Part shown: in pieces, positions 1 to 64,000 of the stretch
How the letters are laid out: each line of letters starts with the position of its first letter
Numbering within the stretch: position 1 is the stretch's first letter
Origin: a virus
DNA length: 64,000 nt
IMG/VR virus record: IMGVR_UViG_3300019477_000133
Span: 6,076-70,075 of that record
Strand: one strand, 5' to 3'
The notes under the pieces: model-generated
Databases searched by the model: none
What the model was told of the DNA's origin: nothing
What the model saw: the letters and a program-made list of their open reading frames with translations, nothing else
Made by a program: the position numbers and the translations under genes

Positions 1-44
1 ACGATAATATATCAGAACCTTTCTCTAAGAGAGTAAAAGCACAG

Positions 45-584
45 ATGAAAGGTTATGCTTCAGAAGAAGCCGAAAAACTCCATAAAAATGATGAGTTTGG
101 AAATGCTACTTTTGGAACAGAAGATGCTGAGAAAGAACGTAAAGAACATGCTGAAAAGCTAAAGAAAGGTAAGACTACTGCTACTGAAATAGGACTTACT
201 GGAAGCAAACTTGACAAAAAAGAAGTAGAAAATTTACAAAAAACTGTTCACGAGAATAAAATTAAAAGATTAACGTTCCATAGAGCATTCTTATCAGAAA
301 ACCATATGTTATCAAATATTCCTGATAGCATGAAAGTTGAAAACAACCGCTTCATTATGAGAGATTCTAATAATACAGAATATCTTGTAGAATGGCATAA
401 TGAAGGTGCGGATGTAAAGAAGAAAATGGGTGATAAGATTATTAATGAAGAAATGAATCATATTAAACATTTGTTTAATTATAAGTGTTCCGATTATAAC
501 AAGAATAGTACCCCTAATAAGAGACTAAACGAGACAAAAGAGTTTGATGATATGCTTGATAAAGCACGTAAACTTATGAAATAA
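45..584 (+). CDS. hypothetical protein, Lys/Glu-rich; may be truncated at the window start
   Basis: 179-aa ORF with no recognisable motif. Confidence 0.4.
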   Translation: MKGYASEEAEKLHKNDEFGNATFGTEDAEKERKEHAEKLKKGKTTATEIGLTGSKLDKKEVENLQKTVHENKIKRLTFHRAFLSENHMLSNIPDSMKVENNRFIMRDSNNTEYLVEWHNEGADVKKKMGDKIINEEMNHIKHLFNYKCSDYNKNSTPNKRLNETKEFDDMLDKARKLMK

Positions 585-610
585 TCTGAACATAAAACAA
601 TGTTTTAAAA

Positions 611-1381
611 ATGAACAAAAATGAAACTGGAACATTGGGTAGGTGGGACAGTATACTAAATTATATTGTCAAAACTATCCAATGGATTGGACATGCAAAA
701 GTTAGCGAACTTGCAAAAATATTATCTTTCTTTACAATCGTAATACTTTTATCAGGTGTAGGTTGGTGGGTCTATAAAATAGGTAATGACCAGAATACTC
801 TTAATAAAATGCTAAATGAAATTGTAAGGAAAGAGAAAGAAGATGAAGCTAATATGAAAATTCGTGATGCGGTAACACCACAGATAAATAACGAATTAAA
901 AAAAATTCTATACACAAGTAATGCTTCAAGAGTTGCTATATTTGAATTACATAACGGTAAGGAAAATGCAACTAATTTACCATTTAGATATGTAGACATG
1001 TCTTATGAGGCAATAAACGAGAATGATAAAGATATAAATTTTGTAAGTGATAGATTTCAAAATATACCTTTAACTCATTATCAAATGCCTTATTATGTTG
1101 CTAAGAATGGTATGTTTATCGGTACTACAGAAGATGCAAGAATGATAGATTCAAGGTTTGCTGGGGTAGTAGATAGTATTGGTGGTAAATATATATCAAG
1201 TGTTATACTTAAAAGTGGTGGGCGTACTATTGGTTTTCTTTGCCTATTTTTTGATAAAAATTTACCATTAAGAAATAAACCCGAAATGAAACAAACTTTA
1301 GAAAAATTAGCAGATATAGTAAGTCCATTACTTGATTTAAAAGTTTTAAAATTAGAAAAAGATAGATATAAGACATGGTAA
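611..1381 (+). CDS. hypothetical membrane-anchored protein
   Basis: 256-aa ORF with a hydrophobic segment near the N-terminus (FFTIVILLSGVGWWVY). Confidence 0.45.
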   Translation: MNKNETGTLGRWDSILNYIVKTIQWIGHAKVSELAKILSFFTIVILLSGVGWWVYKIGNDQNTLNKMLNEIVRKEKEDEANMKIRDAVTPQINNELKKILYTSNASRVAIFELHNGKENATNLPFRYVDMSYEAINENDKDINFVSDRFQNIPLTHYQMPYYVAKNGMFIGTTEDARMIDSRFAGVVDSIGGKYISSVILKSGGRTIGFLCLFFDKNLPLRNKPEMKQTLEKLADIVSPLLDLKVLKLEKDRYKTW

Positions 1382-2073
1382 ATAAAATAAAAACCTTGAT
1401 AAGAAAATATTGGTATATTATTAGTATACTGTGTGTTACATTTTTACTCATTGTTTTAGCATCTAATTGTAATAATAAAATTTCAAAAAGAGATAAAGCA
1501 TTAGTCAATGTTGAATACACTGATAGTAATGGTACTTATCACAAAATATATCAAGAAAAAAAGTTCAAAGATTTAAAAAAGGAAAATAAAGACCTATATG
1601 ATTCTTTGAAAGCATACAAAGACCAAATATCATACTTGACTCAATTCAAATATCAAAAAACTTATAACACAGGTAAAATTACTAACAAACCAGTTAGAGA
1701 AGATGTAGAAAGAGTTATAAACAAGAAAGATACTATTAAGGTATACGAATATAAAAGTCAAGACAATGATAGTTTATCTTATACTTTGAAAATAGGAAGT
1801 ATATCAAGACCAGAATGGTACGAACTTAAAACTACCATCAAAGAGAAATTTACATTGGTAAATAAGACTGCAAGTGACGGAACCAATCACCTAACAATAG
1901 ATACATCTAATAAAGGTAATATAACAGATGTAACCACTTACAAAAAGAAAGAGAAGAAAGGTTTTTGGAAACGGTTTAAAGCTGGACCAAGTGTAAGTGT
2001 AGGGTATGACCCAATTCATAAAAATATGGGCATGACTATTGGAGTTGGAGTAATGTTCGATTTGACTAAATAA
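1375..2073 (+). CDS. hypothetical protein with an N-terminal transmembrane segment
   Basis: 232-aa ORF whose stop overlaps the previous gene; followed by an intrinsic terminator. Confidence 0.45.
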   Translation: MVNKIKTLIRKYWYIISILCVTFLLIVLASNCNNKISKRDKALVNVEYTDSNGTYHKIYQEKKFKDLKKENKDLYDSLKAYKDQISYLTQFKYQKTYNTGKITNKPVREDVERVINKKDTIKVYEYKSQDNDSLSYTLKIGSISRPEWYELKTTIKEKFTLVNKTASDGTNHLTIDTSNKGNITDVTTYKKKEKKGFWKRFKAGPSVSVGYDPIHKNMGMTIGVGVMFDLTK

Positions 2074-2085
2074 TTTTTTATTATA

Positions 2086-2127
2086 AAATCCTTAGATTAT
2101 ATATTGAAAATCTGAGGATTTTTTTTA
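2086..2127 (+). terminator. rho-independent terminator
   Basis: hairpin aatccttagat...atctgaggatt followed by a T8 run. Confidence 0.6.
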
Positions 2128-2146
2128 TTTTTTATAAAAATTATTT

Positions 2147-2341
2147 ATGGTAGTAAACGGTTTAATGTATTTAGAACTCTTTGTGTTCATACTTGCATTT
2201 TTAGAAGTATTCAGAGAAATATTCGGAGTTATAAAAGTAATAAAAATGAGAAGTGGTAAGGTTGAAATTACAGGATGGAGATTAACATATTTAGGTTTTT
2301 CTATATCATATATACTAACCATGATTATTCTTGGATTTTAA
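2147..2341 (+). CDS. small hydrophobic protein
   Basis: 64-aa ORF, two hydrophobic stretches. Confidence 0.3.
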   Translation: MVVNGLMYLELFVFILAFLEVFREIFGVIKVIKMRSGKVEITGWRLTYLGFSISYILTMIILGF

Positions 2342-2355
2342 ACAAAATATAGATA

Positions 2356-2874
2356 ATGTTACAAATAGAAGAATATATTAAAGAATTAGGGGACTATTTT
2401 GAAGGTATTGAACGTTACAATAAAGCCTTAATAGTTAAAGTACTTTTCCCAAATAAATGGGGAGTATATCCAAGTGAAGATGAACGTATCAAACCAGCAC
2501 AATCAGAAACTAATCCAAATGAATATTTCTATTATGCTGATTCAAATGACGTTAAATTAGAAGAGATTTTTCAACTCATTATAGAGACGAAAAATATGAA
2601 TGAAAGCGTGGTAAATAAAGTTCAACTATTAAAGGAAAAAATAGAAGAACTAAAAGACTTCTTTAAAGATAAAACAATTGAAGAATTAGAAACATTGAAA
2701 TTTGTAACTACAAAACCAAAGAAGAAAAGAAAAAAAACAACAAAGAAAATAGATAAGAACGGAGAAACAAATAAAGTTAATGATTTTGTAGAAACAAATG
2801 ATAAAGACACACCAGTAATTAATAATACTGATGCAAACGAATTAGAAATAACCGAAGATAAAGAAACAGAATAA
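2356..2874 (+). CDS. hypothetical protein with a basic KKKRKK patch
   Basis: 172-aa ORF. Confidence 0.4.
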   Translation: MLQIEEYIKELGDYFEGIERYNKALIVKVLFPNKWGVYPSEDERIKPAQSETNPNEYFYYADSNDVKLEEIFQLIIETKNMNESVVNKVQLLKEKIEELKDFFKDKTIEELETLKFVTTKPKKKRKKTTKKIDKNGETNKVNDFVETNDKDTPVINNTDANELEITEDKETE

Positions 2875-3218
2875 TGACACTTATAATTTATATTTTATTC
2901 GCATACGGTCTATCCAATATGCTTGTATATGCAAGTGGACCACTTGATATTATTGATATATTTAGAACAGCAACAAAACGTTATTTGGGACCAATAGGTA
3001 ATGTTTTTGATTGCATGATGTGTACAAGCGCAAATGTAGGATGGGTAACATCATTACTAAATATTTTTATATTCCCAACAATACCATTTACAGCAGGAAA
3101 TATTATCTTTGGTGATAGTTTACCATGGTATATTATTATTTTCATTGACTTATGCTTTACATCTGGTATTGTATGGCTTTTAAATAGCGTACAGGAGGCG
3201 TTAGAAGGTAATGACTAA
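2874..3218 (+). CDS. small membrane protein
   Basis: 114-aa ORF with an overlapping start and several hydrophobic segments. Confidence 0.4.
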   Translation: MTLIIYILFAYGLSNMLVYASGPLDIIDIFRTATKRYLGPIGNVFDCMMCTSANVGWVTSLLNIFIFPTIPFTAGNIIFGDSLPWYIIIFIDLCFTSGIVWLLNSVQEALEGND

Positions 3219-3450
3219 CAACAGTAGCTACGAACTAAATAAAGAGCTTAGAGGACTTAAAAACGACCAAAAAATGACTGAAAGAAATATTGCCCAACAG
3301 CAGGAAAATATAGCTAATAAATTAAATGGTGCAATGGGCAAAGATATGATGGAAGTTATAAGTGGTAAGAAAAAAATAACCATTTCTAAATTGGAAAAAG
3401 TTAAGTACTCTTTGAAAAGAATAACTGATAAAATTTTTGATTTTTTTTAA
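3211..3450 (+). CDS. hypothetical protein
   Basis: 79-aa ORF, start overlaps the previous gene. Confidence 0.35.
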   Translation: MTNNSSYELNKELRGLKNDQKMTERNIAQQQENIANKLNGAMGKDMMEVISGKKKITISKLEKVKYSLKRITDKIFDFF

Positions 3451-3452
3451 TC

Positions 3453-3713
3453 ATGGAACTTACATTAAATAGTTACAAAATATTTGAATTAGGTAATCAT
3501 ATTTCAACATTTCTTCATGATTGTGGCATAACAAAAGGTGGCGTACTCAATATAAAAGTTAATAAAGAAGAACTGAGAAAAATAGATGAAGACTTATATT
3601 ATAGACAAAATCCAAAAGGAGAAGATTTTATTCCATCAGATAATGAAATTCAAATCTCTTTTCCAAACGTTTCAATAATTATACAATGTGCCGTAAAACC
3701 CACAAGTCTTTAG
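3453..3713 (+). CDS. hypothetical protein
   Basis: 86-aa ORF; its 3' end overlaps conserved element A of the duplicated small-RNA locus. Confidence 0.35.
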   Translation: MELTLNSYKIFELGNHISTFLHDCGITKGGVLNIKVNKEELRKIDEDLYYRQNPKGEDFIPSDNEIQISFPNVSIIIQCAVKPTSL

Positions 3714-3966
3714 CTTATGGGATGTAAGGTACTATTTTTTTCTAAAAAAATGCAATAAAAATGTTGTAGTTTAAAAATTTCTTTGTATCTTTACAAAGTA
3801 ATAGCAATTACATCGGCAGGGACTGTCGATTACACGGGTGGAGAGGAAGTAAGAACTAACAATTAGGAAAGTCATTCCTCCGTGAAGCCCGAAGCACATA
3901 AGTCTTTAGACTGAGTGTAGTTCACACAAACAGAAAGCGACAACCATTTAGTTCGTCGCTTTTTTA
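3688..3966 (+). ncRNA. candidate small structured RNA, copy 1. Element A (3688-3733) is separated from the core (3812-3846, ATCGGCAGGGACTGTCGATTACACGGGTGGAGAGG) by a ~78-nt insert with a promoter-like tatctttacaaag. It ends at an intrinsic terminator (3937-3966).
   Basis: the same A and core sequences recur at 47791-47855; potential internal stems (ggagagga/ttcctcc); terminator hairpin gcgac...gtcgc plus T6. Confidence 0.4.
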
Positions 3967-4653
3967 ATTTCTCGTCTTTGTTCTTTTAACTTTTTCTCTA
4001 TCCCAACCAGTTTTCTCTTCAATCTTATTTATCCAATCACCCTTTAACTTGCTTTTATTTAAATCTCCACAAAAAGCAATATAACGAAATTTCTCGTTCT
4101 CACATTTATCCTGTATAGTATTATATAAACGTATACAGTCTTTTTTATTCTTTGTAAGAACTATTTCAATATTCCCATTGGTATCAATAAGTAATTTATT
4201 GTTGTAAACTAATATTTGTTTGAAATTATACTTATTCTTTTTATCCCGATTAATCAAATTGTCAAATATCCATTTAAAATCTTTACGTTCAAATAAAGGG
4301 TGATAACCATATACCCAAAATGTTTCTTCTTTGTCGTAATCATCTTTATCAAATACCCTCCAAGAATTATGGTTTGTTTCGTAATTTATAAACTTTCCAT
4401 ACTCATCTCGTAATCTTACAACTTCATTAGTATTAGAATCGTTATACTCTATAATGAATAATTCATATTTAGTTTCAACAAGTTTTTTATTCTGATGAGT
4501 CCATCGAACAGGGAAAAGTACTTTATTACTTTTACTCTTTAACTCTTCAAAACGTCTGTAAACTCTCTCGATATTACCACACCAGTAAATATCTTCAATC
4601 TGTTTACCATTCTTAGTTAATATAATGTGAAATTTATTCTTCTTAGGTTTCAT
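3964..4653 (-). CDS. hypothetical basic protein
   Basis: 229-aa ORF on the minus strand with no motif recognised. Confidence 0.5.
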   Translation of the reverse strand: MKPKKNKFHIILTKNGKQIEDIYWCGNIERVYRRFEELKSKSNKVLFPVRWTHQNKKLVETKYELFIIEYNDSNTNEVVRLRDEYGKFINYETNHNSWRVFDKDDYDKEETFWVYGYHPLFERKDFKWIFDNLINRDKKNKYNFKQILVYNNKLLIDTNGNIEIVLTKNKKDCIRLYNTIQDKCENEKFRYIAFCGDLNKSKLKGDWINKIEEKTGWDREKVKRTKTRN

Positions 4654-4718
4654 ATTATAAAAAATAAGAATGAAATGATTTTTTTCGATAAATATTTTGC
4701 TAATATTAAAAAGAATAT

Positions 4719-4743
4719 GTATCTTTGCAATGTTAATTTAAAA
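4719..4743 (+). promoter_or_regulatory. Bacteroidetes-type promoter with a -7 TAnnTTTG box. The 25-mer gtatctttgcaatgttaatttaaaa is repeated identically at 57180-57204.
   Basis: exact 25-nt duplicate; both copies sit upstream of an ORF start. Confidence 0.5.
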
Positions 4744-4754
4744 TTTTAATAAAT

Positions 4755-5228
4755 ATGGGCAAGAAAATTTTTGCTACAAGTTCAGACATCGTAGAGATTG
4801 CTGAAGAGAAATTCCAAGAGACTGGTCTTGCATCAGTAGGTGTTAGACTCAATGTCATGTCAACAACTAAGGCTAATAGCGTTGTAGAAGTACGACAGAT
4901 TGGTGCAACTGAGAAGTTTAAGACAAAGAGTGAGTCAGGTATTAATATGATTATCTATGAGGATGCATTTGATAGACTTTCAGATAAGATGAAAGAAGAC
5001 CTTATTGAGGGTGCTTTATCAAAGATAAGTTATGATTCAGAGAAAGACCGCCTTACAGTAGATAATAGTCAGTATGGAGAAGTTCTCCGTATGAGAATCA
5101 AGCATGATGATTATCTGGACACTATTGAGACCTCTTTAATCACTATCGAAGCTATTGCAGAAGAGGAGAAAGAGCGTAAGCGTGAAGAGAAAGAAGACAA
5201 GAAAAATAAAAAGAATATGCAAGCTTAA
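4755..5228 (+). CDS. hypothetical protein with an acidic, Lys-rich C-terminus
   Basis: 157-aa ORF downstream of the promoter motif. Confidence 0.5.
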   Translation: MGKKIFATSSDIVEIAEEKFQETGLASVGVRLNVMSTTKANSVVEVRQIGATEKFKTKSESGINMIIYEDAFDRLSDKMKEDLIEGALSKISYDSEKDRLTVDNSQYGEVLRMRIKHDDYLDTIETSLITIEAIAEEEKERKREEKEDKKNKKNMQA

Positions 5229-5295
5229 AGATTACGAGGACTGTTATAGATATTTTGTAGCAGTTCCTCATTTTATTTAACCAATACAGAATACA

Positions 5296-5901
5296 ATGGA
5301 AAAGAAGTATAAACTTTTAAAAGATGACTATATTGACTTTCATTTATACTATGATAGTGAAGATGAAAGTGAAATGCAAGAAGAATATAGACTTTATAGA
5401 ATACAAGCATTACGAGACTTTGGTGATGTTAAAAAAGGCGAATTAGGTGGATATATCCAAACCCAAAAGAATTTAAGTCATAGTGGAAATTGTTGGGTGT
5501 ATGATAATGCTATAGCTGGAGATGACTCTAAAGTTAAAAATAATGCTAAAGTGATGGATGGAGCTATTTTGAGAGGAGCAGCTGTTGTATCTAAGAACGC
5601 AGTGTTGACAAACAATGCTAAACTTGCGTCTTCTGCTATCGTTACTGATAACGCTGTCGTTGAATTTACTGATATTTATGGAGAAAACGTAATTAAAGAT
5701 AACGCTGTTTTGGATGGTGGTGAAATTTATGGCAATTTAGTTGTGAGTGGAAATGCTAAGTTATCTGGAGGTTTCATTTTCTTTGGTTATAAAAATGGTG
5801 AAATCAGTGGAAATATAGATTTAGAATTTAGTACGATTAGAAAATCATTCCGTGATAAATTTGAAACAAATGAAGAACTATTAAACTACATTAATAGTTA
5901 A
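5296..5901 (+). CDS. hexapeptide-repeat (left-handed beta-helix-like) protein
   Basis: repeats of the type NAKVMDGAILRGAAVVSKNAVLTNNAKLASSAIVTDNAVV... Confidence 0.45.
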   Translation: MEKKYKLLKDDYIDFHLYYDSEDESEMQEEYRLYRIQALRDFGDVKKGELGGYIQTQKNLSHSGNCWVYDNAIAGDDSKVKNNAKVMDGAILRGAAVVSKNAVLTNNAKLASSAIVTDNAVVEFTDIYGENVIKDNAVLDGGEIYGNLVVSGNAKLSGGFIFFGYKNGEISGNIDLEFSTIRKSFRDKFETNEELLNYINS

Positions 5902-5915
5902 TATAAATTAATAAA

Positions 5916-6806
5916 ATGGGCGATATAAGCTTACTAACTAAAATTAAGGACTTTAAAAGTCCATGGTGTTATCAATATCAAAGACGTTTAGATACTTTAG
6001 AAGAAGATAAAGAAATACTTGGATGGACTGATGATGATATAAAAAACATCAATCTTGACGAATTTGAATTTTCTTTTATTACCACCAAAGAAGAAAAGAA
6101 AGAAGCAACAGATTTTATCAAACGTTATGAATGGCTTGGTACTGTAGGTAGTTACCCAACACATTGGTTTGCAGCACGCTATAAAGGAATTTTAGGTGGT
6201 GTAATCATTATGGGTATGCCAAATGCTTTCAGTAAACTTTTAGGTGAGAAGACTAAAGATATAGAACGTCTTATAGCACGTGGCGCAAGTGCATCATGGA
6301 CACCGATGAATCTTGGAAGTAAGTTCTTAATGTGGTGTATCAAGTGGATGACTAAGAATACACAATATCGCCTATTTACCTGTTATAGTGACCTACAAGC
6401 GAAAGAAAATGGTTCGATATACCAAGCACTCAACTTTTACTTTTTAGGGGCTGGAAGTGGAACAAATGTAAGATGTGTTAATCCATATAATCCAGAAAAG
6501 ATTATGACGGATAGAGCTTTTAGGTCAAAAAGTTTCTACAAACGTTATGCTAAAGACCTTGGAATAGAATGGCAGAAGAACTGGTCAAATAGCCAACGTA
6601 TGCTTTGGGAAAATATCCCTGATGACATTGAAAAAGAATTAAGATATTATTCCAAAAAGATGTTTGCCGAATCTGAAAAGATTTATTTTCCATCAAAATA
6701 TAAATACGCTTTTATTTTAGGTAAAGATAAAAGAGAAACGAAACGTTTGAGAAATGAATTTTTAAATAAAAACAAAGTATATGAGTACCCCAAAAGAGAA
6801 AAATAA
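5916..6806 (+). CDS. hypothetical protein
   Basis: 296-aa ORF. Confidence 0.5.
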   Translation: MGDISLLTKIKDFKSPWCYQYQRRLDTLEEDKEILGWTDDDIKNINLDEFEFSFITTKEEKKEATDFIKRYEWLGTVGSYPTHWFAARYKGILGGVIIMGMPNAFSKLLGEKTKDIERLIARGASASWTPMNLGSKFLMWCIKWMTKNTQYRLFTCYSDLQAKENGSIYQALNFYFLGAGSGTNVRCVNPYNPEKIMTDRAFRSKSFYKRYAKDLGIEWQKNWSNSQRMLWENIPDDIEKELRYYSKKMFAESEKIYFPSKYKYAFILGKDKRETKRLRNEFLNKNKVYEYPKREK

Positions 6807-7071
6807 CGAGATTAAAATCGTGAAAAGGTTAGACCCTAAATATAATGAGGTAGGAATAACCGATTTTAAAATGACATATTGGCAGGAAGCTAACACAATA
6901 GATGGTGATGAATTGGAAGGTGAAAGTCTGACATTAACTATGATAAACGCATTAGTTGATGAGAAAAGTTGGTTCTTGAAAATAGAAACTGGTAAAGGTG
7001 GATTTTCTATTAATAAACCCGAAGATTTACAAGCCATCTTAAATGATTTCTATAAAAGATTTAGTGTATGA
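6781..7071 (+). CDS. hypothetical protein
   Basis: 96-aa ORF, overlaps its neighbours by a few nt. Confidence 0.4.
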   Translation: MSTPKEKNNEIKIVKRLDPKYNEVGITDFKMTYWQEANTIDGDELEGESLTLTMINALVDEKSWFLKIETGKGGFSINKPEDLQAILNDFYKRFSV

Positions 7072-7742
7072 AAAATTTAATAAAAGATTTTAGAAAATTT
7101 GCGTTAGATAAAACAAATGTGAAAAGAGACAGTTTGGATTATCTAACAAAAAATATGACACCATATATTCTTGAAGAAAGAAAATTAAACGTCACGCAAA
7201 TGGATGTATTCAGCCGACTCATGTTAGATAGAATAATCTATTTTAGTGGAGAAGTTACACCAGAAGTGTGCGATATGGTTAATGCACAATTATTATATCT
7301 TAATAATTCAGATGGTGATAACGGAAGAGATATACAGTTGTTTATAAACTCTCCTGGTGGTAGCGTTGTTGATGGCTTATCAGTAGTTGACACCATGAAC
7401 TTTATTGATTGTGACGTTTCTACTACTTGTATGGGTATGGCAGCTTCGATGGGGTCTGTATTACTCAGTAACGGTACTATTGGAAAAAGATATGTCTTAC
7501 CTCACTCTCGTGTTATGATTCATCAAGTTAGCAGTAGTATGCGTGGAACTGTTAGTGATATGGAGATTGAATTTGCAGAAACACAAAGATGTAAGAAAGA
7601 TGTGTACAATGTACTCGCACAAAATACAGGACATACATACGAAGAAATGGAAAAACTATGTGATAGAAACAATTGGTTTATTGGTAGTGAAGCCGTTGAC
7701 GAACTACATATTGCAGATAAAGTAATCGAATGCAATAAATGA
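7068..7742 (+). CDS. clpP: ATP-dependent Clp protease proteolytic subunit (ClpP-like, probable prohead protease)
   Basis: ClpP signature INSPGGSVVDGLSVVDTMNFI...TTCMGMAASMGSVLL...RYVLPHSRVMIHQ (Ser/His catalytic context). Confidence 0.85.
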   Translation: MKNLIKDFRKFALDKTNVKRDSLDYLTKNMTPYILEERKLNVTQMDVFSRLMLDRIIYFSGEVTPEVCDMVNAQLLYLNNSDGDNGRDIQLFINSPGGSVVDGLSVVDTMNFIDCDVSTTCMGMAASMGSVLLSNGTIGKRYVLPHSRVMIHQVSSSMRGTVSDMEIEFAETQRCKKDVYNVLAQNTGHTYEEMEKLCDRNNWFIGSEAVDELHIADKVIECNK

Positions 7743-7807
7743 TAAGATTCTGGCAATAAACGTTAATTATTGCCAGAATCCAACTATTTATAAGAAATAA
7801 AGTTTTT

Positions 7808-8218
7808 ATGAAAAAGATAATAAGATTAACAGAAAACGATTTACATAGTATAGTAAAAAATACGTTATCTAAAGTTATCAAAGAAAGTAACAACGAACCA
7901 ATTGATATTACAGAAGGGGTGATTTCTTCTATTTGGGATTCTAACTATGACTTTGATAGATGGGAAGACGGATGGCATAGAGAAGTAGATTTTGCAAATG
8001 AAGCAGGAGAATCATACATATTAGATATATATATTAATCGAGAAGTAAAACCAGGACTGAAGAGTCATGATTACGATGTACCTGACGACCCAGATGAAAT
8101 TAACGTAACCCTTGATATAGATAATATACGAGCTTTTGATGCTGATGGAGAAGAGATATATCCAATAACATTTAATGTAGAACGTATATTAGATAGTTTG
8201 TATGACTATGTTGGTTAA
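7808..8218 (+). CDS. hypothetical acidic protein
   Basis: 136-aa ORF. Confidence 0.45.
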   Translation: MKKIIRLTENDLHSIVKNTLSKVIKESNNEPIDITEGVISSIWDSNYDFDRWEDGWHREVDFANEAGESYILDIYINREVKPGLKSHDYDVPDDPDEINVTLDIDNIRAFDADGEEIYPITFNVERILDSLYDYVG

Positions 8219-8546
8219 ACAACTGTTAAATAAAATATAAGAAAAAAATAATTTAATATTATGGCTTGTGCATGTCAAAAAAGTAGAGTAAATAGTGGTG
8301 TTCCAAAAGTTAAGAGAACTATTACACGTCCTACTTCACCTATCAGAAATGGAAGTGCTGGTAGAAGACGTATTGATAGAAGAGTTCTTAAATAGTGTTA
8401 AAACTATTAGAAAAAATTGCAGGAATAAAACTTTTTTACTACCTTTGCAAAAGAATTAAAAACATATCAGATATTGGTTGAAAATAAAACTTGACAGTCA
8501 ACTATAAGTATACTTAATAGGAATAATTTAAACTAATCTGATATAT

Positions 8547-8632
8547 GGCTCGATGGTGAAACAGGTAAACACGTTGGATTTAAAATCCAATATTCAGAAA
8601 TGGATTTACGGGTTCGACCCCCGTTCGAGCTA
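8547..8632 (+). tRNA. tRNA-Leu(TAA), class II with a long variable arm
   Basis: hand-folded cloverleaf: acceptor ggctcga/tcgagct, anticodon stem ttgga/tccaa with loop ttTAAaa, T-arm acggg-ttcgacc-cccgt; promoter cctttgcaaaag upstream. Confidence 0.7.
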
Positions 8633-8664
8633 CTCTCGAATGTTTCACATTTAAACATAAACAA

Positions 8665-9054
8665 ATGGGAAAAATTATTGTTTATAATTGCAAAGAAGAA
8701 GACCATACTTCAAAACCAAATAACTTCTATATAGGAAGAAGTAAAAATGGAAATCCACTTGGTAATCCATATACATTTAATGGTAAAAGAAGTAATCTTG
8801 CTAAACTAACATTCAGAACACGAGATGAAGCAGTTGATGCTTATCGTAGATACTTTGATAGTGCTTATGGTGTAGACCCATATCTTACACATGATTTTGA
8901 TGAAATATATGAACATTATAAGAACGGAGAAGATGTGTATCTACAATGTTTCTGTAAACCGCTAAGATGTCACGGAGAAATCATAGCTGAGGAATTACAG
9001 AAAAAGTTACTTAGAGAAAAAATGAAAGAAATAAAAAGAAATGCAGAGAAATAA
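8665..9054 (+). CDS. hypothetical protein
   Basis: 129-aa ORF. Confidence 0.45.
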   Translation: MGKIIVYNCKEEDHTSKPNNFYIGRSKNGNPLGNPYTFNGKRSNLAKLTFRTRDEAVDAYRRYFDSAYGVDPYLTHDFDEIYEHYKNGEDVYLQCFCKPLRCHGEIIAEELQKKLLREKMKEIKRNAEK

Positions 9055-9073
9055 ATCTCTGCATTTTTCAATT

Positions 9074-9385
9074 TTAAAAGAAAGGGTTATCCTTTAATGA
9101 AACAATTATATTATGGTATTTCTTACATACTTCAGTGAATTTATCAACTTCTTCTTTACTTAAATTAAACCATTCATTTAAACGATTATATTTCCTATAA
9201 TGTCGATGTAACATCTGTTCCAACTTAAATGGTTTATCACATTCAAAATAATTTGCAATTAATAATTTCTCAGAATTACCAGTTTGTAATTCCTTTAAAC
9301 GTTCATTGATATCATTTTTACGTGTTGAACCTATTTTGTAATGGTTACTATCATTTTCTTCGGTAATTAGGTAAACAAATCCCAT
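9074..9385 (-). CDS. T5orf172 / GIY-YIG-like domain protein
   Basis: pattern GFVYLIT...YKIGST...RLKELQT...EWF typical of the T5orf172 (MUG113) family. Confidence 0.5.
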   Translation of the reverse strand: MGFVYLITEENDSNHYKIGSTRKNDINERLKELQTGNSEKLLIANYFECDKPFKLEQMLHRHYRKYNRLNEWFNLSKEEVDKFTEVCKKYHNIIVSLKDNPFF

Positions 9386-9502
9386 GTTTTTATTAAAAAG
9401 TAGTTACTTTAATAAATTTATCAATATATTTATTAAAGAGGATATAAAAAATAATAGGACATTTTTATGTTCAATAATAATACTTTTTAGTAAAATATAA
9501 AC

Positions 9503-12316
9503 ATGACAAGTAACGTAAAAAGGCATGTGCAGCTGCCAAGAAGCTCACAAAAAGGTAAGAAACCTACAGCAGAAGATTTAAAGTATGGCGAAATTGCTGT
9601 TAACTTTAACGTTGAAGACCCATTCCTCGCTATGAAGGGAAGTGACGACTCAATTATCACAATGGGTTTTAAAGATGGTAAAACTGGACCATGGAAAAAA
9701 GGTGAAGGTGAATATTCTGCAGTGTTAGATAATGGTACACCAACCAGTCCTATTGATACAGTGAATACTGCTACAAAAAGGTATGCTACAGCTGAGGGTA
9801 AAGGTAGTACAGCAAGTGGTGATTACTCTCATGCTGAAGGTAGAGGTACTACAGCAAGTGGTGAAAGTTCTCATGCTGAAGGACAAAATACTACAGCAAG
9901 TGGTGATTCTGCCCATGCTGAAGGCTATAATACTACTGCCAGTGGAATAAATTCTCACGCTGAGGGTAAACATACTACCGCAAGTTTATTTTATTCTCAT
10001 GCAGAGGGTAATAATACTACTGCGAGCGGTGAAAGTTCTCATGCAGAGGGTAATAATACTACTGCAAGCGGTAGTAGGTCTCATGCTGAGGGTAATAATA
10101 CTACTGCGAGCGGTGAAAGTTCTCATGCAGAGGGTAATGGCACTACAGCAAGTGGTAATGCATCTCATGCGGAAGGATATGAAACTACAGCAGATGGAGA
10201 AAATTCTCATGCTGAAGGTAATGATACTACAGCAAATGGAAGTCAATCACATTCTGAAGGTGCTGGTACTAAAGCAATAGGAAGACAATCACATGCGGAA
10301 GGTAATTACACAATAGCAAGCGGTGAAAATTCTCATGCTGAGGGAAATTACACCACAGTCAAAGGTACCAACTCTCATGGAGAAGGAAATCATAAGGTAG
10401 ATTTGATATTAGTTAAAAATATTGCAGTTGGTGATACAAAAATTATTATTGAAAGTAAACGAATGAATATTCCTTCTAATGAGGATTATATTAAAAATTG
10501 TTATATTACAGATGATAATAACATATATAATATTTTAACCATTTCATCATATAATGGAACATTGCCAGCTAATTTCCAAGGTCTTGCAAAAGAAATAACA
10601 GTAGATAAACCTTTGGAAAAAGTATCTAATAATGATACCAATAATCCTACATTTACTTCAGATATATATTCATTTGTAAATATAGCCGTAGGAGAAATAG
10701 ATGGTGGACATTCAGAAGGTAAAAATAATATTGTTTTAGGAGAAGCTGGGCATGCAGAAGGTAAATTTACGATGGCTAAAGGTAGAACATCTCATGCGGA
10801 AGGGTGTAAGACTACGGCAATTGGTGATTATTCACATGTGGAAGGATATACTACTACTGCAGAAGGTATATATTCTCATGCCGAGGGTTATCTAACTAAA
10901 GCAAAAGGTAAAATGTCTCATTCAGAAGGGCTTAGTACCACAGCAGAAGGCGAGAAATCTCACTCAGAAGGAGAGAGTACAACTGCAAGTGGCAGTTATT
11001 CTCACGCAGAAGGTAGTCGCTCCACAGCAAGTGGTAAGAGTTCTCACGCTGAGGGTAATAATACAACTGCAAGTGGACTTTCTTCTCACTCAGAGGGTGA
11101 TTCTACGAGAGCTACTGGTCGATATTCTCACGCAGAAGGTTTTAATACAAATAGTGCAGCAGACTACTCTCACACAGAAGGTGGTGGTGGTATTGCTATT
11201 AGTGTCGCAAGTCACGTAGAAGGTTTACATTATCATGCTTTACAAATAACAGATGACATTGCCGTTGGAAGTACTGAAATGTTTATCTTAGCTTCGGAAG
11301 ATTATTCAGTCAACTTAAATTATTATAAGAATTGTATAATAACGGATAATACTAATACCGTAGCTATTGATGTATTAAGTGCAGAATATGCCTATAATAC
11401 TAAGTTTACCGAATCGAATGAAAACAAACGTATAAAGTTAACTTTAAAAGAAGCATTACCTAAAGCATCTACACGTGCGGAACAAACTGAAGATAACCAA
11501 AAAGATGGATACTTTTATACATGGGATTACAGTATACAGAATAAGGGTACTATAGGAAATTATGGTAGCCACGCAGAAGGGTCATACACAATGGTATATG
11601 AAGATTCTGGTCACGCTGAGGGTAAACTTTCTATATCTAAGGGTAAAATGTCTCACGCTGAGGGTTATCGTACAATTGCAGATGGTAGTGCTGCTCATGC
11701 CGAAGGTTATCAAACAATAGCAAAGGGTGTTAATTCACATGCGGAGGGCGAAAATACTACAGCAAATGGTAATAATTCTCATGCAAGTGGGTTCCACACA
11801 ACAGTTGAAAATGATTCAGAATTTGCTTGTGGTAAATACAATAAGTTTAATGTAAATCAAATTTTTTCAATTGGTGTTGGTACAGCTGATAATGCGAGAA
11901 AAAATGCTTTATATATAACTACAGATGGTGTTATTGGTGGAGATTCACAATTAACTAATGGTGGCACTTCAATGTTTGGTTTGAAGATAAATGGTGGTAT
12001 TCAGGCAAGCGAGGGTATGATATCGCCTACTTATTTAAATTCTTCAGATGAGAGATTAAAGAAGGATATTGAAACAATATCAGAAGATGACATTGATAAA
12101 GTTAAAAATGTTAATTTAAAATCATATGTATTTAAGTCTGATAATAGCAAACATTATGGTGTTATTGCACAAGATGTTGAAAAAGCAGGTTTATCAGAAT
12201 TAGTTACCAATAGTTCTGATGGAATGAAATCTGTTGATTATATTTCTTTATTAATTTTGAAGATTTCAGAATTGGAAAATGAAATAAAGAATTTAAAAGA
12301 ACAGATTAAAAAATAA
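9503..12316 (+). CDS. tail fibre / tailspike with SHAEG-type repeats and a C-terminal intramolecular chaperone (peptidase S74) domain
   Basis: dozens of 14-aa repeats SHAEGnnTTASGxx; C-terminal ...SDERLKKDIETIS...GVIAQDVEK... resembles the S74 autoproteolytic chaperone. Confidence 0.65.
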   Translation: MTSNVKRHVQLPRSSQKGKKPTAEDLKYGEIAVNFNVEDPFLAMKGSDDSIITMGFKDGKTGPWKKGEGEYSAVLDNGTPTSPIDTVNTATKRYATAEGKGSTASGDYSHAEGRGTTASGESSHAEGQNTTASGDSAHAEGYNTTASGINSHAEGKHTTASLFYSHAEGNNTTASGESSHAEGNNTTASGSRSHAEGNNTTASGESSHAEGNGTTASGNASHAEGYETTADGENSHAEGNDTTANGSQSHSEGAGTKAIGRQSHAEGNYTIASGENSHAEGNYTTVKGTNSHGEGNHKVDLILVKNIAVGDTKIIIESKRMNIPSNEDYIKNCYITDDNNIYNILTISSYNGTLPANFQGLAKEITVDKPLEKVSNNDTNNPTFTSDIYSFVNIAVGEIDGGHSEGKNNIVLGEAGHAEGKFTMAKGRTSHAEGCKTTAIGDYSHVEGYTTTAEGIYSHAEGYLTKAKGKMSHSEGLSTTAEGEKSHSEGESTTASGSYSHAEGSRSTASGKSSHAEGNNTTASGLSSHSEGDSTRATGRYSHAEGFNTNSAADYSHTEGGGGIAISVASHVEGLHYHALQITDDIAVGSTEMFILASEDYSVNLNYYKNCIITDNTNTVAIDVLSAEYAYNTKFTESNENKRIKLTLKEALPKASTRAEQTEDNQKDGYFYTWDYSIQNKGTIGNYGSHAEGSYTMVYEDSGHAEGKLSISKGKMSHAEGYRTIADGSAAHAEGYQTIAKGVNSHAEGENTTANGNNSHASGFHTTVENDSEFACGKYNKFNVNQIFSIGVGTADNARKNALYITTDGVIGGDSQLTNGGTSMFGLKINGGIQASEGMISPTYLNSSDERLKKDIETISEDDIDKVKNVNLKSYVFKSDNSKHYGVIAQDVEKAGLSELVTNSSDGMKSVDYISLLILKISELENEIKNLKEQIKK
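9815..10390 (+). repeat. tandem 42-nt (14-aa) coding repeats inside the tail fibre gene; further blocks at about 10748-11183 and 11543-11813
   Basis: periodic tctcatgctgagggtaataatactactgcgagcggtgaaagt-type units. Confidence 0.6.
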
Positions 12317-12352
12317 TATAATAATTACATAACAGGGGTAAGAAAAATATCC

Positions 12353-13303
12353 TTGTTATGTTTTTTAATTTTATTAAACAATATGATATGTGCACATGAT
12401 TTATTTACATATGCAGGTGTAGACAATGGATTTCCAATAGGAGGAGTATTGAAAGGTTATAAAGGATTATGGAAATGTCAAGAACGCAATGAAGAACAGC
12501 TTTACAATTTAGGTGTAAGAGTTTTTGATTGTAGAATCTTTTGGGATGATAATTATTGGAGAGCGTGCCATGGTATTGTTAACCTAAGAGTTACATTTAA
12601 TACTTTGGATGACTTGTGTAAACATTTTGATGACATAGGTGATGGGGATTCTATATATAGAGTTATCTTAGAGAAAGATAATAATGGTGGTGAAACAAAG
12701 TTTAGGGAACAATCAGTAGGTTTATGTGCTAAACATCCTAATTTATGGACATTATTGATTAGATACAAGACCTCTAACTGGTTAAATGATGCTGGAATGG
12801 TAGACAACAATATAGATGGTTTAGTTTCTCGTGGGTATAATTTTGCTAAACTAATGGCATGGGAAAGACCAAATAAAGAATATAATGTACCACCTCCTAA
12901 TTTTAAAATAGAAAATATCACAAGGTATAGTGATTTTAGCATAAAAAGTAATGCTACTAATGGTTTTTTAGAGAATGGTGAATTTCATGAACCAAATCCT
13001 AACCCAACATCATGGGATATGGTTACTAATAAAAATTATGTATATTTTTTAGATTACGCTAACTTATTTATTGGTAATGATAGATGTTTAAATATAAAAG
13101 AATTATATAGTAGATTTGACCTTAATTATAAAGATAACAATGTGGATTTAAAAGAGGTTATTACTGAAAGTGATTTTGGACATAAATTATATAGAATACC
13201 AACAAAAAGTGAATTAAAAGAGATACCCCATTTTATTATCAACAATGAAGAAAGATATAAAGATAATCAATTAGTATTCGGTTCGGATATTACATACAGA
13301 TAA
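12353..13303 (+). CDS. PLC-like phosphodiesterase (PI-PLC X-domain-like) protein
   Basis: motifs CAHD and GVRVFDCRIF...ACHG resemble the bacterial PI-PLC catalytic region (HD ... RxFDxR ... HG); a paralog is at 34704-35348. Confidence 0.4.
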   Translation: MLCFLILLNNMICAHDLFTYAGVDNGFPIGGVLKGYKGLWKCQERNEEQLYNLGVRVFDCRIFWDDNYWRACHGIVNLRVTFNTLDDLCKHFDDIGDGDSIYRVILEKDNNGGETKFREQSVGLCAKHPNLWTLLIRYKTSNWLNDAGMVDNNIDGLVSRGYNFAKLMAWERPNKEYNVPPPNFKIENITRYSDFSIKSNATNGFLENGEFHEPNPNPTSWDMVTNKNYVYFLDYANLFIGNDRCLNIKELYSRFDLNYKDNNVDLKEVITESDFGHKLYRIPTKSELKEIPHFIINNEERYKDNQLVFGSDITYR

Positions 13304-13402
13304 AAAATCCTCCTATTTTATGGGGGATTTTTTTGGTTTTTATAAAAATATTTTGTATCTTTGCACATATTAATTAATTATACATTATATTTTAGAATAA
13401 TA

Positions 13403-14257
13403 ATGAAGAAGAAATATAAGGATATTCCTGGTATGTTTGAAATAAAAGGTGAACCGAAGATTGTAACCGAAATTCGTGCAACCATATTAGATAAGTTCAA
13501 AGATTTGGTTTTTGAAGAAGAACCACATATATATTATTTGAAGAATGACAGAAATAAATTATTCAAATCTGTCACAACACGACTTGGTGAATTTGAACAA
13601 GAGTTTGATTTAGAGACACGAGCTGCCAAACATGCTGAAAAATATGGTAATACTAAAGAGTATTGGAAAGATAATTGGAAAATTAATAATTTAAAAGCAA
13701 CTATAACGGGAACATTATGCCATGAGTATGGTGAATCTTTAGCATACGTAAACGCTGGACACCCAGAACTTATTTTAGATAGTTGCAAACGCAAATATAT
13801 TAAAGATAAAAACTGGTTGATTCCAACACACCCAAAGCAAGAAGCAATACATAAATTTCAATCAGAACTGCATCCAGACTTGCATTTAGTTTTAGCGGAA
13901 GCTAAGATGTTTACAGAAGGACTCAAACAAAATTTAGCAGGTACTGCGGATATATTGTTTTATTACGACGACCCAAAAGGAGAAAAGAGTGGGTTGTGCA
14001 TCTATGATTATAAGACGAATAAAGAATTAACCAAAGCATATAATCGACAAGTTGGTAAGACACTTTTACCTCCATTTGATGATTATATTGAAGAACCTCA
14101 ATCGGTATACACACTTCAATTATCCACATACGCTATCCCATTGCAAGACTTAGGTTTTAAAATTATAACAAGAAGACTAGTTTATTTAAAACCAGATGGC
14201 AACTATGAAATTATACCTCTTGCAGATGAATCAGAACGATTAAGAAAAATATTATAA
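13403..14257 (+). CDS. PD-(D/E)XK family nuclease. Start taken at the ATG at 13403 (MKKKYKD); the ORF track begins at a TTG at 13361.
   Basis: GTADILFYYDD...LCIYDYKT matches PD-(D/E)XK motifs II-III. Confidence 0.45.
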   Translation: MKKKYKDIPGMFEIKGEPKIVTEIRATILDKFKDLVFEEEPHIYYLKNDRNKLFKSVTTRLGEFEQEFDLETRAAKHAEKYGNTKEYWKDNWKINNLKATITGTLCHEYGESLAYVNAGHPELILDSCKRKYIKDKNWLIPTHPKQEAIHKFQSELHPDLHLVLAEAKMFTEGLKQNLAGTADILFYYDDPKGEKSGLCIYDYKTNKELTKAYNRQVGKTLLPPFDDYIEEPQSVYTLQLSTYAIPLQDLGFKIITRRLVYLKPDGNYEIIPLADESERLRKIL

Positions 14258-14259
14258 CA

Positions 14260-14478
14260 ATGGAACAGAAAAAGTATACATTAATCAAACCTTATACGGT
14301 TGATGGATTAGGAACCTTACCAGAGGGTTCAGATATTATTTTATTTAGAGGACTTGTTTATTTTAACGGTGGTTTGTGTAGTAATTATCATGCACAAATT
14401 TTAACTAATCTAATTAATGATAATAAGTTACGAAATGAATATTTGAAAGAGACTCCACCCATTATGAATAAAGTATAA
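14260..14478 (+). CDS. hypothetical protein
   Basis: 72-aa ORF followed by a terminator. Confidence 0.3.
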   Translation: MEQKKYTLIKPYTVDGLGTLPEGSDIILFRGLVYFNGGLCSNYHAQILTNLINDNKLRNEYLKETPPIMNKV

Positions 14479-14482
14479 TACG

Positions 14483-14519
14483 AAAGCCTGAATTAATAAT
14501 TCGGGCTTTAAGTTTTTTT
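14483..14519 (+). terminator. rho-independent terminator
   Basis: aagcctgaatt...aattcgggctt hairpin followed by a T7 run. Confidence 0.6.
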
Positions 14520-14583
14520 AATACTTTAAATTTGTGATATAATAAAAAATATTGTAATTTTGCAGTATTAAAATAATAAGATT

Positions 14584-15186
14584 GTGGATATAATACAAGA
14601 TATTAATTTGTATAATGAAATAGATAAATACGATGTTATATTGATAGGTACCAATATATATAACACTTTATCTCAAGGTTTTCAAAGAGATATAATGTTA
14701 CATTACCCTTTGGTTCATGAAACAAATCTAAGAACTAATTATGGTGATAGAAGAAAGTTAGGCACTATCAAAGAATGTAATATTGGACACACATTATTTT
14801 CATTGTGCTTTATTACTAAAAGTATGAATTTTAGACCAGACATCGAAAAGGATTACTTAGACTATGACGCACTTGAAAGGTGTTTAAAATTAGCATGTGT
14901 TTTGTATAAAGGTAAGAAGATAGCCACCACTCTTATTGGGGGTAGTAGATTTGATGGAAATGGAGATAAAGATAAAATACTCACGATTATAAAAAATACT
15001 TGTAAAGATGTAGATATAACAATATATGATTATCATCAACTATCTAAGCAAGAAAAGAAGAAATTAGAATACAAAGAAGAACAACTTTTGAAGAAAACAG
15101 ACTATAAGAAGTATCGAGAAGTAGTTTCAGAAAGAAAAAAACGAGAGAATAAAATAAAATCTCTCAACGGACATGTCAAATATTAA
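14584..15186 (+). CDS. hypothetical protein (GTG start)
   Basis: 200-aa ORF. Confidence 0.4.
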   Translation: MDIIQDINLYNEIDKYDVILIGTNIYNTLSQGFQRDIMLHYPLVHETNLRTNYGDRRKLGTIKECNIGHTLFSLCFITKSMNFRPDIEKDYLDYDALERCLKLACVLYKGKKIATTLIGGSRFDGNGDKDKILTIIKNTCKDVDITIYDYHQLSKQEKKKLEYKEEQLLKKTDYKKYREVVSERKKRENKIKSLNGHVKY

Positions 15187-15205
15187 AAAAAAATAGTTAT
15201 AAAAT

Positions 15206-15565
15206 ATGATTAAACATATAGAATTAACAAAAGACCACGTAAAGTTATTACATTTTCTTTATTGGCAAATTGATGGTGATAATAAAATTTTCGTAGATAG
15301 AACTCATCTATTCAATTTAGGTTCTCATTTATTAGAGGATATGGCTATGATACTTGGTATGCAAGATACTGCAATAAAGGGTACAGAGGAATCACCAGAC
15401 GGTCGTGCTTTTCCAGAAGAAATAGAGGAATATCTCCTTGGACTGCATAAATATATTGCCGATAACTTATATTATATATTAAGCCTGATTACGACATTCC
15501 AAGGTAATCTAACCGAAGGTAAGTATAAATGTAAGGATAATGATTTGATTTGGACAAAAGAATAA
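15206..15565 (+). CDS. hypothetical protein
   Basis: 119-aa ORF. Confidence 0.4.
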   Translation: MIKHIELTKDHVKLLHFLYWQIDGDNKIFVDRTHLFNLGSHLLEDMAMILGMQDTAIKGTEESPDGRAFPEEIEEYLLGLHKYIADNLYYILSLITTFQGNLTEGKYKCKDNDLIWTKE

Positions 15566-15626
15566 AGACAAAGTGTCATATTCATAAAGTTCCATCTGCC
15601 ATTTTGTCTAATTTAAATAGTCAAAT

Positions 15627-16526
15627 ATGTTCATAAACTTAAAGATTGGTGGTGGTATTAAAGAACGTTCTGAAAGTACCATCAGATATTTCAATGATAT
15701 AAAAAGCTTCCCTATTCTTTCTAAGAAAGAAGAAAGCGATTTGCTTTATACAGTTCATAACGGTTCTGAAAAAGAAGCAATAGAAGCAAGAAACAAACTT
15801 ATCAGTTGCCATCAACGCTTTGTTGTAGCATCTGCTAAACGCCAAATGACACCAGGAGTAGAATTGGTTGATTTAGTTAATGAAGCTAATATTGGTCTAA
15901 TGGAAGCAATTGAAAAGTTTGACCCTAAGAAAAATAGTAAACTTTTATCTTATGCTGCTTATTATATCAAAAGAAATATTGACCAATTCAAAATAAGTTA
16001 CGGAAAAGTAGTGCGTAAGAAAAATGGAGAAAGAATTTATCATTCAGTAGCTAAAACAAGAAGTAAATTAGCACAACAGTTAGAACGTGAACCAACTACA
16101 GATGAAATATCGCAAGCTTTAAAGAAACAATATGGTATCAGAGTACGAAATGCTAATGATATAATTGATGTTAGACTTACACGAATTGATAATAATGAAG
16201 ATAATGAAGAATGTAATGATTATTCATTATCAGAAATGTATGAATTTAACCAAGCAACAGCAGATTTAAATAACTATAATAATACTGTTAATAGGGAAGA
16301 TAAATTATATCGCTCTTCACTAATAATGAGTTGTTTAAATAAACGTGAACGAGATATTATTAAAGAAATATATGGTATAGGTAGTCTTAATAATGATAAT
16401 GAGGAAAGTGATTTAAAATATAACTCGTTGGCAAAAAAATATGGTCTAACAAAAGAAAGAATTAGACAAATACATAGAGAATCTATTCAGAAAATGAAAG
16501 AATATGTTGAAGAACATTCAATATAA
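15627..16526 (+). CDS. RNA polymerase sigma factor (sigma-70 family)
   Basis: region 2-like IGLMEAIEKFDPKKNSKLLSYAAYYIKRNI and region 4-like helix-turn-helix LAKKYGLTKERIRQIHRESIQKM. Confidence 0.75.
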   Translation: MFINLKIGGGIKERSESTIRYFNDIKSFPILSKKEESDLLYTVHNGSEKEAIEARNKLISCHQRFVVASAKRQMTPGVELVDLVNEANIGLMEAIEKFDPKKNSKLLSYAAYYIKRNIDQFKISYGKVVRKKNGERIYHSVAKTRSKLAQQLEREPTTDEISQALKKQYGIRVRNANDIIDVRLTRIDNNEDNEECNDYSLSEMYEFNQATADLNNYNNTVNREDKLYRSSLIMSCLNKRERDIIKEIYGIGSLNNDNEESDLKYNSLAKKYGLTKERIRQIHRESIQKMKEYVEEHSI

Positions 16527-16528
16527 TA

Positions 16529-16555
16529 AAAAAGGTGGTAAGATTACCACCTTTT
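16529..16555. terminator. bidirectional intrinsic terminator between convergent genes
   Basis: aaaaaggtggtaagattaccacctttt perfect hairpin flanked by A and T runs. Confidence 0.6.
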
Positions 16556-16558
16556 ATG

Positions 16559-17035
16559 CTATTTCACTGGTATAATACCTTGAGAAATCATTTTATTAAG
16601 TTTTCTTGCAACTTTATATGTCATAGGGCGTTCATGTTTAAGAATTTTTCTTAACTGAGACTGGGCACCTTCTGGAGTATGAGAAGAAAATACCTTTCTT
16701 GCTGCAGCTGCTAAATCTAAAGTATCCATATTAATTTTAGAAATAATACTATTGGCAAGGTCTTTATTAACTTCAATATTGCTTCGCTTCCAATCATTAA
16801 AGTCATAACGTTGAGTACCACCACCAGAAAGTTTACGTGTTTTAATATCCTTTGTCTTTACAGGTTTCTTCTTATCTTTATTTTTACCACCAACACTATC
16901 AGCAGCCTTATCTCCTTTACGGCTCTTTAAGAAACGTTTAAAAGCATCTAAAACTTCCTTACTAACAGGACGTTTTGCTTCATTAATAAATATCTTATTT
17001 AATTCCTCATTAATTATAGAATCTATTGTATTCAT
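16559..17035 (-). CDS. hypothetical basic (Lys-rich) protein
   Basis: 158-aa minus-strand ORF. Confidence 0.45.
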   Translation of the reverse strand: MNTIDSIINEELNKIFINEAKRPVSKEVLDAFKRFLKSRKGDKAADSVGGKNKDKKKPVKTKDIKTRKLSGGGTQRYDFNDWKRSNIEVNKDLANSIISKINMDTLDLAAAARKVFSSHTPEGAQSQLRKILKHERPMTYKVARKLNKMISQGIIPVK

Positions 17036-17204
17036 TCTTACTTTTATTTAAACTTTAATTATCATATATAAATATTATATCAACCGCTGTTTTAAATAAA
17101 ATATGAATATAAAATAAAAATAAATGTTAATTTTAAAAGATATATTTGGTTTAGTGAAAATAAAATAGTATCTTTGCAACATAAAATTAAAAAAAAATAA
17201 AGAT

Positions 17205-18857
17205 ATGTCACAGAATTTATTTATCGAGGCAACAAAGTACAAACAGTATACTTTTACTGAGAATGGTGCACTTACAATGGCTTCAACAGGAAGCGAGTTA
17301 GCTAATCAGTTTGGTTTAGCTGGTAATTATCGTGGACGTAATATTTCAGATGTATTCTCAGACCAAGAGAAACTTTGGAATGAATCACATGAATATTCTA
17401 CACGTTTTCCTTTCTATCTGCGAATGATTACACGAAAGGTTAAAGTTAATAATGATACCACTACAGACAATGTACAGAGTGGACAAGGTCAGCGTGACGA
17501 AACTTTTAAAAGACTTCTGTGGCTTGCAAAGTATCATAAGGATACTTTCAATAATAACGTGTGGATTTTGCCTCTTATTGGGTCTTGGAAGGATTTATGG
17601 GCTATCATGTATTACGATGAGAAATTTGAAATCAATGCTATTGATAGAGAAATCATCTACAGAATAATTCATGAAGGACTCAAGTGTGATGCACATGTAA
17701 ATCTTGTTAAGAAGTTTATGCCTCGCATTAAGTCAAAATCTCACATTAAGACTGATTGGAATAAGCTTACAAATAAGTATGCCAAAGAATTTGCTAAGTT
17801 ATTCTCATTGTCTTACAAAGAGTATAATCATCTTAAGACTTCTGGAACATCTCATGATTTCCAAAAGTTGATGTGTTCAAGAAATTATGATAAGATTAAA
17901 TGGAATACAATTCCAGGACGTGCATTGAGTATAATTACCAATGGTAAATTCTTAGAGAATCATAACCTTATTGATTCATACACAGAGTGGGTTCTTAAGC
18001 AGGATAATATCAAGTTTACAGGTTATCCATATGAGTTAATCAAAAACTTGAAGAAACATTGTTACATTTATTATAATAGAAAGAATAATATTTCAGTTCT
18101 TCCTAAGTACATTACGACAACCATTAATAAGCAATTTAATGAGTTGATAGAAAAAGGTAAGAATGTCGGTGGTATCAATGGAAATGTATGGTGTGCATTA
18201 GACACATCTGGTTCTATGAACACAGGTGTACATGGTGATACTACAGCATTAGATATATGTCTTTCATTAGGACTTTATTTTTCAACACTTAATACAGGTG
18301 CATTCCATAAGAATGTAATCATGTTTGATGATACCTCTCGTGTATTGCAGCTTAAGGGTGAGTTCTGTGATATGATGAAGCAGATTCCTGATAATGCAAT
18401 GGGTGGAACTAATTTCCAATCAGTTGTTGATGAAATAGTAAGAATAAGAACTAAACATCCAGAGATTCCACTTACAGATTATCCTCAAACACTTTTAGTT
18501 GTATCAGATATGCAATTCAATGCCACAAATAATTATTGGATTCAATCTACAGATGTAGAAAATACGACGAATTATGAAGAGGCTAAGAAGAAGTTGAAGA
18601 GTGTATTCCCAGAGGAATTTGTTGATGAGTTCAGATTCATTTGGTGGAATTGTGCTTCTCGGCATACAGACTTCCCTGCAACAATTAAGGACGGAGGATG
18701 TTATTTCTTGAGTGGTTTTGATGGTTCTATTATTTCTTTACTGTTAGGTGGAGAAGAAGTAGATACCAACACAGGTGAGAAGAAGAAGTTAAGTATGGAA
18801 GAGTTAATGCATAAAGCACTTACTCAAGAGATTCTTAATTATATTGTAGTTGAATAA
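17205..18857 (+). CDS. vWA-domain protein with a TROVE/DUF2828-like N-terminus (Ro60-like architecture)
   Basis: MIDAS motif in WCALDTSGSMN followed by vWA-like alpha/beta segments; ~320-aa N-terminal helical region; promoter tatctttgcaac at 17169. Confidence 0.5.
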   Translation: MSQNLFIEATKYKQYTFTENGALTMASTGSELANQFGLAGNYRGRNISDVFSDQEKLWNESHEYSTRFPFYLRMITRKVKVNNDTTTDNVQSGQGQRDETFKRLLWLAKYHKDTFNNNVWILPLIGSWKDLWAIMYYDEKFEINAIDREIIYRIIHEGLKCDAHVNLVKKFMPRIKSKSHIKTDWNKLTNKYAKEFAKLFSLSYKEYNHLKTSGTSHDFQKLMCSRNYDKIKWNTIPGRALSIITNGKFLENHNLIDSYTEWVLKQDNIKFTGYPYELIKNLKKHCYIYYNRKNNISVLPKYITTTINKQFNELIEKGKNVGGINGNVWCALDTSGSMNTGVHGDTTALDICLSLGLYFSTLNTGAFHKNVIMFDDTSRVLQLKGEFCDMMKQIPDNAMGGTNFQSVVDEIVRIRTKHPEIPLTDYPQTLLVVSDMQFNATNNYWIQSTDVENTTNYEEAKKKLKSVFPEEFVDEFRFIWWNCASRHTDFPATIKDGGCYFLSGFDGSIISLLLGGEEVDTNTGEKKKLSMEELMHKALTQEILNYIVVE

Positions 18858-18917
18858 ATAACTATCAGGATGGTGTGGGATTTAAAAATTTCACATCATC
18901 CATAAAATAAAAGTTCT

Positions 18918-19805
18918 ATGAAAAATTGGGAAAAAATTTTTAATACAATGGTATATTCTACCCTACAATATCTAAATGATTATGGAATTAATAATATGAT
19001 TTTAGGTATTTCTGGTGGTATAGATTCAACACTTGTAGCTGCTATTTGTCATGAAGTGGTAAAACGTTCTGATGGAAAAAAGAAGTTATTAGGATATTCT
19101 CTTATGTGTTCTACTAATCAATCAGATGAAGTAAAAGCAGCAGAAATGGTCGGTAAATCTTTATGCACGGAGTATCAGAGTATTAATTTGGAAGAAGATT
19201 ATAATACTATTTCAAGTAGTTTATCAAATCATTTCAAAGTAGATTCACCAATTGCTAATGGTAATATTAAAGCAAGATTGAGGATGCTATATCTTTATCA
19301 TTGTGCTTCAATTTATAATGGTATAGTTATGGACACTGATAACTATAGTGAACACCAACTTGGTTTTTGGACATTACATGGTGATGAGGGAGACTTTAAT
19401 CCTATTGGCGAATTATATAAGACCGAAATATATGAATTATGCGAATGGCTTTGTACTAAATATTACGTAAATGATAAAGATATCAGGCAAGCAATAGAAG
19501 AATCATATAAATTAACTCCTACAGATGGAAATGGTGTTAAGATGGGTGGTGACATGGCGCAGATTGCACCAGGACTAACTTATAAAGAAGTAGATAGAAT
19601 ACTTTTTGAAACTCAGATATGGGGTTGCCATAAGTATAATGACATCATTCTAAAAAGACTTTCTGAAGAGAAATGGTTTGATGAAGATATTGTCAAAGGC
19701 GTTATTAATAGAGTTAAAAATAGCGCATTTAAACGCAGACATCGTCCATTAAAAATTGATTTGGGGACAGGTGAAATAACACAGCAAATTTGTAAAGAAA
19801 AATAA
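18918..19805 (+). CDS. nadE: NH3-dependent NAD+ synthetase
   Basis: PP-loop LGISGGIDSTLVAAIC; NadE-specific NIKARLRMLYLY...MDTDNYSEHQLGFWTLHGDEGDFNPIG. Confidence 0.8.
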   Translation: MKNWEKIFNTMVYSTLQYLNDYGINNMILGISGGIDSTLVAAICHEVVKRSDGKKKLLGYSLMCSTNQSDEVKAAEMVGKSLCTEYQSINLEEDYNTISSSLSNHFKVDSPIANGNIKARLRMLYLYHCASIYNGIVMDTDNYSEHQLGFWTLHGDEGDFNPIGELYKTEIYELCEWLCTKYYVNDKDIRQAIEESYKLTPTDGNGVKMGGDMAQIAPGLTYKEVDRILFETQIWGCHKYNDIILKRLSEEKWFDEDIVKGVINRVKNSAFKRRHRPLKIDLGTGEITQQICKEK

Positions 19806-20074
19806 TGAATTTAGCACAAATTGAAGAAGTTTTTTCTGATAATAAAATTTCTGTAGGTAGTGTTAAAATAGCATTTTTAATAACTATAGGAGAGTATGTA
19901 CCATACACGCTTAAAATAGATGAAAATAATTTAGAATATTATTATTCTATTAACGTAGATGATATGACATATTCTCCACATATAGAAGAAATTATTAATC
20001 TGTTGAAAGATGACGGATGGGCATTAACAGAAGATAAAAAAGAATTAGTCAAATATATTGATTATACTTCTTAA
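19805..20074 (+). CDS. hypothetical protein
   Basis: 89-aa ORF. Confidence 0.35.
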   Translation: MNLAQIEEVFSDNKISVGSVKIAFLITIGEYVPYTLKIDENNLEYYYSINVDDMTYSPHIEEIINLLKDDGWALTEDKKELVKYIDYTS

Positions 20075-20119
20075 AAAAAATATTACAATTCACATTTTTA
20101 ATTTAAAAATATAAATAAT

Positions 20120-20566
20120 ATGACAAATGTTTTTTCAGTAGGTCGCTTGGGAAAGGACTCAGAGATTAAGAAGACAGGTAATGGTAAGGATTTCCTTTCA
20201 TTCACTGTTGCAGTAGACGAAAGACGTAAGGGTGAAACTGTTACAGATTGGTGGAACTGCTCATGGTATGGTGAGAACGCTATCAAGATGGCACAGTGGC
20301 TTAAGAAAGGTTCGCTTATCTCATTTAGTGGAGATTTTGCAGGTGCACGAATTTATCAGAATAAGAACAATGAGAATGTAGTCTCTTTGGACCTTATGAT
20401 TAATAGTGTAAGTTTTGTGTCAACAGGTAAGGGCAATGGTGAGAATAATACTCAGCAGGCAACTAATACTGGTACTTTTGGACCTACACCTGCAGCAAAC
20501 CCACAACCAACAGCTGCGCCTCAGCCTGCACCAGCACCTGTTAGTGATAATGATTTGCCTTTCTAA
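20120..20566 (+). CDS. ssb: single-stranded DNA-binding protein
   Basis: OB-fold-like N-terminus, Gly/Pro/Gln-rich linker, acidic C-terminal tail ...SDNDLPF. Confidence 0.75.
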   Translation: MTNVFSVGRLGKDSEIKKTGNGKDFLSFTVAVDERRKGETVTDWWNCSWYGENAIKMAQWLKKGSLISFSGDFAGARIYQNKNNENVVSLDLMINSVSFVSTGKGNGENNTQQATNTGTFGPTPAANPQPTAAPQPAPAPVSDNDLPF

Positions 20567-20624
20567 TAGATTTAGAAAGAATATAAAATGAATGGGAAGT
20601 ACTTGTGTACCTCCCATTTTTTGT

Positions 20625-21188
20625 TTACTCATAATGAAACATCTTTAAGCGATTAATCCAACCACTAAGAAAACGTTTTTGAGATTTTTCTTTAATTTCC
20701 TTATCAGTAAGTTTCCTACCTAATTTATTTTCTAATGCAATAACACTATTTTCGGCTATATTTTGGAAATGTTTTAAACGTCGATTCCATAATTTATCAA
20801 ATAATTCTTTTTGATTTGGATAGTCATTAATTTTCATAAGCGTAAGTTTTCCAACAATGCCATCCGCTTTTAACTCAAGTATTTGCTGTGGTAATTTAAT
20901 TCCGTTGATTCCACTCCCCCATAGCCAATCAACAACTAAATTAGCAATTGACTGATTATTAATTTTATCCGCTTGCCACTTATTCCAAAATCTATTTTTT
21001 AAAATATTATCCCACTGTTCTTCAGTTATATTCTTTAAGTCATTTACTGTTTTGTCGTTACCATAAGTTTCTCGAAAAGTTTTTAATGTGATACCATACA
21101 TTGTTGCGCCACCATTATCTATTGGGTCATTAACGAAGCCTCCTTCTACTTTTCTAATAATCGGTTTAAGTTTTCTAAAGTCTGCCAT
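20625..21188 (-). CDS. endolysin, glycoside hydrolase family 108 N-terminal domain plus a peptidoglycan-binding domain
   Basis: KVEGGFVNDPIDNGGATMYGIT matches the GH108 N-terminal signature. Confidence 0.7.
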   Translation of the reverse strand: MADFRKLKPIIRKVEGGFVNDPIDNGGATMYGITLKTFRETYGNDKTVNDLKNITEEQWDNILKNRFWNKWQADKINNQSIANLVVDWLWGSGINGIKLPQQILELKADGIVGKLTLMKINDYPNQKELFDKLWNRRLKHFQNIAENSVIALENKLGRKLTDKEIKEKSQKRFLSGWINRLKMFHYE

Positions 21189-21277
21189 AATATTATTTTA
21201 AGAATTTTTATATATAAATATTTTGTTTTATAACGCTATTTTCGTAACTTTGTGACGTAATTTTAAAAATAATAAAG

Positions 21278-22483
21278 ATGACAGTATCTAAGAAGAAGAG
21301 TAGTGGTAAGACTACAACAAAAACAAGAAAGTCAGATAATATTCAAAATGTAGAAATATCAAATCTTCCTGCAAAGAGAATTGATGAAAACGGAAACGTT
21401 GATACTACTGGTTTGACTACTATTGAGAAGAAGCGGTATAGAGATATAACATCAAGCTTGGATGTAAAGAATCCTATGACTGTTATGTCTTATGGTTCAG
21501 ATTTGCAAAAAGTAATGGATTCATATTCAAGTGAACTTCTCCAACACCAGATGTCATCAACAGTAAGTGGAGATACTTCAAAACTTATTAGTAAATTAAT
21601 GGGTGAACTGGAGAATATTGATGTTAATGATTTTAAGGTCCCTACACGCTTTAAAAAGTTCTTAATGTCATTTCCCCTAACTAAGAGTTTTGTTACCTCT
21701 GTAGCGGAAATAAAAGCGAAATATAACACAATCGAAAAGAATGTAGAGAATATCAAGCAAAAACTTGAAGCAACACGTACAATTGCTTTGCGTGACAACA
21801 ATCTTCTCGAACAACAATTCATTAATAACAAAGATTACGTAAACCAGTTGGAACAATTGATTATTGCAGGTAAGTTCAAAGTGGAAGAACTGGAAGAAGA
21901 ACTGAAAACTATGCGTACAAACGGTTCTGACATGATTGATATTAATGATACTAACAACTTTAAAGAAGCATTAGAAAAGCGTGTTACAGACCTTGTAATG
22001 CTACATCATGCTTTCAATCAATCATTATATCAGATTAGAATTATTCAACAAACCAACCTGCAAGATGCAAATAATACAGAATCACAGGTTTTAATGCTTA
22101 TTCCTTTTTGGAAAAATCAGTTATCACTAACAGTAGCATTATATAACCAGCAGCAAAGTATTAAAGCAAAACAAGCCGTTTATGATGCTATTAATAAGTC
22201 ATTAGTTAGCAACTCAGAAATGATGAAAACTCAATCAATAGAAGTTGCTAAACAGAACCAACGAACAGTTCTGGATGCTGAAACGTTAATGAAGACAACA
22301 AGAGATTTAATCGAAACTATCCAAGGTGTACAAAAAGTACAAGAGGAGGGTAAAAAGAAACGCATGGATGCAGAAGCAAAAATCATTGAATGGGAGAAGC
22401 AAATGAACCAAGCAATTCAAGGACTTACCAATAATAATGAAAGAATTGTGAGTCGAGAATTAATTGGTAATGAAAATAAATAA
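21278..22483 (+). CDS. hypothetical coiled-coil protein (possibly TelA-like)
   Basis: 401-aa, Gln/Asn-rich helical protein; family assignment uncertain. Confidence 0.45.
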   Translation: MTVSKKKSSGKTTTKTRKSDNIQNVEISNLPAKRIDENGNVDTTGLTTIEKKRYRDITSSLDVKNPMTVMSYGSDLQKVMDSYSSELLQHQMSSTVSGDTSKLISKLMGELENIDVNDFKVPTRFKKFLMSFPLTKSFVTSVAEIKAKYNTIEKNVENIKQKLEATRTIALRDNNLLEQQFINNKDYVNQLEQLIIAGKFKVEELEEELKTMRTNGSDMIDINDTNNFKEALEKRVTDLVMLHHAFNQSLYQIRIIQQTNLQDANNTESQVLMLIPFWKNQLSLTVALYNQQQSIKAKQAVYDAINKSLVSNSEMMKTQSIEVAKQNQRTVLDAETLMKTTRDLIETIQGVQKVQEEGKKKRMDAEAKIIEWEKQMNQAIQGLTNNNERIVSRELIGNENK

Positions 22484-22486
22484 TAA

Positions 22487-23020
22487 ATGAATTTGAGAAG
22501 AGAAATAAAAAGGATGACCTATGAATATCTTGATTTTGACCCACCAAGTAGTTTCTATAAATCTGATAAATGCAATCTAATTGAAGGAAAAGAATATCAG
22601 TTAATAGGTACTTCTTGTGAAGGTTTTGAAATGAAACCAAGAACATTTAAATTCATCAAATACATTCATTCTCATGGAGAAGTTATCATTGATGGCGTAA
22701 TCATGAAACAGATAGATGGAGAAACAGGTATACTTTTTTCTTTGTCTAAGAATGATTGCTCTATCTACGATATTCCGTATGAAAGTAATCTTCAAATTTT
22801 TCCATCAACAATGAAATGGAAAATAAAGGATAATAACATAAAATCAGTTAAAAAGAAACATAAAAAATCTGATTATATCCAAAATGCAATATATAAAAAA
22901 TATGCAATAAGAGAACATGATATGAAGTTTGATGAAGCAAAGAAAATATTTGATAACATTACTTGGGAAACCCATAAAACATGGAACGAAATATACGATA
23001 TAAATACATTAGATAAATAA
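22487..23020 (+). CDS. hypothetical protein
   Basis: 177-aa ORF. Confidence 0.4.
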   Translation: MNLRREIKRMTYEYLDFDPPSSFYKSDKCNLIEGKEYQLIGTSCEGFEMKPRTFKFIKYIHSHGEVIIDGVIMKQIDGETGILFSLSKNDCSIYDIPYESNLQIFPSTMKWKIKDNNIKSVKKKHKKSDYIQNAIYKKYAIREHDMKFDEAKKIFDNITWETHKTWNEIYDINTLDK

Positions 23021-23024
23021 ATAT

Positions 23025-24179
23025 ATGAACGAAATAATAGAAAACTTCAAGGAAGAAACAGGATATACCCTTATTATCAAGAATGGAGAACTGTTTTATG
23101 ATGGTAATATTGACTTGAGTGGTAGTGAGATTACTCAGTTACCAGATAACTTAACTGTTAATGGCGAACTTATTTTAAGAAACACAGATATTAAAGATTT
23201 ACCTAATAATCTGACGGTTGGTGATTATCTTGAATTATGGAATACACGTATTGAGAGTATACCTGACAACCTTATAGTAGGTGGTTCTCTTTATCTAAAT
23301 GATACAGGTATTAAGTCACTGCCTAAAAATCTGACAGTTGGTGGATATCTTGATTTATCCAATACACGCATCAAGTCTTTACCTGACAACCTTACAGTGG
23401 GCAGCTCTCTTTTTCTAAATAACACAGGTATTAAGTCTCTGCCTGACAACCTTACGGTGAGGCGTTCTCTTGGATTAAAAGATACAAGAATTACCTCATT
23501 ACCAGATAATCTTACAGTGGGTTGTGTTCTTGATATAAGAGATACACGCATTAAATCTCTACCTGACAACCTTACAGTGGGTGACTCTCTTGACCTAAGA
23601 GGTACTGGTGTCACCTCATTACCAGATAGCCTTACGGTTGGTGGAGTTCTTGATATAAGAGATACAAGAATTACAGATAACGTAGAAGTGAATACGACTC
23701 TTTCTCCAGAACAGCAAAAGAAAATTCATGATTTAGAAAATATGGCTCTTTTCTGGGAGAGAAATGGAGTGAGGTATATTAAAGCCGATGGTATTTTCTC
23801 AGTTATTGATTCTCACCATGGTAATGCATATAAGGTACATGCACTTGGACAAGAAGATAATCCACTTTATCTTATCACTGATGGTGAAGGTCATTGGTCA
23901 CATGGCGCTACTCTTGAGGAAGCTAAAGCTGACCTTATATATAAGATTAATGACAGAGATACTTCTGAATATGAAAAATTAACATTGGATGACACTTTAT
24001 CTTATGAGGATGCAATTGCAGCATATCGCTCTATCACTGGCGCATGTTCAGCAGGAACAATAGATTTCATTGAAAACCGATTACCTACACCGCATAAAGA
24101 AAAGTACACCATTAGGGAAATTATTGAGTTGACCAAAAACGAGTATGGAGGTAAAACTTTTGCAAAGTTTTTTGTATAA
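23025..24179 (+). CDS. leucine-rich-repeat protein (20-aa LPDNLTVGxxLxLxNTxIKS repeats) with a conserved C-terminal domain; paralog of 53309-54454 and 55383-56648
   Basis: about 11 tandem 20-aa LRR units; C-terminus ...KYTIREIIELTKNEYG shared with the paralogs. Confidence 0.55.
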   Translation: MNEIIENFKEETGYTLIIKNGELFYDGNIDLSGSEITQLPDNLTVNGELILRNTDIKDLPNNLTVGDYLELWNTRIESIPDNLIVGGSLYLNDTGIKSLPKNLTVGGYLDLSNTRIKSLPDNLTVGSSLFLNNTGIKSLPDNLTVRRSLGLKDTRITSLPDNLTVGCVLDIRDTRIKSLPDNLTVGDSLDLRGTGVTSLPDSLTVGGVLDIRDTRITDNVEVNTTLSPEQQKKIHDLENMALFWERNGVRYIKADGIFSVIDSHHGNAYKVHALGQEDNPLYLITDGEGHWSHGATLEEAKADLIYKINDRDTSEYEKLTLDDTLSYEDAIAAYRSITGACSAGTIDFIENRLPTPHKEKYTIREIIELTKNEYGGKTFAKFFV

Positions 24180-24337
24180 AAAAATACAAATAGTATTGAT
24201 ATAAAAATAAAATTCCATATATTTATGAATGGATGATGGATGAAAAATAACCATATTGTTGCTTAAAGTACACTTTGTTTTACTTTGATTTTTTAGGTTA
24301 TTTTTCAATGTGGATTTTAATAGAAAGAAGAAAAGGA

Positions 24338-24380
24338 AAGCTGATAATCTGAGAAGACATCAGCTTTTCGCATTTTTTTA
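24338..24380 (+). terminator. rho-independent terminator
   Basis: aagctgat...atcagctt hairpin plus a T-rich tract. Confidence 0.5.
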
Positions 24381-24393
24381 GAAAAAAGTTACC

Positions 24394-24461
24394 GAAAAAT
24401 TTGGAGGTTTCAAAAAAAGTTAGTATCTTTGCATCACAATTAAGAAATAAGAGTTCTTTGA
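24394..24461 (+). promoter_or_regulatory. 68-nt promoter block (gaaaaatttggaggtttcaaaaaaagttagtatctTTGcatcacaattaagaaa...gagttctttga) duplicated at 27324-27391, where it sits 19 nt upstream of tRNA-Lys
   Basis: near-identical duplication; contains the -7-like tatctttgca. Confidence 0.55.
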
Positions 24462-24479
24462 AAAGAAATATTTAGATTT

Positions 24480-24558
24480 GTCAAATATAATTAGGAAACG
24501 TACAGCAAAAGAATTTGAATAGGGTTCATGAGGGTTGGTTCGATTCCAAAATGTGACC
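24480..24558 (+). tRNA. tRNA-like element / possible pseudo-tRNA: acceptor-like pairing gtcaaat/atgtgac and a GGTTCGATTCC T-loop, but no canonical D or anticodon arm
   Basis: starts 19 nt after the promoter block, the same spacing as tRNA-Lys after the duplicate block; cloverleaf incomplete by hand. Confidence 0.2.
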
Positions 24559-24608
24559 GCAATAGGTACGTTTAGTGTATTGGTAGCACGCATTTTGTTT
24601 CCTTAACA

Positions 24609-24681
24609 TGTGACATGGAGAAGTGGCATCTCGGTGGCAAACTTATAGCTGCAGTCATTGGTTCGATTCCAATTGTCGCAA
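24609..24681 (+). tRNA. tRNA-like element, 73 nt: acceptor tgtgaca/tgtcgca, D-stem gaga/tctc, T-arm attgg-ttcgatt-ccaat, anticodon arm not foldable
   Basis: hand fold; likely a degenerate or non-canonical tRNA. Confidence 0.3.
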
Positions 24682-24711
24682 CATTTGAAAACCAATTTTA
24701 ATTTTTAAATA

Positions 24712-25764
24712 ATGAGAATGAAGAAGTTTATTTTTATGACACTCATCTCAATGATGAGTTTTGTTAGTGCAAATGCACAGACAGCACTTCAAAGTACAAA
24801 GTTGATGGATAACACTTATGTAGGTGTAATGGGTGGTGTACACACCAACATGAAGCTTAATAAGGTATTTCCTCTCAACAGTTCAGTTGGAGTACGTGTT
24901 GGAAAAGAGATTAGTCCAGTATTCGGTATCCAATTTGCAGGTGTAGCTGCTCTTGGTGACAATTACGTAAATGACTCTCATACATTTATTAAGGCAGTAA
25001 ACGCTGAAATGAATGGTACAATTAATTGGAGTAACCTCATTTTCGGGTATAATGGTGTTCCTCGCAGATTCGAAGTTAGTTCAGTAACTGGTATTGGATG
25101 GTTGGCATTCCTTAACGGTTCACATCGTTCATATAATAATAATATGGGTGATGGAGACGAACTCACTGCAAAGACAGCACTCGAGTTTGCCTTTAATCTT
25201 GGTAATGCAAGGGCATGGCGTATTTTCGTACAGCCTGGTGTTTATTGGAACATGACACATGGTCCAGGTGATGCTGTACAATTTGGTAGCTCAGCAGCAC
25301 AGATGGGTGTTCAGGTCGGTGTTGATTACAAGTTTAAGACATCTAATGGTACACATAATTTTAAGATGTATAACATTGGTGACTATAACAATGAAATCAA
25401 TACACTTCGTAACGACCTATCTAAGAAGCCAAAGGAAGTTACAAAGGTTGTAGAGAAGATTGTAGAAAAGCAGAATGTTGTTAAGCAGAATGTGTACGTT
25501 ATCGCTTTCGATAATGATAAAGCAGAACTTAGCAATGATGCAAAGAATGTTCTCAATAGTATCGCTGCAAATACAGATGTAACTGTAGAGGGCTATGCTG
25601 ATGGTGTAGGTAGTGATACCTATAATCAGAATCTATCAGAACGTCGTGCAACCACTGTGACTAATTATCTTACACAGCGAAACGTGAATGTACGTAGTTC
25701 AAATGGTTTTGGTAAGACAGGAAAGTACTCAGCACGAGTAGTTATTGTTGAGCCAGTACGCTAA
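24712..25764 (+). CDS. OmpA-family outer-membrane protein (signal peptide, beta-barrel region, C-terminal OmpA-like domain)
   Basis: signal peptide MRMKKFIFMTLISMMSFVSANAQTA; C-terminus ...GYADGVGSDTYNQNLSERRATTV is the OmpA_C signature; locally higher GC. Confidence 0.8.
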   Translation: MRMKKFIFMTLISMMSFVSANAQTALQSTKLMDNTYVGVMGGVHTNMKLNKVFPLNSSVGVRVGKEISPVFGIQFAGVAALGDNYVNDSHTFIKAVNAEMNGTINWSNLIFGYNGVPRRFEVSSVTGIGWLAFLNGSHRSYNNNMGDGDELTAKTALEFAFNLGNARAWRIFVQPGVYWNMTHGPGDAVQFGSSAAQMGVQVGVDYKFKTSNGTHNFKMYNIGDYNNEINTLRNDLSKKPKEVTKVVEKIVEKQNVVKQNVYVIAFDNDKAELSNDAKNVLNSIAANTDVTVEGYADGVGSDTYNQNLSERRATTVTNYLTQRNVNVRSSNGFGKTGKYSARVVIVEPVR

Positions 25765-25800
25765 TACCGAATTAACTGATACTATTAGGTTGTAAAGATT

Positions 25801-25923
25801 ACTATAGTGAGAAGGATGTTATGATTTTATTCACTGCAATGAGATTTTCAGACTCTCACGTTAAATAATAAAATGATTCGAGACTGGAGAGTCTTGCGTA
25901 CTTTTAACTACTTCTCACATAGT
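25801..25923. repeat. long imperfect nested palindrome: outer actatagtgagaag/cttctcacatagt, inner cagactctc/gagagtct
   Basis: inverted repeats read directly downstream of the OmpA-like gene. Confidence 0.5.
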
Positions 25924-26091
25924 GGTCAATACAATTAAAGAAAATAACTATTGGTTACGTACAGCACGAAAAATTATAGTATTTATTTAACTTCCGATGT
26001 ACATAAGTTTTATAAACTTATTCAGTTTGAAATCGCTGTGATGATTTCCGTAACCTAATTTAGTTATTAAACTAAAAGAATAGAAAAAAAT

Positions 26092-26301
26092 ATGAGAATT
26101 GTTATTATCTTGTTGATTATTCTAATTTTTATATCATTTGGTATATTTATCAATGGTATAAGAAATTCTAAACTTAGAACGATACATAATGTTATGGAAG
26201 ATAACGAACATAATGATGAATTACGTAAACGTTCAAATCGTAGAAAAAAAGTTACTATCATAGAAGAGATGCCAGATAATAATGATAACACGGTGGAATA
26301 G
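26092..26301 (+). CDS. small membrane protein (doubtful); its 3' end overlaps tRNA-Arg
   Basis: 69-aa ORF with a hydrophobic N-terminus. Confidence 0.25.
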   Translation: MRIVIILLIILIFISFGIFINGIRNSKLRTIHNVMEDNEHNDELRKRSNRRKKVTIIEEMPDNNDNTVE

Positions 26302-26365
26302 CTCAACTGAATAGAGCAACGGCCTTCTAAGCCGTAGGTTGCGAGTTTGAATCTCGCTTCCATCA
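26292..26365 (+). tRNA. tRNA-Arg(TCT)
   Basis: acceptor ggtggaa/ttccatc, D gctc/gagc, anticodon stem acggc/gccgt with loop ctTCTaa, T-arm gcgag-tttgaat-ctcgc. Confidence 0.75.
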
Positions 26366-26384
26366 CATCATAACTCAATTTTTA

Positions 26385-26425
26385 CCACAAGTTAGATTTG
26401 TTTCTGCTTGTGGTGATTTTTTTTG
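26385..26425 (+). terminator. rho-independent terminator after tRNA-Arg
   Basis: ccacaag...cttgtgg hairpin plus a T9 run. Confidence 0.6.
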
Positions 26426-26442
26426 TATAAAACAATATGCAA

Positions 26443-26500
26443 TTATCAATAAATCCAATTAATCAATAAAAAAGATTGATATGTTGATAAAAAAATCAAC
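26443..26500 (+). promoter_or_regulatory. operator-like direct and inverted repeats (ATCAATAAA x2, TTGATA x2, ATCAAC) upstream of the HTH regulator gene
   Basis: aattATCAATAAAtccaattaATCAATAAAaaagaTTGATAtgTTGATAaaaaaATCAAc. Confidence 0.35.
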
Positions 26501-26534
26501 TTAAGATATATTTATTAATAAAAAAAATAAATAT

Positions 26535-26741
26535 ATGAACGGATTTGAAAATTGGATAAAAGATATATGTAAGAGAAAACGCATGAAATTAAAAGATGTA
26601 TCAACAAAGATGGGTGTTGAACCAGCTTCTTTAACAAGAACATTAAAAGGTGGAAACCCACGATTAGATACATTGGTAAAACTATCAGAAGCGTTAGAAG
26701 TAGAAATAACAGCTTTAATTCCACAGGAAATTAAGCCATAA
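26535..26741 (+). CDS. XRE/Cro-type helix-turn-helix transcriptional regulator
   Basis: KLKDVSTKMGVEPASLTRTLKGGNPRLDTLVKLSEAL is an HTH_3-like helix-turn-helix. Confidence 0.6.
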   Translation: MNGFENWIKDICKRKRMKLKDVSTKMGVEPASLTRTLKGGNPRLDTLVKLSEALEVEITALIPQEIKP

Positions 26742-27079
26742 TAAAAAAAATATTTATAAAATAAGTAACTTTTGATACATAGGTTATATTTATAATAAAA
26801 TTCATATAAAAAATGATACGTACATCAAATAAACAAAGTAATCAGCATAACATATTTGTTACATCCAACAAGTATGATAATGATGCTATGTTTTTTGAAT
26901 ACGACATAAATAATAATAATAATAATAGTATTTCAACAATACGGAATTTATATGAATGTATAACCTAAATTAAAAAGGGTTTTTGCACTTACTTCACTAA
27001 ATATATTTCCAAGCTGTTGAATAAACTTAAACAAAAGTTGATTTAGCAGCTTTTTTAGTACATTTACAATTAGACAATA

Positions 27080-27313
27080 ATGACAGTAGATAACCTTATA
27101 CCATTATTAAATGGTCATGCAGAATTAAGATGTGTCATAGAAAAGAAAATAGCTGAATACAAAATTATAGCTACTGATGGACACGAGTACTTAATAGATA
27201 TAGATATTAGTGACAAGAAAGATGTAAAACCTCAAAAATGCATAAAATGTGAATATATTAACGATTTACTAAGGAAAATCAACCAAAATAATGATTTTAT
27301 AAAAATAAAATAA
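27080..27313 (+). CDS. hypothetical protein
   Basis: 77-aa ORF. Confidence 0.3.
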   Translation: MTVDNLIPLLNGHAELRCVIEKKIAEYKIIATDGHEYLIDIDISDKKDVKPQKCIKCEYINDLLRKINQNNDFIKIK

Positions 27314-27323
27314 AAAAAATCAC

Positions 27324-27391
27324 TGAAAAATTTGGAGGTTTCAGAAAAAGTTAGTATCTTTGCATCACAATTAAGAAACAAGAGTTCTTTG
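27324..27391 (+). promoter_or_regulatory. second copy of the 68-nt promoter block, driving the tRNA cluster
   Basis: duplicate of 24394-24461 with 2 mismatches. Confidence 0.55.
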
Positions 27392-27409
27392 ACTTATTGG
27401 AACAACAGA

Positions 27410-27482
27410 TGCGCTCATAGCTCAGTTGGTAGAGCACCACACTTTTAATGTGGGAGTCTTGGGTTCGAGCCCCAATGGGCGT
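27410..27482 (+). tRNA. tRNA-Lys(TTT)
   Basis: acceptor gcgctca/tgggcgt (two G.U pairs), D gctc-agttggta-gagc, anticodon stem ccaca/tgtgg with loop ctTTTaa, T-arm ttggg-ttcgagc-cccaa. Confidence 0.8.
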
Positions 27483-27496
27483 ACAACTGAAAAAAA

Positions 27497-27649
27497 TAAT
27501 AGGTAGCCGTACTACCGAATTTACGCTTGTGGACTATCCTCCTATGGATGACTGATTGTAGCAATACAATGTACTAAAAAGTAATGATAGGTTGAAGCAA
27601 GAAGTGAAAAGTACCCAAATCATATATTTGCGTAGATTTTCATATACGG
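27497..27649 (+). ncRNA. orphan copy of the ~155-nt structured RNA found immediately 3' of tnpB (omegaRNA-like scaffold); no adjacent tnpB
   Basis: about 95% identical to 33871-34029 apart from an internal hairpin that differs with compensatory changes (attgtagcaatacaat versus attgagtagtaaactactcaat). Confidence 0.55.
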
Positions 27650-27853
27650 TCCTGAGTTCGAGTCCCAGTGGGCAACTCATACATTTACAAAAAGTAATAC
27701 CCATGCAAATGGTTTCTTGGCTAAGAATGATGCTAATTGTAATTTTAAACAAAACTAATTCAGTAATTGATAGAATTTAGTCGACATAAATTCTTGATAG
27801 CTACGTTGGTAACGTTACAACCAAATTATATCCTATTACATATAGGAGAATCA

Positions 27854-27927
27854 CAGTGCATTAGTTCAGTAGGTTAGAATACTGCCCTGTCACGGCATAG
27901 GTCACGGGTTCGAGTCCCGTATGCACT
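27854..27927 (+). tRNA. tRNA-Asp(GTC)
   Basis: acceptor agtgcat/atgcact, anticodon loop ctGTCac, T-arm acggg-ttcgagt-cccgt. Confidence 0.75.
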
Positions 27928-27936
27928 GCATAAAAT

Positions 27937-28031
27937 CTTCTGTGTGCTGTTATGGTATCAGACGTGCGAAAGCAGCATTGGTTTAATCCAAAAGAGCAGA
28001 GCGTTTAGTTGGTTCGAATCCAACCACAGAA
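27937..28031 (+). tRNA. atypical 95-nt tRNA-like RNA: perfect 7-bp acceptor ttctgtg/cacagaa and T-arm gttgg-ttcgaat-ccaac, with an abnormal anticodon/variable region carrying the motif aaaagagcag
   Basis: hand fold; anticodon unresolved; may contain an intron or insertion or be a tRNA-like ncRNA. Confidence 0.3.
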
Positions 28032-28044
28032 GATACTTACAACC

Positions 28045-28166
28045 ACCTCACTTAGCTCAGTTGGTTAGAGCGACGTTACCAAGAATTTTTCCTGTATGGA
28101 AAAGAGCAGCAAAGTTTAAATTTGATTTGTAATCCGTGTGTCATCGGTTCAAGTCCGATAGTGAGG
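28045..28166 (+). tRNA. atypical 122-nt tRNA-like RNA: acceptor cctcact/agtgagg (7/7), canonical D-arm gctc-agttggtta-gagc, T-arm atcgg-ttcaagt-ccgat, ~50 nt extra in the anticodon/variable region. Internal hairpin ttttc-ctGTAtg-gaaaa could be a Tyr anticodon arm. Shares the aaaagagcag...gttta motif with 27937-28031.
   Basis: hand fold. Confidence 0.3.
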
Positions 28167-28176
28167 TGGAATTTTA

Positions 28177-28248
28177 TTAGGGGATGGAGCAGAGGTAGCT
28201 TGCTGGGCTCATAACCCAGAGGTCGGGGGTTCGACTCCCTCTCCCCCA
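28177..28248 (+). tRNA. tRNA-Met/Ile2-type (CAT), copy 1
   Basis: anticodon stem ctggg/cccag with loop ctCATaa, T-arm ggggg-ttcgact-ccctc; one A.C mismatch in the acceptor stem. Confidence 0.65.
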
Positions 28249-28317
28249 ACAACTTAGGAAACAAACAGCAGATTTTCTCTTTTTTTATGGAATAAAAATA
28301 ATAATGTTTCCTTAACT

Positions 28318-28388
28318 TTGAGATATGGTGTAATGGTAACACTGTAGGTTTTGGTCCTGCCATTATAGGTTCGACTCCTATTGTCTCA
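28318..28388 (+). tRNA. tRNA-Gln(TTG)
   Basis: acceptor tgagata/tgtctca, D gtgt/acac, anticodon stem gtagg/cctgc with loop ttTTGgt, T-arm atagg-ttcgact-cctat. Confidence 0.75.
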
Positions 28389-28393
28389 ACAAA

Positions 28394-28467
28394 TGCTTTA
28401 GTAGCTCAGCTGGTTAGAGCACCTGACTGTTAATCAGGAAGTCGCAGGTTCGAGTCCTGCCTGAAGC
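28394..28467 (+). tRNA. tRNA-Asn(GTT)
   Basis: acceptor gctttag/ctgaagc, anticodon stem cctga/tcagg with loop ctGTTaa, T-arm gcagg-ttcgagt-cctgc. Confidence 0.8.
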
Positions 28468-28495
28468 GCATGGAAGTATCTTAAGAAGACTTTCA

Positions 28496-28539
28496 AGAGA
28501 GTGCCACCGAGTAATGCAAGCATAGGTGGACAACACTCT
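28496..28539 (+). other. nested hairpin (gagagtg-ccacc...ggtgg-cactctc) between tRNA genes; possible processing or structural element
   Basis: inverted repeats read directly. Confidence 0.3.
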
Positions 28540-28601
28540 CGTCCAAAGAAGTATGGTATTATGACATTATAAAATAGAGTATTACCTGAATCGCATAATT
28601 A

Positions 28602-28673
28602 TTGCAGGATAGAGCAGTGGTAGCTTGCTGGGCTCATAACCCAGAGGTCGGGGGTTCGACTCCCTCTCCTGCA
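28602..28673 (+). tRNA. tRNA-Met/Ile2-type (CAT), copy 2, with encoded CCA
   Basis: acceptor tgcagga/tcctgca, D gagc-agtggta-gctt, anticodon loop ctCATaa, T-arm ggggg-ttcgact-ccctc, followed by ACCA. Confidence 0.8.
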
Positions 28674-28680
28674 ACCATTC

Positions 28681-28767
28681 TGGAGAGTTGGCTGAGTGGC
28701 TTAAAGCGCTGGTCTTGAAAACCAGAGGACAGTAAAATGTTCCAAGAGTTCGAATCTCTTACTCTCC
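28681..28767 (+). tRNA. tRNA-Ser(TGA)
   Basis: acceptor ggagagt/actctcc, anticodon stem ctggt/accag with loop ctTGAaa, long variable arm, T-arm aagag-ttcgaat-ctctt. Confidence 0.8.
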
Positions 28768-28775
28768 TCTTATAT

Positions 28776-28867
28776 TGGAGATTTAAGCCTAATTGGTAAG
28801 GCAGCAGTTTGCTAAACTGCCAGTAATCGTAGTAATATGGTGTATAGGTTCGAATCCTATAATCTCC
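28776..28867 (+). tRNA. tRNA-Ser(GCT)
   Basis: acceptor ggagatt/aatctcc, anticodon stem gcagt/actgc with loop ttGCTaa, long variable arm, T-arm atagg-ttcgaat-cctat. Confidence 0.75.
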
Positions 28868-29294
28868 GCATTTGCGATTTTTGAATGGAATAATAGAAAA
28901 ACAAAAATGAAGTATGGATTTTGTACCTAAATGGTTTTATTGAGGGATTTTCCCCACATACATTTTTTAGAATAAGGAAATATTTTAGTTTTTCGAAAGA
29001 TTCTATTTTAGAAAAGATTGTATTATTAATTTAAAGAGTAAGTTATGAAAAAGAATTATGTAACACCAGAGGTGGAAATTTACACGGCTTTAGTGGAGCA
29101 GCCATTTATGAGTTTATCTACAGTTAAATTTGGTGACGTGACAAATGGTGGAGAAAATACTGACGAGAACGGTGTACTGCCATCAGATACTCCTACAGAC
29201 GATGAGTGGGGTGAAATTGGTTGGGACTAATTACAACAACTATCGAGAGTATTAATTATCAAGCGTAACAAATTAAAAATGAATAATATAAAAA

Positions 29295-31175
29295 ATGAAT
29301 AAACTAATAGTAAAATCAATGCTACTTATTATAGTAGCAGTACCTATGCTGGTATCATGTAGTTCAGATGATATTGTTGACCACGTGCAATCGGTTGAAC
29401 AGCAAAGTAATGTAACAACTATTTATGTGCACACTCCGCAGAAGCCAGAGACTCGTGCTACGGTAGTGGGTGCTTATGATGTGCCTAATGTAGTAAACAG
29501 CACGTATCCAACATCAGGCAAAATAACAAGTTATAAGTACATTTGGTCCGTTGGCGACAAGCTTTATACGTATGACCCAATCAACGATTTTGTCAGCACA
29601 TTTATATGTAAGTCAGTTGATGGCGATGCAGGAGCTACATTTATTTCTACAAATGCTAAGTGGACTACAGGCAGTAAAATCTACCTGTTTGCATCAAGAG
29701 AGGAGCCTACAGTGATTAACCATAATGAGGTGAATTTCAATTATATCAATCCAGCTAACGCAGGCTTTGCATGGGGAGATGCTGACAAGAACACGGCAGT
29801 GCTTACCAATACAAACTTTACAGGTGTAGGCGAGATAGAAAAGTGCCCAGAACTTGCTAATAATGGTACTCCTGTAAGAATGGAATGTACACTTGATGTT
29901 ACGCCATCTATGACAATGTACTTCCGTGATATGATGCATGATTATCAGAGCGTTTCATTGACACAAAGTGTAAAGAAAGGTGCATACGATGGTTATTATG
30001 ACGGTGCAACATACAACTTGCTTACTAAGAAGTACACTCCAGGCATGCTTCGAAACACATGGCTTACTCTATCAAATAAGAATCCAGATAGTTTCGGCAA
30101 AGGAGTGATTTATATGCCTTTGGCTGAAACGAAGTACGACAAAGTAACTATCTCTCTTATTGGTAAAAACAAGAACATAGAGGGTGATGAGACTACAGTA
30201 CGCAGCATCAATATAAAGAAGAATTTTGATGCAACTGCACAGAGTAACTATTACAACCTCGGCGATATGGCTAAATGGCCTAAGGATGCAGACCATCTAT
30301 ACATCATTGGTGACGCAACACCTTTTGGATGGGCACAGTCTACTTCAAAAACTGATAATAGTACACGTATTTGGCCTTTTACTCAGAAGATGAAGAATGA
30401 AGGAAATGGCGTATTTACATATATTGGTCCAGCTTTAGGTTCTAATGCGCCAACACAAATGTACCAACCATTGGATACAATACATCGGAATATAAGTAGT
30501 GGCAATGGAACATTTAAGTTCTACTTCTTCAATAACGGTCTTTATGAGTGTGCAGGTCTTCTGCGTGATACAGGCAATGAAACTGATAATGTGACTACTG
30601 CTTACTATTCTACTTATGATAATGCAAAACGTTATGCAGATTCTAAGTGGAAAGTAAATGAAGCTAAGGTTCATAAGATTACGGTTAACGTGCGTACTAA
30701 TAAGGTGACAGTAGAACCTTACACAGGTGCACCACTGCCTGAACTGAAGATTACAAAACAAGATGGTGCTAAGGTAACTATCAATAAACTTTGGTTGTTC
30801 GGTTCAGCAACTCCTGATAATGTTAACTATATTTCTACCAGACCCCTCGCATTTAATTATAATGCAGTAGACGACCCAAATCACTTTGTATGGGAAGGCT
30901 ATTTGAAAGCTGGTTATGTTAAGTTTCCCTATATCTTTGGTGATTACGATTTTCATCAGTCAAGTTATTTGATGCCTATAGACGGTAATACTACAGCCCC
31001 ACTTACAGTTGGTGTGTTTTATGTACATCCAGCTTCTATTATAGATGGCACCCCTATGAAAATGAAAGTCGGGGTAGATGGAGGTCATGATAATCAGTGG
31101 AAAATAACTACTCCTGGTAAATACAGAATAGTTGTAGACGTAAATAAAATGGAAGTTACTTTTATAAAGAAGTAA
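29295..31175 (+). CDS. large surface lipoprotein (lipobox LVSCSS)
   Basis: signal peptide plus Cys: MNKLIVKSMLLIIVAVPMLVSCSSDD; 626 aa; locally higher GC than the phage average. Confidence 0.6.
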   Translation: MNKLIVKSMLLIIVAVPMLVSCSSDDIVDHVQSVEQQSNVTTIYVHTPQKPETRATVVGAYDVPNVVNSTYPTSGKITSYKYIWSVGDKLYTYDPINDFVSTFICKSVDGDAGATFISTNAKWTTGSKIYLFASREEPTVINHNEVNFNYINPANAGFAWGDADKNTAVLTNTNFTGVGEIEKCPELANNGTPVRMECTLDVTPSMTMYFRDMMHDYQSVSLTQSVKKGAYDGYYDGATYNLLTKKYTPGMLRNTWLTLSNKNPDSFGKGVIYMPLAETKYDKVTISLIGKNKNIEGDETTVRSINIKKNFDATAQSNYYNLGDMAKWPKDADHLYIIGDATPFGWAQSTSKTDNSTRIWPFTQKMKNEGNGVFTYIGPALGSNAPTQMYQPLDTIHRNISSGNGTFKFYFFNNGLYECAGLLRDTGNETDNVTTAYYSTYDNAKRYADSKWKVNEAKVHKITVNVRTNKVTVEPYTGAPLPELKITKQDGAKVTINKLWLFGSATPDNVNYISTRPLAFNYNAVDDPNHFVWEGYLKAGYVKFPYIFGDYDFHQSSYLMPIDGNTTAPLTVGVFYVHPASIIDGTPMKMKVGVDGGHDNQWKITTPGKYRIVVDVNKMEVTFIKK

Positions 31176-31187
31176 GTATGCTTAACA

Positions 31188-31216
31188 AAGGGGAATTTAA
31201 TATAGTTCCCCTTTTA
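31188..31216 (+). terminator. rho-independent terminator
   Basis: aggggaa...ttcccct hairpin plus TTTT. Confidence 0.55.
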
Positions 31217-31217
31217 A

Positions 31218-31291
31218 GGACTTGTAGCTCAGTTGGTCAGAGCAGCAGTCTCATAAACTGAAGGTCCCTGGTTCAAGCCCAGGCTGGTCCA
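31218..31291 (+). tRNA. tRNA with a CAT anticodon (third copy; Ile2-lysidine- or Met-type)
   Basis: D gctc-agttggtca-gagc, anticodon loop ctCATaa, T-arm cctgg-ttcaagc-ccagg; one mismatch each in the acceptor and anticodon stems. Confidence 0.6.
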
Positions 31292-31309
31292 CTTAAAAAA
31301 ATCAGTAAT

Positions 31310-31570
31310 ATGATAGAAATGATATTATGTTTATTACTTGGAATTATTATTGGAATCATACTTTTTCCAATTGGAATATTTTTAAGAGCAAAAAATTCAG
31401 GTTGGGATGACAGTAATGTTTTTAATATTTTTCATGTATTATTTCATTTGGCTTTGCATCCAGATGATTTCACTAAGATGTATTACAAGAATGGTAGTAA
31501 ACCATTCTGGTATCTGACGAAAGATGAGTTCTCAGAAGTTTTAAGAATAAGACCAACTTCAGAAGAATAG
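31310..31570 (+). CDS. small membrane protein
   Basis: 86-aa ORF with a hydrophobic N-terminus. Confidence 0.3.
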   Translation: MIEMILCLLLGIIIGIILFPIGIFLRAKNSGWDDSNVFNIFHVLFHLALHPDDFTKMYYKNGSKPFWYLTKDEFSEVLRIRPTSEE

Positions 31571-31594
31571 ATATTAATTTAAATCAAAGCATAT

Positions 31595-32422
31595 ATGAAG
31601 AAAATTGTTACGTTTATTGCTACTGCAATCTTTGCTGTAACAGCATTAACAAGCTGTTCATTTACAAACCCATCATACGATGAAGAAGTAGCTTTAAAGA
31701 TGAAGCCATGGTTTGTTGGTAGTACTGGTGTAGACCCTACCCCTGTTAATGACTTAACATGTATTGCATGGACAACATCAGCTGTGAGTTTCTATATTCT
31801 TCCTCAAAAGGTGGAGTTCAAATTCGATGACTTGCTTTCAAACGACAACACACCTTTGGATGTAAGCATGTATATGGTCTTGCAGGTTCAGAAAGGTCAT
31901 ACTCCTGAATTGTTACAAAACTATGGTGAAGACTGGTATAAGACATTCATTGAACCATATTTCAAGAATAAGGTACGTGAATACGTTTCTACATGTTCTC
32001 CATTTGATTTGATGAGTAATCGTGAAGTACTTATTCAACTTGACACTGAAATTGCTAAGTCAATGAGAATTTATATTCAGCAACTTTCAAAGACAAGAGG
32101 TAACTTCCCTGTTACTATTCAGCAGGTTACTACAGATAGGGTAATGCCTAACAAGGAACAACTTGATGAAATGAACAAGACAGCTGCTGCTATTCAAGCA
32201 AAGCAGACACAGGAGAAGAAAGCTGAAATGGAGTTAGCAAGAGCCAAAGCTGAAAAGAATAAGGCTATTGCAGATAAGGCTTATATGAACGAATTGGCAC
32301 TTTCTCCGCAGCAGTTTATTCAACTTCGTGTATGGGACGTTATCGCAAGTAAGCAGGGTGCTAATATTGATGTACTTGTTGGTTCTGGAGAAACTCCCAT
32401 GTGGAATATTAAACAGAAATGA
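31595..32422 (+). CDS. lipoprotein with a C-terminal coiled-coil (possibly SPFH/band-7-like)
   Basis: MKKIVTFIATAIFAVTALTSCSF lipobox. Confidence 0.5.
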   Translation: MKKIVTFIATAIFAVTALTSCSFTNPSYDEEVALKMKPWFVGSTGVDPTPVNDLTCIAWTTSAVSFYILPQKVEFKFDDLLSNDNTPLDVSMYMVLQVQKGHTPELLQNYGEDWYKTFIEPYFKNKVREYVSTCSPFDLMSNREVLIQLDTEIAKSMRIYIQQLSKTRGNFPVTIQQVTTDRVMPNKEQLDEMNKTAAAIQAKQTQEKKAEMELARAKAEKNKAIADKAYMNELALSPQQFIQLRVWDVIASKQGANIDVLVGSGETPMWNIKQK

Positions 32423-32439
32423 TAATTAAATAATTAATA

Positions 32440-32512
32440 GCTGAATGAGCACGATTGGTTGTGCAACTGATTTGTAATCAGTAGGCTGTGGGTTCGAGTC
32501 CCACATTCAGCT
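32440..32512 (+). tRNA. tRNA-Thr(TGT)
   Basis: acceptor gctgaat/attcagc, D gcac/gtgc, anticodon stem actga/tcagt with loop ttTGTaa, T-arm gtggg-ttcgagt-cccac. Confidence 0.8.
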
Positions 32513-32517
32513 CATAT

Positions 32518-32590
32518 TGAGTAGTAGCTCAGGTGGTAGAGCGATGGTTTGAAGGTCCATGCGTCGGTGGTTCGAATCCACCCTATTCAA
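32518..32590 (+). tRNA. tRNA-Phe(GAA)
   Basis: acceptor tgagtag/ctattca, anticodon stem atggt/tccat with loop ttGAAgg, T-arm ggtgg-ttcgaat-ccacc. Confidence 0.8.
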
Positions 32591-32615
32591 CTAAACATAT
32601 GAAAATATGATATTT

Positions 32616-32688
32616 AGCCCCATCGACAAGCGGTTTAAGTCGCCACTCTTTCACGGTGGAGTCACGAGTTCGAATCTCGTTGGGGTTA
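32616..32688 (+). tRNA. tRNA-Glu(TTC), copy A
   Basis: acceptor agcccca/tggggtt, anticodon stem ccact/ggtgg with loop ctTTCac, T-arm acgag-ttcgaat-ctcgt. Confidence 0.7.
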
Positions 32689-32716
32689 CTAACAATTCTA
32701 AAAAAAAATAATAAAA

Positions 32717-33859
32717 ATGTTAAGAGGGATTAAGATAAGATTATATCCAAACAATACACAAGAGCAGGTACTCAATAAGGTGCTTGGGTGTTACCGTTTT
32801 GTTTATAACCAAATGCTTGCTCGAAAACAGAATGCTTATAAAACAGATAAAACAAACTTATCTGTTACCGATTTATCAAAATGGTTTCATGGAACATTGT
32901 TAAAGGATGAACAATATGCTTGGCTGAAAGAACAGAACACGAAGGTGATGAAACAAGCAATCAGACAAATGGATGGTGCTTACCAAAACTTCTTCAAACA
33001 ACATAATGGTTTTCCAAAATTTAAAACAAAGAAGGATAAACAATCGGCATTATTCCCATATGAAGCCATTTCCAAAAAGAATACATTTGAAACCAAACAT
33101 ATCAGTTTGACAACCTCATTAAAGAATATTAAGTTCCGTTGTTCAGATTTGTATTTCAGAAGATTACAAAAGTATAATAAGAATATAAGAAGTGCTACCT
33201 TATCGAAGACCAAGAGTGGTAATTTCTTCTTATCTATCCTTGTTGAATTGGATGATACTGAATTAAAGAAATTTGAACATACAAACAAGCAAGTTGGTAT
33301 TGACCTTGGAGTCAAAGATTTTGTAATCACGTCTGATGGTGAGGTATTTGATAACAAACATTTTTTCAAAGAGAAAGAGAAAGAAGTAAGGATGCTTCAA
33401 AGACAATTGTCAAGAAAAGTTAAAGGTTCTAACAATTGGAATAAGCAACGTGTTAGAATTGCAAAAGCATTTGAAAGACTTACCAACCAAAAGGAAGCCT
33501 ATATACATAGTGTTGTGAATGAGTTATTAACTTATTATGACACTGTATTTATGGAAGACTTGAATGTGAAAGGAATGCTAAAAAATCATCATCTTGCCAA
33601 AGCTATACAAGAGGTTAGTTTCTATAAGTTCAAGGAAATATTGTTTAGCAAGTCACTTGTTAACGATAAAAGTGTTGTGTTTATTGAAAGATTCTATCCA
33701 TCAAGCAAGACTTGCTCACAATGCGGTTATAAGAAACGAGACTTGAAGTTAAGTGATAGATTTTGGATTTGCCCTGAATGTGGGACAAAACATGACAGAT
33801 ATGTTAATGCTGCCATAAACATATTGTTGGAAGGTCAACGAATACTGGCAGCGGTGTAA
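32717..33859 (+). CDS. tnpB: TnpB (OMEGA RNA-guided nuclease, IS200/IS605 OrfB family), catalytic motifs intact
   Basis: N-terminus IKIRLYPNNTQEQ; RuvC-I VGIDLGVKD; RuvC-II VFMEDLNVKGM; zinc finger CSQCG...CPECG; RuvC-III HDRYVNAAINIL. Confidence 0.85.
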   Translation: MLRGIKIRLYPNNTQEQVLNKVLGCYRFVYNQMLARKQNAYKTDKTNLSVTDLSKWFHGTLLKDEQYAWLKEQNTKVMKQAIRQMDGAYQNFFKQHNGFPKFKTKKDKQSALFPYEAISKKNTFETKHISLTTSLKNIKFRCSDLYFRRLQKYNKNIRSATLSKTKSGNFFLSILVELDDTELKKFEHTNKQVGIDLGVKDFVITSDGEVFDNKHFFKEKEKEVRMLQRQLSRKVKGSNNWNKQRVRIAKAFERLTNQKEAYIHSVVNELLTYYDTVFMEDLNVKGMLKNHHLAKAIQEVSFYKFKEILFSKSLVNDKSVVFIERFYPSSKTCSQCGYKKRDLKLSDRFWICPECGTKHDRYVNAAINILLEGQRILAAV

Positions 33860-33870
33860 TAAAAGAAATA

Positions 33871-34029
33871 ATTAGGTAGCCGTACTACCGAATTTACGCT
33901 TGTGGACTATCCTCCTATGGATGACTGATTGAGTAGTAAACTACTCAATGTACTAAAAAGTAGTGATAGGTTGAAGCAAGAAGTGAAAAGTACCTAAATC
34001 ATAGATTTGCGTAGATTTTCATATACGGT
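33871..34029 (+). ncRNA. candidate omegaRNA (right-end RNA) scaffold of TnpB; begins 11 nt after the tnpB stop codon
   Basis: conserved with 27497-27649 including a covarying hairpin; the position matches where IS605 omegaRNAs are encoded. Confidence 0.55.
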
Positions 34030-34065
34030 GTGACGGTTCGATTCCTTTCGTTCGCTCATTTTCAT

Positions 34066-34137
34066 AGCGCCATCGACAAGTGGTTAAGTCGCTAGCCTTT
34101 CACGCTGGAGTCACGGGTTCGAATCCCGTTGGCGTTA
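34066..34137 (+). tRNA. tRNA-Glu(TTC), copy B (diverged from copy A)
   Basis: acceptor agcgcca/tggcgtt, anticodon stem ctagc/gctgg with loop ctTTCac, T-arm acggg-ttcgaat-cccgt. Confidence 0.7.
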
Positions 34138-34272
34138 CTAATTTGAATGTTGTTCCAATAAGCAAAAAATATATATTCAACAAAATATTATGGATACAAG
34201 TTTTATCACTATTATTATTTGTATTATTGTTGGAATTTTATCAGCAAATTATCTTAAAAATAGTTTTAAAGA

Positions 34273-34707
34273 ATGATAGTACAAGATTTAAAGATAGGTT
34301 ATACGGTTTGTACAGTGACAAGTTTTGGGAGACTAACTATGCCAATGTACATTGCAGGCATTCTTAATGATGGTACTATTTATCTTGACTTCGATAATAA
34401 CGAAGGAGATATGTGGGAAGTTGATATTAAAGATATTGCGCCTGTTAGAATAACGGAAGATATTTTAAGCGATTTCAGTTTTAAAAGAGAATTAAATACT
34501 GAAATGCCTACATATAAAATACCAGATAGTACTATTGAAAGCTATATAGTTGCTACAGATAATGAATGTACATCTTTCTGGTTGACGAATGCTTGTAATG
34601 GAGAATATACAGATAAAAGTATAGGTAATAAGACCTTCAAGTACATACACGAATTGCAGGAATTATTTTATCAAAAATTCAATAAACTTTTACTTATCAA
34701 TATATGA
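34273..34707 (+). CDS. hypothetical protein
   Basis: 144-aa ORF. Confidence 0.35.
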   Translation: MIVQDLKIGYTVCTVTSFGRLTMPMYIAGILNDGTIYLDFDNNEGDMWEVDIKDIAPVRITEDILSDFSFKRELNTEMPTYKIPDSTIESYIVATDNECTSFWLTNACNGEYTDKSIGNKTFKYIHELQELFYQKFNKLLLINI

Positions 34708-35348
34708 AACTACTTGGTTCACATAATAGTTTAAGTTATCTTAGACCTAAAAAATGGTATATGTATCCTTTCATTTTTACTGCTAAATGTCAGAAAGTGA
34801 ATTATAAGGAACAATATAAAAACTATAATATTAGAGTATTTGACCTTAGAGTATGGTTTGACAAGGATGGTAACTTAGAAGTACGACATGGTGCAATGGT
34901 ATATAACATTGACCTAAATGGTGTGTACGAGTTTTTACATTATCTTAATAGTAAGACAGATTCCTATGTAAGAATTATACTTGAAGAAGATAATTTGTCA
35001 AAGCGAGAGAAAAATTCCGCTTGGAAAGAAATACTATTTGAAAAGTTTTGCACTTCTATTGAGACTTTATTTACAAATGTTTATTTCTTTGGTGGAAGAA
35101 GAAAGTTTGATTGGTTGAGAATACATGATTTTAAACATGATGATATTCCTCTTTTAGACTTATATTCAAGTACTACAAGATTTTTTGGTAAAGCAATTTT
35201 TGAAAAAGGAATTAATATGATTCTGAATATGGCAGATGATTGGTATCCTTGGTTGTATGCAAAATTTCACAATAAGAAAAATTATCAGGAATATATAAAT
35301 AATGATAAAGAAGAATGTCTTATGTGTGACTTTATAAACATTAGATAG
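34704..35348 (+). CDS. PLC-like phosphodiesterase (PI-PLC X-domain-like), paralog of 12353-13303
   Basis: GSHNSLSYL and IRVFDLRVWFDKDGNLEVRHG motifs. Confidence 0.4.
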   Translation: MKLLGSHNSLSYLRPKKWYMYPFIFTAKCQKVNYKEQYKNYNIRVFDLRVWFDKDGNLEVRHGAMVYNIDLNGVYEFLHYLNSKTDSYVRIILEEDNLSKREKNSAWKEILFEKFCTSIETLFTNVYFFGGRRKFDWLRIHDFKHDDIPLLDLYSSTTRFFGKAIFEKGINMILNMADDWYPWLYAKFHNKKNYQEYINNDKEECLMCDFINIR

Positions 35349-35351
35349 AAT

Positions 35352-35915
35352 ATGAAAATAGGATTTTTGCTTGGTAGTTTCGACCCGATACATATTGGTC
35401 ATGTGCAAATGATTAATAGTGTTCTGAATAGTGGCTTTGATAAAGTTATAGTTGTACCAACTGTTCAGAATCCATGGAAGGATTCTAAAGCTACTGATTT
35501 TGCTTATCGTTGCCAAATGATAGAGAATGCAATTTCACATTTTGGAGATAAATGCTGCCTTTCTAAGGATGAATTATTGGTTGATGGTACAAACTATTCA
35601 TATAAAGTATTATCGCTTCTTAGAGAGAAATACAAAGACAATGAGTTATTTATCATAGCTGGTTCTGATTGTGTTAATGACATACCGAAATGGAAAAATT
35701 ATAATTCAGATATAGAACCATATTTTTCTATTGCTGGATTAAAAAGAAATAAGACGGATGAAATTCCAGATTATGCGATACCAATAGAACAAGATATTGT
35801 TATTCCTATTTCCTCGACATACATAAGACGAATGGTAAAAGAAAAGAAAATTTTTTTTCCATATATAAATGCTGAAAATGAAAAGTTGATAAAAAAGTTG
35901 AATTTGTATCATTAA
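35352..35915 (+). CDS. nadD: nicotinate(amide)-nucleotide adenylyltransferase
   Basis: N-terminal nucleotidyltransferase motif GFLLGSFDPIHIGHV (GxFxPxHxGH). Confidence 0.7.
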   Translation: MKIGFLLGSFDPIHIGHVQMINSVLNSGFDKVIVVPTVQNPWKDSKATDFAYRCQMIENAISHFGDKCCLSKDELLVDGTNYSYKVLSLLREKYKDNELFIIAGSDCVNDIPKWKNYNSDIEPYFSIAGLKRNKTDEIPDYAIPIEQDIVIPISSTYIRRMVKEKKIFFPYINAENEKLIKKLNLYH

Positions 35916-36225
35916 CATTTTATTGAACGAGAAATACATATTCATCTACATTTTTTCAAACAACTTTGACTTTAATCAAGAATAATAGCATTTTTATAAA
36001 ATAGGCATATCAAAAACGATATATATTAAATTCAACAAATATATATTATTGCGAATGAGTTGATTAACAGCTTAATTTGGAAATAATTAGAAAAAATAGT
36101 GAAGTGAGAATTATGTTGAATTTATTAAAAAAAACATTCAAGTGGTATTGTAACAGAATGGAAATGACTTATGGTAAAGTTATCCAAGCAGGATTTACCC
36201 CTTGTATGTAACGAAACAAAAAGTA

Positions 36226-36253
36226 AAGAGTGGTTGTTAGCCACTCTTTTTTA
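36226..36253. terminator. intrinsic terminator at the 3' end of the minus-strand LRR gene
   Basis: agagtgg...ccactct hairpin with flanking T and A runs. Confidence 0.5.
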
Positions 36254-36258
36254 TTATA

Positions 36259-37227
36259 TTAATCTTCAATTGGTTTGATTAAATCTTTGTATTGTTCCCA
36301 ACCATTAGTTGCATTTTTGTATGCATCTACAGAATCTCTTGGAACAAGTACTTCTTTAAATTGCCAGCCACGTTCTATCGTAGGTGGCTCTTTAGCTAAA
36401 ATAGTTAATGATAGGTTGCTTCTATTAGTAGAACGACTAATATATTTAATTGTTGCTGGTAATGTTAATGTTTCCAATGATGTACACATTGAAAATACAT
36501 CATTTTCAATCCTTTCTAAATTGGTCGGTATAATTACTTCGGATAAACTCGGACAATCTGAGAAGAGAAGTCTATTCAACGTTACAAGATTACTAGGAAG
36601 TATGACACGTCTTAATAAGTGGGAATGATAAAACACAGCATAACCTAAATCAGCATTTGAACCAGTTTCAAAAACTACTTCGGTCAATTTAGGACAATAT
36701 CCAAATGCTGTAGCTATTATTCTTTCTAATGTATTTGGAATAAAAACTGTTTGTATATTAGTTTTTTCAAAAGCTTGATTGTATATCGTTTTTACTGTTC
36801 TTGGTATTGTAAGCGACGATATTGATGTATTATACAACATTTTGTTACCGATTACATCTCCTGTAAAATGAGTCATATCAGCTTCAGTAATTAATTTACT
36901 ATTATTTCCTTGAAATACTGTTGTAAAAGTATAACGAAATTCACCATCACAATCTAAAATGTTCCACCCTTTTTGTAATAATACGTCTTCTTCTGAAACT
37001 TTTAAGATTTCATCAGATAACAATGGATTAATCTTAACACCATCACCATCAACATAAAGTCTTATATAGTTATTGAGAGATGGTTTATTATAACTTACCC
37101 CCCCCCCATTTAGTACATAACTGACATGTGGTTCAATGTAATCTGAAGAGTTTAAGAATACATCACTTACTGATTTTTCTGCAAATAATTTTAAATGTTT
37201 CATATATACAATTTTAGTTATTATCAT
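36259..37227 (-). CDS. BspA-type leucine-rich-repeat surface protein
   Basis: repeats IPNTLERIIATAFGYCPKLTEVVF / LPSNLVTLNRLLFSDCPSLSEVIIPTNLERIENDVFSMCTSLETLTLP; contains a G10 tract on the coding strand. Confidence 0.6.
   Translation of the reverse strand: MIITKIVYMKHLKLFAEKSVSDVFLNSSDYIEPHVSYVLNGGGVSYNKPSLNNYIRLYVDGDGVKINPLLSDEILKVSEEDVLLQKGWNILDCDGEFRYTFTTVFQGNNSKLITEADMTHFTGDVIGNKMLYNTSISSLTIPRTVKTIYNQAFEKTNIQTVFIPNTLERIIATAFGYCPKLTEVVFETGSNADLGYAVFYHSHLLRRVILPSNLVTLNRLLFSDCPSLSEVIIPTNLERIENDVFSMCTSLETLTLPATIKYISRSTNRSNLSLTILAKEPPTIERGWQFKEVLVPRDSVDAYKNATNGWEQYKDLIKPIED
37098..37107 (-). repeat. homopolymeric tract: C10 on the + strand, G10 on the coding strand, encoding GGG inside the LRR gene
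   Basis: read directly: ttaCCCCCCCCCCattt. Confidence 0.8.
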
Positions 37228-37441
37228 TAATAAATATCTATCTGAATATATAATTTAATATTTGTTAACTATTAATATTTGGATAAATAAAAACATTTAG
37301 TTAACTTTGCAATTGTTATTTGAAAAGATGATGAAATAAAAAAAATTAGTAAATTAGACATAAATATGATGCATGATAGTAAATTTTTTAAAAGTAAAAT
37401 ATATTTTAAATGTTTGTTTTTCAACAAGCTATAGATAGTAT

Positions 37442-37741
37442 ATTGTTAGAAGTATTGTACCGAAAGGTAATCACAACTTGTGGGACATGGAGGAAAAACG
37501 ACCACTTATTGTTAGAAGTATTGTACCGAAAGGTAATCACAACTATGTCGCAGAACTATCAATTGAAACTGGAATTGTTAGAAGTATTGTACCGAAAGGT
37601 AATCACAACGGACAACAAGCAGATAACACACGTTATAAGATTGTTAGAAACTCTTTACCGCAAGGTAATCACAACGTAGGGCAAAAGACAATTAACGCCT
37701 TGAATGTTGTTAGAAATAATATACCGCAAGGTAATATAAAG
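37442..37741 (+). CRISPR. CRISPR mini-array 1: five 36-nt repeats (ATTGTTAGAAGTATTGTACCGAAAGGTAATCACAAC; the last two degenerate) and four 30-nt spacers; the repeat 3' end GGTAATCACAAC is Cas13b (VI-B)-like
   Basis: exact 66-nt periodicity, spacers all 30 nt and unrelated to each other; repeat hairpin TACC-GAAA-GGTA with a GNRA loop; repeats degrade toward the 3' end. Confidence 0.85.
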
Positions 37742-38112
37742 TCAAACCGTTACAATTTGTAACACCTTTTAAAAAAATACATATTAAACATATGACAAAT
37801 CAAGAAGAATATAATATAATAATGTCTGTAAAAAATAAAATAAAAAAACAGATATTAAGAAATTCATATCAGTTACAAAAGTTAGACATGAAGGATTACC
37901 CGATATATTATTTTCTTTCTTAACAACGAAAGAAAATGTATTAGATTACACTATTAGCTATAAACTATCCAGATATTCAAATACAGAAAGTGTTGTTATA
38001 TCATGTGGAGTTTTATCTGGCAATATTAGTAAGTTAGTTAACTTTTTTACAACAGTATGTAAAATATTAGATGATTCCCAATATTATAATATTGAAATAA
38101 TAGATTTAAAGG

Positions 38113-38727
38113 ATGAATAATTTTTCAATTAAAGACAATAAAGGACAAGAACATTGGATTAGTCGTTCTGTTAGTGTGGTCATGTTTGTGTTTTGCAAGA
38201 ACTTGCGTGGAGAATGGTGTGTCTTGGCTTCACAGCGTGGCGAAGGCACTCCAGACCCAGAGTATATAAATGCATGGAATTGTCAGTGTGGTTATCTTGA
38301 TTATAACGAAACAACCAAAGAAGCAGCACAACGTGAGACATTGGAAGAAACAGGAATAAAAGTACCATCACATTTAATTAAGTTTTGGTCCTTTAATGAT
38401 AACCCTAACGATGATAAACGTCAAAATATTACATTTAGATATTATGCGGTGTATCAGCATGCAATTATTGATGACTTTAAGTTTTCAAAACAGAATATGG
38501 AGAAGAACGAAGTCGGTGCGATTACTTGGGTTAACCTAAAAAATATAGATAAAATGCGTTGGGCGTTTAATCATGACAAACTGATTAAAGGTGCTGCAGT
38601 GAAAGCAGGTATTATACCTTTTAAAATGAAATTACGTTTATGGTGGGAAAATTTTAAATTAGGATTTCGCACAAGATTAATTGAGTTACGTCAAGAATTT
38701 CATCAAAAAGACAACTTTATATATTAA
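38113..38727 (+). CDS. Nudix hydrolase
   Basis: Nudix box GYLDYNETTKEAAQRETLEETGI (GX5EX7REUXEEXGU). Confidence 0.65.
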   Translation: MNNFSIKDNKGQEHWISRSVSVVMFVFCKNLRGEWCVLASQRGEGTPDPEYINAWNCQCGYLDYNETTKEAAQRETLEETGIKVPSHLIKFWSFNDNPNDDKRQNITFRYYAVYQHAIIDDFKFSKQNMEKNEVGAITWVNLKNIDKMRWAFNHDKLIKGAAVKAGIIPFKMKLRLWWENFKLGFRTRLIELRQEFHQKDNFIY

Positions 38728-39168
38728 ATTTGCAAAATAATTTGTATAATTGAAATAAATATAGTATATTTGCAAAGTGATTTTTAAATCACATAATAAT
38801 AATAACGGTTGAGGAGATTACTCTTAGACCATTTTTTAATTAAATATTTAAAATAAAATGAAGGCTTTAATTATTATGTTCACAGCTTGCGTAGCACTTA
38901 CTTTTGCTGCGTGTGGTAACAATGTAAAGACTAATACAACTCAGAAGGATTCTGATACGACTGTAGTTGATAGCGTTGATACTGTTACTGTAGATTCAGT
39001 TGTTGCAGATTCTATCGTGAAGTAAGTTTTTTTGCAACTTATGTTCAATATAGCTTTGAACAACATTTTAGCCTTGGTTATTCCAAGGCTTTTTTGTTTT
39101 TATTAACATTTTATTTTTGGTAGTAAAATATTTTGCTTGTATCTTTGCAACATAAAATATAAATTAAC

Positions 39169-39459
39169 ATGAATAGATTCGATTTAAATTTATCAAAACA
39201 TGCCATTCAAGAGATACTTGATGCAAATGGATATGAGATTAAGACATTATTGGTATATTATAGTCCTTTCAGTGATGCATATGATTGGGACAATAGAACA
39301 TCTTTTAGTGTACAACGAGAATATGCTTTCAAGAAGAATAATATGCCAGAAGAAGCAGAGCGTGAAAAGCCAATTTTAGAAGATTTAAAAGAATATGAAT
39401 TGGATAACGTTTTGAATAAAATAATAACTGAATCAATAGTAAGAATATGTTTAAGTTAA
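39169..39459 (+). CDS. hypothetical protein
   Basis: 96-aa ORF after the promoter gtatctttgcaacat. Confidence 0.35.
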   Translation: MNRFDLNLSKHAIQEILDANGYEIKTLLVYYSPFSDAYDWDNRTSFSVQREYAFKKNNMPEEAEREKPILEDLKEYELDNVLNKIITESIVRICLS

Positions 39460-39977
39460 TTGTTTGTACAAATTTGGTTGGTGCCATTGGAAAAGATAAT
39501 AAATTACTTTACCATATTAAAAATGATATGGATAATTTCAAGCGTTTTACCGATGGTAATACTGTGATTATGGGTATGAATACCTATTTGTCTTTACCTA
39601 ACCAGAAACCACTTAAGAATAGAACTAATATTGTTCTTACATCAAATCCTAAATTATGTACTGAGAAATTTGGTAATACAAGTGTCCACTTTGTAAACTC
39701 AATTAATGGTGCTCTCACGTTAATGCGTCATCTTAACATAAAGGATGAAGATGTATTTGTAATTGGAGGTTCTTCTATATATAATGCATTCTTGGATGAG
39801 AATCTTATCAGTGAAGCATATGTTACTGTTGTTGAAGATAAGACAGAAGGAGATGCTTATTTCCCTTTAAAAGAATTTTCTAAAAATAAGTGGAAGAAAA
39901 TTTATGAATCTTCACCTCAAGCAGACCAAGATTTAGTTTTTAAATTTTTAATTTATAAAAACATCGGTAATGAATAA
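39447..39977 (+). CDS. folA: dihydrofolate reductase
   Basis: LIVCTNLVGAIGKDNKLLYHIKNDMDNFKRFTDGNTVIMGMNTY...NRTNIVLTS matches the DHFR N-terminal signature. Confidence 0.75.
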   Translation: MFKLIVCTNLVGAIGKDNKLLYHIKNDMDNFKRFTDGNTVIMGMNTYLSLPNQKPLKNRTNIVLTSNPKLCTEKFGNTSVHFVNSINGALTLMRHLNIKDEDVFVIGGSSIYNAFLDENLISEAYVTVVEDKTEGDAYFPLKEFSKNKWKKIYESSPQADQDLVFKFLIYKNIGNE

Positions 39978-40242
39978 AGAAGAATTGAAATTTAACTGTA
40001 AATCTTTATCCAATTTATTCATATCTCAATATTTGGATAAAATCAATAAAAGTGATAGATTTTTATTAGACTATCATACTGTTGATGATAAAGTGAATTA
40101 TAAAGAAACAACTACAGAAAAATTGTCAGATGATTTGTTTGATGCACTTTTAGAATGTAAAAACAAGTATAAATCCATTGATATAGTAGTTGAGAATAAT
40201 GGTTTAAAAACTGTTTTAAACAGTATAGATATCAGACAATGA
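39970..40242 (+). CDS. hypothetical protein
   Basis: 90-aa ORF. Confidence 0.3.
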   Translation: MNKEELKFNCKSLSNLFISQYLDKINKSDRFLLDYHTVDDKVNYKETTTEKLSDDLFDALLECKNKYKSIDIVVENNGLKTVLNSIDIRQ

Positions 40243-40413
40243 GACTTTTTGTAATATCTTGCGTAGTTGCAACAACTATCATATATATACATTTCAGAAT
40301 AACACAATATGTTAGCGCAATTGTGTTTAAAAATGAAGAGAGTGGACTTAGTGTCATCTCCAATCTAATCTTAGTATTCTTGATGATAATTTCATGGATA
40401 CTATATCTCTATT

Positions 40414-41757
40414 ATGAATTTTAGAATGAATTATTCAAAGAAAATATTAAATCCATTAATCACCAAACTCAATATAAACACAGACGAGGATAACACATTC
40501 AAAGAACTTATTTCTTTGACCTATGACAGTCCAAATTATCAGTTATGGGCAGTTAATGCAGTGTATTCAAAATATTGCACTGTAGAGGAAATAAAGAGTG
40601 TTTTAGCATGGGCAAAGTCACATAAACAGTTGATATGTCAATTAAGTAAGCGGACAATTACTGCTTATACATCTCGTTATGCAATTACAATTTTAAAGAA
40701 AGAAATAAAGAACATTCAGTTAATTGACGATGTTAAATCTTTCATTAATAAATTTAATACAATACAGAGAAATTTATTGAAAGAATATCTCAATTTAGAT
40801 AGCTATTCAATATTAAATATTAGTAAAGAAAGAGAGTTAAAAAAGTGGAATAAGATATTTACAAAACTTCAGAAGTTACCAGAAGAACAATTAAATAACT
40901 TTATTTCTACATGTTCTTCACTCCATAATATTACGGAACTATTAGATGCATTCACTTGGTGTATGGATTTAAGTTATAAATGGAATAAAAAAGATTTCAT
41001 AAGTTTTGTTACTAAATCCACTCCTAATTCTCCTATTGTGTACAACAAGGATAATGTAGTTATAGTACATGTAACATCACATAAAGATTGTAACAAATTA
41101 GTAGGAAGTGAAGGACGTACCAAATGGTGTTTCAATTGTAATAAAACGTGCTGGGAATCGTATGTGAATGATACCAATAGTAAGCAGTATTTCTTATTTG
41201 ATTTCTCAAATAAAGAAAGTGAAGAAACATCACATATAGCGTTTACCATTAACAAAGAACTCGGTCTTACAGAGGCATATACAACACATAATTTAAATAT
41301 TATAGAACATGGTAACGATTATGTTAATGAAGTTTTCAATAAAAAAGGAATTAATATAAGTGACTTTATAACTTTAAAACGACCTATTGGATATAAATGG
41401 GAAGAAGAAAGTATAAAAGAAATATTAGAAGATAATGAAAAGGTTAAAGTAATTAATTGTGATAATAATAGATTGCTTATCAGTTCAGAAAATTATGAAG
41501 TATCGCAAAGATTAATACAACATACAATTCTTTATAAACGTTTAATAAAAGAGATACTACATAGAAAGTTATATTTCCTTTATGATTTAAATCTCAAAGA
41601 AGATGACCCTAATTCATTAATATGTATTAAAACGACATTATCGTCTAATGGCAAAGAAGAATTTTTAATGGCGCTTAATCAATGTTATCTAAAAATAGAC
41701 GAAGAATATTTTAAAGAAATACATGTTGAAATTCAAAATATTAGCATCGCTGAATAA
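40414..41757 (+). CDS. hypothetical protein
   Basis: 447-aa ORF. Confidence 0.5.
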   Translation: MNFRMNYSKKILNPLITKLNINTDEDNTFKELISLTYDSPNYQLWAVNAVYSKYCTVEEIKSVLAWAKSHKQLICQLSKRTITAYTSRYAITILKKEIKNIQLIDDVKSFINKFNTIQRNLLKEYLNLDSYSILNISKERELKKWNKIFTKLQKLPEEQLNNFISTCSSLHNITELLDAFTWCMDLSYKWNKKDFISFVTKSTPNSPIVYNKDNVVIVHVTSHKDCNKLVGSEGRTKWCFNCNKTCWESYVNDTNSKQYFLFDFSNKESEETSHIAFTINKELGLTEAYTTHNLNIIEHGNDYVNEVFNKKGINISDFITLKRPIGYKWEEESIKEILEDNEKVKVINCDNNRLLISSENYEVSQRLIQHTILYKRLIKEILHRKLYFLYDLNLKEDDPNSLICIKTTLSSNGKEEFLMALNQCYLKIDEEYFKEIHVEIQNISIAE

Positions 41758-42059
41758 CTATAATTCAGTGGTGCTATTTTTTTATTAAAAAAAGTTACTA
41801 AAAATTTGTTAAATCAAATAAATTTATGTATCTTTGCATAGATAAAAAAACTTTTATGAATAATGATAAAAAGAAATGGTTAGACGAAATATGCAGTTTA
41901 ACATATAGAGATATATTTAATTTCCTTAAAGATTATTTGGAAGAAAATACATCTATAGAAGAAGATAAATGTATTGCTAATTCATTTGAATATATAATGA
42001 AAATATATAAGGAAAGTACAGGTAATTTCCCATATTAATTAATAAAAATAAAAAGAGAA

Positions 42060-42824
42060 ATGAGTGCAAACGGAAGTAAATTCTTTACCGCTATGGTCAT
42101 TGGAGAGGAACCTGATAAGTTGATGAAGAAATATGATAAATCCTTAAAAGTTGAACCATACGTTAAATACAAGTATCTTGATGCAAAAAAGATGCAGAGT
42201 GCAACTATTAAATCTATCGAAGCAATTTTGTCAGACCCAAAGAAATTTGGACTCAGCCAGTTTAGTATTGATATGCTGACTGAAAGAAAGAAGATTATAA
42301 ATAATATGACATCTTTCGAGTATTACCAAAGTGTTACAGATGGCATGTTTTATGACGGAGAAGGTAATGCGTTATGTGAAGATAATCCAAACGGAAAATG
42401 GGATAATTGCTCATTAGGTAAGAATTTTGCTGTACCAATTATTACAAAAGACGGCAAAGAGGTCTATCAAGCAAGAAACAAGGATATTGACTGGGACTCA
42501 GTAATGACACGTGATGAGTCGTTATATAATGCTACATGGGAAATGATAGTAGAAGGGCGTGACCCAGAAACTCCAGAGGAAACTTCTATATATCATGCAA
42601 TGAATGATAAACAGGAATATTTTTCCAACTTTAAGAATAAAGAAGATTACGTAACTTATTCTTGTTCTTATTGGAATTATGCTTATTTAGATGAGAATGG
42701 ATGGAAAGATATTGATGATACAGGAAAAGAACAAGAATGGATTAAAAAGTTTTATAATAACTTTATAAAACAACTTAAACCAGACGCTCTTATCAGTATA
42801 TACGAATATAGTAGAAGAAATTAA
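42060..42824 (+). CDS. hypothetical protein
   Basis: 254-aa ORF. Confidence 0.5.
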   Translation: MSANGSKFFTAMVIGEEPDKLMKKYDKSLKVEPYVKYKYLDAKKMQSATIKSIEAILSDPKKFGLSQFSIDMLTERKKIINNMTSFEYYQSVTDGMFYDGEGNALCEDNPNGKWDNCSLGKNFAVPIITKDGKEVYQARNKDIDWDSVMTRDESLYNATWEMIVEGRDPETPEETSIYHAMNDKQEYFSNFKNKEDYVTYSCSYWNYAYLDENGWKDIDDTGKEQEWIKKFYNNFIKQLKPDALISIYEYSRRN

Positions 42825-42900
42825 CATATATTAATATGAAATCCTTGATGAAATAAATTATTTTTATTACCTTTGCAACATAACTTTTAAATACATAAAA

Positions 42901-43881
42901 ATGGAAGATTTAGTTACAAAGCAACTTAGGAAACGTTTCCTCAAGGATTTTAATCTACCTATCCAAGTAATACAAGACCCTTACTTTACAGAGCGTCTTG
43001 AACTATGCGGTGCTACTCAAGATTATAATAATCTTCTTGAATACATCGACACCAATTATAGTGGTAGTTATAGAGCATTCTTAGATGCTTATGCACAAAT
43101 AAGAGATGAAATTGTTACTTCATGTTACAACTCAGAAGCGTTTAAACTGTTCAACAACAGTGACATTAAAGGTGAAAATCCATTGATTCCACAACGGAAC
43201 TTGTATACTGAAGAACAAGATGGAAATAGTTTTGTAAGCGTTGATTTAAAGAAAGCAAACTTTCAAGCACTTAAATATGTTAATTCCGAAATAGTCCTTA
43301 ATACTGATACATATGAAGGATTTATAGGAAAGTTCACGGATAGTGAATATATTAAGAAGTCAAAATATACAAGACAAGTTATCTTTGGAAAACTTAATCC
43401 GAAAAAGACAATTAGTATAGAGAAACGTATTATTAATAAAATTTATAAGACGCTTAATGATAAGTTCAATCTGACTGAATATTTAGAACCATATTCTATG
43501 TGTACAGATGAAATTATCTACAAAGTGAAAGATAACAATAATAACGTATTGACAGATTTGCTGTGTGATAAATCTTTAATGATGATGGAACAAATTATTA
43601 AAGACACACTCGGGTTTGAAGTACGCATTAATTATTTCGGTCTTAAGTTACATCAATTCAAGCTTGCTACATCGGAAGCAAAAGTCAATTCTTTCACTAA
43701 ATTGAATCATGTAACAAATGAGGTGTCTTATGCGTGTATTCCATCTACATACTATCCACAGATTTACAAATTAATTAATGGTTTAGATGTAACTAAGAAT
43801 GACCTTGTTTTTTATTATGAACATGAGTTGGCGACATTCTTAAACCCATTGGTAAAATTAAATAAAGATAATGAAATTTAA
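42901..43881 (+). CDS. hypothetical protein
   Basis: 326-aa ORF after the promoter acctttgcaacat. Confidence 0.5.
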   Translation: MEDLVTKQLRKRFLKDFNLPIQVIQDPYFTERLELCGATQDYNNLLEYIDTNYSGSYRAFLDAYAQIRDEIVTSCYNSEAFKLFNNSDIKGENPLIPQRNLYTEEQDGNSFVSVDLKKANFQALKYVNSEIVLNTDTYEGFIGKFTDSEYIKKSKYTRQVIFGKLNPKKTISIEKRIINKIYKTLNDKFNLTEYLEPYSMCTDEIIYKVKDNNNNVLTDLLCDKSLMMMEQIIKDTLGFEVRINYFGLKLHQFKLATSEAKVNSFTKLNHVTNEVSYACIPSTYYPQIYKLINGLDVTKNDLVFYYEHELATFLNPLVKLNKDNEI

Positions 43882-45172
43882 AATCAAAGATAAAAAGATA
43901 GAAAAAACCATCCATACAATACGTGCACTTATCAAAGGAACCAAATTTGAAGGTGTTACGTATGTTGTAGGTGGTTTTGTACGTGATACGTTAATGGGAG
44001 AAGTATCTAATGATTTAGACATTGTTGTTAATCTCCCGTCTGGTGGAATAGATTTAGCGAATACTTTAACAGAGTTGGATAATAGTCATAGTGACTCTAA
44101 TCCTATTGTATATCCTAAGTATGGTACCGCAAGCTTTCATTTAAAGAATAATGATGAATATTCTGATGTTGTTATTGAGTCTGTGGAAACACGGAAAGAA
44201 CAATATCATTCAGAATCACGTAATCCAGAAACATGTTTTGGAACTTTAGAAGAAGATGCATTTAGAAGAGACCTTACAATTAACGCATTGTATTACAATA
44301 TCTCAACAGATAAAGTAGAAGATGTTACTGGAAAAGGACTTGATGATTTGAAAAATCATGTTATCAGAACTACAAATGATAACCCTAACATAGTTTTCTT
44401 TGATGACCCATTGCGTATAATGAGAGTTATCAGATTTGCAAATAGATATGGCTGGAATATAGAAGAGAAGACGTGGAAATCATTGCAAGAATGTGCTTCA
44501 AGAATAAAGATTATTTCTAAAGAAAGAATACGTAATGAGTTGAATAAGATAATTGCCAATAAAGACTGTATAAATGGTTTGAATTATTTAAAAGATAGTG
44601 GTATTTTATCTTATATTCTTCCCGAACTATTTGAACAATGTTTTGTTCCATGTTCACAGGACTTTAATAGTATGTTTGATAAAATAGTTACAATATGTAG
44701 TCAAGCACCTATATGTTTATATACTCGTCTTTCAATTCTATTATCATTTTGCAAAACAGATAGCGCATGTGAAACTATTCTATCTCATCAAAAGCAACCG
44801 AATGTAATAATAAAGCATGTGCAGAATGCACTGTTAGGTAAAAACTTCAGAAGAGAAGACGAAGAATTAGAAGTATCTTTACGTAGATTATATAAGAAAT
44901 GTAACCAAAATATAGATAATGCATTATGGGTGTATCGAGTTTTTACAGATGAAGAAACTTATAACGAAACGGTAAATACGTGGCTAAAGATAAAAGATAG
45001 TGCTAAAATTTATCTTCCGATAGATGGAAATGAAATCTTCTCATATCGTGCAGATATTACAAATAATGACAGAAAATTATTAATTGATTATCTACACGAA
45101 GAACAATGCAAAAATCCTTTCTTAACAAAAGAAGAATGTGTTGAATTAATTAAACAATATCAGTTACATTAA
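43871..45172 (+). CDS. cca: tRNA nucleotidyltransferase (CCA-adding enzyme) / poly(A) polymerase family
   Basis: head-domain motif YVVGGFVRDTLMG...NDLDIVV (GGxVRD ... DxD); FRRDLTINALYY matches motif RRDxTINA. Confidence 0.7.
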   Translation: MKFKIKDKKIEKTIHTIRALIKGTKFEGVTYVVGGFVRDTLMGEVSNDLDIVVNLPSGGIDLANTLTELDNSHSDSNPIVYPKYGTASFHLKNNDEYSDVVIESVETRKEQYHSESRNPETCFGTLEEDAFRRDLTINALYYNISTDKVEDVTGKGLDDLKNHVIRTTNDNPNIVFFDDPLRIMRVIRFANRYGWNIEEKTWKSLQECASRIKIISKERIRNELNKIIANKDCINGLNYLKDSGILSYILPELFEQCFVPCSQDFNSMFDKIVTICSQAPICLYTRLSILLSFCKTDSACETILSHQKQPNVIIKHVQNALLGKNFRREDEELEVSLRRLYKKCNQNIDNALWVYRVFTDEETYNETVNTWLKIKDSAKIYLPIDGNEIFSYRADITNNDRKLLIDYLHEEQCKNPFLTKEECVELIKQYQLH

Positions 45173-45180
45173 AAAAATAA

Positions 45181-45747
45181 ATGAATATGAATAAATTACT
45201 ATTGATTGTTGACCCACAATACGATTTCATTAATGGAACGTTGCCTGTGGATAAAGCTGAACAGAAGATGAATGCTTTGTGTGAATACATTAAGAAACAC
45301 AATGACTACAAGACTATAGTTATTACAGCAGACTGGCACCCAGAGAGCCATTGCTCTTTTAAAGAAAATGGTGGAGAGTGGCCTAAACACTGTATCGCCT
45401 ATACACATGGTGCTGCCATTTATGAACCAATTATTCAAATTCTAAGAGATTTAAAAATAAATTATAAAGTTCTTACTAAAGGAACGGACTCTAAAGAAGA
45501 AGAATATTCTGTTTTTCTTAATGATGAGTCATATGATTGGTTGACTAAAACAGTAGCTAAAGAAAATATTGACCAGATTGATATCTGTGGTATTGCTGGA
45601 GATGTTTGTGTACATGATACATTAGTAAGTGGTATAAATGAGTTTGGAAACGAGAAATTTAATATACTTATGGATTACTGCCCATGTATAAATGATGATT
45701 TTTTACTTAAATCTCTTAATGTAAATAAAACTTATGGCAAGAATTGA
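45181..45747 (+). CDS. pncA: nicotinamidase / isochorismatase-family hydrolase
   Basis: LLLIVDPQYDFINGTLPV N-terminus plus a conserved Lys/Cys context (ITADWHP...H, GIAGDVCV). Confidence 0.6.
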   Translation: MNMNKLLLIVDPQYDFINGTLPVDKAEQKMNALCEYIKKHNDYKTIVITADWHPESHCSFKENGGEWPKHCIAYTHGAAIYEPIIQILRDLKINYKVLTKGTDSKEEEYSVFLNDESYDWLTKTVAKENIDQIDICGIAGDVCVHDTLVSGINEFGNEKFNILMDYCPCINDDFLLKSLNVNKTYGKN

Positions 45748-45955
45748 AATGGAATATGATGAGTATGAACGATTAGAAAAAAGTGTGAAAGTACTTCAAG
45801 ATAACGTTTATACATTACAGAACGAAATCAATGAGAAAAATAACTTAATTGACAGTTATAAAGAAACTCTTAAAGATATTAAAGAAAGTACACTTATTGA
45901 TAGAGTTCTAAATTGGAAAGATTATTTGAATGATATTAATGAGTTAAACAATTAA
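45734..45955 (+). CDS. hypothetical small coiled-coil protein
   Basis: 73-aa ORF. Confidence 0.3.
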   Translation: MARIEMEYDEYERLEKSVKVLQDNVYTLQNEINEKNNLIDSYKETLKDIKESTLIDRVLNWKDYLNDINELNN

Positions 45956-45967
45956 AATTAAACAAAA

Positions 45968-47149
45968 ATGATTAAATCAATTTTAGATACAGATTTGTAT
46001 AAATTCAGTACTTCATATGCTTATTTTCATAAGTTTAATAGAGCGGAGGGAACATTTAAGTTTAACGACAGAAACAAAGAAGATTGGAGAAACTATCCAA
46101 ACTTTATGGATGAGATTGAGATACAAATTGAAAACTTATCCAATATTCGTCTTACAAATGAAGAAAGAGATTGGTGTGTTGAGAACATTGATTATATACC
46201 AGAGAATTATTGGGAATGGCTAAGTACTTTTCGTTTCAAACCAGAACTTATTAAGATGTGGCTGGATGACGATGGTGTCTTCCAGTGTGAGGTGACGGAT
46301 AAACTCTATCGTGTGACATTATATGAGATAGCTATTCTTGCCACATATGCCGAAGTAAGAAATCGAGTATTAGGAAATAAGATTAACATGGAGAAAACTA
46401 TGTTAAAATTAGAAGATAAGATTTCTTATGCTAATATGAATAGCCTCTGTTTTTCTGAATTTGGAACACGTAGACGATATAGTTTTAATGTACAAAATGA
46501 AGTCGTTAAACGACTAAAAGAAAAGTGCCCTGTATGTGCTGGAACAAGTAATGTGTATTTGGCAAAGAAACACCACATGCGACCTACTGGTACATTCCCT
46601 CACGAATGGATGATGTTTCATGCTGCTGTGTATGGATATAAGCGTGCGAACTACATGGGGCTTGAGGACTGGATTGATGTATATGAAGGTAATCTTGGTA
46701 CTGCGCTAATTGATACATATACTACTGAGTCGTTTCTTAGAACCTTAACCTTGCAGCAAGCTTTGCTTTTGAGAGGTTTCCGCCAAGATAGTGGTGATGA
46801 GTTTAAGATTGGTAATATGATTATTAAACGTTTACAAGAATTAGGAATCGACCCTAAGACTAAATTGCTTATCTTCTCAAATGCCCTTACATTTGAAAAG
46901 TATAAAGAAATTCATGATTACTTTAATGGACGTATTATGGTCTCAGCTGGAGTTGGCACAAATCTAACTTGTGATACAGATATCAAAGATTACAAACCAG
47001 CAAATATTGTCATGAAATTATCAAGAGCGAGATATAGTAGTAAAGACCCTTGGGAAAAGTGTATCAAAATTAGTGATGATATAGGCAAACACATGGGAGA
47101 TGCTAAGGAATTTGATAAAGCCATGAGTGATTTGCATTTGTCTGAATAA
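45968..47149 (+). CDS. pncB: nicotinate phosphoribosyltransferase
   Basis: N-terminus ILDTDLYKFSTSYAYFHKF matches the NAPRTase signature (LDTDxYKxxM). Confidence 0.7.
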   Translation: MIKSILDTDLYKFSTSYAYFHKFNRAEGTFKFNDRNKEDWRNYPNFMDEIEIQIENLSNIRLTNEERDWCVENIDYIPENYWEWLSTFRFKPELIKMWLDDDGVFQCEVTDKLYRVTLYEIAILATYAEVRNRVLGNKINMEKTMLKLEDKISYANMNSLCFSEFGTRRRYSFNVQNEVVKRLKEKCPVCAGTSNVYLAKKHHMRPTGTFPHEWMMFHAAVYGYKRANYMGLEDWIDVYEGNLGTALIDTYTTESFLRTLTLQQALLLRGFRQDSGDEFKIGNMIIKRLQELGIDPKTKLLIFSNALTFEKYKEIHDYFNGRIMVSAGVGTNLTCDTDIKDYKPANIVMKLSRARYSSKDPWEKCIKISDDIGKHMGDAKEFDKAMSDLHLSE

Positions 47150-47211
47150 TTTGGCATAGATATTGTAATAATGAAAGTAAAAAATAATTTATTAATAAAA
47201 TATATAAAGTT

Positions 47212-47754
47212 ATGAGATTAGAAGATTTAATTTTTACGACTCCAAAAAATCTTGAAGATGTATTTAAAAGTGTTTGGGAAATGGATAAAAAGAAAGATTT
47301 ACATAAAGGTGTAAAGAGTGCTTGTGAAACAGGTTTCGATAAAACCTGTGGAGGCATTGGCTCATTATTGGGTTTGAAGAAAAAGTGGAATGAAGATGAT
47401 ACCACATATTCTGTTTGTGTGAATTATAATAAGGAAACTGACCTTATTAGCCATAAGTACACAAACGATACTTTAACTATAAATGTAAGTTCAAAAGATG
47501 ATACAGATAGTTCTTCTTACATGCTTTCTATCCCTGAAGATGCACGTAATTCCAAACTTCTCTATGAATATCTTGAAGATAGGAAAAAGATGAAGTTTAC
47601 TATTACAAAGGATGTTAATACAAAACGTAAGCAAGAGTATGAAAAGACAATGCAGGATTATCGTCAGAAACTCAAAGAAGTTGAAGAACTTAAGAAGAAG
47701 GAAACTGAGTTGAACGAGTTGCGAAAGAAGTTGTCTGAGTTCAATCAAAAGTAA
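47212..47754 (+). CDS. hypothetical protein with a C-terminal coiled-coil
   Basis: 180-aa ORF. Confidence 0.4.
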   Translation: MRLEDLIFTTPKNLEDVFKSVWEMDKKKDLHKGVKSACETGFDKTCGGIGSLLGLKKKWNEDDTTYSVCVNYNKETDLISHKYTNDTLTINVSSKDDTDSSSYMLSIPEDARNSKLLYEYLEDRKKMKFTITKDVNTKRKQEYEKTMQDYRQKLKEVEELKKKETELNELRKKLSEFNQK

Positions 47755-47790
47755 TATATGATTCACCATATAAATGGAAATTTATAATAT

Positions 47791-48009
47791 GTGCCGTAAA
47801 GTCCACAAGTATTTAGATTGTGGAATGTAAGACACTATCGGCAGGGACTGTCGATTACACGGGTGGAGAGGGGGTAAGAGCCGACCTTTTGGAAAGCCAT
47901 TCCTCGGTGAATCCCGAAGCCTATGAACATTTAACTCATGGGTAGTCCACGAACCATTACATTAAATAATGTTAAAAACGGAGCTATAATTTGGTAGTTC
48001 CGTTTTTTT
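47791..48009 (+). ncRNA. candidate small structured RNA, copy 2: element A fused directly to the conserved core (47829-47863), a divergent 3' part, and an intrinsic terminator (47976-48009)
   Basis: shares A and core with 3688-3846; terminator hairpin aacggagct...agttccgtt plus a T7 run. Confidence 0.45.
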
Positions 48010-48162
48010 ATTGTATCTTTGTAGTGTAAAATTAATATTAAATCAATAAAGAAATGGAAAAAGAAGAATACGTTTTTGAATCAACCATTATTAGTCTATC
48101 TAATAATGATACAGAAACAGTTAGTACAACAAATGGATTTAAAGAATATTACTATTAGTGTT

Positions 48163-48534
48163 ATGGATAAGTTTAAATTAGTTTTTATTGGCATGATAAC
48201 TTTATTAACTTTAGCTTCATGCACTTCAGATTATTATTACGATGATTATTACCACGATATTCCAACACCTGAAATAATGATAGGAAAGTGGGTTAATCAA
48301 GATTATACATCGCCATACAAAGAGATATACCTATATCGTAATGGTACATACAATGTTAGATATCATTCAAACATTTTAACCACAACATTTACTGGACGGT
48401 GGTATTACAGAGATAGGTACTTATATTTTGCAGGAGAAATCAAAGATAAATTATACATATATTCTTTAGAATACCCACATATATATTTCTCAAACGGTTC
48501 TGTTTGGAGAAAGATAAGAGTTGAAGGGTGTTAG
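48163..48534 (+). CDS. small lipoprotein (start adjusted to the internal Met MDKFKLVFIGMITLLTLASC)
   Basis: lipobox LASCTSD; first of three tandem small lipoproteins. Confidence 0.45.
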   Translation: MDKFKLVFIGMITLLTLASCTSDYYYDDYYHDIPTPEIMIGKWVNQDYTSPYKEIYLYRNGTYNVRYHSNILTTTFTGRWYYRDRYLYFAGEIKDKLYIYSLEYPHIYFSNGSVWRKIRVEGC

Positions 48535-48577
48535 TTAGTTAATTAGTTAGTTTTTTTATTAAAAATTTATCAAAGTT

Positions 48578-48913
48578 ATGAAGACATTTATTAAAGTCAC
48601 AGTTTTTTTATTTGCATTAGTACTCACATTTACCTCTTGCAGTAAGGATGATATTGCACAAGAGTATAACCATCCAGAAGTAATTGTTGGAACATGGTTT
48701 CAGCATGGTGGCGAAAGCTATATAAAGTTTGAATCCAATGGAAAGTATAATAAGGTGGATAAGTCAAAGCGTCCGTTTAGAAGTAGTAACGGTGATTGGG
48801 GTCAGAAAGGTAAGTACGTATACTTAATCCAATATAATCACATCATTGATAGTTTGGAAATACAGTCATATACTCAACTTAAGGACTCAAAGGGAAATTA
48901 TTATACACGATAA
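48578..48913 (+). CDS. small lipoprotein
   Basis: MKTFIKVTVFLFALVLTFTSCSKDD. Confidence 0.45.
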   Translation: MKTFIKVTVFLFALVLTFTSCSKDDIAQEYNHPEVIVGTWFQHGGESYIKFESNGKYNKVDKSKRPFRSSNGDWGQKGKYVYLIQYNHIIDSLEIQSYTQLKDSKGNYYTR

Positions 48914-48925
48914 AAAAATAGAGTT

Positions 48926-49204
48926 ATGAAAAAGATTATATTATTATTAGTATTAGTATCTTCATTGATGTTAACTGCTTGTGAAAAAGCAGGAACACCA
49001 GTACAAACTAATGGAGCAAAACATGAATTTGATGTACAACTTCTATTTGAAGTTGATGGAGTAAAAGTATATCGCTTCTTCGATTTAGGAGAATATATTT
49101 ACTTTACTAATGCCAATGGTAAGACATCATATGTAACGGGCAGTAAAGTTAGTGAAAGAAAGACGAGTCTTAATAACAGATTAGAAAATGATGACAATGA
49201 TTAA
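48926..49204 (+). CDS. small lipoprotein
   Basis: MKKIILLLVLVSSLMLTACEKAG. Confidence 0.45.
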   Translation: MKKIILLLVLVSSLMLTACEKAGTPVQTNGAKHEFDVQLLFEVDGVKVYRFFDLGEYIYFTNANGKTSYVTGSKVSERKTSLNNRLENDDND

Positions 49205-49709
49205 AGATAAATTAGATGAACTGATTAAGAATGCAACCAAGTCAGGAAATGTTAACGCAAGAAGAATACTTAAACTCTTCAAATCAGAATTAATTGATTA
49301 TACTTTAAGTGAAATTAAAGATTCGCAAATTCAAGTACCAACTAATCTAACTGATGAAGAGAAAACAGAATACATCTCCAATAAGAAGAAAGAAATGAGA
49401 ACACTGACTGATGCAGTGGAAATAAATATTCTTCAAAAGTTGATTAAGAAACTGAACGATGAATTAACTTATGCCATTAAGTTGAATAGATATGAAACTG
49501 TAAATGATGTAAATGAACAACTCTTAATTCTCAAAGAACTTCTCCCTCCACAACCATCAGAGAATGAAATTGTGGAATTTATTAATAACGAATTTCCAAA
49601 TGGTTTCACTAAGAAACAAATGAGAGATGTTATAACAAGTGTGAAAAATAAATTCTCTTGTATAGATGGTGGATTAGTTGCGAAATTGTGTAGTAGCTTA
49701 GCAAAGTAA
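49188..49709 (+). CDS. hypothetical protein
   Basis: 173-aa ORF. Confidence 0.4.
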   Translation: MMTMIKDKLDELIKNATKSGNVNARRILKLFKSELIDYTLSEIKDSQIQVPTNLTDEEKTEYISNKKKEMRTLTDAVEINILQKLIKKLNDELTYAIKLNRYETVNDVNEQLLILKELLPPQPSENEIVEFINNEFPNGFTKKQMRDVITSVKNKFSCIDGGLVAKLCSSLAK

Positions 49710-49818
49710 TAGAATAAAAAAAAATGAGTAGAAGTTCTGTAAAAGTGATGTCTTATAGTTATTTTTTGAAATTAAAATCATATATAAATACTTATATATC
49801 AGTCACTTATACAGAGCC

Positions 49819-50249
49819 TACTGTTAGAAACGTTAAACCGCAAGGTAATCACAACGTCAATCATGGTAATGAATTGGCAATAAACACTGTTAGAAACGTT
49901 AAACCGCAAGGTAATCACAACTGTAACGTAATTGTCTGAAATATTTGTATTACTGTTAGAAACGTTAAACCGCAAGGTAATCACAACAGCACTACCAATT
50001 ATTATTTGATTTTTTTACTGTTAGAAACGTTAAACCGCAAGGTAATCACAACAGTCATTTACTAATTCAAATACTTCAATCGACTGTTAGAAACGTTAAA
50101 CCGCAAGGTAATCACAACGGCGTGGCAAGTGTTAAGGCAGCGTCTGAGACTGTTAGTAACCATTTACCGAAAGGTAATCACAACAATTATGACATTGCAA
50201 GGGAAGTAATGAAGACTGTTAGTAATATTAAACCGAAAGGTAATTCAAA
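49819..50249 (+). CRISPR. CRISPR mini-array 2: seven 36-nt repeats (ACTGTTAGAAACGTTAAACCGCAAGGTAATCACAAC; the last two degenerate) and six spacers of 29-30 nt
   Basis: five identical repeats then two decayed repeats; hairpin AACC-GCAA-GGTA; followed by hairpin ggggt...acccc. Confidence 0.85.
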
Positions 50250-50301
50250 GGGGTTTAATTCGACCCCTATATAAAATAAAGAAATTAAACATATTATATT
50301 T

Positions 50302-50925
50302 ATGGTGGATTTAAATAAGAAAATTTTAAACGAGGCTATAGAGGCTTGTTTAAAAGAAATGTACAGATGTAGTCAACCTTCAGCTGATTATGACAAGTTA
50401 AAGGAGGGAGCTAAAGAACACCCAGAAGAAGAGAAAGAATTTCCAACATTTAAACGTTATTACCTGTCAACAGAACAGTTTAAGTATATTTTAAAGAAAT
50501 ATGCTGAAGCTTATCATCTTACTCCTGAGTGGAGAAATAACATAGAAACTATCATAAGTGACTTTGAAACAGGAAGCATTAAACGAGATTATAAGAAAGA
50601 TAGCTATGGAAATATGGTTTGCGAGTATATTCCTACACCTCCTTTAAAAGAACGTATTGGGCAAGAAAATACCAAAAAAGTATTAGAAATGATAGATGAA
50701 ATATCTCATTTCTGTAAACGAGATATGGATGCACAGTATTTTTCTTCTGCAATTAGTCTTGGTCATTCTCCATCTTCCAATCTTAAGGAAGTGAAGGAAT
50801 ATTGGAATAATAGAGGCGTTGAAATAGAATTTGAAGAAAGAAATTGTGAGGAAGATACTTTCTTTGATATGGATTGGTTTGAGGTAACTTCATTAAAAGA
50901 ATTAGAAAAACATTTAAACGAATAA
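50302..50925 (+). CDS. hypothetical protein
   Basis: 207-aa ORF. Confidence 0.45.
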   Translation: MVDLNKKILNEAIEACLKEMYRCSQPSADYDKLKEGAKEHPEEEKEFPTFKRYYLSTEQFKYILKKYAEAYHLTPEWRNNIETIISDFETGSIKRDYKKDSYGNMVCEYIPTPPLKERIGQENTKKVLEMIDEISHFCKRDMDAQYFSSAISLGHSPSSNLKEVKEYWNNRGVEIEFEERNCEEDTFFDMDWFEVTSLKELEKHLNE

Positions 50926-50926
50926 A

Positions 50927-51178
50927 ATGATTAGAAGGAAATCTCCGTTAACTAAGAAAAAGAAAGAACCTATTGTTATCGGACTATGCCGAGATTGTGC
51001 GCATGCAACATTACTACAATGGGATAAGGACCCTTTAATTACTGATTGTGAACGTGGTAGAATGGTCGGTAGCATGACTGGTTGCGAAAAATGGGTGGAA
51101 TGTAAGGACAAAAGAGAACCAATACATTTAACACGTGGTCAAATCTTCGCTGATAATCAAATTAAAAATAAGGAGTAA
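50927..51178 (+). CDS. small Cys-rich (zinc-ribbon-like) protein
   Basis: CRDC...CERG...CEKWVEC cysteine pairs. Confidence 0.35.
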   Translation: MIRRKSPLTKKKKEPIVIGLCRDCAHATLLQWDKDPLITDCERGRMVGSMTGCEKWVECKDKREPIHLTRGQIFADNQIKNKE

Positions 51179-51549
51179 TGAAGTACATAAAAGAAATAAT
51201 ACAGTTAGAAGTGTTTGATGAAAGAGAAATAACTTATATCAGATGTAAATCATATCCAGGTAAAGTTACTGGCTTTAAATTATTTGGTATTAATTTTTTC
51301 GGAAAAGTTTCATCTGAATGGCGTTTTTCGGACGGAATAGATGATTATACTGAAGAAGAATTAGTTAGAACCTATCATTGCTGGATTGATAAAGATAATA
51401 AATGTGCCATTAGAAAACCATATATCACAATTCAATATGGCATTCATGATTATGATACAGAAAAAGTATATTTTGAACATTACAGAGAAGCACAAATAGA
51501 AGCAGAAAAACTTGCGATGCTATTTAATTTAAAAAAGATTGATAAATAA
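51178..51549 (+). CDS. hypothetical protein
   Basis: 123-aa ORF. Confidence 0.4.
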   Translation: MKYIKEIIQLEVFDEREITYIRCKSYPGKVTGFKLFGINFFGKVSSEWRFSDGIDDYTEEELVRTYHCWIDKDNKCAIRKPYITIQYGIHDYDTEKVYFEHYREAQIEAEKLAMLFNLKKIDK

Positions 51550-51792
51550 AAATATGAGATTTATTATTAATGAAAACATCCCTTTAATTTGTAATTATCC
51601 CAAGGGTTTAAAAAGAATATCTAATAAATATGTAAATCCAAAATTGTATGGAAAGATAAAAACTCTTAAAGATAATGATAGATAAATGTAGAACATGTAT
51701 TTATCAAAACAGTTGTGCCATAGCCTATTCTCATAATACTATGTGTGATGGAATTAAATTGGCAACTAATTGTACAAAATATCAGCCGATAA

Positions 51793-52458
51793 ATGCAAAG
51801 TAAAAGAAAAGATGATATGAATATTGAACGTGAAGTGGCAGGCTTTACAGACAAATATTTATATCCCAAACTTAAATTAAACATAACACGTACAGATAGT
51901 AAGCAAGAACAACTACAAGGTTATGATTTAATCGTAGATGTGGGTGACAAGAAATGGTATGTGGATGAAAAAGCAGCTATACATTTTGCTAACATACGAC
52001 TTGATAGTTTTGCTTTAGAAGTAAGTAGCCTAAATAACCCTAATGGCTTAGGTTGGTTGTTGGATGAATCTAAAAAAACAACTCACTTTGTATTTCTATG
52101 GTTAGATAAAGCAGAAATTCCAAAACTACCCAACGAATTTAAATATGATTATACTAAAATAACAAGTAGTAATATAAAACAAATACATTATGCATTTGTT
52201 AAGAAGACTGATTTACTTAACTACTTGAATGGAATTGGTTGGGAGAAAGAAACAATAAACCGTCAATCGGCTATTATAAGACAGCGTGACTGCTTAAAAT
52301 CCAACCAATGGGTAAATATGTCTGGAGATAACAAAAAGAGTTCAGAAGTGAAATTTTATTATTCTAAGCATCTAAAAGAAAAACCTATTGGAATAATGTT
52401 ACATAGATGTGCATTTGATAAGATTGCAGGCAATATGTGTGGTAATATAATTTTATAA
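51793..52458 (+). CDS. hypothetical protein
   Basis: 221-aa ORF. Confidence 0.4.
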   Translation: MQSKRKDDMNIEREVAGFTDKYLYPKLKLNITRTDSKQEQLQGYDLIVDVGDKKWYVDEKAAIHFANIRLDSFALEVSSLNNPNGLGWLLDESKKTTHFVFLWLDKAEIPKLPNEFKYDYTKITSSNIKQIHYAFVKKTDLLNYLNGIGWEKETINRQSAIIRQRDCLKSNQWVNMSGDNKKSSEVKFYYSKHLKEKPIGIMLHRCAFDKIAGNMCGNIIL

Positions 52459-52470
52459 AACAAAAAATAT

Positions 52471-53193
52471 ATGGAAAAAATTAATGTTATAATGTTTACG
52501 GACAAGTTTAATGATTCTCAAGAAAATGAGCCAAAGAAAGAATGTTGTAAATCTAATTTAAATGTAGATTTCTTCAAAGAGTTACTTAATAACTGTGATT
52601 ATCAATACTTACCATCAGTTATTAAATGCTATTGTAATAGACTTAAGAAATTGGGCTATGCAGAAATTGCCATTCAACTTGAGATAGAATTACTTAAAAT
52701 TTATCAGCGTAATAATGGTATGACTACGAGAGAAGTTGATAATATTACAGAACATCCAACTTTTACTCAAAATTATATTACATTTAAAACTGGACATAAT
52801 AGACATCATGAAGTTAGTCGTAGATTAGCTAATAGATTGAAGAGAGAATATAATATTCCAGAAGAGAATATTACATGGCTTCCTCACAATCAAACTTTAA
52901 AGTTTAAACACTTCAATTTTGATGTAACGCTTGATTCAACTATTAATAAGATTATTCAACAGTTGTTTACATCAGACAATCATTCTGTTAAGTTGGATAA
53001 TATATACAAGGCTGATTGGGAAATTTTATTCCTCATGGTTTCACAACGTCTTACTAACGAACATCGGTGGGTTAACTTCGAATGGATTGCTAATGATAGA
53101 ACTATTCGTCTTACAGGTAACTTCAAAGAAACAGAAGAATATAAACGTGGATTAATGGTTGATGCATTCAATTTTATAATGAAAACTGTATAG
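52471..53193 (+). CDS. hypothetical protein
   Basis: 240-aa ORF. Confidence 0.45.
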   Translation: MEKINVIMFTDKFNDSQENEPKKECCKSNLNVDFFKELLNNCDYQYLPSVIKCYCNRLKKLGYAEIAIQLEIELLKIYQRNNGMTTREVDNITEHPTFTQNYITFKTGHNRHHEVSRRLANRLKREYNIPEENITWLPHNQTLKFKHFNFDVTLDSTINKIIQQLFTSDNHSVKLDNIYKADWEILFLMVSQRLTNEHRWVNFEWIANDRTIRLTGNFKETEEYKRGLMVDAFNFIMKTV

Positions 53194-53308
53194 TAATAAG
53201 AGAGAGAATTATAAAAATATTCTCTCTTTTTTATTTTTTAACATATCATTTTCTATTAATTAATATTTTATTCGTATATTTGCATAGAATATTAAAAACA
53301 ATAATGTT

Positions 53309-54454
53309 ATGAAGAAAGAAAAAGATAATGTTCAAAATAGTAGCGATTATGATAAGCTATTGAAACAAAATGACGGAACCTGTAAAGTGACCATAGAAAA
53401 TAAAGAGGGAGTAATATTGCCCGACAATTTATTTATCAAAGAATTGCATATAAATAACTGTAGTAACATAGTATTACCAGCTAATCTTCATGTGACAGGT
53501 GATTTATTTATAGGTAATTCCAATAATATTACATTCGATGAGTCTACACAAATAGATAAAGATTTAATTTTAAAATATTGCTACGATATTAGTATTCCTT
53601 CATCTGTTAAACTTAATGGAGGTGTTAAAGTACGCAATGTTCAATTTAATACATTTACTTTACCATTAGTTGTAAAAGGAAGTTTGTATCTAATAAATAC
53701 GAACATCTCCTCATTACCTGACAATTTAATCATTAGAGATGATTTTAGGATAGAAAGTAACTCTATTAAAGAACTTCCATTAAATCTAAGAGTTGGTCAT
53801 AGTATTTATCTCCAGCACAGTACAATTAATAGAATACAAAATGGTCTTATCTGTGAAAGACTTATTCTACCAGATAATGTAGTTACATTTCCAGACGAAT
53901 ATATTATTACAAATGAGATAGGTGGTAAGTATGAGACGTTAGATAAATTAGATTTTAAGAAACATCCATGTCAGACTATTGCTATTCCTGATAATGGTTT
54001 CTACGAGCATCCTATTTACGAAGGATATAGAGCTAACATTTGTATGGGTTTGCCTATTTTGATAGAGAAGGAAAAAACTCGTATTTGGACAATGTATGAT
54101 AAAGAATATATGTATCCTAATGGACGTATATTAGAAATTATCAAGAAGAATGGGAATGTATATTTTTGTAAAAGTATTGTAAATAATAAAAGAAATTTCT
54201 GTATAATTCAAATTGATGAAGATGTGTTCATTTGTGGTAAAAATTTAACAGATGCTAAACTAAAATTAATAAGATATTCTTTCCAAAAAACATTTTGGAA
54301 GATTATGTATTTTGACACCAATATGAAAGTTCCGCATGATATAGCCAAAGCAATATTAGGAATGTTTAAACATTATTTAAAAATCAACAATGATGTATCA
54401 TTACCAGTTAAAGATGAATATACAATTGGAGAAATTATAGAATTAACGAATTAA
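53309..54454 (+). CDS. LRR-like protein with a conserved C-terminal domain (paralog family of 23025-24179)
   Basis: LPDNL/LPANL repeats; C-terminus EYTIGEIIELTN. Confidence 0.5.
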   Translation: MKKEKDNVQNSSDYDKLLKQNDGTCKVTIENKEGVILPDNLFIKELHINNCSNIVLPANLHVTGDLFIGNSNNITFDESTQIDKDLILKYCYDISIPSSVKLNGGVKVRNVQFNTFTLPLVVKGSLYLINTNISSLPDNLIIRDDFRIESNSIKELPLNLRVGHSIYLQHSTINRIQNGLICERLILPDNVVTFPDEYIITNEIGGKYETLDKLDFKKHPCQTIAIPDNGFYEHPIYEGYRANICMGLPILIEKEKTRIWTMYDKEYMYPNGRILEIIKKNGNVYFCKSIVNNKRNFCIIQIDEDVFICGKNLTDAKLKLIRYSFQKTFWKIMYFDTNMKVPHDIAKAILGMFKHYLKINNDVSLPVKDEYTIGEIIELTN

Positions 54455-54472
54455 ACGAATCATTAAAAGTTT

Positions 54473-54937
54473 ATGACAAAGAAAGATATTATAAATTTTT
54501 TAGAAAAGTATAATGATGACGATGAATTGTGTATCGTTTTAGATGAAGATAAAGAGAACAACTTTGTTTATACATCTAAAGAAAAAGATATGCTTGGTGT
54601 ATATAAGGAAGTTATCCGATTCCTTTCAGAAAATCATATAACATTCGATATCATGGCTTTATGCGAAATGATTTGTTCTGACAATATTGATAGTCTCTAT
54701 TCTCTTGGATATGTGAATGTAAATCATGTAATCAAGGATAATAAATTACATTTCAGAATATCTCCAAAAGACTTGGAAGAAAATGATAAACTTGAAGATG
54801 TACTTTTCGACTACCAAGATGGTATGGGCATATATCAAAGAACTCAATGGGAAGATAGCTATTATGGTTATTTACTTCTTCCATTAGGTACTGGTCTTCG
54901 AATGGATAGATTCTTTTGCGTTTATTTTACGTGCTAA
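54473..54937 (+). CDS. hypothetical protein
   Basis: 154-aa ORF. Confidence 0.35.
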   Translation: MTKKDIINFLEKYNDDDELCIVLDEDKENNFVYTSKEKDMLGVYKEVIRFLSENHITFDIMALCEMICSDNIDSLYSLGYVNVNHVIKDNKLHFRISPKDLEENDKLEDVLFDYQDGMGIYQRTQWEDSYYGYLLLPLGTGLRMDRFFCVYFTC

Positions 54938-55113
54938 AAATTAAAAATAATATAATATATGACACAAGAACAACAAATTTTCATTGCAACTTTACACTTT
55001 GTAACTTCATGGGCGGTGAGAAATGGTAAAAGCCCAATAGATATACCTGAAGATGTGCTAAAACAATATAAAGAAGAAGCAGAAGTTTTATGTAAAGTAT
55101 ATAATCTGTTGTA

Positions 55114-55410
55114 ATGGAACAAATTATTTGCTCTGCCATTTGGTATAATGATAACAATTACTATCCACATCAAGAAATATATGGTGTGGATAGTGGATTT
55201 GTAATTGGTGGTTTTAGACATAATAATATTATTGGTGCTTTTCCTACCAATAATAAACATAGAAATGATGAGAAAGAATATAAAACTATACAAGGATTTA
55301 TAACATCTACTGGTAGATTCGTGGATAGAAAAGAAGCAGCTGTAATCGCATATAATTCAGGTCAAATTAAAGAACAAGTTAAGTGGTTATTTTCCGAAGA
55401 TTTATATTAA
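55114..55410 (+). CDS. hypothetical protein
   Basis: 98-aa ORF. Confidence 0.3.
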   Translation: MEQIICSAIWYNDNNYYPHQEIYGVDSGFVIGGFRHNNIIGAFPTNNKHRNDEKEYKTIQGFITSTGRFVDRKEAAVIAYNSGQIKEQVKWLFSEDLY

Positions 55411-56648
55411 ATAGTATGACGAATAGTGAAATTATACTTAAATTCAAAGAAGAATATAATAAAGAACTTCAATATATTGATGAACGCTTTATTTGTGATG
55501 GAGATATAACGATTACTCATAAAGATGAAGTTTGGTTGCCAAACAACTTAACTATCAATGGATGTTTAACTATCAAGTTGTGTTGTTTAGTATTTCTTCC
55601 AGACAACCTATATGTTAGAGATGATATTTGTGTTGAATGTTGTAAAATTCTATTGATTGGTAATCATACAACATTTAACGGAGTTACCACTATTTCATAT
55701 TGTTATATAACTTCATTACCAACAAACTTAAAATTAAACGGAAGTGTCAATTTATCATTTTTACCATTAAGAATATTACCTGACTGGAAAGAAATAAATG
55801 GAACTTTATCTATTGATAATGTATCTATTGAAGAATTACCAAAAAATTTGATTATTAAAGGTTATCTAAATATAAAAGGTGGCTCTTTGAATAAACTTCC
55901 AGAAAATTTAGTTGTGTATAATACAATTGATATATCAATGAGTAATATAAGTGAGTTACAAAATGGATTAATATGTAGAAATATAATTTTACCTGATAAT
56001 AGGGTTTGCTTCCCAGAAGAATTTATCGCTATAGATTCGTTAAAAGGAACACCTGAAAGTTTACGGGGTCTATCATTACTTAAATGTCCAACACGTAAAT
56101 TGATTGTAGATAAACCTTGGTTATTCAAACCTAAACATAAATCACAATATGAATACTTTAGTAGAGAAAATAGAGAATTATGGGTATTAAAAAATTTAGG
56201 TGTTATCTGGAAAATTAATGGCAAAGAATATTTTCATAGCGATTATGATTCTTTTTTAGGTGAAATAATTGAACAAAATGATAATGTGTTTAAAATAAGG
56301 CATTTCTATAATAATAAAGAATACGTAGTTACAACTGATGGGGTTGATAATTGGGGAAGAGCAGAAACTGTGGAAGAAGCAAAGAGCAATCTGAACCAAG
56401 TACTTAAGAGGAGATATGTCCACGACTACAAATATTATACACAAGCAAAACGTCTTTCTATCTCGGATATATCAGAGTGTTTTCAAAACATCACAGGTTT
56501 AAGTCAAACTGAAACTTTTAATACTCTTTATAAAGTTCTACCAAAACCAATCCAAGATACATATACAATTGGAGATATAATGGAATATACATCAGACGAA
56601 CATTGCACTTTCAATTTTACAGAATATTTTAAAAATAAAAATGAATAG
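55383..56648 (+). CDS. LRR-like protein with a conserved C-terminal domain (paralog family)
   Basis: LPDNLYV / LPKNLII repeats; C-terminus DTYTIGDIMEYTSDE. Confidence 0.5.
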   Translation: MVIFRRFILNSMTNSEIILKFKEEYNKELQYIDERFICDGDITITHKDEVWLPNNLTINGCLTIKLCCLVFLPDNLYVRDDICVECCKILLIGNHTTFNGVTTISYCYITSLPTNLKLNGSVNLSFLPLRILPDWKEINGTLSIDNVSIEELPKNLIIKGYLNIKGGSLNKLPENLVVYNTIDISMSNISELQNGLICRNIILPDNRVCFPEEFIAIDSLKGTPESLRGLSLLKCPTRKLIVDKPWLFKPKHKSQYEYFSRENRELWVLKNLGVIWKINGKEYFHSDYDSFLGEIIEQNDNVFKIRHFYNNKEYVVTTDGVDNWGRAETVEEAKSNLNQVLKRRYVHDYKYYTQAKRLSISDISECFQNITGLSQTETFNTLYKVLPKPIQDTYTIGDIMEYTSDEHCTFNFTEYFKNKNE

Positions 56649-56736
56649 AAGACATATAATATTGATATATAAAGGTGAATTTTTGAGTTTTATTTTCTCT
56701 GTAAACAATTATATATTAAATACTTACATGTAGTTT

Positions 56737-57102
56737 ACTGTTAGAAGTATTATACCGCAAGGTAATCACAAGAAATCAATTGACGATATAATGAGAATTG
56801 ACACTGTTAGAAGTATTATACCGCAAGGTAATCACAACATGCACGAACATTTCAAAGGTTTTAATTACGTTGTTAGTAATCCTTTACCGCAAGGTAATCA
56901 CAACGAACACCCTGCACACTATTGAAGAGAACGAGTTATTAGTAATACTATACTGAAAGGTAATCACAACTACAATTGGTCATACCTCAGACGTGCAGCA
57001 ACTGTTAGCAATACTGTACCGCAAGGTAATTACAATGAGATAATCGTGGACCATTATACACGTGCTGATTTTAGTAATACCTTACCGAAAGGCAACTACA
57101 AT
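56737..57102 (+). CRISPR. CRISPR mini-array 3: six 36-nt repeats (ACTGTTAGAAGTATTATACCGCAAGGTAATCACAAC, progressively degenerate) and five 30-nt spacers
   Basis: exact 66-nt periodicity; spacers unrelated to each other; repeats decay toward the 3' end. Confidence 0.85.
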
Positions 57103-57179
57103 TCATAGAAAACTATTATTAACGCAATATCTTAAGAAAAAAGATACATAATTATTTGGTATTTACTAAATTTATTCGT

Positions 57180-57204
57180 ATCTTTGCAATGTTAATTTAA
57201 AACA
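57180..57204 (+). promoter_or_regulatory. promoter; exact duplicate of the 4719-4743 25-mer, with a -7 TAnnTTTG box
   Basis: gtatctttgcaatgttaatttaaaa. Confidence 0.5.
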
Positions 57205-57212
57205 TAAATAAA

Positions 57213-58004
57213 ATGGAAAAGGAAATTACACCTCATGAGTATTTTCTACAGTTAAAGACTAATGTAGAAAGTATTGACAATGAAAAGTTAAAGCAATCAT
57301 TTAATAACATCTGCTTATTGGCAGAAAAGTATAAAAAGACAGGTCAAATTAAATCTTTGGAGAAACTTAAATTCCTTGCAGAAGTAATGCAGAAGGAAGA
57401 AAAGTTGTTGGAAATTGGCGTTGATAAATTTATTTATAGAAGTGTTATCGAAGATTATATTGATAATGTTTCAAAAGATGTAGTAAAGATACAAGATTTG
57501 GAAGTGTACATGCGTGAGGTACCAGATGAAATCGTAGAAGTTATAGAAAAAACAAAAGACATCTTTGATAAATTTTATGTAGTGTTTACTGATTATACTG
57601 GTCAAGAAGAAAGAAAAGTAGAACAAGAACGTAGAGATAGAGACCCGATTCTGTTTGGTGTTTTTACCGATAGAAAAGTTGTGTCTGATAGATTCTATTA
57701 TCTGGGTGATTGGGAGGATGAATTTTGTGACCTTACATTAGATAAATTGGTTGCTGAATATAAAGCTGAGAAGCATCAAGACCCAGCAATAACTATCACA
57801 ATGCCTGCTACGACAGATGAATTGATTAATACTCTTAAACAATATACTGAAACTAACAAGAGCAATACACCTGACGATATTCATCGTAATAATAATCATT
57901 TTACATTAAGTAGCAATCGGGATTTATCATCAAATGAATATTTTAAAAAGAATAAAGGTTTCTTTGGTCGTATAAAATCCATTTTCAGTAAAAATGAAAA
58001 GTAA
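57213..58004 (+). CDS. hypothetical protein
   Basis: 263-aa ORF. Confidence 0.45.
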   Translation: MEKEITPHEYFLQLKTNVESIDNEKLKQSFNNICLLAEKYKKTGQIKSLEKLKFLAEVMQKEEKLLEIGVDKFIYRSVIEDYIDNVSKDVVKIQDLEVYMREVPDEIVEVIEKTKDIFDKFYVVFTDYTGQEERKVEQERRDRDPILFGVFTDRKVVSDRFYYLGDWEDEFCDLTLDKLVAEYKAEKHQDPAITITMPATTDELINTLKQYTETNKSNTPDDIHRNNNHFTLSSNRDLSSNEYFKKNKGFFGRIKSIFSKNEK

Positions 58005-58344
58005 TGTTGATTTAACCATAAATAGAGATTTTTCAAGACGTTTGTTAAATTTAGACATAACAGATACTCGTTTAGAAGGAAGAAGAAAACCTTTTGACCA
58101 AGATGAAATAGAAGATTTTGTCTATATCGCACCATGGTTTCCAAAAGGGAAAAGAGTTATGTGGCAAGGAAACAATTACTTTGAGACAATAGAATATGAA
58201 TGTGTCAAAGAAGACGAAGAAAAAATTCCTTGGAAATTTAATAACCCAAATTGTAATATAGATGATTATTATGAATCATGGTTTACCGAACATTTATTTG
58301 ACAAACCAGTGATTAAAAGTGAAACTGAGATATTAATTAGATAA
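57994..58344 (+). CDS. hypothetical protein
   Basis: 116-aa ORF. Confidence 0.35.
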   Translation: MKSNVDLTINRDFSRRLLNLDITDTRLEGRRKPFDQDEIEDFVYIAPWFPKGKRVMWQGNNYFETIEYECVKEDEEKIPWKFNNPNCNIDDYYESWFTEHLFDKPVIKSETEILIR

Positions 58345-58347
58345 TGT

Positions 58348-58878
58348 ATGGGTGTAAATTATTATTTAAAGAAAATCCCTTCTAAAGAACGAAAAGAAGA
58401 ACTTATAGAGGCTGTTAAAAAAGATGATGTTAATACAATAAGAAACCTTACCAATAATATGTATAACAATCTTATACATTTAGGTAAGAGTTCTATCGGT
58501 TGGCAGTTCAATTTTAATCCGAATTACGAATTACAATTTAATTATGAAACTGGTGAAATAGAAATTATCTATGCTTTTCCATTAACAAGAGAAGGAATTG
58601 ATAAATTTATACGTCAAGACGGATATATAATTGTAGACGAAGATGAAGAAGATTCTATGATTCCAACTATTAGTCCTGATGAGTTTTGGAAAAAGGTTGA
58701 CAGCAAAAAGAATGATATTGTTGAGATGGATGATGCAAGTAATTCTTATTGGAGAGATACTAACAAGAATACTTATATTAACTTTCTGAAAAAAGATTAT
58801 CCTAACGGAGATTATAGTTACCATAATAGTTTTGTTAACGATGGACTTCGTTTCTCATACAGTACTGAATTTTCGTAA
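58348..58878 (+). CDS. hypothetical protein
   Basis: 176-aa ORF. Confidence 0.4.
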   Translation: MGVNYYLKKIPSKERKEELIEAVKKDDVNTIRNLTNNMYNNLIHLGKSSIGWQFNFNPNYELQFNYETGEIEIIYAFPLTREGIDKFIRQDGYIIVDEDEEDSMIPTISPDEFWKKVDSKKNDIVEMDDASNSYWRDTNKNTYINFLKKDYPNGDYSYHNSFVNDGLRFSYSTEFS

Positions 58879-59005
58879 AAATATATAATAATCCACTAAT
58901 ATTTTGGTGGATTATTTTTGTTTTATATATTTTAACTAAATTTATTTTGTAGTATCCAATTCTTTTCTTAACTTTGCAAATATAATAATCAAATAAAAAT
59001 AAATT

Positions 59006-61153
59006 ATGCGTACTTTACTAATTCTTAGAGGTTGTATGGGCAGTGGTAAGTCTACTTTCATTAAGGAAAATGGTCTTACTGATTACACATTGTCAGCCGA
59101 TGATATACGTTTAATGTTTCATTCTCCAAAGATGAATGAAGAGGGCGATATGACTATTAGCGCACGTTCCGATAAAATGGTATGGGATACATTGCATACT
59201 ATGCTTGAGAACCGTATGCGTAATGGTGATTTCACTGTTATTGATGCTACACATAAGACATCTAAGGCTGTATCTAAGTATGTAGAATTAGCTGACAAGT
59301 ATCGCTATAATTGTTATCAGCATAATGTCGAGGCAACCTTGGATGAATGTTTGGAACGTAATTTGTTACGTGACCCAGTAAGACGTGTTCCAGACATTGA
59401 TATTCGTCGTGCATACAATATGCTTCAAGAAAATAAGTTGTCTAATCGTTTCAAGGAAGTTAATGATGTAGATGACATTCTCAATTATTACATTACCGAT
59501 GCTTCTGCATACAAGGAAGTAAAGATTATAGGTGATGTACATGGTTGTCACACATGCCTTTTAGAAGCTATTGGTGGCTCTTTAAACCCAGACGTGTTAT
59601 ATGTATTCGTTGGTGATTATTTCGACCGTGGTATCGAAAATAAAGAAGTGTATGAGTTCCTATTGTCACATTATAATGATGACAACGTGGTCCTTCTTGA
59701 AGGAAATCACGAGAAGCATATCTGGCGTTTGATTAACGGTGAGGAGATAACTTCAGAATACTTCAAGATGACACTTGATGAGATAACCAAGGTTTATCCA
59801 TTGGAACAGGTTCGTAAGGAGTTAAAGAAAATTTACTATCGTATGCGTCAGTGTTTTGCATTCACATACCGTGGTAAGAAATACTTGGTAACACATGGTG
59901 GACTTACATCTGTTCCAAATCTTACAACTATTCCAACAAACGACATGATTAAGGGTGTTGGGGGATATGATATGGAAGTAGATAAGATATATGAAGATAA
60001 TTATTTGCTTGGGAAGTGTCAGGACTTTATACAAGTACATGGTCATCGCAATACTCTTTCTACCGAACATTCAATTTGTCTTGAAGATTGTGTTGAATTT
60101 GGCGGTAACTTAAAGGTTTTCTCTATAACACCAGAATATGCTTCTATATTAAAATACGAAAATAAAGTGTTTAGTATAGATAATATGAATGCTTTTCAGC
60201 AAGTAGTATATAAGGTTGATGACCCAGAAGTTAAGAAGATAATGAATAGTCGTCTTGTTAATGTAAAGGGTTGTAAGCATAACATGTACTCTATCAACTT
60301 TAATCGTAATGCATTTATTGGAAAGAAATGGAACTTTGCTACTATCAAGGCACGTGGTTTATTTGTTGATAAGAATACAGGAGAAGTAAAGATGCGTTCT
60401 TATGATAAGTTCTTTAATATTGATGAACATAAGACAACTAAGAGAAATAAACTTGAAGAAACTCTTAAGTTCCCAGTAAAAGTAACGATAAAGGAGAATG
60501 GATATCTTGGAATTATGTCAGTAGTAGACAATCAGTTAGTATTTGCTTCCAAAACAACTGACAGTGGTCCTTTTGCTGAACGTTTTGAACGTATTTTTAA
60601 CGAAACTGTTAGTAAGCACGATAAAGACCTATTGAAGAATATCCTGAAGAAAGAGAATGCTTCGGCTGTGTTTGAAGTGATTAGTCCTACAGAAGACCCA
60701 CATATTATTAGATATGAAAAGGAAGAAGTGGTATTGCTGGACATTATCCATAATGTGCTTAACCTTGGTGAAAACTATACAGAAGAGTCAGATAAGTTCA
60801 AGAATTTCTTAAGAGAAAATACATCTTTGAGAATGCCAGACGAATTAGTTATTAATACTAATGATGAGTTATGGGAATACCTACGGACTAATATAGGAAC
60901 TAATGATTCCGTAGAAGGTGTTGTAGTCACAGATGCTACTGGATTCAAGTTTAAAGTAAAGTTCAATTACTATCTAATGGTGAAGAACCTTAGACGTATT
61001 ACTCAGATATTCAGAAAGTGTAAGCGTGATGGTACGCCATTTAACGAAAAAATATGTCGTAATGATATGGAAAAGAATTTCGTTAATTTCCTTGAAAAAG
61101 AAGATGATGGAGAAATGAGTATCATTGATTTATATGATAAATTTCAAAAATAA
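59006..61153 (+). CDS. pnkP: polynucleotide kinase-phosphatase with a C-terminal nucleotidyltransferase (ligase-like) domain (bacterial Pnkp-like RNA repair enzyme)
   Basis: P-loop LILRGCMGSGKSTF; calcineurin-like phosphoesterase motifs GDVHGC / GDYFDRG / GNHE; ligase motif I-like KVTIKENGYLG. Confidence 0.65.
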   Translation: MRTLLILRGCMGSGKSTFIKENGLTDYTLSADDIRLMFHSPKMNEEGDMTISARSDKMVWDTLHTMLENRMRNGDFTVIDATHKTSKAVSKYVELADKYRYNCYQHNVEATLDECLERNLLRDPVRRVPDIDIRRAYNMLQENKLSNRFKEVNDVDDILNYYITDASAYKEVKIIGDVHGCHTCLLEAIGGSLNPDVLYVFVGDYFDRGIENKEVYEFLLSHYNDDNVVLLEGNHEKHIWRLINGEEITSEYFKMTLDEITKVYPLEQVRKELKKIYYRMRQCFAFTYRGKKYLVTHGGLTSVPNLTTIPTNDMIKGVGGYDMEVDKIYEDNYLLGKCQDFIQVHGHRNTLSTEHSICLEDCVEFGGNLKVFSITPEYASILKYENKVFSIDNMNAFQQVVYKVDDPEVKKIMNSRLVNVKGCKHNMYSINFNRNAFIGKKWNFATIKARGLFVDKNTGEVKMRSYDKFFNIDEHKTTKRNKLEETLKFPVKVTIKENGYLGIMSVVDNQLVFASKTTDSGPFAERFERIFNETVSKHDKDLLKNILKKENASAVFEVISPTEDPHIIRYEKEEVVLLDIIHNVLNLGENYTEESDKFKNFLRENTSLRMPDELVINTNDELWEYLRTNIGTNDSVEGVVVTDATGFKFKVKFNYYLMVKNLRRITQIFRKCKRDGTPFNEKICRNDMEKNFVNFLEKEDDGEMSIIDLYDKFQK

Positions 61154-61549
61154 AAAATATGATTTGTAAAATTATTATTTTAGCAGTGCTAATGATGCGA
61201 TTAGGTGTAAATTTAGCTTGGCACGGTCAGACAAGACAAGTTAAATTTAGTTTTTGGTGGACTTTAGTGTCAACTACTATATCTGTAGGACTTCTGTATG
61301 GTGCTGGGTTATTTGATTAATTAACGTAATTTAACGTGGGTTATTTGCATAATCCACGTTTTTTGTTTATCTTTGTAGCGTCAATAAATGAATTGAAGTT
61401 ATGAATTTAGATTTTACTTACTGTAAAGGTGGGAAGTTAAATACTTGCAAAAGCTGTAAACGATTTACAAACGAACTTCCTCAAGAAATGGTCATGATGT
61501 ATGTACCAAATGATTATATCAAAGAGTGTGATTTGTTCATAAATAATGA

Positions 61550-62305
61550 TTGATAGATATGGAGACAGAAAATATAAATTATGAAAAGTTTTTGGTTGTG
61601 GAAAACAAAAAACATTACTCTATAGCATATAACTCTTCCAATTACTCTACAGCATTAAATAATGCGAGTGAGTCTATATCTGTCAATACAGGTGGAAATG
61701 CTTGGGCTTGTAGTTGTGGTGAGTTTTCCATTTCCGCTACATTAGCTTATAAATCTTGTTCATTAAATAATGGTAGGGCTTCTTTAGCTATTTCTTCTGG
61801 TGCATATTCAAAAGTTATTACGTCTGGATATGAAACAATAGGTTCTATAACTGGTAGCCGTTCAGAATGTCACGTAAAAGGAGATAGAAGCATTTCGGCA
61901 TCTACAGCCATAGAAAGTTCGTGTAAAAATAATGGTTATTGGGCAATTAGCTGTGCAACCGCAGATTATTCTGAAGCATCTAATTATGGAATTTGGTCGT
62001 TGTCAGCTGTTACAGGATATGGTAGTGTTGCTTTAAATAGTGGAGATTGTTCAACATCCGTAGCAAGCACTCATAATTCAAAAGCTGTTGTTGAAGGTAA
62101 GGAATCAGTTGCCATTACTACGGGAGTTAATTGTGCAGCAAAAGGAAATGTTGGATGCTGGTTAGTTTTAACAGAAAGAGAGAAAAGACGAAAAGAACTT
62201 AGTCCTATCAAAAATATTAAAGTTGTGAAAGTTGATGGTGAAATTATTAAACCAAATACATTTTACATTTTAAAAGATAATGAAATTGTCGAAATTAAAG
62301 AATAA
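61550..62305 (+). CDS. hypothetical Ser/Cys/Gly-rich repeat protein
   Basis: 251-aa ORF with quasi-repeats SxxAxxSGxxS and multiple Cys residues. Confidence 0.4.
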   Translation: MIDMETENINYEKFLVVENKKHYSIAYNSSNYSTALNNASESISVNTGGNAWACSCGEFSISATLAYKSCSLNNGRASLAISSGAYSKVITSGYETIGSITGSRSECHVKGDRSISASTAIESSCKNNGYWAISCATADYSEASNYGIWSLSAVTGYGSVALNSGDCSTSVASTHNSKAVVEGKESVAITTGVNCAAKGNVGCWLVLTEREKRRKELSPIKNIKVVKVDGEIIKPNTFYILKDNEIVEIKE

Positions 62306-62310
62306 AGTAT

Positions 62311-62652
62311 ATGAAAGAAAAAATAGACAAACTGGTAAATGAAGTTAGAAAGAATTTTTCTATTATTAATAAAACTTTAAAAGAAATGGAAGAATCTTTT
62401 ATTTTCAAAGGCTTTGAAGATAATTTACCAACAGTTGAACAATATAGTGATGGGTATTCAATTTACTTATTAGACGAAAATGAGACAGAATTACCTGTTG
62501 AATATGCTGCTGTTATAATGGATGAAATAGGTTACATCACTCCAGAATGTTTTGAACCAATTATCTGCAGCAAAATTATGCGAGGAGAATATAAAGAGAA
62601 AGACTTATTAAATTTTCAAGAATTTTGTAAACATCTTTTAATTAAGAAATAG
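62311..62652 (+). CDS. hypothetical protein
   Basis: 113-aa ORF. Confidence 0.35.
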   Translation: MKEKIDKLVNEVRKNFSIINKTLKEMEESFIFKGFEDNLPTVEQYSDGYSIYLLDENETELPVEYAAVIMDEIGYITPECFEPIICSKIMRGEYKEKDLLNFQEFCKHLLIKK

Positions 62653-62653
62653 T

Positions 62654-63634
62654 ATGATTAAAGAATTTAAAACGAGAACAGGATGTATCTTTAGTGATGA
62701 TGTTAATCGCTTAGAATGGCTTTACGTTGGTGACTATGGTAAGGAGAATAACATCAAGGCGAATTTCTTAGGACTTAATAAAGAGATTAATGGCGTGAAA
62801 CATCATGACGTAGATTTGACTGACAAAATGGTCGTTACTATCTCTACTCAAAAAGGTTGTCCTATGCGCTGCATGTTCTGTGATTGTCCTAAAGTAGGTT
62901 ACAATGGTAATGCAAGTATGGAGGACTTATGGTTCCAAGTTGCTCATGCTATCAGGAATAGTGGTTGTGAATATACCAAACGTTTTAACCTCCATTTGGC
63001 AAGAATGGGAGAACCTTCTTTTAATGCTTCGAGAGTTTTATCTTTTCTCGATAAGAAGTTACAAAATACTGTTTCAAATAGTATGAAAGCTGATGTTATT
63101 CATCCAGTATTTACGACAATGCTACCAAAAGCAAAAAAAGATGATTTAACTTCAATTCTGAATGATTTTTGTGCTATTAAGAATGAAACTTATTTAGGTG
63201 AAGCAGGACTACAGTTGTCAATTAATTCTACAAGTGATAATCAACGTAATGCGTTATTTCGTAATCGTTCTTGTTCGCTTGTTACTATTTCTAAGATAGC
63301 AGATAGATTACCTATGCCTGTTGGACGTAAATACACATTGAATTTCCCAGTAACAGCTGAGACTAAACTTGACCCAGTCGTTTTAAATAATCTGTTCGAT
63401 AAAGATAAATTCATAGTAAAAATTACTCCTATTCATGAAACAAATGAAGCAAAAGATTTCAATCTTCAGACACAAATGGGATACTACAAATACGATGTTT
63501 ATCGTCAGTTTGAACAACCGCTTTTAGATGCAGGATGGGATGTAATCGTCTTTATTCCATCATTGGAAGAAGACGAAGATAGAATTACATGTGGAAATGC
63601 TTTGTTGCATGATTTTATTAATAAACAGTATTAA
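62654..63634 (+). CDS. radical SAM domain protein
   Basis: CxxxCxxC cluster motif in TQKGCPMRCMFCDCP. Confidence 0.65.
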   Translation: MIKEFKTRTGCIFSDDVNRLEWLYVGDYGKENNIKANFLGLNKEINGVKHHDVDLTDKMVVTISTQKGCPMRCMFCDCPKVGYNGNASMEDLWFQVAHAIRNSGCEYTKRFNLHLARMGEPSFNASRVLSFLDKKLQNTVSNSMKADVIHPVFTTMLPKAKKDDLTSILNDFCAIKNETYLGEAGLQLSINSTSDNQRNALFRNRSCSLVTISKIADRLPMPVGRKYTLNFPVTAETKLDPVVLNNLFDKDKFIVKITPIHETNEAKDFNLQTQMGYYKYDVYRQFEQPLLDAGWDVIVFIPSLEEDEDRITCGNALLHDFINKQY

Positions 63635-63689
63635 TTCAATATTCTAAATAAATTAGGATATATTAAATAACCGTATAAAGATATCAATT

Positions 63690-63977
63690 ATGTTTAAACC
63701 AAATTTTGAACCAGAGAAGTGGCAAACAGGTATTCCACCAAAGTCAACCAATATGTATGGATTACCAAAATTGTATTTGTGTCAGACGTTAAATCTTGAT
63801 TCCGCATTTGGTTATAGATATTCCTACCAAGTAGGGTTTGTAAACGAAGATAATAAATGGAATTTGGAGGATAATAGTATGTGTCATGTTACAAGATATA
63901 CACAAATTATTTGTAAAGAAACGATAGAACAACTTGTCGAAGATATACAGAAAGTTCAAGAAAAAGAAAAACAATAA
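63690..63977 (+). CDS. hypothetical protein
   Basis: 95-aa ORF. Confidence 0.3.
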   Translation: MFKPNFEPEKWQTGIPPKSTNMYGLPKLYLCQTLNLDSAFGYRYSYQVGFVNEDNKWNLEDNSMCHVTRYTQIICKETIEQLVEDIQKVQEKEKQ

Positions 63978-64000
63978 ATTTTAATTTACACTAATATGGA

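Follow-up and report, generated by a model that had tools for sequence, protein, structure and literature searches.

A nicotinamide-to-NAD+ salvage gene set with an ADP-ribose-type Nudix hydrolase in a jumbo phage of likely Bacteroidota host: a possible answer to NAD+-depleting defences

Results

NAD+ salvage genes dispersed in a jumbo phage genome

The window, by which we mean the whole 64-kb stretch of viral DNA analysed here, carries genes for four predicted enzymes that on paper make up the complete route from nicotinamide to NAD+ proposed in a first-pass annotation, whose coordinates for these genes and for a Nudix gene proved exact. PncA, a small open reading frame and PncB lie side by side, and with NadD, the Nudix hydrolase and NadE they are dispersed over 28 kb:

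18918..19805, + strand: NadE, 295 aa; predicted to convert NaAD, NH3 and ATP to NAD+
35352..35915, + strand: NadD, 187 aa; predicted to convert NaMN and ATP to NaAD
38113..38727, + strand: Nudix hydrolase (PF00293), 204 aa; predicted ADP-ribose (ADPR) pyrophosphatase, yielding AMP and ribose-5-phosphate
39447-39977: DHFR
45181..45747, + strand: PncA, nicotinamidase, 188 aa; predicted to convert nicotinamide and water to nicotinate and NH3
45734..45955, + strand: orf73, 73 aa, probably coiled-coil, between PncA and PncB
45968..47149, + strand: PncB, nicotinate phosphoribosyltransferase, 393 aa; predicted to convert nicotinate and PRPP (with ATP) to NaMN

The window stems from a jumbo phage with a genome of about 312 kb and a likely host among the Bacteroidota. 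Its phage nature, as already proposed, is evident from the tail fibre, prohead protease and phage RNA-ligase families found in the window. The window itself spans only 64 kb; relatives at 97-98% identity in IMG/VR are contigs of 210,853, 222,463 and 312,238 bp. The module wraps around contig ends in IMG/VR relatives, of which the largest measures 312,238 bp, and contigs of 301-322 kb carry near-identical NadE. Judged via these relatives, the genome exceeds the 200 kb by which a "NAD-jumbo phage" is recognized, and it holds the complete NAD+ salvage (Preiss-Handler) pathway of that class, with PncB, NadD and NadE as well as PncA. Among GenBank phages, blastn with the PncA-PncB region returned one weak fragment only and no close isolate.

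Candidate conflict and repair genes are abundant in the region (Pnkp/RNA ligase, a CCA enzyme, 16 tRNAs and CRISPR arrays), and housekeeping-like genes comprise DHFR, SSB, a sigma factor and tRNAs. DHFR, which had been counted towards a general nucleotide-metabolism load, is unrelated to the NAD+ module. In a promoter scan of positions 42800-48200, sigma-70 sites were fewer than in shuffled sequences, the consensus not being expected to fit a Bacteroidota-type system, and no regulatory signal shared by the module genes was found; a terminator-like hairpin lies at 47974-48007.

The window also contains three CRISPR arrays, which are type VI-B (Cas13b)-like. There is no cas gene within the 64 kb, and the arrays had no match in Rfam. 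Protospacers were found neither in the window and loci, nor in GenBank phages, nor in IMG/VR, where two spacers were tried. No Cas13b relative was detected in IMG/VR with a four-sequence profile of low sensitivity.

The four salvage enzymes retain family-specific active sites

Pfam searches matched all four enzyme assignments of the first-pass annotation (PF00857, PF04095/PF17767, PF01467 and PF02540), the PDB relatives lie far beyond chance, and the motifs that it had quoted (GSFDPIHIGH, SGGIDS and NIKARLRM) are present. Neither of the outcomes that it had set against its own reading, a PncA-like protein of another isochorismatase subfamily and a PncB-like protein failing the NAPRTase models, was borne out, as the metal site of the former is intact and the latter passed TIGR01514.

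PncA, for which an alternative in-frame start at 45187 would give the 186-aa product reported by public gene callers, contains the isochorismatase-fold domain (PF00857, 38.1 bits against a cut-off of 27). Its top NCBIfam match is the nicotinamidase/pyrazinamidase PRK11609, at 69.3 bits below the 174-bit equivalog cut-off, so the protein is divergent from this E. coli-type model. Its seven best PDB matches are nicotinamidases or their relatives, the first being the P. horikoshii nicotinamidase 1IM5 (E = 1e-23). Four divergent phage copies share, without variation, the catalytic triad (D11, K100 and C143) and the metal ligands (D51, H53, H57 and H70), which align with D8/K96/C138 and D49/H51/H57/H71, respectively, of M. 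tuberculosis PncA. An Asp/His/His metal site (DxHxxxH ... WPxHC) separates nicotinamidases from other isochorismatase-like hydrolases. Because this nicotinamidase-specific site is intact, assignment of PncA to another isochorismatase subfamily was rejected.

The adjacent orf73, which has a 14-nt overlap with the PncA stop, is conserved in close relatives only (92-99% identity; dN/dS 0.13-0.5). All its Pfam matches fell below threshold, and no copy was seen in L088 and L106, the two compact clusters (described below) that were inspected for it.

PncB exceeded the equivalog cut-off of TIGR01514 (369.3 bits against 269.55) as well as that of PRK05321 (398 against 379 bits), and carries both NAPRTase domains, PF04095 and PF17767. 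The nicotinate phosphoribosyltransferase 2IM5, from Porphyromonas gingivalis, was the top PDB match and aligned over the full length (E = 1.5e-95). The match to the Nampt family phrog_448 reached only 41 bits. Among 12 phage homologues, FGTRRR165-170 and H212 in 'PHEW' are invariant. GTRRR is the conserved PRPP-binding motif of PncB, and the histidine of 'HEW' is the one that is autophosphorylated in Salmonella PncB.

NadD, whose gene starts 3 nt past the stop of an upstream PI-PLC-X-like gene, matched PF01467 and narrowly missed the equivalog cut-off of TIGR00482 (103 against 112.45 bits). The top 17 PDB matches are all NadD enzymes, with 1KAM first (E = 4.5e-19). The GSFDPIHIGH motif with its H14-I-G-H17 and the ISSTYIRR153-160 motif are present.

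NadE matched PF02540 over residues 11-274 and scored well above the cut-off of TIGR00552 (146.2 against 63.65 bits); a second, weak Pfam match to Asn_synthase overlaps at residues 31-94. No Pfam match to a glutaminase (CN-hydrolase) domain occurs in its 295 aa, which places it with the single-domain, NH3-dependent type. NH3-dependent NAD synthetases are also its best PDB matches, beginning with 1XNG (E = 6e-23). The PP-loop S32GGIDS37 is invariant and the NIKARLRM motif is retained. The closest cellular relatives of the protein, at 47-48% identity, are from Prevotella and Muribaculaceae. NadE enzymes of the Francisella type are NMN synthetases. While 3FIU, the Francisella enzyme, ranks only fourth among the PDB matches, the phage NadE may be of this kind and would then take NaMN instead of NaAD as substrate, so that amidation would precede adenylylation.

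Purifying selection acts on all four genes, as judged from dN/dS in a set of about 12 close viral relatives, whose contigs measure up to 312 kb: 0.11-0.34 for PncA among close relatives, 0.03-0.04 for PncB where dS is 0.24-0.5, 0.14-0.45 for NadD and about 0.1 for NadE. A NadE value of 0.85 for one contig (L020) was disregarded as an artefact of a gapped alignment. The GC content of the module genes (0.30-0.35) matches that of the window (0.31), which suggests long residence.

A Nudix hydrolase belongs to the module as a conserved fifth gene

The Nudix hydrolase at 38113-38727, which the first-pass annotation had placed with general nucleotide metabolism, is instead a conserved fifth member of the module, a result new to this analysis. 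Its Nudix box (G60x5E66x7R74E75xxE78E79xG81) is intact: G60, E66, R74, E75, E78 and E79 are invariant, G81 is nearly so, and U is Thr at one position. A further residue, P98, is located 16 residues past the box; a proline at this position marks ADPRases. ADPR is bound by NrtR-type Nudix domains and hydrolysed by those members in which the signature is intact.

The top four PDB matches of the family profile are 2FML, 3GZ8, 3GZ5 and 2QJT, with modest E-values of 4e-11 to 2e-8, and the best matches of the family are to NrtR (2FML, 3GZ5/6/8) and NadM-Nudix (2QJT); 2FML and 3GZ6 were confirmed to be NrtR. Consistent with this, NCBIfam searches with family members gave an NtrR match in seven out of ten and a NadM-Nudix match in six. 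By sequence, the family is thus closest to ADPR-binding or ADPR-hydrolysing Nudix domains. Activity on ADPR is predicted, with NADH, NAD-capped RNA or cyclic ADPR signals as alternative substrates. With the Nudix enzyme added to the other four, the set could salvage both compounds into which NAD+ is cleaved.

The five genes form a compact cluster in other large phages

The association of the five genes is most apparent in distant relatives. IMG/VR holds 350 PncB-bearing loci. With PncB as the anchor, all five genes sit together in a single compact and co-directional cluster in 47 of 68 distant viral loci, 40 times in the order PncA-PncB-NadE-NadD-Nudix. When loci were anchored on NadE, all five genes were found within 3.9-7.6 kb in 25 of 72 distant viral loci. 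Start and stop codons even overlap in one compact cluster (L088). NadD homologues in such clusters (34-44% identity) lie between NadE and Nudix, and Nudix homologues (31-51% identity) directly adjoin NadD, PncA or PncB in the 47 PncB-anchored loci. The five genes are therefore a real functional unit, present as a dispersed version in the window and as an operon-like cluster in many other large phages.

BLAST detected no window counterpart of several genes embedded in the clusters, namely a P-loop ATPase, a TIR/SLOG-like ORF, a metallophosphoesterase, HAD_SAK_2 and a dNMP kinase. In a 403-kb relative (L037), NadE is followed immediately by a gene of PF25189, "Type II Thoeris inhibitor Tad8", and PncB and NadD lie within 7 kb. 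Tad8 is absent from the window: the ORF after NadE (19805-20074) is without similarity, and tblastn gave only noise, as did a literature search for Tad8. The effector of type II Thoeris, the system targeted by Tad8, is not known to be an NADase.

A proposed route for rebuilding NAD+ from both cleavage products

Based on these assignments, we propose that PncA would hydrolyse nicotinamide to nicotinate with release of NH3, PncB would join nicotinate to PRPP to give NaMN, and NadD would adenylylate NaMN to NaAD. The single-domain NadE would then amidate NaAD to NAD+ using free NH3, namely that released by PncA. In parallel, the Nudix enzyme would split ADPR into AMP and ribose-5-phosphate, from which the host PRPP synthetase would make the PRPP needed by PncB; no PRPP synthetase was found within the window. 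At the expense of ATP, the five proteins together would thus rebuild NAD+ from nicotinamide and ADPR, the two products of NAD+ glycohydrolysis. The supply of ribose-5-phosphate for PRPP by ADPR hydrolysis has been proposed for bacterial NAD metabolism (PMC2330246).

The enzymes are very probably active. We infer the substrate specificities, PRPP regeneration via the host and the re-use of ammonia; sequence does not reveal the choice between NaMN and NMN for NadD (NaMN is predicted), between NaAD and NaMN for NadE, or among the possible Nudix substrates.

The likeliest purpose of the route would be to keep NAD+ available while it is being cleaved during infection, above all by TIR, SIR2 or SEFIR effectors. 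That the set, a complete deamidating salvage pathway with an ADPR-type Nudix enzyme, serves such upkeep is a reading to which we give an even chance.

Comparison with known NAD+ restoration pathways

Complete Preiss-Handler pathways, in one example as a pncB-nadD-nadE cluster, have been described in "NAD-jumbo phages" of Bacteroidota, and counter-defence against NAD+ depletion was proposed for them from bioinformatics only (Microbiome 2024, PMC11662467). That study defined the pathway from nicotinate, named pncA in the discussion alone and said nothing of a Nudix. As in its example Kuafu_71, of the Kuafu clade, we see a jumbo phage that probably infects Bacteroidota and itself carries pncB, nadD and nadE; the genes are clustered in Kuafu_71, whereas they are dispersed in the window phage. 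Here, in addition, PncA and the ADPR-type Nudix are conserved members of a five-gene cluster.

Three phage pathways for rebuilding NAD+ have experimental proof. One of them, NARP2 of Vibrio phage KVP40 (Nampt/NadV and Nmnat/NatV), abolishes defence by Thoeris and DSR2 (Osterman et al. 2024). Like the window module, NARP2 uses phage-encoded classical salvage chemistry starting from nicotinamide and PRPP. It proceeds in two amidated steps (nicotinamide to NMN to NAD+), whereas four steps via deamidated intermediates (nicotinamide to nicotinate to NaMN to NaAD to NAD+) are predicted here, through enzymes unrelated or only distantly related to those of NARP2. An ADPR-pyrophosphatase Nudix domain is also part of KVP40 NatV and would be a parallel to the window Nudix. 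By analogy, the window module would be a functional counterpart of NARP2 that works through deamidated intermediates.

NARP1 (Adps and Namat) likewise rebuilds NAD+ from ADPR and nicotinamide; it uses ADPR directly, via ADPR-PP, whereas we propose that ADPR is first converted to ribose-5-phosphate and re-activated by host Prs. NARP3 (PnuC and NadR; Sci Adv 2026, PMC13464706) is also a phage restoration of NAD+ built from classical bacterial salvage parts; it imports nicotinamide riboside, a different precursor, and the window has neither a transporter nor NadR. As no window ORF belongs to the Adps, Namat, Nampt, Nmnat, PnuC or NadR families, the module falls outside all named NARPs. With respect to bacteria, the enzyme families and chemistry are those of Preiss-Handler salvage and the NrtR/NadM-Nudix ADPRase clade; the window genes differ in being virus-encoded and only about 45-55% identical to cellular copies, and the window Nudix differs from NrtR in having no wHTH domain and in keeping the catalytic box. 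A composition unlike that of Nampt- or Adps-based pathways, as first claimed, thus stands against NARP1, NARP2 and NARP3, while its novelty was overstated, since PMC11662467 precedes it. A literature search found no described Preiss-Handler counter-defence of phages and no "NARP4".

Discussion

What the five genes are for can be approached from their entry substrates. TIR, SIR2 and SEFIR effectors set free both nicotinamide and ADPR (Osterman et al.), and this match, the precedent of NARP2 and the Tad8 gene beside NadE in a relative make the role in counter-defence by NAD+ reconstitution suggested in the first-pass annotation plausible. On the other side, the route is longer and dearer in ATP than NARP1 or NARP2, the genes are dispersed in the window phage, and two of the proteins, PncA and NadD, fall short of their NCBIfam equivalog cut-offs. 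For counter-defence as the primary selective purpose, we find the case slightly weaker than an even one. More tentatively still, the five genes may represent a fourth, widespread phage NAD+ reconstitution pathway ("NARP4"), in which NAD+ would be rebuilt through deamidated intermediates, both products of immune NADases would be recycled, with ADPR-derived ribose-5-phosphate feeding PRPP and PncA-derived ammonia feeding NadE, and large Bacteroidota phages would escape depletion of the Thoeris, SIR2 or SEFIR type.

The same genes could instead provision a long, resource-hungry jumbo-phage infection by raising or maintaining the NAD(H) pool on which NAD-dependent DNA ligase, redox enzymes and nucleotide synthesis draw, offsetting host shut-off or a missing salvage branch, with defences playing no part. 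Since the route consumes PRPP, NAD+ would be made whether or not a defence fires, as with NARP2, and this fits metabolic boosting equally well; NARP2 indeed raises NAD+ in defence-free cells too (Osterman et al.). An NAD-dependent ligase is encoded by 90 of 174 NAD-jumbo phages, in which phage and host pathways are often complementary (PMC11662467), and NAD-dependent LigA lies 6-7 kb from NadE in two relatives (L037 and L070). Jumbo phages are, moreover, rich in housekeeping-like genes, such as those of the window. However, neither an NAD-dependent ligase nor a dehydrogenase was found within the window, and Tad8 is associated with the genes in one relative. NAD+ consumption by ligase yields NMN, not nicotinamide, so a route that begins with a nicotinamidase and includes an ADPR-type Nudix appears tailored to the products of N-glycosidic cleavage. 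Taken together, we regard provisioning as unlikely to be the main explanation, albeit a serious one.

N-glycosidic cleavage could also be the work of the phage's own NAD consumers, such as ADP-ribosyltransferases, sirtuin/macro proteins or a Tpt1-type RNA 2'-phosphotransferase acting in RNA repair, whose by-products the module would recycle; PncA would at the same time clear nicotinamide, an inhibitor of such enzymes. The module repeatedly adjoins RNA-repair genes: a CCA enzyme precedes PncA in the window and in L015, L016 and L118, RNA ligases lie between PncA and PncB in L015 and L016, the metallophosphoesterase and HAD_SAK_2 flank compact clusters, HAD_SAK_2 adjoins NadD in L037, and the window has its Pnkp/Rnl gene. 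Yet this adjacency may reflect only a common accessory-gene island, and searches of the window ORFs of at least 60 aa revealed no member of the ART, sirtuin, macro or Tpt1 families. We consider this explanation distinctly improbable. Least credible of all is that the genes are mis-annotated isochorismatase, cytidylyltransferase and PP-loop paralogues, or decaying, inactive passengers of host origin. The sub-threshold scores and the scattered arrangement could be read in this way, but the idea is already largely refuted by intact catalytic and metal-binding residues throughout, by dN/dS well below 1 for PncA, PncB, NadD and NadE, by a GC content that points to long residence, and by the five genes recurring as one conserved cluster across dozens of further viral contigs.

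Antiviral immunity in bacteria commonly ends in the depletion of NAD+. Among the classical salvage branches, the deamidating route is the remaining one, noted before in giant gut phages by annotation only. Taken alone, the window is ordinary, one more NAD-jumbo phage; what this analysis adds is that the route forms a conserved five-gene unit across hundreds of large viral contigs, with a nicotinamidase at its start and an ADP-ribose-type Nudix hydrolase tied to it. This unit is a concrete, clonable candidate for how Bacteroidota phages may act against NADase defences.

Identity and integrity of the NAD+ genes

The first-pass annotation had claimed a four-step NAD+ salvage set (PncA, PncB, NadD and NadE) as well as a Nudix hydrolase, and all five ORFs were recovered at exactly the coordinates it had proposed, with Pfam families and best-matching structures corresponding to the enzymes it had named.

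NAD+ genes of the window and their Pfam families
18918-19805, + strand, NadE (PF02540)
35352-35915, + strand, NadD (PF01467)
38113-38727, + strand, Nudix (PF00293)
45181-45747, + strand, PncA-like ORF (PF00857)
45968-47149, + strand, PncB (PF04095 and PF17767)

Among NCBIfam models, PncB exceeded the equivalog cut-off of TIGR01514 (369 bits vs 269.55) and NadE that of TIGR00552 (146 vs 63.65), NadD fell slightly below TIGR00482 (103 vs 112.45), and PncA had nicotinamidase/pyrazinamidase as its top model but scored far under the cut-off (69 bits vs 174). The nearest solved structures were nicotinamidase 1IM5 for PncA (1e-23), NAPRTase 2IM5 for PncB (1.5e-95), 1KAM for NadD (4.5e-19) and the NH3-dependent NadE 1XNG (6e-23).

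The catalytic residues D11/K100/C143 of PncA and its nicotinamidase-specific metal ligands D51/H53/H57/H70 are invariant in all four copies compared: that of the window, an allele 71% identical to it, and two of 43% identity from other jumbo contigs. This rules out the assignment of 45181-45747 to another isochorismatase subfamily, one of the outcomes that the first-pass annotation had named as fatal to its reading. The same residues align with their counterparts in M. tuberculosis PncA. PncB retains FGTRRR165-170 and H212, NadD retains H14xGH17 and ISSTxxR, and NadE retains the PP-loop S32GGIDS37, with no glutaminase domain in a Pfam search of the protein.

Comparison with ~12 close relatives gave dN/dS values of 0.03-0.04 for PncB, ~0.1 for NadE, 0.11-0.34 for PncA and 0.14-0.45 for NadD, and the GC content of the module genes (0.30-0.35) is in line with the 0.31 of the window. 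Judged by these features, the NAD+ genes appear to be functional, long-standing residents rather than recent passengers. Phages that are nearly identical elsewhere carry PncA alleles of two classes, 94-98% and ~71% identical to the window copy (dS ~0.55; loci L004, L008, L012 and L014 from the IMG/VR scans); catalytic residues are complete in both, and the adjoining PncB stays 97-98% identical, a pattern that looks like single-gene replacement by recombination.

A dispersed form of a conserved five-gene cluster

In the window the NAD+ genes are scattered along 28 kb, with NadE at 18.9 kb, followed by NadD (35.3 kb), Nudix (38.1 kb) and PncA-orf73-PncB (45.2 kb). PncA and PncB lie within a tightly packed string, CCA enzyme-PncA-orf73-PncB-orf180, which is followed by a terminator-like hairpin at 47974-48007. 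The last gene before it, orf180 (47212-47754), has a charged coiled-coil-like C-terminus and no family match in Pfam; its position is conserved, while its sequence evolves fast (72-99% identity, dN/dS 0.3-0.5 among close relatives). Upstream of NadD, a 214-aa ORF (34704-35348) with a weak PI-PLC X-domain match (26 bits vs a cut-off of 23) ends 3 nt before the NadD start and could be co-translated with it.

Profile-based scans of IMG/VR turned up 196 viral loci with NadE and 350 with PncB, most of them on contigs of 90-435 kb. The best 80 loci per scan were searched by tblastn (E <= 1e-6), so that the following counts describe samples rather than a census: homologues of PncA, PncB, NadE, NadD and Nudix lie together within 3.9-7.6 kb in 25 of 72 distant NadE loci, and all five are present in 47 of 68 distant PncB loci, where the order PncA-PncB-NadE-NadD-Nudix was seen 40 times. 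Successive cluster genes overlap start-to-stop in one such locus (L088), and the Nudix proteins of compact clusters are 31-51% identical to that of the window. On the strength of this clustering, the four scattered genes of the window represent a conserved operon-like unit that is dispersed here, and Nudix is its fifth member.

Other conserved genes accompany the compact clusters, inside or beside them. In L088, the gap between PncB and NadE holds a P-loop ATPase of 230 aa (9304-9996), and a metallophosphoesterase lies upstream (6696-7391) and HAD_SAK_2 downstream (13170-13679). Between NadD and Nudix, L088 (11817-12356) and another such locus, L106 (11482-11910), encode a 142-179-aa ORF with a sub-threshold TIR_2 match (25 bits vs 28). 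None of these extra genes has a counterpart detectable in the window by BLAST.

The Nudix protein as a probable ADPR pyrophosphatase

A profile built from ten Nudix family members had 2FML, 3GZ8, 3GZ5 and 2QJT as its top solved relatives. The profile matches the C-terminal part of 2QJT, presumably Francisella NadM-Nudix, which its deposition names a nicotinamide-nucleotide adenylyltransferase. NCBIfam assigned NtrR to 7 of the 10 members and NadM-Nudix to 6. 2FML is E. faecalis NrtR (PMC2330246), and 3GZ6, which has the same sequence as 3GZ5, is a Shewanella NrtR-DNA complex (PMC6800001). The Nudix domains of NrtR most resemble ADPR pyrophosphatases, members whose Nudix signature is intact act as ADPRases, and hydrolysis of ADPR can provide ribose-5-P for making PRPP (PMC2330246). 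The phage family, a relative of NrtR and NadM-Nudix, retains the catalytic box (G60, E66, R74, E75, E78, E79) and is without the DNA-binding domain of NrtR; its best-supported assignment is therefore ADPR pyrophosphatase, which, given the modest E-values of the profile matches, is somewhat more likely than not.

The carrier phage and its CRISPR arrays

The window has ~31% GC, with almost every gene on the + strand, and carries 16 tRNA genes between positions 8547 and 34138. Among its products are a tail-fibre protein that bears an S74 chaperone domain, a prohead protease of ClpP type, a GH108 lysin, SSB and a sigma factor. IMG/VR contains relatives of 97-98% identity, the longest of their contigs measuring 312,238 bp. 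NadE occupies one end of this contig and NadD and PncB the opposite end, spaced as the window predicts, an arrangement suggesting a complete, circularly permuted genome. Together with near-identical NadE proteins on contigs of 301-322 kb, it identifies the carrier as a jumbo phage of ~312 kb.

Other genes include four of host-envelope or stress type, namely TelA (21278-22483, 224 bits), an SPFH/band-7 protein (31595-32422), an OmpA-domain lipoprotein-like protein (24712-25764) and a BspA-type leucine-rich-repeat protein (36259-37227, - strand), which is among the few minus-strand genes. A TnpB-type gene (32717-33859; OrfB_IS605, Cas12f1-like TNB domain, HTH) lies amid the tRNA genes, with no adjoining tnpA noted.

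The CRISPR arrays of the window may be more unusual than its NAD+ genes.

CRISPR arrays of the window
37442-37741, + strand, array 1 (5 repeats)
49820-50250, + strand, array 2 (7 repeats)
56737-57036, + strand, array 3 (5 repeats)

The three arrays comprise 17 repeats (36 nt) and 14 spacers (29-30 nt) in all, and the last repeat of each is degenerate. They resemble type VI-B (Cas13b) arrays in their repeats, which have TTGTTA...GAAAGGTAATCACAAC in common with that type; in a genome scan, GGTAATCACAAC at a 65-67-nt period occurred at only ten loci, all in Bacteroidota and beside Cas13b-sized ORFs, including that of Bergeyella zoohelcum beside Cas13b (PDB 6AAY). Syntenic arrays in ~97%-identical phages differ in copy number, repeat variant and nearly all spacers, which indicates array turnover. 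No cas gene lies within the 64-kb window, a crude profile detected no Cas13b in IMG/VR, and no protospacers were found in the window and related loci, GenBank phages or IMG/VR (two spacers tried in the latter). The arrays may be orphans using host Cas13b, or RNA decoys.

The host is likely a member of the Bacteroidota, as judged from the 47-48% identity of NadE to that of Prevotella and Muribaculaceae, the Cas13b-type repeats, the absence of Shine-Dalgarno sequences at start codons, from which we infer such a host, and the source of the best PncB structure, 2IM5, which we take to be Porphyromonas gingivalis.

Proposed pathway and its purpose

All five enzymes of the phage are intact members of their assigned families and subject to selection, and their clustering is conserved. 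Their chemistry is established for the bacterial families, and we infer it for the phage proteins: PncA would convert Nam to NA and NH3, PncB would join NA and PRPP into NaMN, NadD would form NaAD from NaMN and ATP, and NadE would produce NAD+ from NaAD, NH3 and ATP. Nudix would split ADPR into AMP and ribose-5-P, from which host Prs could regenerate PRPP, and the ammonia freed by PncA could be used by the ammonia-dependent NadE.

TIR, SIR2 and SEFIR effectors release nicotinamide and ADPR (Osterman et al.), exactly the two molecules on which PncA and Nudix would act. Because the predicted substrates match both NADase-effector products and NadE can use the ammonia from PncA, the set seems to be more than generic salvage. 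As a candidate fourth NAD+ reconstitution pathway, PncA-PncB-NadE-NadD-Nudix is well defined. A counter-defence purpose has a precedent in NARP2 (Nampt and Nmnat), likewise of classical salvage enzymes, which abolishes Thoeris and DSR2 defence (Osterman et al.). It is also favoured by a 'Type II Thoeris inhibitor Tad8' gene (PF25189, 40 bits vs a cut-off of 27) at 10902-11216, directly after NadE, in a distant 403-kb relative (L037; ENA ERZ27239185 k141_981009). However, no Tad8 homologue is present in the 64-kb window, and the pathway consumes PRPP and would operate with or without any defence. The interpretation offered by the first-pass annotation is supported in part, and its observation of the gene set is confirmed. 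In L037, PncB, NadD and a HAD_SAK_2 gene all lie <7 kb downstream of the Tad8-like gene, and an NAD-dependent DNA ligase 5 kb upstream.

Simple provisioning of NAD+ would fit as well, and relatives in which an NAD-dependent ligase is encoded close to the module agree with it. The pathway could possibly also recycle NAD+ after the phage's own NAD-consuming enzymes; RNA-repair genes recur around the module, but no NAD-consuming enzyme was found among the window ORFs. Directly upstream of PncA is a CCA-adding/poly(A)-polymerase-family enzyme (43871-45172), which adjoins PncA again in three related loci (L015, L016 and L118); in L015 and L016, RNA ligases lie between PncA and PncB. The window further encodes a kinase-phosphatase-RNA-ligase (Pnkp/Rnl-like, 59006-61153; full-length phage family phrog_8238, 630 bits) and, upstream of NadE, a DUF7788/DUF2828 'RNA-binding' protein (17205-18857; phrog_850, 195 bits) of families that we take to be TROVE/Ro60-like.

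Relation to known systems

As the first-pass annotation had noted, the composition differs from Nampt- and Adps-based pathways: the genes of NARP1 (Adps and Namat), NARP2 and NARP3 (PnuC and NadR) are all absent from the window, and the set belongs to none of them, although it would work like NARP2. The phage falls within the NAD-jumbo phages, for which complete salvage or Preiss-Handler pathways were reported in 174 of 668 animal-gut jumbo phages and in another 181 among human and environmental datasets, with Bacteroidota hosts and a pncB-nadD-nadE cluster (PMC11662467). That study mentions phage pncA in passing and already proposed, explicitly as a hypothesis, counter-defence against NAD+ depletion; Nudix, part of the module here, is not mentioned in it. 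Our literature searches found neither a description of the five-gene unit nor experiments that test the Preiss-Handler route in a phage. Only 13 of 50,697 GenBank phage records encode a PncB relative (human faecal phages, LR7565xx huge phages, Agrobacterium phage Atu_ph07 and Sinorhizobium phage Phosso). One more such phage would not surprise a specialist; what the present analysis adds is that the module can be defined as PncA-PncB-NadE-NadD-Nudix, is widely conserved and, in the lineage of the window, is dispersed.

Follow-up and report, generated by a model that had tools for sequence, protein, structure and literature searches.

IS605-group insertion sequences encode a guide RNA, termed omega-RNA or reRNA, across the 3' end of tnpB and the right end (RE) of the element (PMC10055086). 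PATE-like derivatives of IS605 "often encode omega-RNAs" that need TnpB supplied in trans (Meers et al. 2023, PMC10055086). We describe a locus of this kind in a phage genome, where it replaces most of a gene. The DNA analysed here, referred to as the window, is a stretch of 64,000 nt (positions 6,076-70,075) of virus record IMGVR_UViG_3300019477_000133, an AT-rich phage segment with 16 tRNA genes.

Two copies of a non-coding repeat are found in the window, and a sequence-only reading had taken them for a duplicated, free-standing regulatory small RNA gene. Our analysis points instead to the left end (LE) and RE of an IS200/IS605 transposon from which tnpB has been deleted. The copy on which we focus, copy 2, is almost certainly a mini IS605-family element bearing an omega-RNA scaffold, and very probably a non-autonomous, protein-less element of the PATE type whose guide mechanism would operate in trans. 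It is a fairly ordinary case of a PATE-like, TnpB-less omega-RNA element, and such elements have been described before. The features of both copies are as follows.

47758-47785, + strand: remnant of a Macro-domain gene (ATG and 9 codons), ending in TTTAT (47781-47785), the target- or TAM-like motif before the element.
47786-47950, + strand: copy 2, the whole mini-element of 165 bp, with LE fused directly to RE.
47786-47836, + strand: LE, which includes element A and a subterminal hairpin (47802-47824, loop TATTTAG).
47837-47950, + strand: RE, the TnpB omega-RNA scaffold or "core" (114 nt), with a 5' hairpin at 47837-47855 and nested stems.
47820-47945, + strand: tnpB relic, the last 36 codons within a 41-aa ORF, overlapped by the scaffold.
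47920-47942, + strand: RE hairpin, inside the right end of copy 2.
47943-47950, + strand: terminal motif TAGTCCAC, the end of the copy 2 element.
47951-47970, + strand: would-be 20-nt guide GAACCATTACATTAAATAAT, flanking DNA of which 47951-47965 are the last 4 Macro codons and the stop.
47974-48009, + strand: intrinsic terminator, phage-native and originally that of the Macro gene, outside the element.
48012-48021, + strand: promoter-like box TGTATCTTTG, phage-owned, serving the downstream small ORF and the lipoprotein genes.
3683-3925, + strand: copy 1, of the same element family, with the tnpB ORF deleted internally.
3683-3735, + strand: LE of copy 1, with TTAT at 3679-3682.
3736-3811, + strand: spacer of copy 1 with a tnpB promoter remnant, ttgtatctttacaaag, just upstream of the scaffold.
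3812-3925, + strand: scaffold/RE of copy 1 (covariance model, 120.8 bits).
3926-3945, + strand: would-be guide of copy 1, the flank 3' of RE.

Self-BLAST of the window detected one additional copy of the repeat. The core at 47837-47920 matches 3812-3895 (87% over 84 nt, E 3e-24), and element A at 47782-47838 matches 3679-3735 (82% over 57 nt, E 3e-11). These two parts abut in copy 2, as had been read from the sequence, and are separated by 76 nt in copy 1. Homology between the copies extends past 47920 to 47950, through a second hairpin kept by compensatory changes, and the sequence beyond 47950 is the only part that is unrelated between them. A covariance model built from relatives scored two hits in the window, at 124.1 bits for copy 2 and 120.8 bits for copy 1, with the next best at 12.8 bits. 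With Rfam 15, only tRNAs passed the gathering threshold over the whole window, and a search of the surroundings of the locus in E-value mode gave its best values (E 0.67-9.4) on the terminator and none at the element.

The only match to the core in the annotated phage collection, and its single informative record, was Parabacteroides phage PF672P2 (83.5% over 115 nt). This match falls on the last 36 codons of a 414-aa ORF that Pfam identifies as TnpB (OrfB_IS605 1.2e-27, Cas12f1-like_TNB 1.1e-25, HTH_OrfB_IS605 4e-19), and the 41-aa ORF of copy 2 resembles the TnpB C-terminal tail (67% over 36 aa by tblastn). A 23-nt core pattern retrieved 107 stretches of IMG/VR contigs. With the window and PF672P2 counted in, there are 119 copies. 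A full-length tnpB immediately precedes the core in 62 of them; another 35, spread over ~14 distinct sites, are TnpB-less, and the remaining 22 are truncated at the edges of their loci. In PF672P2 and the 62 viral copies with tnpB, the core starts ~36 codons before the tnpB stop and ends ...TAGTTCAC. Homology between insertions always stops at ...GGGTAGTTCAC, in copy 2 at TAGTCCAC, and this stop, together with the tnpB upstream in relatives, identifies the core as the 3' end of tnpB together with RE.

In full-length relatives, element A closely precedes tnpB, 1.21-1.26 kb before the core, or, in an alternative layout, 1.56-1.61 kb before it with a divergent 134-aa ORF between. A representative of this ORF is a Y1 HUH transposase, TnpA (Y1_Tnp 1.4e-34), and tnpA was complete in 13 fetched loci. 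Given its position upstream of tnpB/tnpA and a hairpin matching that of RE, element A is the left end; in this family the LE hairpin is what TnpA recognises and binds. The family is laid out as LE, tnpA (reverse), tnpB (forward) and omega-RNA/RE, the standard arrangement of the IS605 group. Across the family, the LE and RE hairpins have the loop TCTTTAG in common and nearly the same stem. The LE hairpin of copy 2 (47802-47824) consists of TCCACAAG, the loop TATTTAG and ATTGTGGA, and that of copy 1 reads CCCACAAG...CTTATGGG, its basal C-G pair being T-A in copy 2. A hairpin in element A of both copies, with one compensatory-looking difference, had been proposed from the sequence, and the wider comparison upholds it: over 20 left ends the hairpin is 88% paired vs 31-50% in slid controls, and 3 pairs are doubly changed. 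TTAT, usually as TTTAT, stands at a fixed offset to the left of ~20 independent left ends, including every bona fide one.

Two other classes of element were considered and rejected. The copies are not a template and variable repeat pair of a DGR; several differences between them involve A, but other substitution types are also present and differences fall at compensating stem positions. A group I intron or IStron was likewise set aside, with no Rfam intron hit, no intron-like core, and only tnpA and tnpB between the ends in relatives.

Within its 165 bp the element holds no functional protein gene, only the last 36 codons of tnpB. We find it scarcely credible that the 41-aa ORF (47820-47945) encodes a functional peptide. 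The frame is open and similar to the TnpB C-terminal tail, but it is just the end of tnpB downstream of the nuclease motif, and it begins with GTG without an evident ribosome-binding context. In addition, the tnpB-tail frame is broken while pairing is kept, by an in-frame stop at codon 18 in copy 1 and by frameshifts in other TnpB-less copies.

Both copies are products of transposition. Two IMG/VR contigs, one of 312 kb and one of 117 kb, share 91-93% identity with the window, and the copy 1 site can be compared among relatives in both states (a slash marks each junction). Seven relatives (L124, L126-L131) have an empty site, ...GATTAT/AAAAACAGAAAGCGACAAC, and the window and L123 have an occupied one, ...AATTAT/ACAATGTGCCG...GTAGTTCAC/ACAAACAGAAAGCGACAAC... 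Comparison of the empty TTAT/AAAAACAG with the occupied TTAT/element/ACAAACAG gives no target duplication, and copy 1 inserted precisely 3' of TTAT. Its two ends match those of the full-length element in L023, from whose interior copy 1 lacks ~1.1 kb; judging from this alignment, copy 1 is a sister deletion derivative that kept a remnant of the tnpB promoter. In one relative (L125/L138) the copy 1 site holds a 49-bp relic. This relic and L143 are single-hairpin remnants of 44-49 bp, in which the LE 5' arm and TCTTTAG loop are joined to the RE 3' arm and TAGTTCAC, apparently through recombination between the identical LE and RE loops.

A mini-element like copy 2 occupies a different site in the 117-kb, 92%-identical relative (L057/L034; 89% over 168 nt). 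It has the identical junction between element A and the core (...GTAAGACACT/ATCGGCAGG), the RE hairpin and the TAGTCCAC end. An identical internal junction at two sites in related genomes implies that the mini-element moved as a unit, and is an indirect sign that TnpA could mobilise it in trans.

Full-length elements with tnpB of the same family, hereafter family 1, are found in the 312-kb and 117-kb relatives (L076, L060, L019) at sites that are empty in the window (~13357-13365, ~39128-39141, ~39457-39510). The L060 copy lies in IMGVR_UViG_3300008734_000012. These three insertions have unclean right or left junctions and show ATCTTTGCA microhomology with the phage promoter box. One is without the left-end hairpin, and at one a DHFR-like gene has lost 55 nt from its start.

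The copy 2 locus had been described as intergenic, and it does now lie between genes, but the apparent gap is really a wrecked Macro-domain gene of which the 9 first and 4 last codons are left. Six relatives (L110-L113, L119, L120) encode a 151-aa Macro ORF (PF01661, 7.9e-20) right after the 180-aa gene, and the intact gene spans 2047-2499 in L110. Identity of these relatives with the window ends right after ...GGAAATTTAT. The window keeps the Macro ATG and 9 codons up to ...AAATTTAT (47758-47785), and the element starts at 47786, its left junction lying exactly after TTTAT in the Macro gene. In the relatives, ...GAACCATTAAATTAA closes the gene, and the terminator found in the window comes next. 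Copy 2 thereby replaces ~415 nt of the Macro gene, so the right junction is not that of a clean insertion. This loss might stem from a pair of insertions that then recombined, from a deletion next to the element, or from imprecise homing. L121 and L122 have lost the Macro gene independently and have no element there.

The terminator with its T-run at the end of the locus, also claimed previously, was recovered by the terminator scan (47974-48007, 14 pairs; 1 site vs 0.6 expected). Its assignment to the element did not survive comparison: L110, L111 and L119 have the same terminator after their intact Macro gene, and so do L121/L122 in the absence of both the Macro gene and the element. The promoter reported immediately beyond it exists at 48012-48021, with 5 exact copies of TGTATCTTTG in the window vs 0.36 expected, but it belongs to the phage and is conserved in relatives with or without the element. 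Its sequence fits the Bacteroidales -7 box consensus TAnnTTTG. Downstream of the box lie a short ORF (48046-48153, MEKEEYVFEST...) and a gene from 48163 (start MDKFKLVFIGMITLLTLASC) with a lipoprotein signal peptide and lipobox; the ORF list starts the lipoprotein gene at TTG 48076, which is probably the wrong start.

These comparisons weigh against the idea of a free-standing, duplicated, trans-acting sRNA whose variable 3' half would pair with phage or host mRNAs. A structured RNA is indeed followed by an intrinsic terminator, and the copies do differ 3' of the conserved part. We nonetheless consider this reading highly improbable, as the conserved part is the tnpB 3' end in 62 relatives, the variable sequence and the terminator belong to flanking DNA that predates the element and also exists where it is absent, no promoter accompanies copy 2, Rfam has no match at the locus, and the would-be seeds match nothing else in the window. 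The suggestion that divergent 3' halves set different targets is retained in part: a variable 3' flank would specify the target of an omega-RNA, but here it is native flank and the target would be DNA, not mRNA. An IntaRNA search against transcripts, proposed alongside that suggestion, is therefore the wrong test, since an omega-RNA would pair with TAM-adjacent DNA.

The view of the conserved part as a structured RNA is strongly borne out by covariation, although as a TnpB guide scaffold and not a regulatory sRNA. Among 58 distinct cores, RNAalifold found 30 consensus pairs, 14 of them with compensatory changes. Paired cells amounted to 96.7% vs 27-46% with partners slid, and 0 of 500 shuffles reached the observed values by any measure; helix 1, which the search pattern had fixed, carries no information in these counts, except in L141 (G-U to G-C). 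The LE and RE hairpins both covary, and frequent G-U pairs in the scaffold indicate + strand sense. The fold of the single sequence is not significant (z -1.32).

One alternative is that the whole 114 nt is needed as DNA for mobilisation by TnpA, with the RNA being irrelevant. In this family, IS608-type LE and RE hairpins are known to serve in DNA recognition (PMC10055086), and the same mini-element is present at two sites, both of which agree with a role as DNA. The relics of 44-49 bp, however, keep just a hairpin and the cleavage motif, and the extra upstream stems of the scaffold covary with G-U pairs that would be C-A mismatches on the complementary strand. For characterised family members such as IS608, a subterminal hairpin and a cleavage motif are all that TnpA requires, which also counts against a DNA-only role for RE. 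We regard such a role as quite unlikely.

Orthologues of copy 2 (window vs L114/L116/L118) offer a measure of constraint. The scaffold is identical at 105/114 positions (92%) without gaps, compared with 38/51 (75%) in LE and 150/181 (83%) at third codon positions of the neighbour gene, and is more conserved than LE or third positions (Fisher p 0.024 and 0.005). Changes in the scaffold between these orthologues fall mostly in loops or convert G-U to A-U and G-C to G-U. This pattern of conservation suggests constraint on an RNA, although gene conversion by other copies could also account for it. Whether the scaffold is under selection as RNA in this phage lineage we judge to be an even question.

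A fossil would look similar in several respects. Under this explanation, copy 2 is a gutted IS605-family element with no present transposon or guide function, and its conservation reflects youth or gene conversion; we consider this entirely plausible, if a little short of an even prospect. In its favour, there is no cognate TnpB or TnpA in the window, copy 2 has no promoter, its guide has no TAM-flanked target among relatives, and LE is decaying in orthologous copies, the LE hairpin being degraded in L003 and L114-L118. The smaller, single-hairpin relics also show that the family erodes. On the other hand, the scaffold changes more slowly than synonymous sites and most of its changes are neutral to pairing, and deletion endpoints cluster at the scaffold 5' edge in several independent lineages. 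Full-length family-1 tnpB copies in close relatives could act in trans, and the absence of partners concerns a 64-kb window that is part of a genome.

The deletion endpoints deserve closer description. Independent deletion derivatives comprise copies 1 and 2, L010, L016/L039/L104 (an internal, in-frame-like deletion), L061, L072 and L141. All of their deletions end within ~20 nt of the scaffold 5' edge, in a set drawn from a core-pattern search that favours copies retaining the 5' hairpin. When ascertained by left ends, the search returned a complete scaffold in four lineages and a lone hairpin in two relics, and no truncations in between.

The core pattern occurs in 107 viral stretches (L002-L108), with several copies per large phage contig, and in 6 stretches (L132-L137) from 185,579 species-representative genomes, mostly Prevotella/Prevotellaceae. 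The IS lineage looks enriched in phages, and the host is probably Prevotella-like.

We propose the following route by which copy 2 could serve as a guide. Transcription running in from the 180-aa gene upstream would produce its RNA, with the phage terminator setting the 3' end; such read-through is proposed because copy 2 has no promoter of its own. The element is co-oriented with the upstream gene, and the terminator lies 24 nt past RE. The transcript would then be processed to the scaffold plus the ~20-nt flank GAACCATTACATTAAATAAT as guide. A family-1 TnpB acting in trans would cut DNA bearing a TTTAT-type motif next to a guide match (TTTAT-GAACCATTAC...), and the equivalent target of copy 1 would be TTAT-ACAAACAGAAAGCGACAACC. 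The DNA cut would be either the donor site once the element has excised or the corresponding site of a co-infecting, element-free phage, and recombination after cutting would restore or spread the element; moving it would require TnpA in trans. Meers et al. describe this arrangement for PATEs (PMC10055086), and it also agrees with the "non-restorative homing" of co-infecting phages treated in PMC13565253.

Partners and targets were sought in the window and its relatives. Neither a family-1 TnpB nor a tnpA is encoded in the 64-kb window; close relatives encode such partners. Several full-length family-1 tnpB copies reside in the two closest relatives at sites empty in the window. Neither the copy 2 guide nor the copy 1 guide has a second match in the window at <=3 mismatches. 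At the empty copy 1 sites of relatives, TTAT is followed by sequence with mismatches to the guide at positions 2 and 20. For copy 2, the bases in front of the guide match in relatives are CTATAT or TTGTAC and not TTTAT, and no TAM-flanked target was found among them. Since neither cognate protein is encoded in the window, activity of copy 2 in this particular genome appears doubtful. A broader hypothesis holds that TnpB-less omega-RNA genes are kept by selection as dispersed guides for a phage-encoded TnpB, which would cut element-free co-infecting relatives among large phages of Bacteroidales, probably of Prevotella. In it, a small number of nuclease genes would work with many orphan guides. 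We view this as unlikely. If true, it would amount to RNA-guided homing combined with competitor exclusion, an array-less, CRISPR-like arrangement serving the virus, and overwriting of cargo genes such as the Macro-domain gene would be possible.

The window's only TnpB belongs to a second family. It is a full-length, Pfam-confirmed gene between tRNA genes (32717-33859, + strand) that matches structures 8EXA and 8H1J at E 1.6e-50 and is 40% identical to family-1 TnpB. Its 3' RNA region is unrelated to the family-1 scaffold and gives no covariance-model hit. The RuvC-III motif reads HDRYVNAA in this protein and [DN]RD[VIL]NAA in ~70 relatives, a single-base change having replaced the catalytic Asp with Tyr, so the nuclease is probably dead in this genome. 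The nearest orthologues (80% and 72% identity) keep the Asp, which makes the change look like a recent lesion and not the mark of an exapted clade. Given its 40% identity, the unrelated RNA region 3' of its gene and the Tyr in place of the catalytic Asp, this protein is unlikely to use the scaffold of copy 1 or copy 2.

The 3' RNA region of the second TnpB (33866-34029, + strand) itself has a TnpB-less copy in the window at 27498-27650 (+ strand, 84% identical), directly after tRNA-Lys (27411-27484), and a further copy lies in L019 at ~11640-11870 on the - strand. All copies of this family end ...TTCATATACGGT, followed by sequence like the 3' half of a tRNA (GGTTCGATTCC or GAGTTCGAGTCCC). The TnpB-less copy in the window indicates that the second IS family also leaves orphan guide-like copies, and this family seems to sit in or beside tRNA genes.

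For annotation, these results replace a regulatory small RNA with a mini-IS carrying an omega-RNA, which explains a conspicuous repeated non-coding element. The lineage is far commoner in phage contigs (107 loci) than in the 185,579 species-representative bacterial genomes (6 hits), and about one third of the classifiable copies are without tnpB yet retain a complete guide scaffold. If orphan guides of this kind are used in trans, they would represent a natural system for RNA-guided homing between viruses and a compact TnpB and omega-RNA pair with a TTTAT-type motif.

Among known systems, the PATE-like IS200/IS605 derivatives (Meers et al. 2023, PMC10055086) resemble copy 2 in having LE and RE subterminal hairpins without a protein gene. 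They also have in common with it an RE that encodes a TnpB guide scaffold, a requirement for both TnpA and TnpB in trans, insertion 3' of a short motif that leaves the target unduplicated, and ends without inverted terminal repeats. Copy 2 differs in its location, a large phage genome of Bacteroidales type and not a bacterial chromosome, in being known from sequence alone, and in its coupling to the loss of ~415 nt of a Macro-domain gene. TnpB and omega-RNA of ISDra2 and the IS605 group (8EXA, 8H1J) are alike in an RNA that runs across the tnpB 3' end to the RE boundary, a structured scaffold, use of the flank as guide, and a TAM that is the insertion motif. The scaffold described here, in contrast, is unrelated to theirs in nucleotides and belongs to no Rfam family, and its protein gene is gone. 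The motif is TTAT/TTTAT here, while that of ISDra2 is TTGAT.

Stand-alone omega-RNA loci away from tnpB or iscB were reportedly described in bacterial genomes by Altae-Tran et al. in 2021. They are comparable in that many dispersed guide copies exist per nuclease gene and presumably act in trans, and they differ in residing on bacterial chromosomes. TldR proteins, said to have been presented by Wiegand et al. in 2024, are nuclease-dead, TnpB-like repressors with adjacent guide RNAs. The TnpB of the window, with a broken RuvC site (D to Y) and orphan guide-like RNAs alongside, recalls them. It is, however, of another family than copies 1 and 2, with an RNA region unlike their scaffold, and the guides of these two copies have no match beyond their own flanks. 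Finally, the free-standing homing endonucleases of T-even phages (Seg, Mob) and non-restorative homing (PMC13565253) have the same expected outcome, in which the element-free allele of a co-infecting relative is cut and the element copied in; the difference would be that recognition here is RNA-guided, by a nuclease proposed to be encoded elsewhere.

Follow-up and report, generated by a model that had tools for sequence, protein, structure and literature searches.

The window analysed here, a 64-kb stretch of a viral genome that is probably 100–220 kb in size, carries a compact CRISPR array on its plus strand at positions 49820–50250. This array, designated array 2, consists of seven 36-nt repeats (49820–49855, 49886–49921, 49952–49987, 50017–50052, 50083–50118, 50149–50184 and 50215–50250) and six unrelated spacers, S1 to S6, of 30, 30, 29, 30, 30 and 30 nt. 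A repeat search recovered all seven copies with start-to-start distances of 66, 66, 65, 66, 66 and 66 nt, and TRF returned a period of 66. The first five repeats (starts 49820, 49886, 49952, 50017 and 50083) are all identical (ACTGTTAGAAACGTTAAACCGCAAGGTAATCACAAC) and are followed by two decayed copies, R6 (50149) with six substitutions and R7 (50215) with eight, while spacer pairs agree at 16 of 30 positions at most, whatever the register. The preliminary description had proposed a seven-repeat, six-spacer array, which was borne out by the repeat search, TRF and our own parse, and it was also right about the five perfect and two decayed repeats, the 29–30-nt spacers that are mutually unrelated rather than near-identical, and the computationally detectable periodicity of ~66 nt. 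Its placement of the array at 49819–50249 found the correct site, with either end shifted by a single base. Two open reading frames, 49724–49939 on the plus strand and 49799–49984 on the minus strand, overlie the leader and array and are best read as artefacts, as that description had suggested.

Array 2 is preceded by an AT-rich, conserved leader of ~110 nt (49710–49819, plus strand), which aligns to those of arrays 1 and 3 as well as to the stand-alone arrays of the relatives L056 and L057. The blocks held in common are AATAAAAAAAATGARTAGAA, TAAAAGTGATG, TTTTTTGAAA and CTTATA.AGAG, and the relatives' array that lies directly 3' of their cas operon is without a leader of this type. The terminal repeat is followed by a stem-loop, GGGGTTTAATTCGACCCC (50250–50267, plus strand), that is terminator-like without a U tract. 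The GC hairpin noted earlier after the last repeat is thus confirmed as real, and it also follows the syntenic arrays in relatives, where a compensatory change separates the forms GGGTCG..CGACCC and GAGTCG..CGACTC. It went undetected in a consensus terminator scan, and scanning for sigma-70 promoters and terminators was uninformative because the system likely belongs to Bacteroidota. The upstream neighbour of array 2 is a YqeY-domain gene (49188–49709, plus strand; Pfam YqeY, 1.2e-10) that is itself targeted by relatives, with a spacer of L015 matching 30/30 at window positions 49241–49270 and a spacer of L009 matching 26/28 at 49531–49558.

As initially described, array 2 is one of three arrays in the window with a common repeat family. 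Array 1 (37442–37741, plus strand) has five repeats, four spacers and its own leader, and array 3 (56737–57102, plus strand) has six repeats and five spacers and represents the fusion scar of an operon deletion. The 3' repeat core AAGGTAATCACAAC is present in 15 copies in the window, all on the plus strand and all within the three arrays, against 0.77 expected from shuffled sequence (0/100 shuffles reached 15). Arrays with an array-2-type repeat 3' end were found in 44 IMG/VR stretches, often several per contig. The organisation of array 2 agrees with that of CRISPR arrays in general, in that it has direct repeats within the 23–47 nt range, unique spacers of similar length, an AT-rich conserved leader, a degenerate repeat at the opposite end, spacer turnover at the leader end and spacers (S1, S2, S3 and S5) that match mobile genetic elements. 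S6 is shared with relative L023 and S1–S5 are unique to array 2, and the same pattern recurs across the arrays of this clade, where turnover occurs at the leader end, trailer spacers are shared and leader spacers are unique. The suggestion that the array is maintained is consistent with these comparisons, as the leader, position and terminator-like hairpin are kept in many relatives, which would fit a maintained transcription unit. Rfam identified no CRISPR-DR or other family on array 2, even at E ≤ 10, and no relative of the array 2 flanks was found among INPHARED phages.

Targets were identified for four of the six spacers, all of which read on the plus strand of the window. The leader-proximal S1 (49856–49885) is identical over 30/30 positions to L112 1861–1890 and L115 5467–5496, on the sense strand of an integrase gene that encodes a large serine recombinase (Pfam Resolvase and Recombinase; PHROG 95 integrase, 9e-59). 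S3 (49988–50016) matches the opposite strand of this same gene at 26/29 positions (L112 1607–1635; mismatches at spacer positions 16, 27 and 29), ~230 bp from the S1 protospacer. S2 (49922–49951) matches L116 4482–4511 at 26/30 positions, antisense to an 812-aa gene of unknown function, and the S1 and S2 protospacers are both preceded by TGG-N4. S5 (50119–50148; 60% GC) matches the sense strand of a tape-measure gene at 24/30 positions (L118 11081–11110), where five of the six mismatches (3, 15, 24, 25, 27 and 30) fall at every-third-base positions. An exact 20-mer of S5 was absent from IMG/VR and an exact 24-mer from the metagenome collection, and a 20-mer of S1 was not found in IMG/VR. No target was found for S4 (50053–50082) or for S6 at the trailer end (50185–50214), the latter being common to the syntenic array of IMGVR_UViG_3300008734_000012.

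These four spacers match a single family of ~28-kb temperate siphophage-like genomes, with both DNA strands hit. The targeted element is a complete temperate phage, tail and terminase genes included, and some 27 spacers found across many phage genomes hit this family. Among the ~285 spacers of the clade, some additionally match related phages, with cas3, cas7 and cas5 genes among the sites hit. Spacer S4 of array 3 (56971–57000, plus strand) comes from the cas5fv-like gene of a rival phage, as its in-frame translation, YNWSYLRRAA, equals the matching segment of the L055 Cas5fv-like protein, with 5–7 nt mismatches to the closest known alleles. In one phage, its own cas7 differs at spacer positions 2, 5 and 8 from the rival allele that its spacer matches perfectly. 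None of the 15 window spacers matched INPHARED phages, PLSDB plasmids or the window itself, and nine further loci from the structural regions of relatives yielded no additional protospacers.

In relatives from IMG/VR and other metagenomic sources (80–97% nucleotide identity), the array-2 repeat family flanks an operon encoding Cas3, Cas6 and Cas7fv-like and Cas5fv-like proteins, and Cas3 homologues occur on the same contigs as close relatives of the window. IMGVR_UViG_3300008147_000007 is one of the relatives that encode Cas6, Cas7fv and Cas5fv, and the samples SRR5637667, ERZ27318940 and ERZ27319649 contain proteins identical or nearly so to those of the window. The Cas3 adjoining the family arrays (~800 aa) contains Pfam Cas3_HD and Cas3-like_C_2 domains and matches the PADLOC Cas3fv model at 4e-43, aligning to positions 131–826 of the 951-position profile with the profile N-terminus unmatched. 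In more distant phages, whose Cas3 is 27–33% identical, the repeats still end in GG(T/G)AATCACAAC. The Cas7fv-like protein (375 aa) matches PDB 5o6u_C (Cas7fv) at 1e-19 and PF28157 (Cas7fv-like), as well as NCBIfam NF040577 at 7.5e-25, which is under the curated cut-off. The Cas7fv backbone of type I-Fv is present in relatives only and absent from the window, and the operon has Cas5fv in place of a large subunit, without a Cas8 or Cas11 gene. Cas6 (227 aa) matched the generic TIGR01877 and PADLOC Cas6b models rather than Cas6f, and the gene tables of the loci studied listed neither a Cas1 nor a Cas2 domain, with Cas3 not fused to Cas2. Type I-Fv arrays have 28-nt repeats with a stable hairpin, an 8-nt 5' handle, 32-nt spacers and a CC PAM. 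The arrays of the phage family have 36-nt repeats, 30-nt spacers and no CC consensus at −2/−1, and their repeat hairpin takes the form (T)ACC-GNRA-GGT(A) with 3–5 bp, followed by 7–9 nt, (A)(A)TCACAAC. Judged from its sequence, the relatives' operon is a minimal type I-Fv-like system without cas1 or cas2.

No cas homologues were found within the 64-kb window. Window positions 50019–56837 correspond to L057 1090–7907 and positions 56739–61401 to L057 13736–18412, and because these flanking blocks align around the gap, the 5.8-kb segment L057 7907–13736 carrying the cas3-cas6-cas7fv-cas5fv operon is missing from the window. Array 3 lies at this junction: R1–S1 equal the relatives' two-repeat mini-array 5' of cas3, R2 (56803–56838) is a chimera and S2 equals spacer 3 of the array downstream of the operon in relatives. 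By this synteny, array 3 is a fusion of both arrays that flank the operon in relatives, and the deletion junction within it looks like the outcome of repeat-repeat recombination. Cas3 gave no match on three long relative contigs (105–210 kb) without the operon at the corresponding site, and in relative L106 array 3 is entirely gone, together with genes beside it. Several cas-less genomes with differing deletion junctions all possess intact leaders and homogeneous leader-proximal repeats. Apparently, the cas operon has been lost repeatedly between its flanking arrays, leaving orphan arrays behind.

Protospacer flanks were compared for 33 protospacers of the clade, in which GG at −6/−5 occurred in 8/33 against 0.85 expected. 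No clear type I PAM was present among them; the protospacer-adjacent flank is T-rich with G depleted at −4 to −1, and no simple PAM was definable. The flank motif was found in 7/16 cases in cas-less genomes and 1/14 in cas+ genomes (Fisher p = 0.04), and its greater frequency at the unique leader-end spacers of cas-less genomes hints at acquisition after cas loss. In F. columnare, VI-B arrays that are fed in trans by II-C machinery show an upstream N-spaced motif geometry (PMC8092290). This analogy, together with the motif in eight protospacers, suggests that the phage arrays borrow a host type II-C integrase, as Cas13b arrays do. Insertion by a II-C-like host Cas1-Cas2 would account for the repeat and spacer lengths of 36/30 nt, for the TGG-N4 footprint and for the likeness to Cas13b repeats.

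Overall, we consider it likely that array 2, a true CRISPR array, belongs to a type I-Fv-like system that lacks an adaptation module and is carried by a clade of large phages, which probably infect Bacteroidota. With spacers that match a rival phage and the cas operon deleted from the window, it would represent an orphaned set of guides, the product of an arms race between phages. Array 2 would be transcribed from the plus strand, starting at the leader, and Cas6 cleavage ~8 nt before each repeat's 3' end would leave the 5' handle AUCACAAC. Cascade and Cas3 would then degrade the rival temperate phage's DNA, and a type II-C-like host Cas1-Cas2 would insert new spacers. The orphan array 2 would act only with Cascade and Cas3 provided in trans, for instance by a co-infecting cas+ relative, or would otherwise decay. 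Several points speak against this explanation, namely a Cas6 that is Cas6b-like and not Cas6f, repeat and spacer lengths of 36/30 and not 28/32 nt, the absence of a clear type I PAM among 33 protospacers, the weak repeat hairpin and the lack of a target for S4 and S6. A cas operon might also lie in the part of the genome beyond the 64-kb window, although the three long cas-less contigs of relatives, which gave no Cas3 match, make this less likely.

Periodicity alone would be compatible with a simple tandem repeat or an assembly artefact, and this non-CRISPR reading was refuted, with its probability reduced to practically nil, by the unrelated spacers, by the many independent assemblies that carry syntenic arrays with other spacers and by the spacer matches to foreign phage DNA. 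The preliminary description had assigned the array to a host Cas13b, such that a host type VI-B effector would process and load the phage guides and cut transcripts of rival phages. The array does share features with VI-B loci, including its 36-nt repeats and 30-nt spacers, a conserved GGTAAnnACAAC-like 3' end whose 14 nt equal those of Bergeyella, Capnocytophaga and Sphingobacterium Cas13b direct repeats (DRs), GTTG at the start of some array copies and an upstream N-spaced motif with the geometry reported for VI-B arrays (PMC8092290), and its own cas genes were not found in the window. The likeness to Cas13b DRs, in the 36/30-nt organisation, the identical 3' core and the 5' xTTG, is real and probably not accidental. 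The assignment itself is nevertheless not supported and we hold it to be improbable, as the relatives physically link the repeat family to Cas3-Cas6-Cas7fv-Cas5fv genes and the array-2 repeat begins with ACTG and lacks the stems of a Cas13b DR. Its minimum free energy of −2.7 kcal/mol (z +0.15) reflects a 3-bp hairpin no better than that of shuffles, in comparison to −11.2 kcal/mol (z −3.4) and both stems for the Bergeyella DR; the pairing of 5' GTTG with 3' CAAC and the internal stem are lacking, and positions 1:36 pair in only 37% of 127 family repeats. When the array-2 repeat was compared to those of host loci, as had been proposed, the closest bacterial Cas13b repeat found was only ~25/36 identical by position-by-position count, and the closest bacterial repeats among 185,579 species representatives shared ~25/36 positions in a scan that required an exact 3' 12-mer in two copies. 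No cas13b-like ORF (about 1100–1200 aa with two HEPN RxxxxH motifs) was present in the window or in the viral loci, and a pattern and tblastn scan of limited sensitivity found no Cas13b relatives in IMG/VR. Spacers from the Cas13b arrays of ten bacterial loci did not match the window or its relatives, thus providing no host link. The protospacer flanks show the N-spaced upstream geometry of the F. columnare VI-B arrays, with TGG-N4 instead of TTTA-N5 as the motif.

Spacer orientation also bears on the Cas13b assignment. S1 and S5 are sense, S2 and S3 are antisense, and clade protospacers occur on both strands. S1 has the sense sequence of its target gene at 30/30 positions, so that its crRNA would be unable to pair with the transcript, and 7/9 TGG-N4 protospacers, including that of S1, lie on the sense strand and would be useless for RNA targeting. 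Natural VI-B arrays do hold both spacer orientations, with which sense-strand spacers are compatible, and many of their spacers lack mRNA targeting (PMC8092290). No antisense bias was detected in a low-power codon-model strand test (137 sense-like versus 132 antisense-like), which was downgraded as evidence for DNA targeting since host Cas13b spacers are also ~50/50 and scores lie near those of shuffled spacers. The three arrays could alternatively be decaying relics, functionless after cas loss and persisting only because the deletion is recent, for which the absent operon, the decayed trailer repeats, the loss of array 3 with neighbouring genes in L106 and the 3–6 mismatches in three of the four array-2 matches could be cited. 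We find this doubtful in view of the intact leaders and homogeneous leader-proximal repeats behind different junctions, the perfect match of the newest spacer, S1, to a sequenced target and the enrichment of the flank motif at unique leader-end spacers of cas-less genomes. A tentative variant of the preferred explanation, possible but on the whole not expected, is that cas-less members shed the operon, which is a target of rivals, keep their arrays as guides, acquire spacers through host II-C machinery and use a foreign effector. This may be the Cascade/Cas3 of a co-infecting relative, directed against the 28-kb phage or the relative itself, or a host Cas13b; I-Fv-like and Bacteroidota VI-B arrays would then look alike through their shared dependence on one II-C adaptation machinery. 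Very unlikely, in our view, is an RNA decoy whereby array transcripts act like Racrs and soak up rival Cas6/Cascade or host Cas13b. Phages are known to encode mimics of CRISPR repeats that poison Cas complexes (PMC10651486; reviewed in PMC11656645), rival clade phages carry the cognate Cascade and the window has repeats with no cas genes found. Racrs, however, are solitary repeat units without functional spacers, whereas array 2 has seven repeats and six spacers, four with identifiable targets, and genuine spacers with turnover and with matches to one particular enemy would be superfluous in a decoy.

The closest known system to that of the relatives is the type I-Fv (I-F2) system of Shewanella putrefaciens CN-32 (PDB 5O6U, PMC4937334). 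The phage system differs in having no Cas1, a Cas3 that is not fused to Cas2 and a Cas6 of the Cas6/Cas6b type in place of Cas6f, and in its 36/30-nt repeats and spacers, weak hairpin and lack of a visible CC PAM. It is also phage-borne, with several dispersed arrays that each have a leader, and in the window the cas genes are deleted. As a compact four-gene effector with a 36-nt repeat, the relatives' system may be of practical interest.

Few cases are known of a phage-encoded CRISPR with an identified enemy, and ICP1 against PLE is the standard example; from sequence data, the array-2 clade is a candidate for a second natural phage CRISPR with a defined target. In both instances a lytic-type phage uses an I-F-related system against one integrative element of a shared host (PMC11656645, PMC10161043), and the system is found in only part of the phage population (PMC11656645). 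ICP1 encodes its own Cas1, Cas2/3 and Cas8f and targets the PLE island, whereas the array-2 clade is without an adaptation module, targets a full ~28-kb temperate phage and in the window retains arrays alone. Compact arrays (median six repeats), usually without Cas1, Cas2 or Cas4 and with anti-phage spacers, are likewise reported for huge phages (Al-Shayeb et al. 2020, PMC7162821), where the systems described are a type I-C variant, type II and type V. We found no account of the present I-Fv-like family, of its Cas13b-like repeats or of the loss of a cas operon between flanking arrays. A Cas8-less minimal Cascade in large phages and spacers against the cas genes of rivals are features of note in the present clade.

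Cas-less viral arrays against competing viruses are also known from the mini-arrays of Sulfolobus SPV1 and SPV2 (PMC11656645). Those arrays have one or two spacers and repeats equal to host CRISPR repeats, in contrast to the 4–6 spacers and cognate cas genes in sister phages seen here, and no bacterial array that we found matches the phage repeats. The F. columnare VI-B locus is similar in its 36-nt repeats and 30-nt spacers, absence of cas1 and cas2 at the locus, leader-to-array reading direction and upstream PAM-like motif at N4–N5 with the PAM end facing the leader (PMC8092290), and the repeat 3' end is shared with Cas13b DRs. It differs in its effector, which is Cas13b and not Cas3/Cascade, and in its motif, TTTA-N5 as opposed to TGG-N4 (8/33). 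A borrowed II-C integrase, if true, would offer a reason for the Cas13b-like appearance of the phage repeats and would bear on the array features common to adaptation-less CRISPR loci of different types.

Array 2 (49820–50250, + strand) consists of a 36-nt unit repeated seven times, with start-to-start distances of 66, 66, 65, 66, 66 and 66 nt and a period of 66 nt by TRF. Repeats R1–R5 were all alike (ACTGTTAGAAACGTTAAACCGCAAGGTAATCACAAC), while R6 and R7 carried 6 and 8 substitutions, and the six spacers (S1 leader-proximal; 30, 30, 29, 30, 30 and 30 nt) were mutually unrelated, with at most 16/30 positions common to any pair in any register. The 3' repeat core AAGGTAATCACAAC occurred 15 times in the window (0.77 expected from shuffles), always on the + strand and within array 1 (37442–37741, +), array 2 or array 3 (56737–57102, +). 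These counts therefore bear out the preliminary description of seven repeats at a 66-nt period with unrelated spacers, and array 2 is a real CRISPR array. The hairpin reported past the last repeat was confirmed at 50250–50267, and this stem-loop is conserved with a compensatory variant.

Requiring GGTAATCACAAC twice at array spacing, a scan of IMG/VR retrieved 44 stretches on about 30 viral contigs (10–360 kb), many of them multi-array, and many were 80–97% identical to the window with arrays at the same three positions. The same scan of bacteria (one genome per species) identified only ten loci, most of which were Cas13b loci of Bergeyella, Capnocytophaga, Chryseobacterium, Sphingobacterium and uncultured Bacteroidota, carrying the HEPN motifs RNFYTH and RNKFAH. 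The likeness to Cas13b repeats that had been noticed from sequence is real, as the 36-nt repeats of the bacterial loci agree with the phage repeats over the final 14 nt, in some cases also over the first 7 nt, with identity of ~25/36 in a position-by-position count by hand. The assignment of array 2 to host Cas13b was not supported, since the repeat family adjoins a Cas3/I-Fv-like operon in relatives. ORFs adjoining arrays in several viral loci encoded Cas3 (HD and helicase), and close relatives possessed Cas3 (~803 aa; PADLOC Cas3fv 4e-43), Cas6 (227 aa; TIGR01877) and a Cas7fv-like protein (375 aa; Shewanella I-Fv Cascade 5o6u_C 1e-19; PF28157 Cas7fv-like), with no Cas8, Cas11, Cas1 or Cas2 seen in the cas loci examined. 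A Cas3-based scan identified 41 viral loci, including the closest contigs to the window and distant phages (Cas3 27–33% identical). Among the array repeats at the loci fetched with it were some ending in GGGAATCACAAC and others in GGTAATCACAAC. This operon, together with a pattern-based scan that found no Cas13b in IMG/VR, indicates from sequence comparison that the array 2 repeat family is that of a minimal type I-Fv-like system carried by phages and not of Cas13b. In comparison to canonical I-Fv, the phage system differs in its Cas6 type, unfused Cas3, missing adaptation genes and 36/30-nt array geometry. One distant relative (L062, 7311–7980) had odd repeats with the 3' core duplicated in nested form (AATTTATAAGGTAATCACAACTAAGGTAATCACAAC) and a different gene order of cas6, cas7, cas5, array and cas3.

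The fold of the array 2 repeat is weak (ACC-GCAA-GGT, -2.7 kcal/mol, z 0.15), and the best hairpin among other family members reaches TTACC-GNRA-GGTAA. Across 127 family repeats, pairs 20:25 and 19:26 were kept in 86–93% and pair 18:27 alternated between A-T and T-G, with 7–9 invariant nt, (A)(A)TCACAAC, lying 3' of the hairpin. This layout is unlike the Cas13b direct repeat fold and would suit a Cas6-type cut leaving an 8-nt 5' handle. Six other viral contigs (L012, L013, L025, L026, L029 and L041) carried 5–6-repeat arrays, with single repeats that fold like true Cas13b direct repeats (for example ATTGTGAATCATCCTTAAATGAAAGGTAATCACAAC, -7.6 kcal/mol, z -2.4), and had no match in the IMG/VR Cas3-based scan; the preliminary description may have had phage mini-arrays of this Cas13b type in mind.

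Gene order in relatives runs from YqeY through an array, a 210-aa gene and, further on, genes of 221, 240, 385, 154 and 410 aa to a two-repeat mini-array, cas3, cas6, cas7fv, cas5fv, an array, genes of 263 and 176 aa and Pnkp, and the window shows this order minus the cas genes. Window 50019–56837 aligned to 1090–7907 of the cas+ relative L057 and window 56739–61401 to its 13736–18412; therefore 5.8 kb is missing from the window, and tblastn found no cas homologue anywhere in it. Array 3 marks the junction: its R1–S1 equals the upstream mini-array of relatives with one mismatch, its R2 has a 5' part as in the mini-array repeat and a 3' end (CACAAC) as in the downstream array, its S2 corresponds to spacer three of that downstream array, and S3–S5 continue as in relatives. 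By this comparison array 3 is best read as a scar, with the pattern expected from recombination between two directly oriented flanking arrays. Having lost the cas operon, this genome holds array 2 as an orphan. The operon was also absent with other junctions from 3300008734_000012, 3300008575_000009 (210 kb), 3300008611_000011, 3300007125_000014 and L109, and with a larger deletion from L106; the IMG/VR Cas3-based scan found no Cas3 on the first three. Loss therefore seems recurrent, with cas+ and cas- forms coexisting.

Among close cas+ relatives with the site covered (L055, L057/L059 and L058), a leader and a two-repeat, one-spacer mini-array precede cas3 (L057 7807–7908, L058 7852–7953, L055 1689–1790). 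The L058 mini-array spacer matched cas3 of other phages at 28/30 and had 9 mismatches to its own cas3, and the mini-array could be an operon promoter/leader or an anti-rival guide. A TnpB/Cas12f-like protein of 542–546 aa (L055 36–1676, L107 4461–6089; NCBIfam guided_TnpB 7e-24, PADLOC Cas12f 8e-23) is encoded just before the mini-array and cas3 in one relative and at a different place in another; it could represent a mobile element or else an additional RNA-guided nuclease.

Database matches of the spacers pointed to two groups of phages. S1 matched the metagenomic contig L112 at 30/30 in a large serine recombinase gene on the sense strand, and S3 matched the same gene at 26/29, 230 bp away on the opposite strand. 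Contigs carrying homologues of this integrase clustered at ~28 kb, and FLSB01002977.1 (NCBI, 51.8 kb; L117/L118), with the gene twice ~28 kb apart, appears to be a ~28-kb genome as a concatemer, consistent with circularity or terminal redundancy of that genome. The ~28-kb contigs encode terminase, tape-measure and lysozyme, so they represent a small temperate siphophage-like family, which is the target and main enemy of array 2. S2 and S5 matched this family at 26/30 and 24/30 (5/6 mismatches of S5 at every-third-base positions), as did ~27 spacers of many clade genomes, several perfectly, over ~45 kb of non-redundant family sequence by our estimate. Related phages were the other group: spacers matched the window YqeY gene (L015, 30/30), the 263-aa gene (L020) and rivals' cas7 (L024, 30/30), cas3 (L058, 28/30) and cas5fv (L109, 26/29), and the in-frame translation of array 3 S4 gave a Cas5fv-like segment. 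The carrier of the cas7 spacer has mismatches in its own cas7 allele at spacer positions 2, 5 and 8, the type I guide seed end. The 140 unique close-clade spacers had a mean GC of 36.9% in comparison to 31% for the window, and 28 had GC of at least 45% (~9 expected); therefore part of the pool targets something GC-richer than both phage families, possibly the host.

A leader of ~110 nt before R1 is conserved across stand-alone arrays of the window and relatives; the cas-adjacent array of relatives is without such a leader and begins 6 nt past the cas5fv stop codon. Syntenic clade arrays have trailer-end spacers in common and different leader-end spacers, leader-proximal repeats are identical and older copies diverged, and array 2 S6 was also found in the relative L023, with S1–S5 unique. 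Spacer uptake is polarised, and it is ongoing or was so until recently. No simple adjacent PAM emerged among protospacers. GG at -6/-5, usually TGG, was present in 8 of 33 (0.85 expected; Poisson p = 3e-6, uncorrected for positions inspected), seven of these eight from cas-less genomes, S1 and S2 included (Fisher p = 0.04). VI-B arrays of F. columnare take spacers from type II-C machinery (PMC8092290), and like the phage arrays they show an upstream N-spaced motif with the PAM end toward the leader. This geometry suggests that a host II-C-like integrase inserts spacers into the phage arrays, which are without cas1/cas2 in their vicinity; such filling would also be the reason for the 36/30-nt architecture of these arrays and their Cas13b repeat likeness.

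The effector of the family is the phage-borne Cas3/I-Fv-like Cascade and not Cas13b, and array 2 could act via the Cascade of a co-infecting relative. Action through host Cas13b, to which the shared repeat end lends some appeal, is less likely given the operon and fold of the family. Protospacers lie on both strands, some as perfect sense-strand matches, and a codon-model test found no strand bias, with host Cas13b spacers scoring likewise and all near noise. Array 2 could also act as a decoy. A mere relic would fit the orphan state, but the newest spacer is a perfect match, the leader is intact and arrays are retained in several cas-less lineages, which argue against this reading while falling short of proof of function.

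Earlier reports have already described phage CRISPR systems that lack adaptation genes, as well as arrays that serve in conflict between phages (PMC11656645; PMC7162821). Our literature search found no description of the I-Fv-like variant or its Cas13b-like repeats, nor of anti-cas spacers, scar-forming operon loss or a II-C-type footprint here.

The window itself appears to come from a large phage genome, with 31% GC, long ORFs almost all on the + strand and 16 tRNA genes (three tRNA-Met, two tRNA-Glu), mostly in one 10-kb cluster with small ORFs in between (24609–34138; also 8547–8633), and an INPHARED search found no relative of it. TAnnTTTG, the Bacteroidota -7 promoter box, was enriched upstream of genes (10/54 occurrences, 6.9% expected, p = 0.004). 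Other products included a tail-fibre-like repeat protein and a YqeY protein, and the four genes at 59006–61153, 43871–45172, 45968–47149 and 38113–38727 comprise a Pnkp-like kinase/metallophosphatase/RNA ligase and a NUDIX hydrolase by domain matches, and CCA-adding enzyme-like and nicotinate phosphoribosyltransferase-like proteins by eye from translations. As a set they are reminiscent of a toolkit for RNA repair and NAD salvage, which may serve counter-defence. Within the tRNA cluster lies a 380-aa TnpB (32717–33859, +; OrfB_IS605, with Cas12f1-like TNB and HTH_OrfB_IS605 domains), a region partly repeated or rearranged among relatives. Three paralogues with leucine-rich-type repeats (23025–24179, 53309–54454 and 55383–56648) have a common C-terminal domain ending ..YTIGEIIELT.., the first with a 60-nt DNA periodicity at 23198–23673; a BspA-type LRR protein is encoded at 36259–37227 (-), and the leucine-rich-type repeat gene adjoining array 3 is present in some relatives only.
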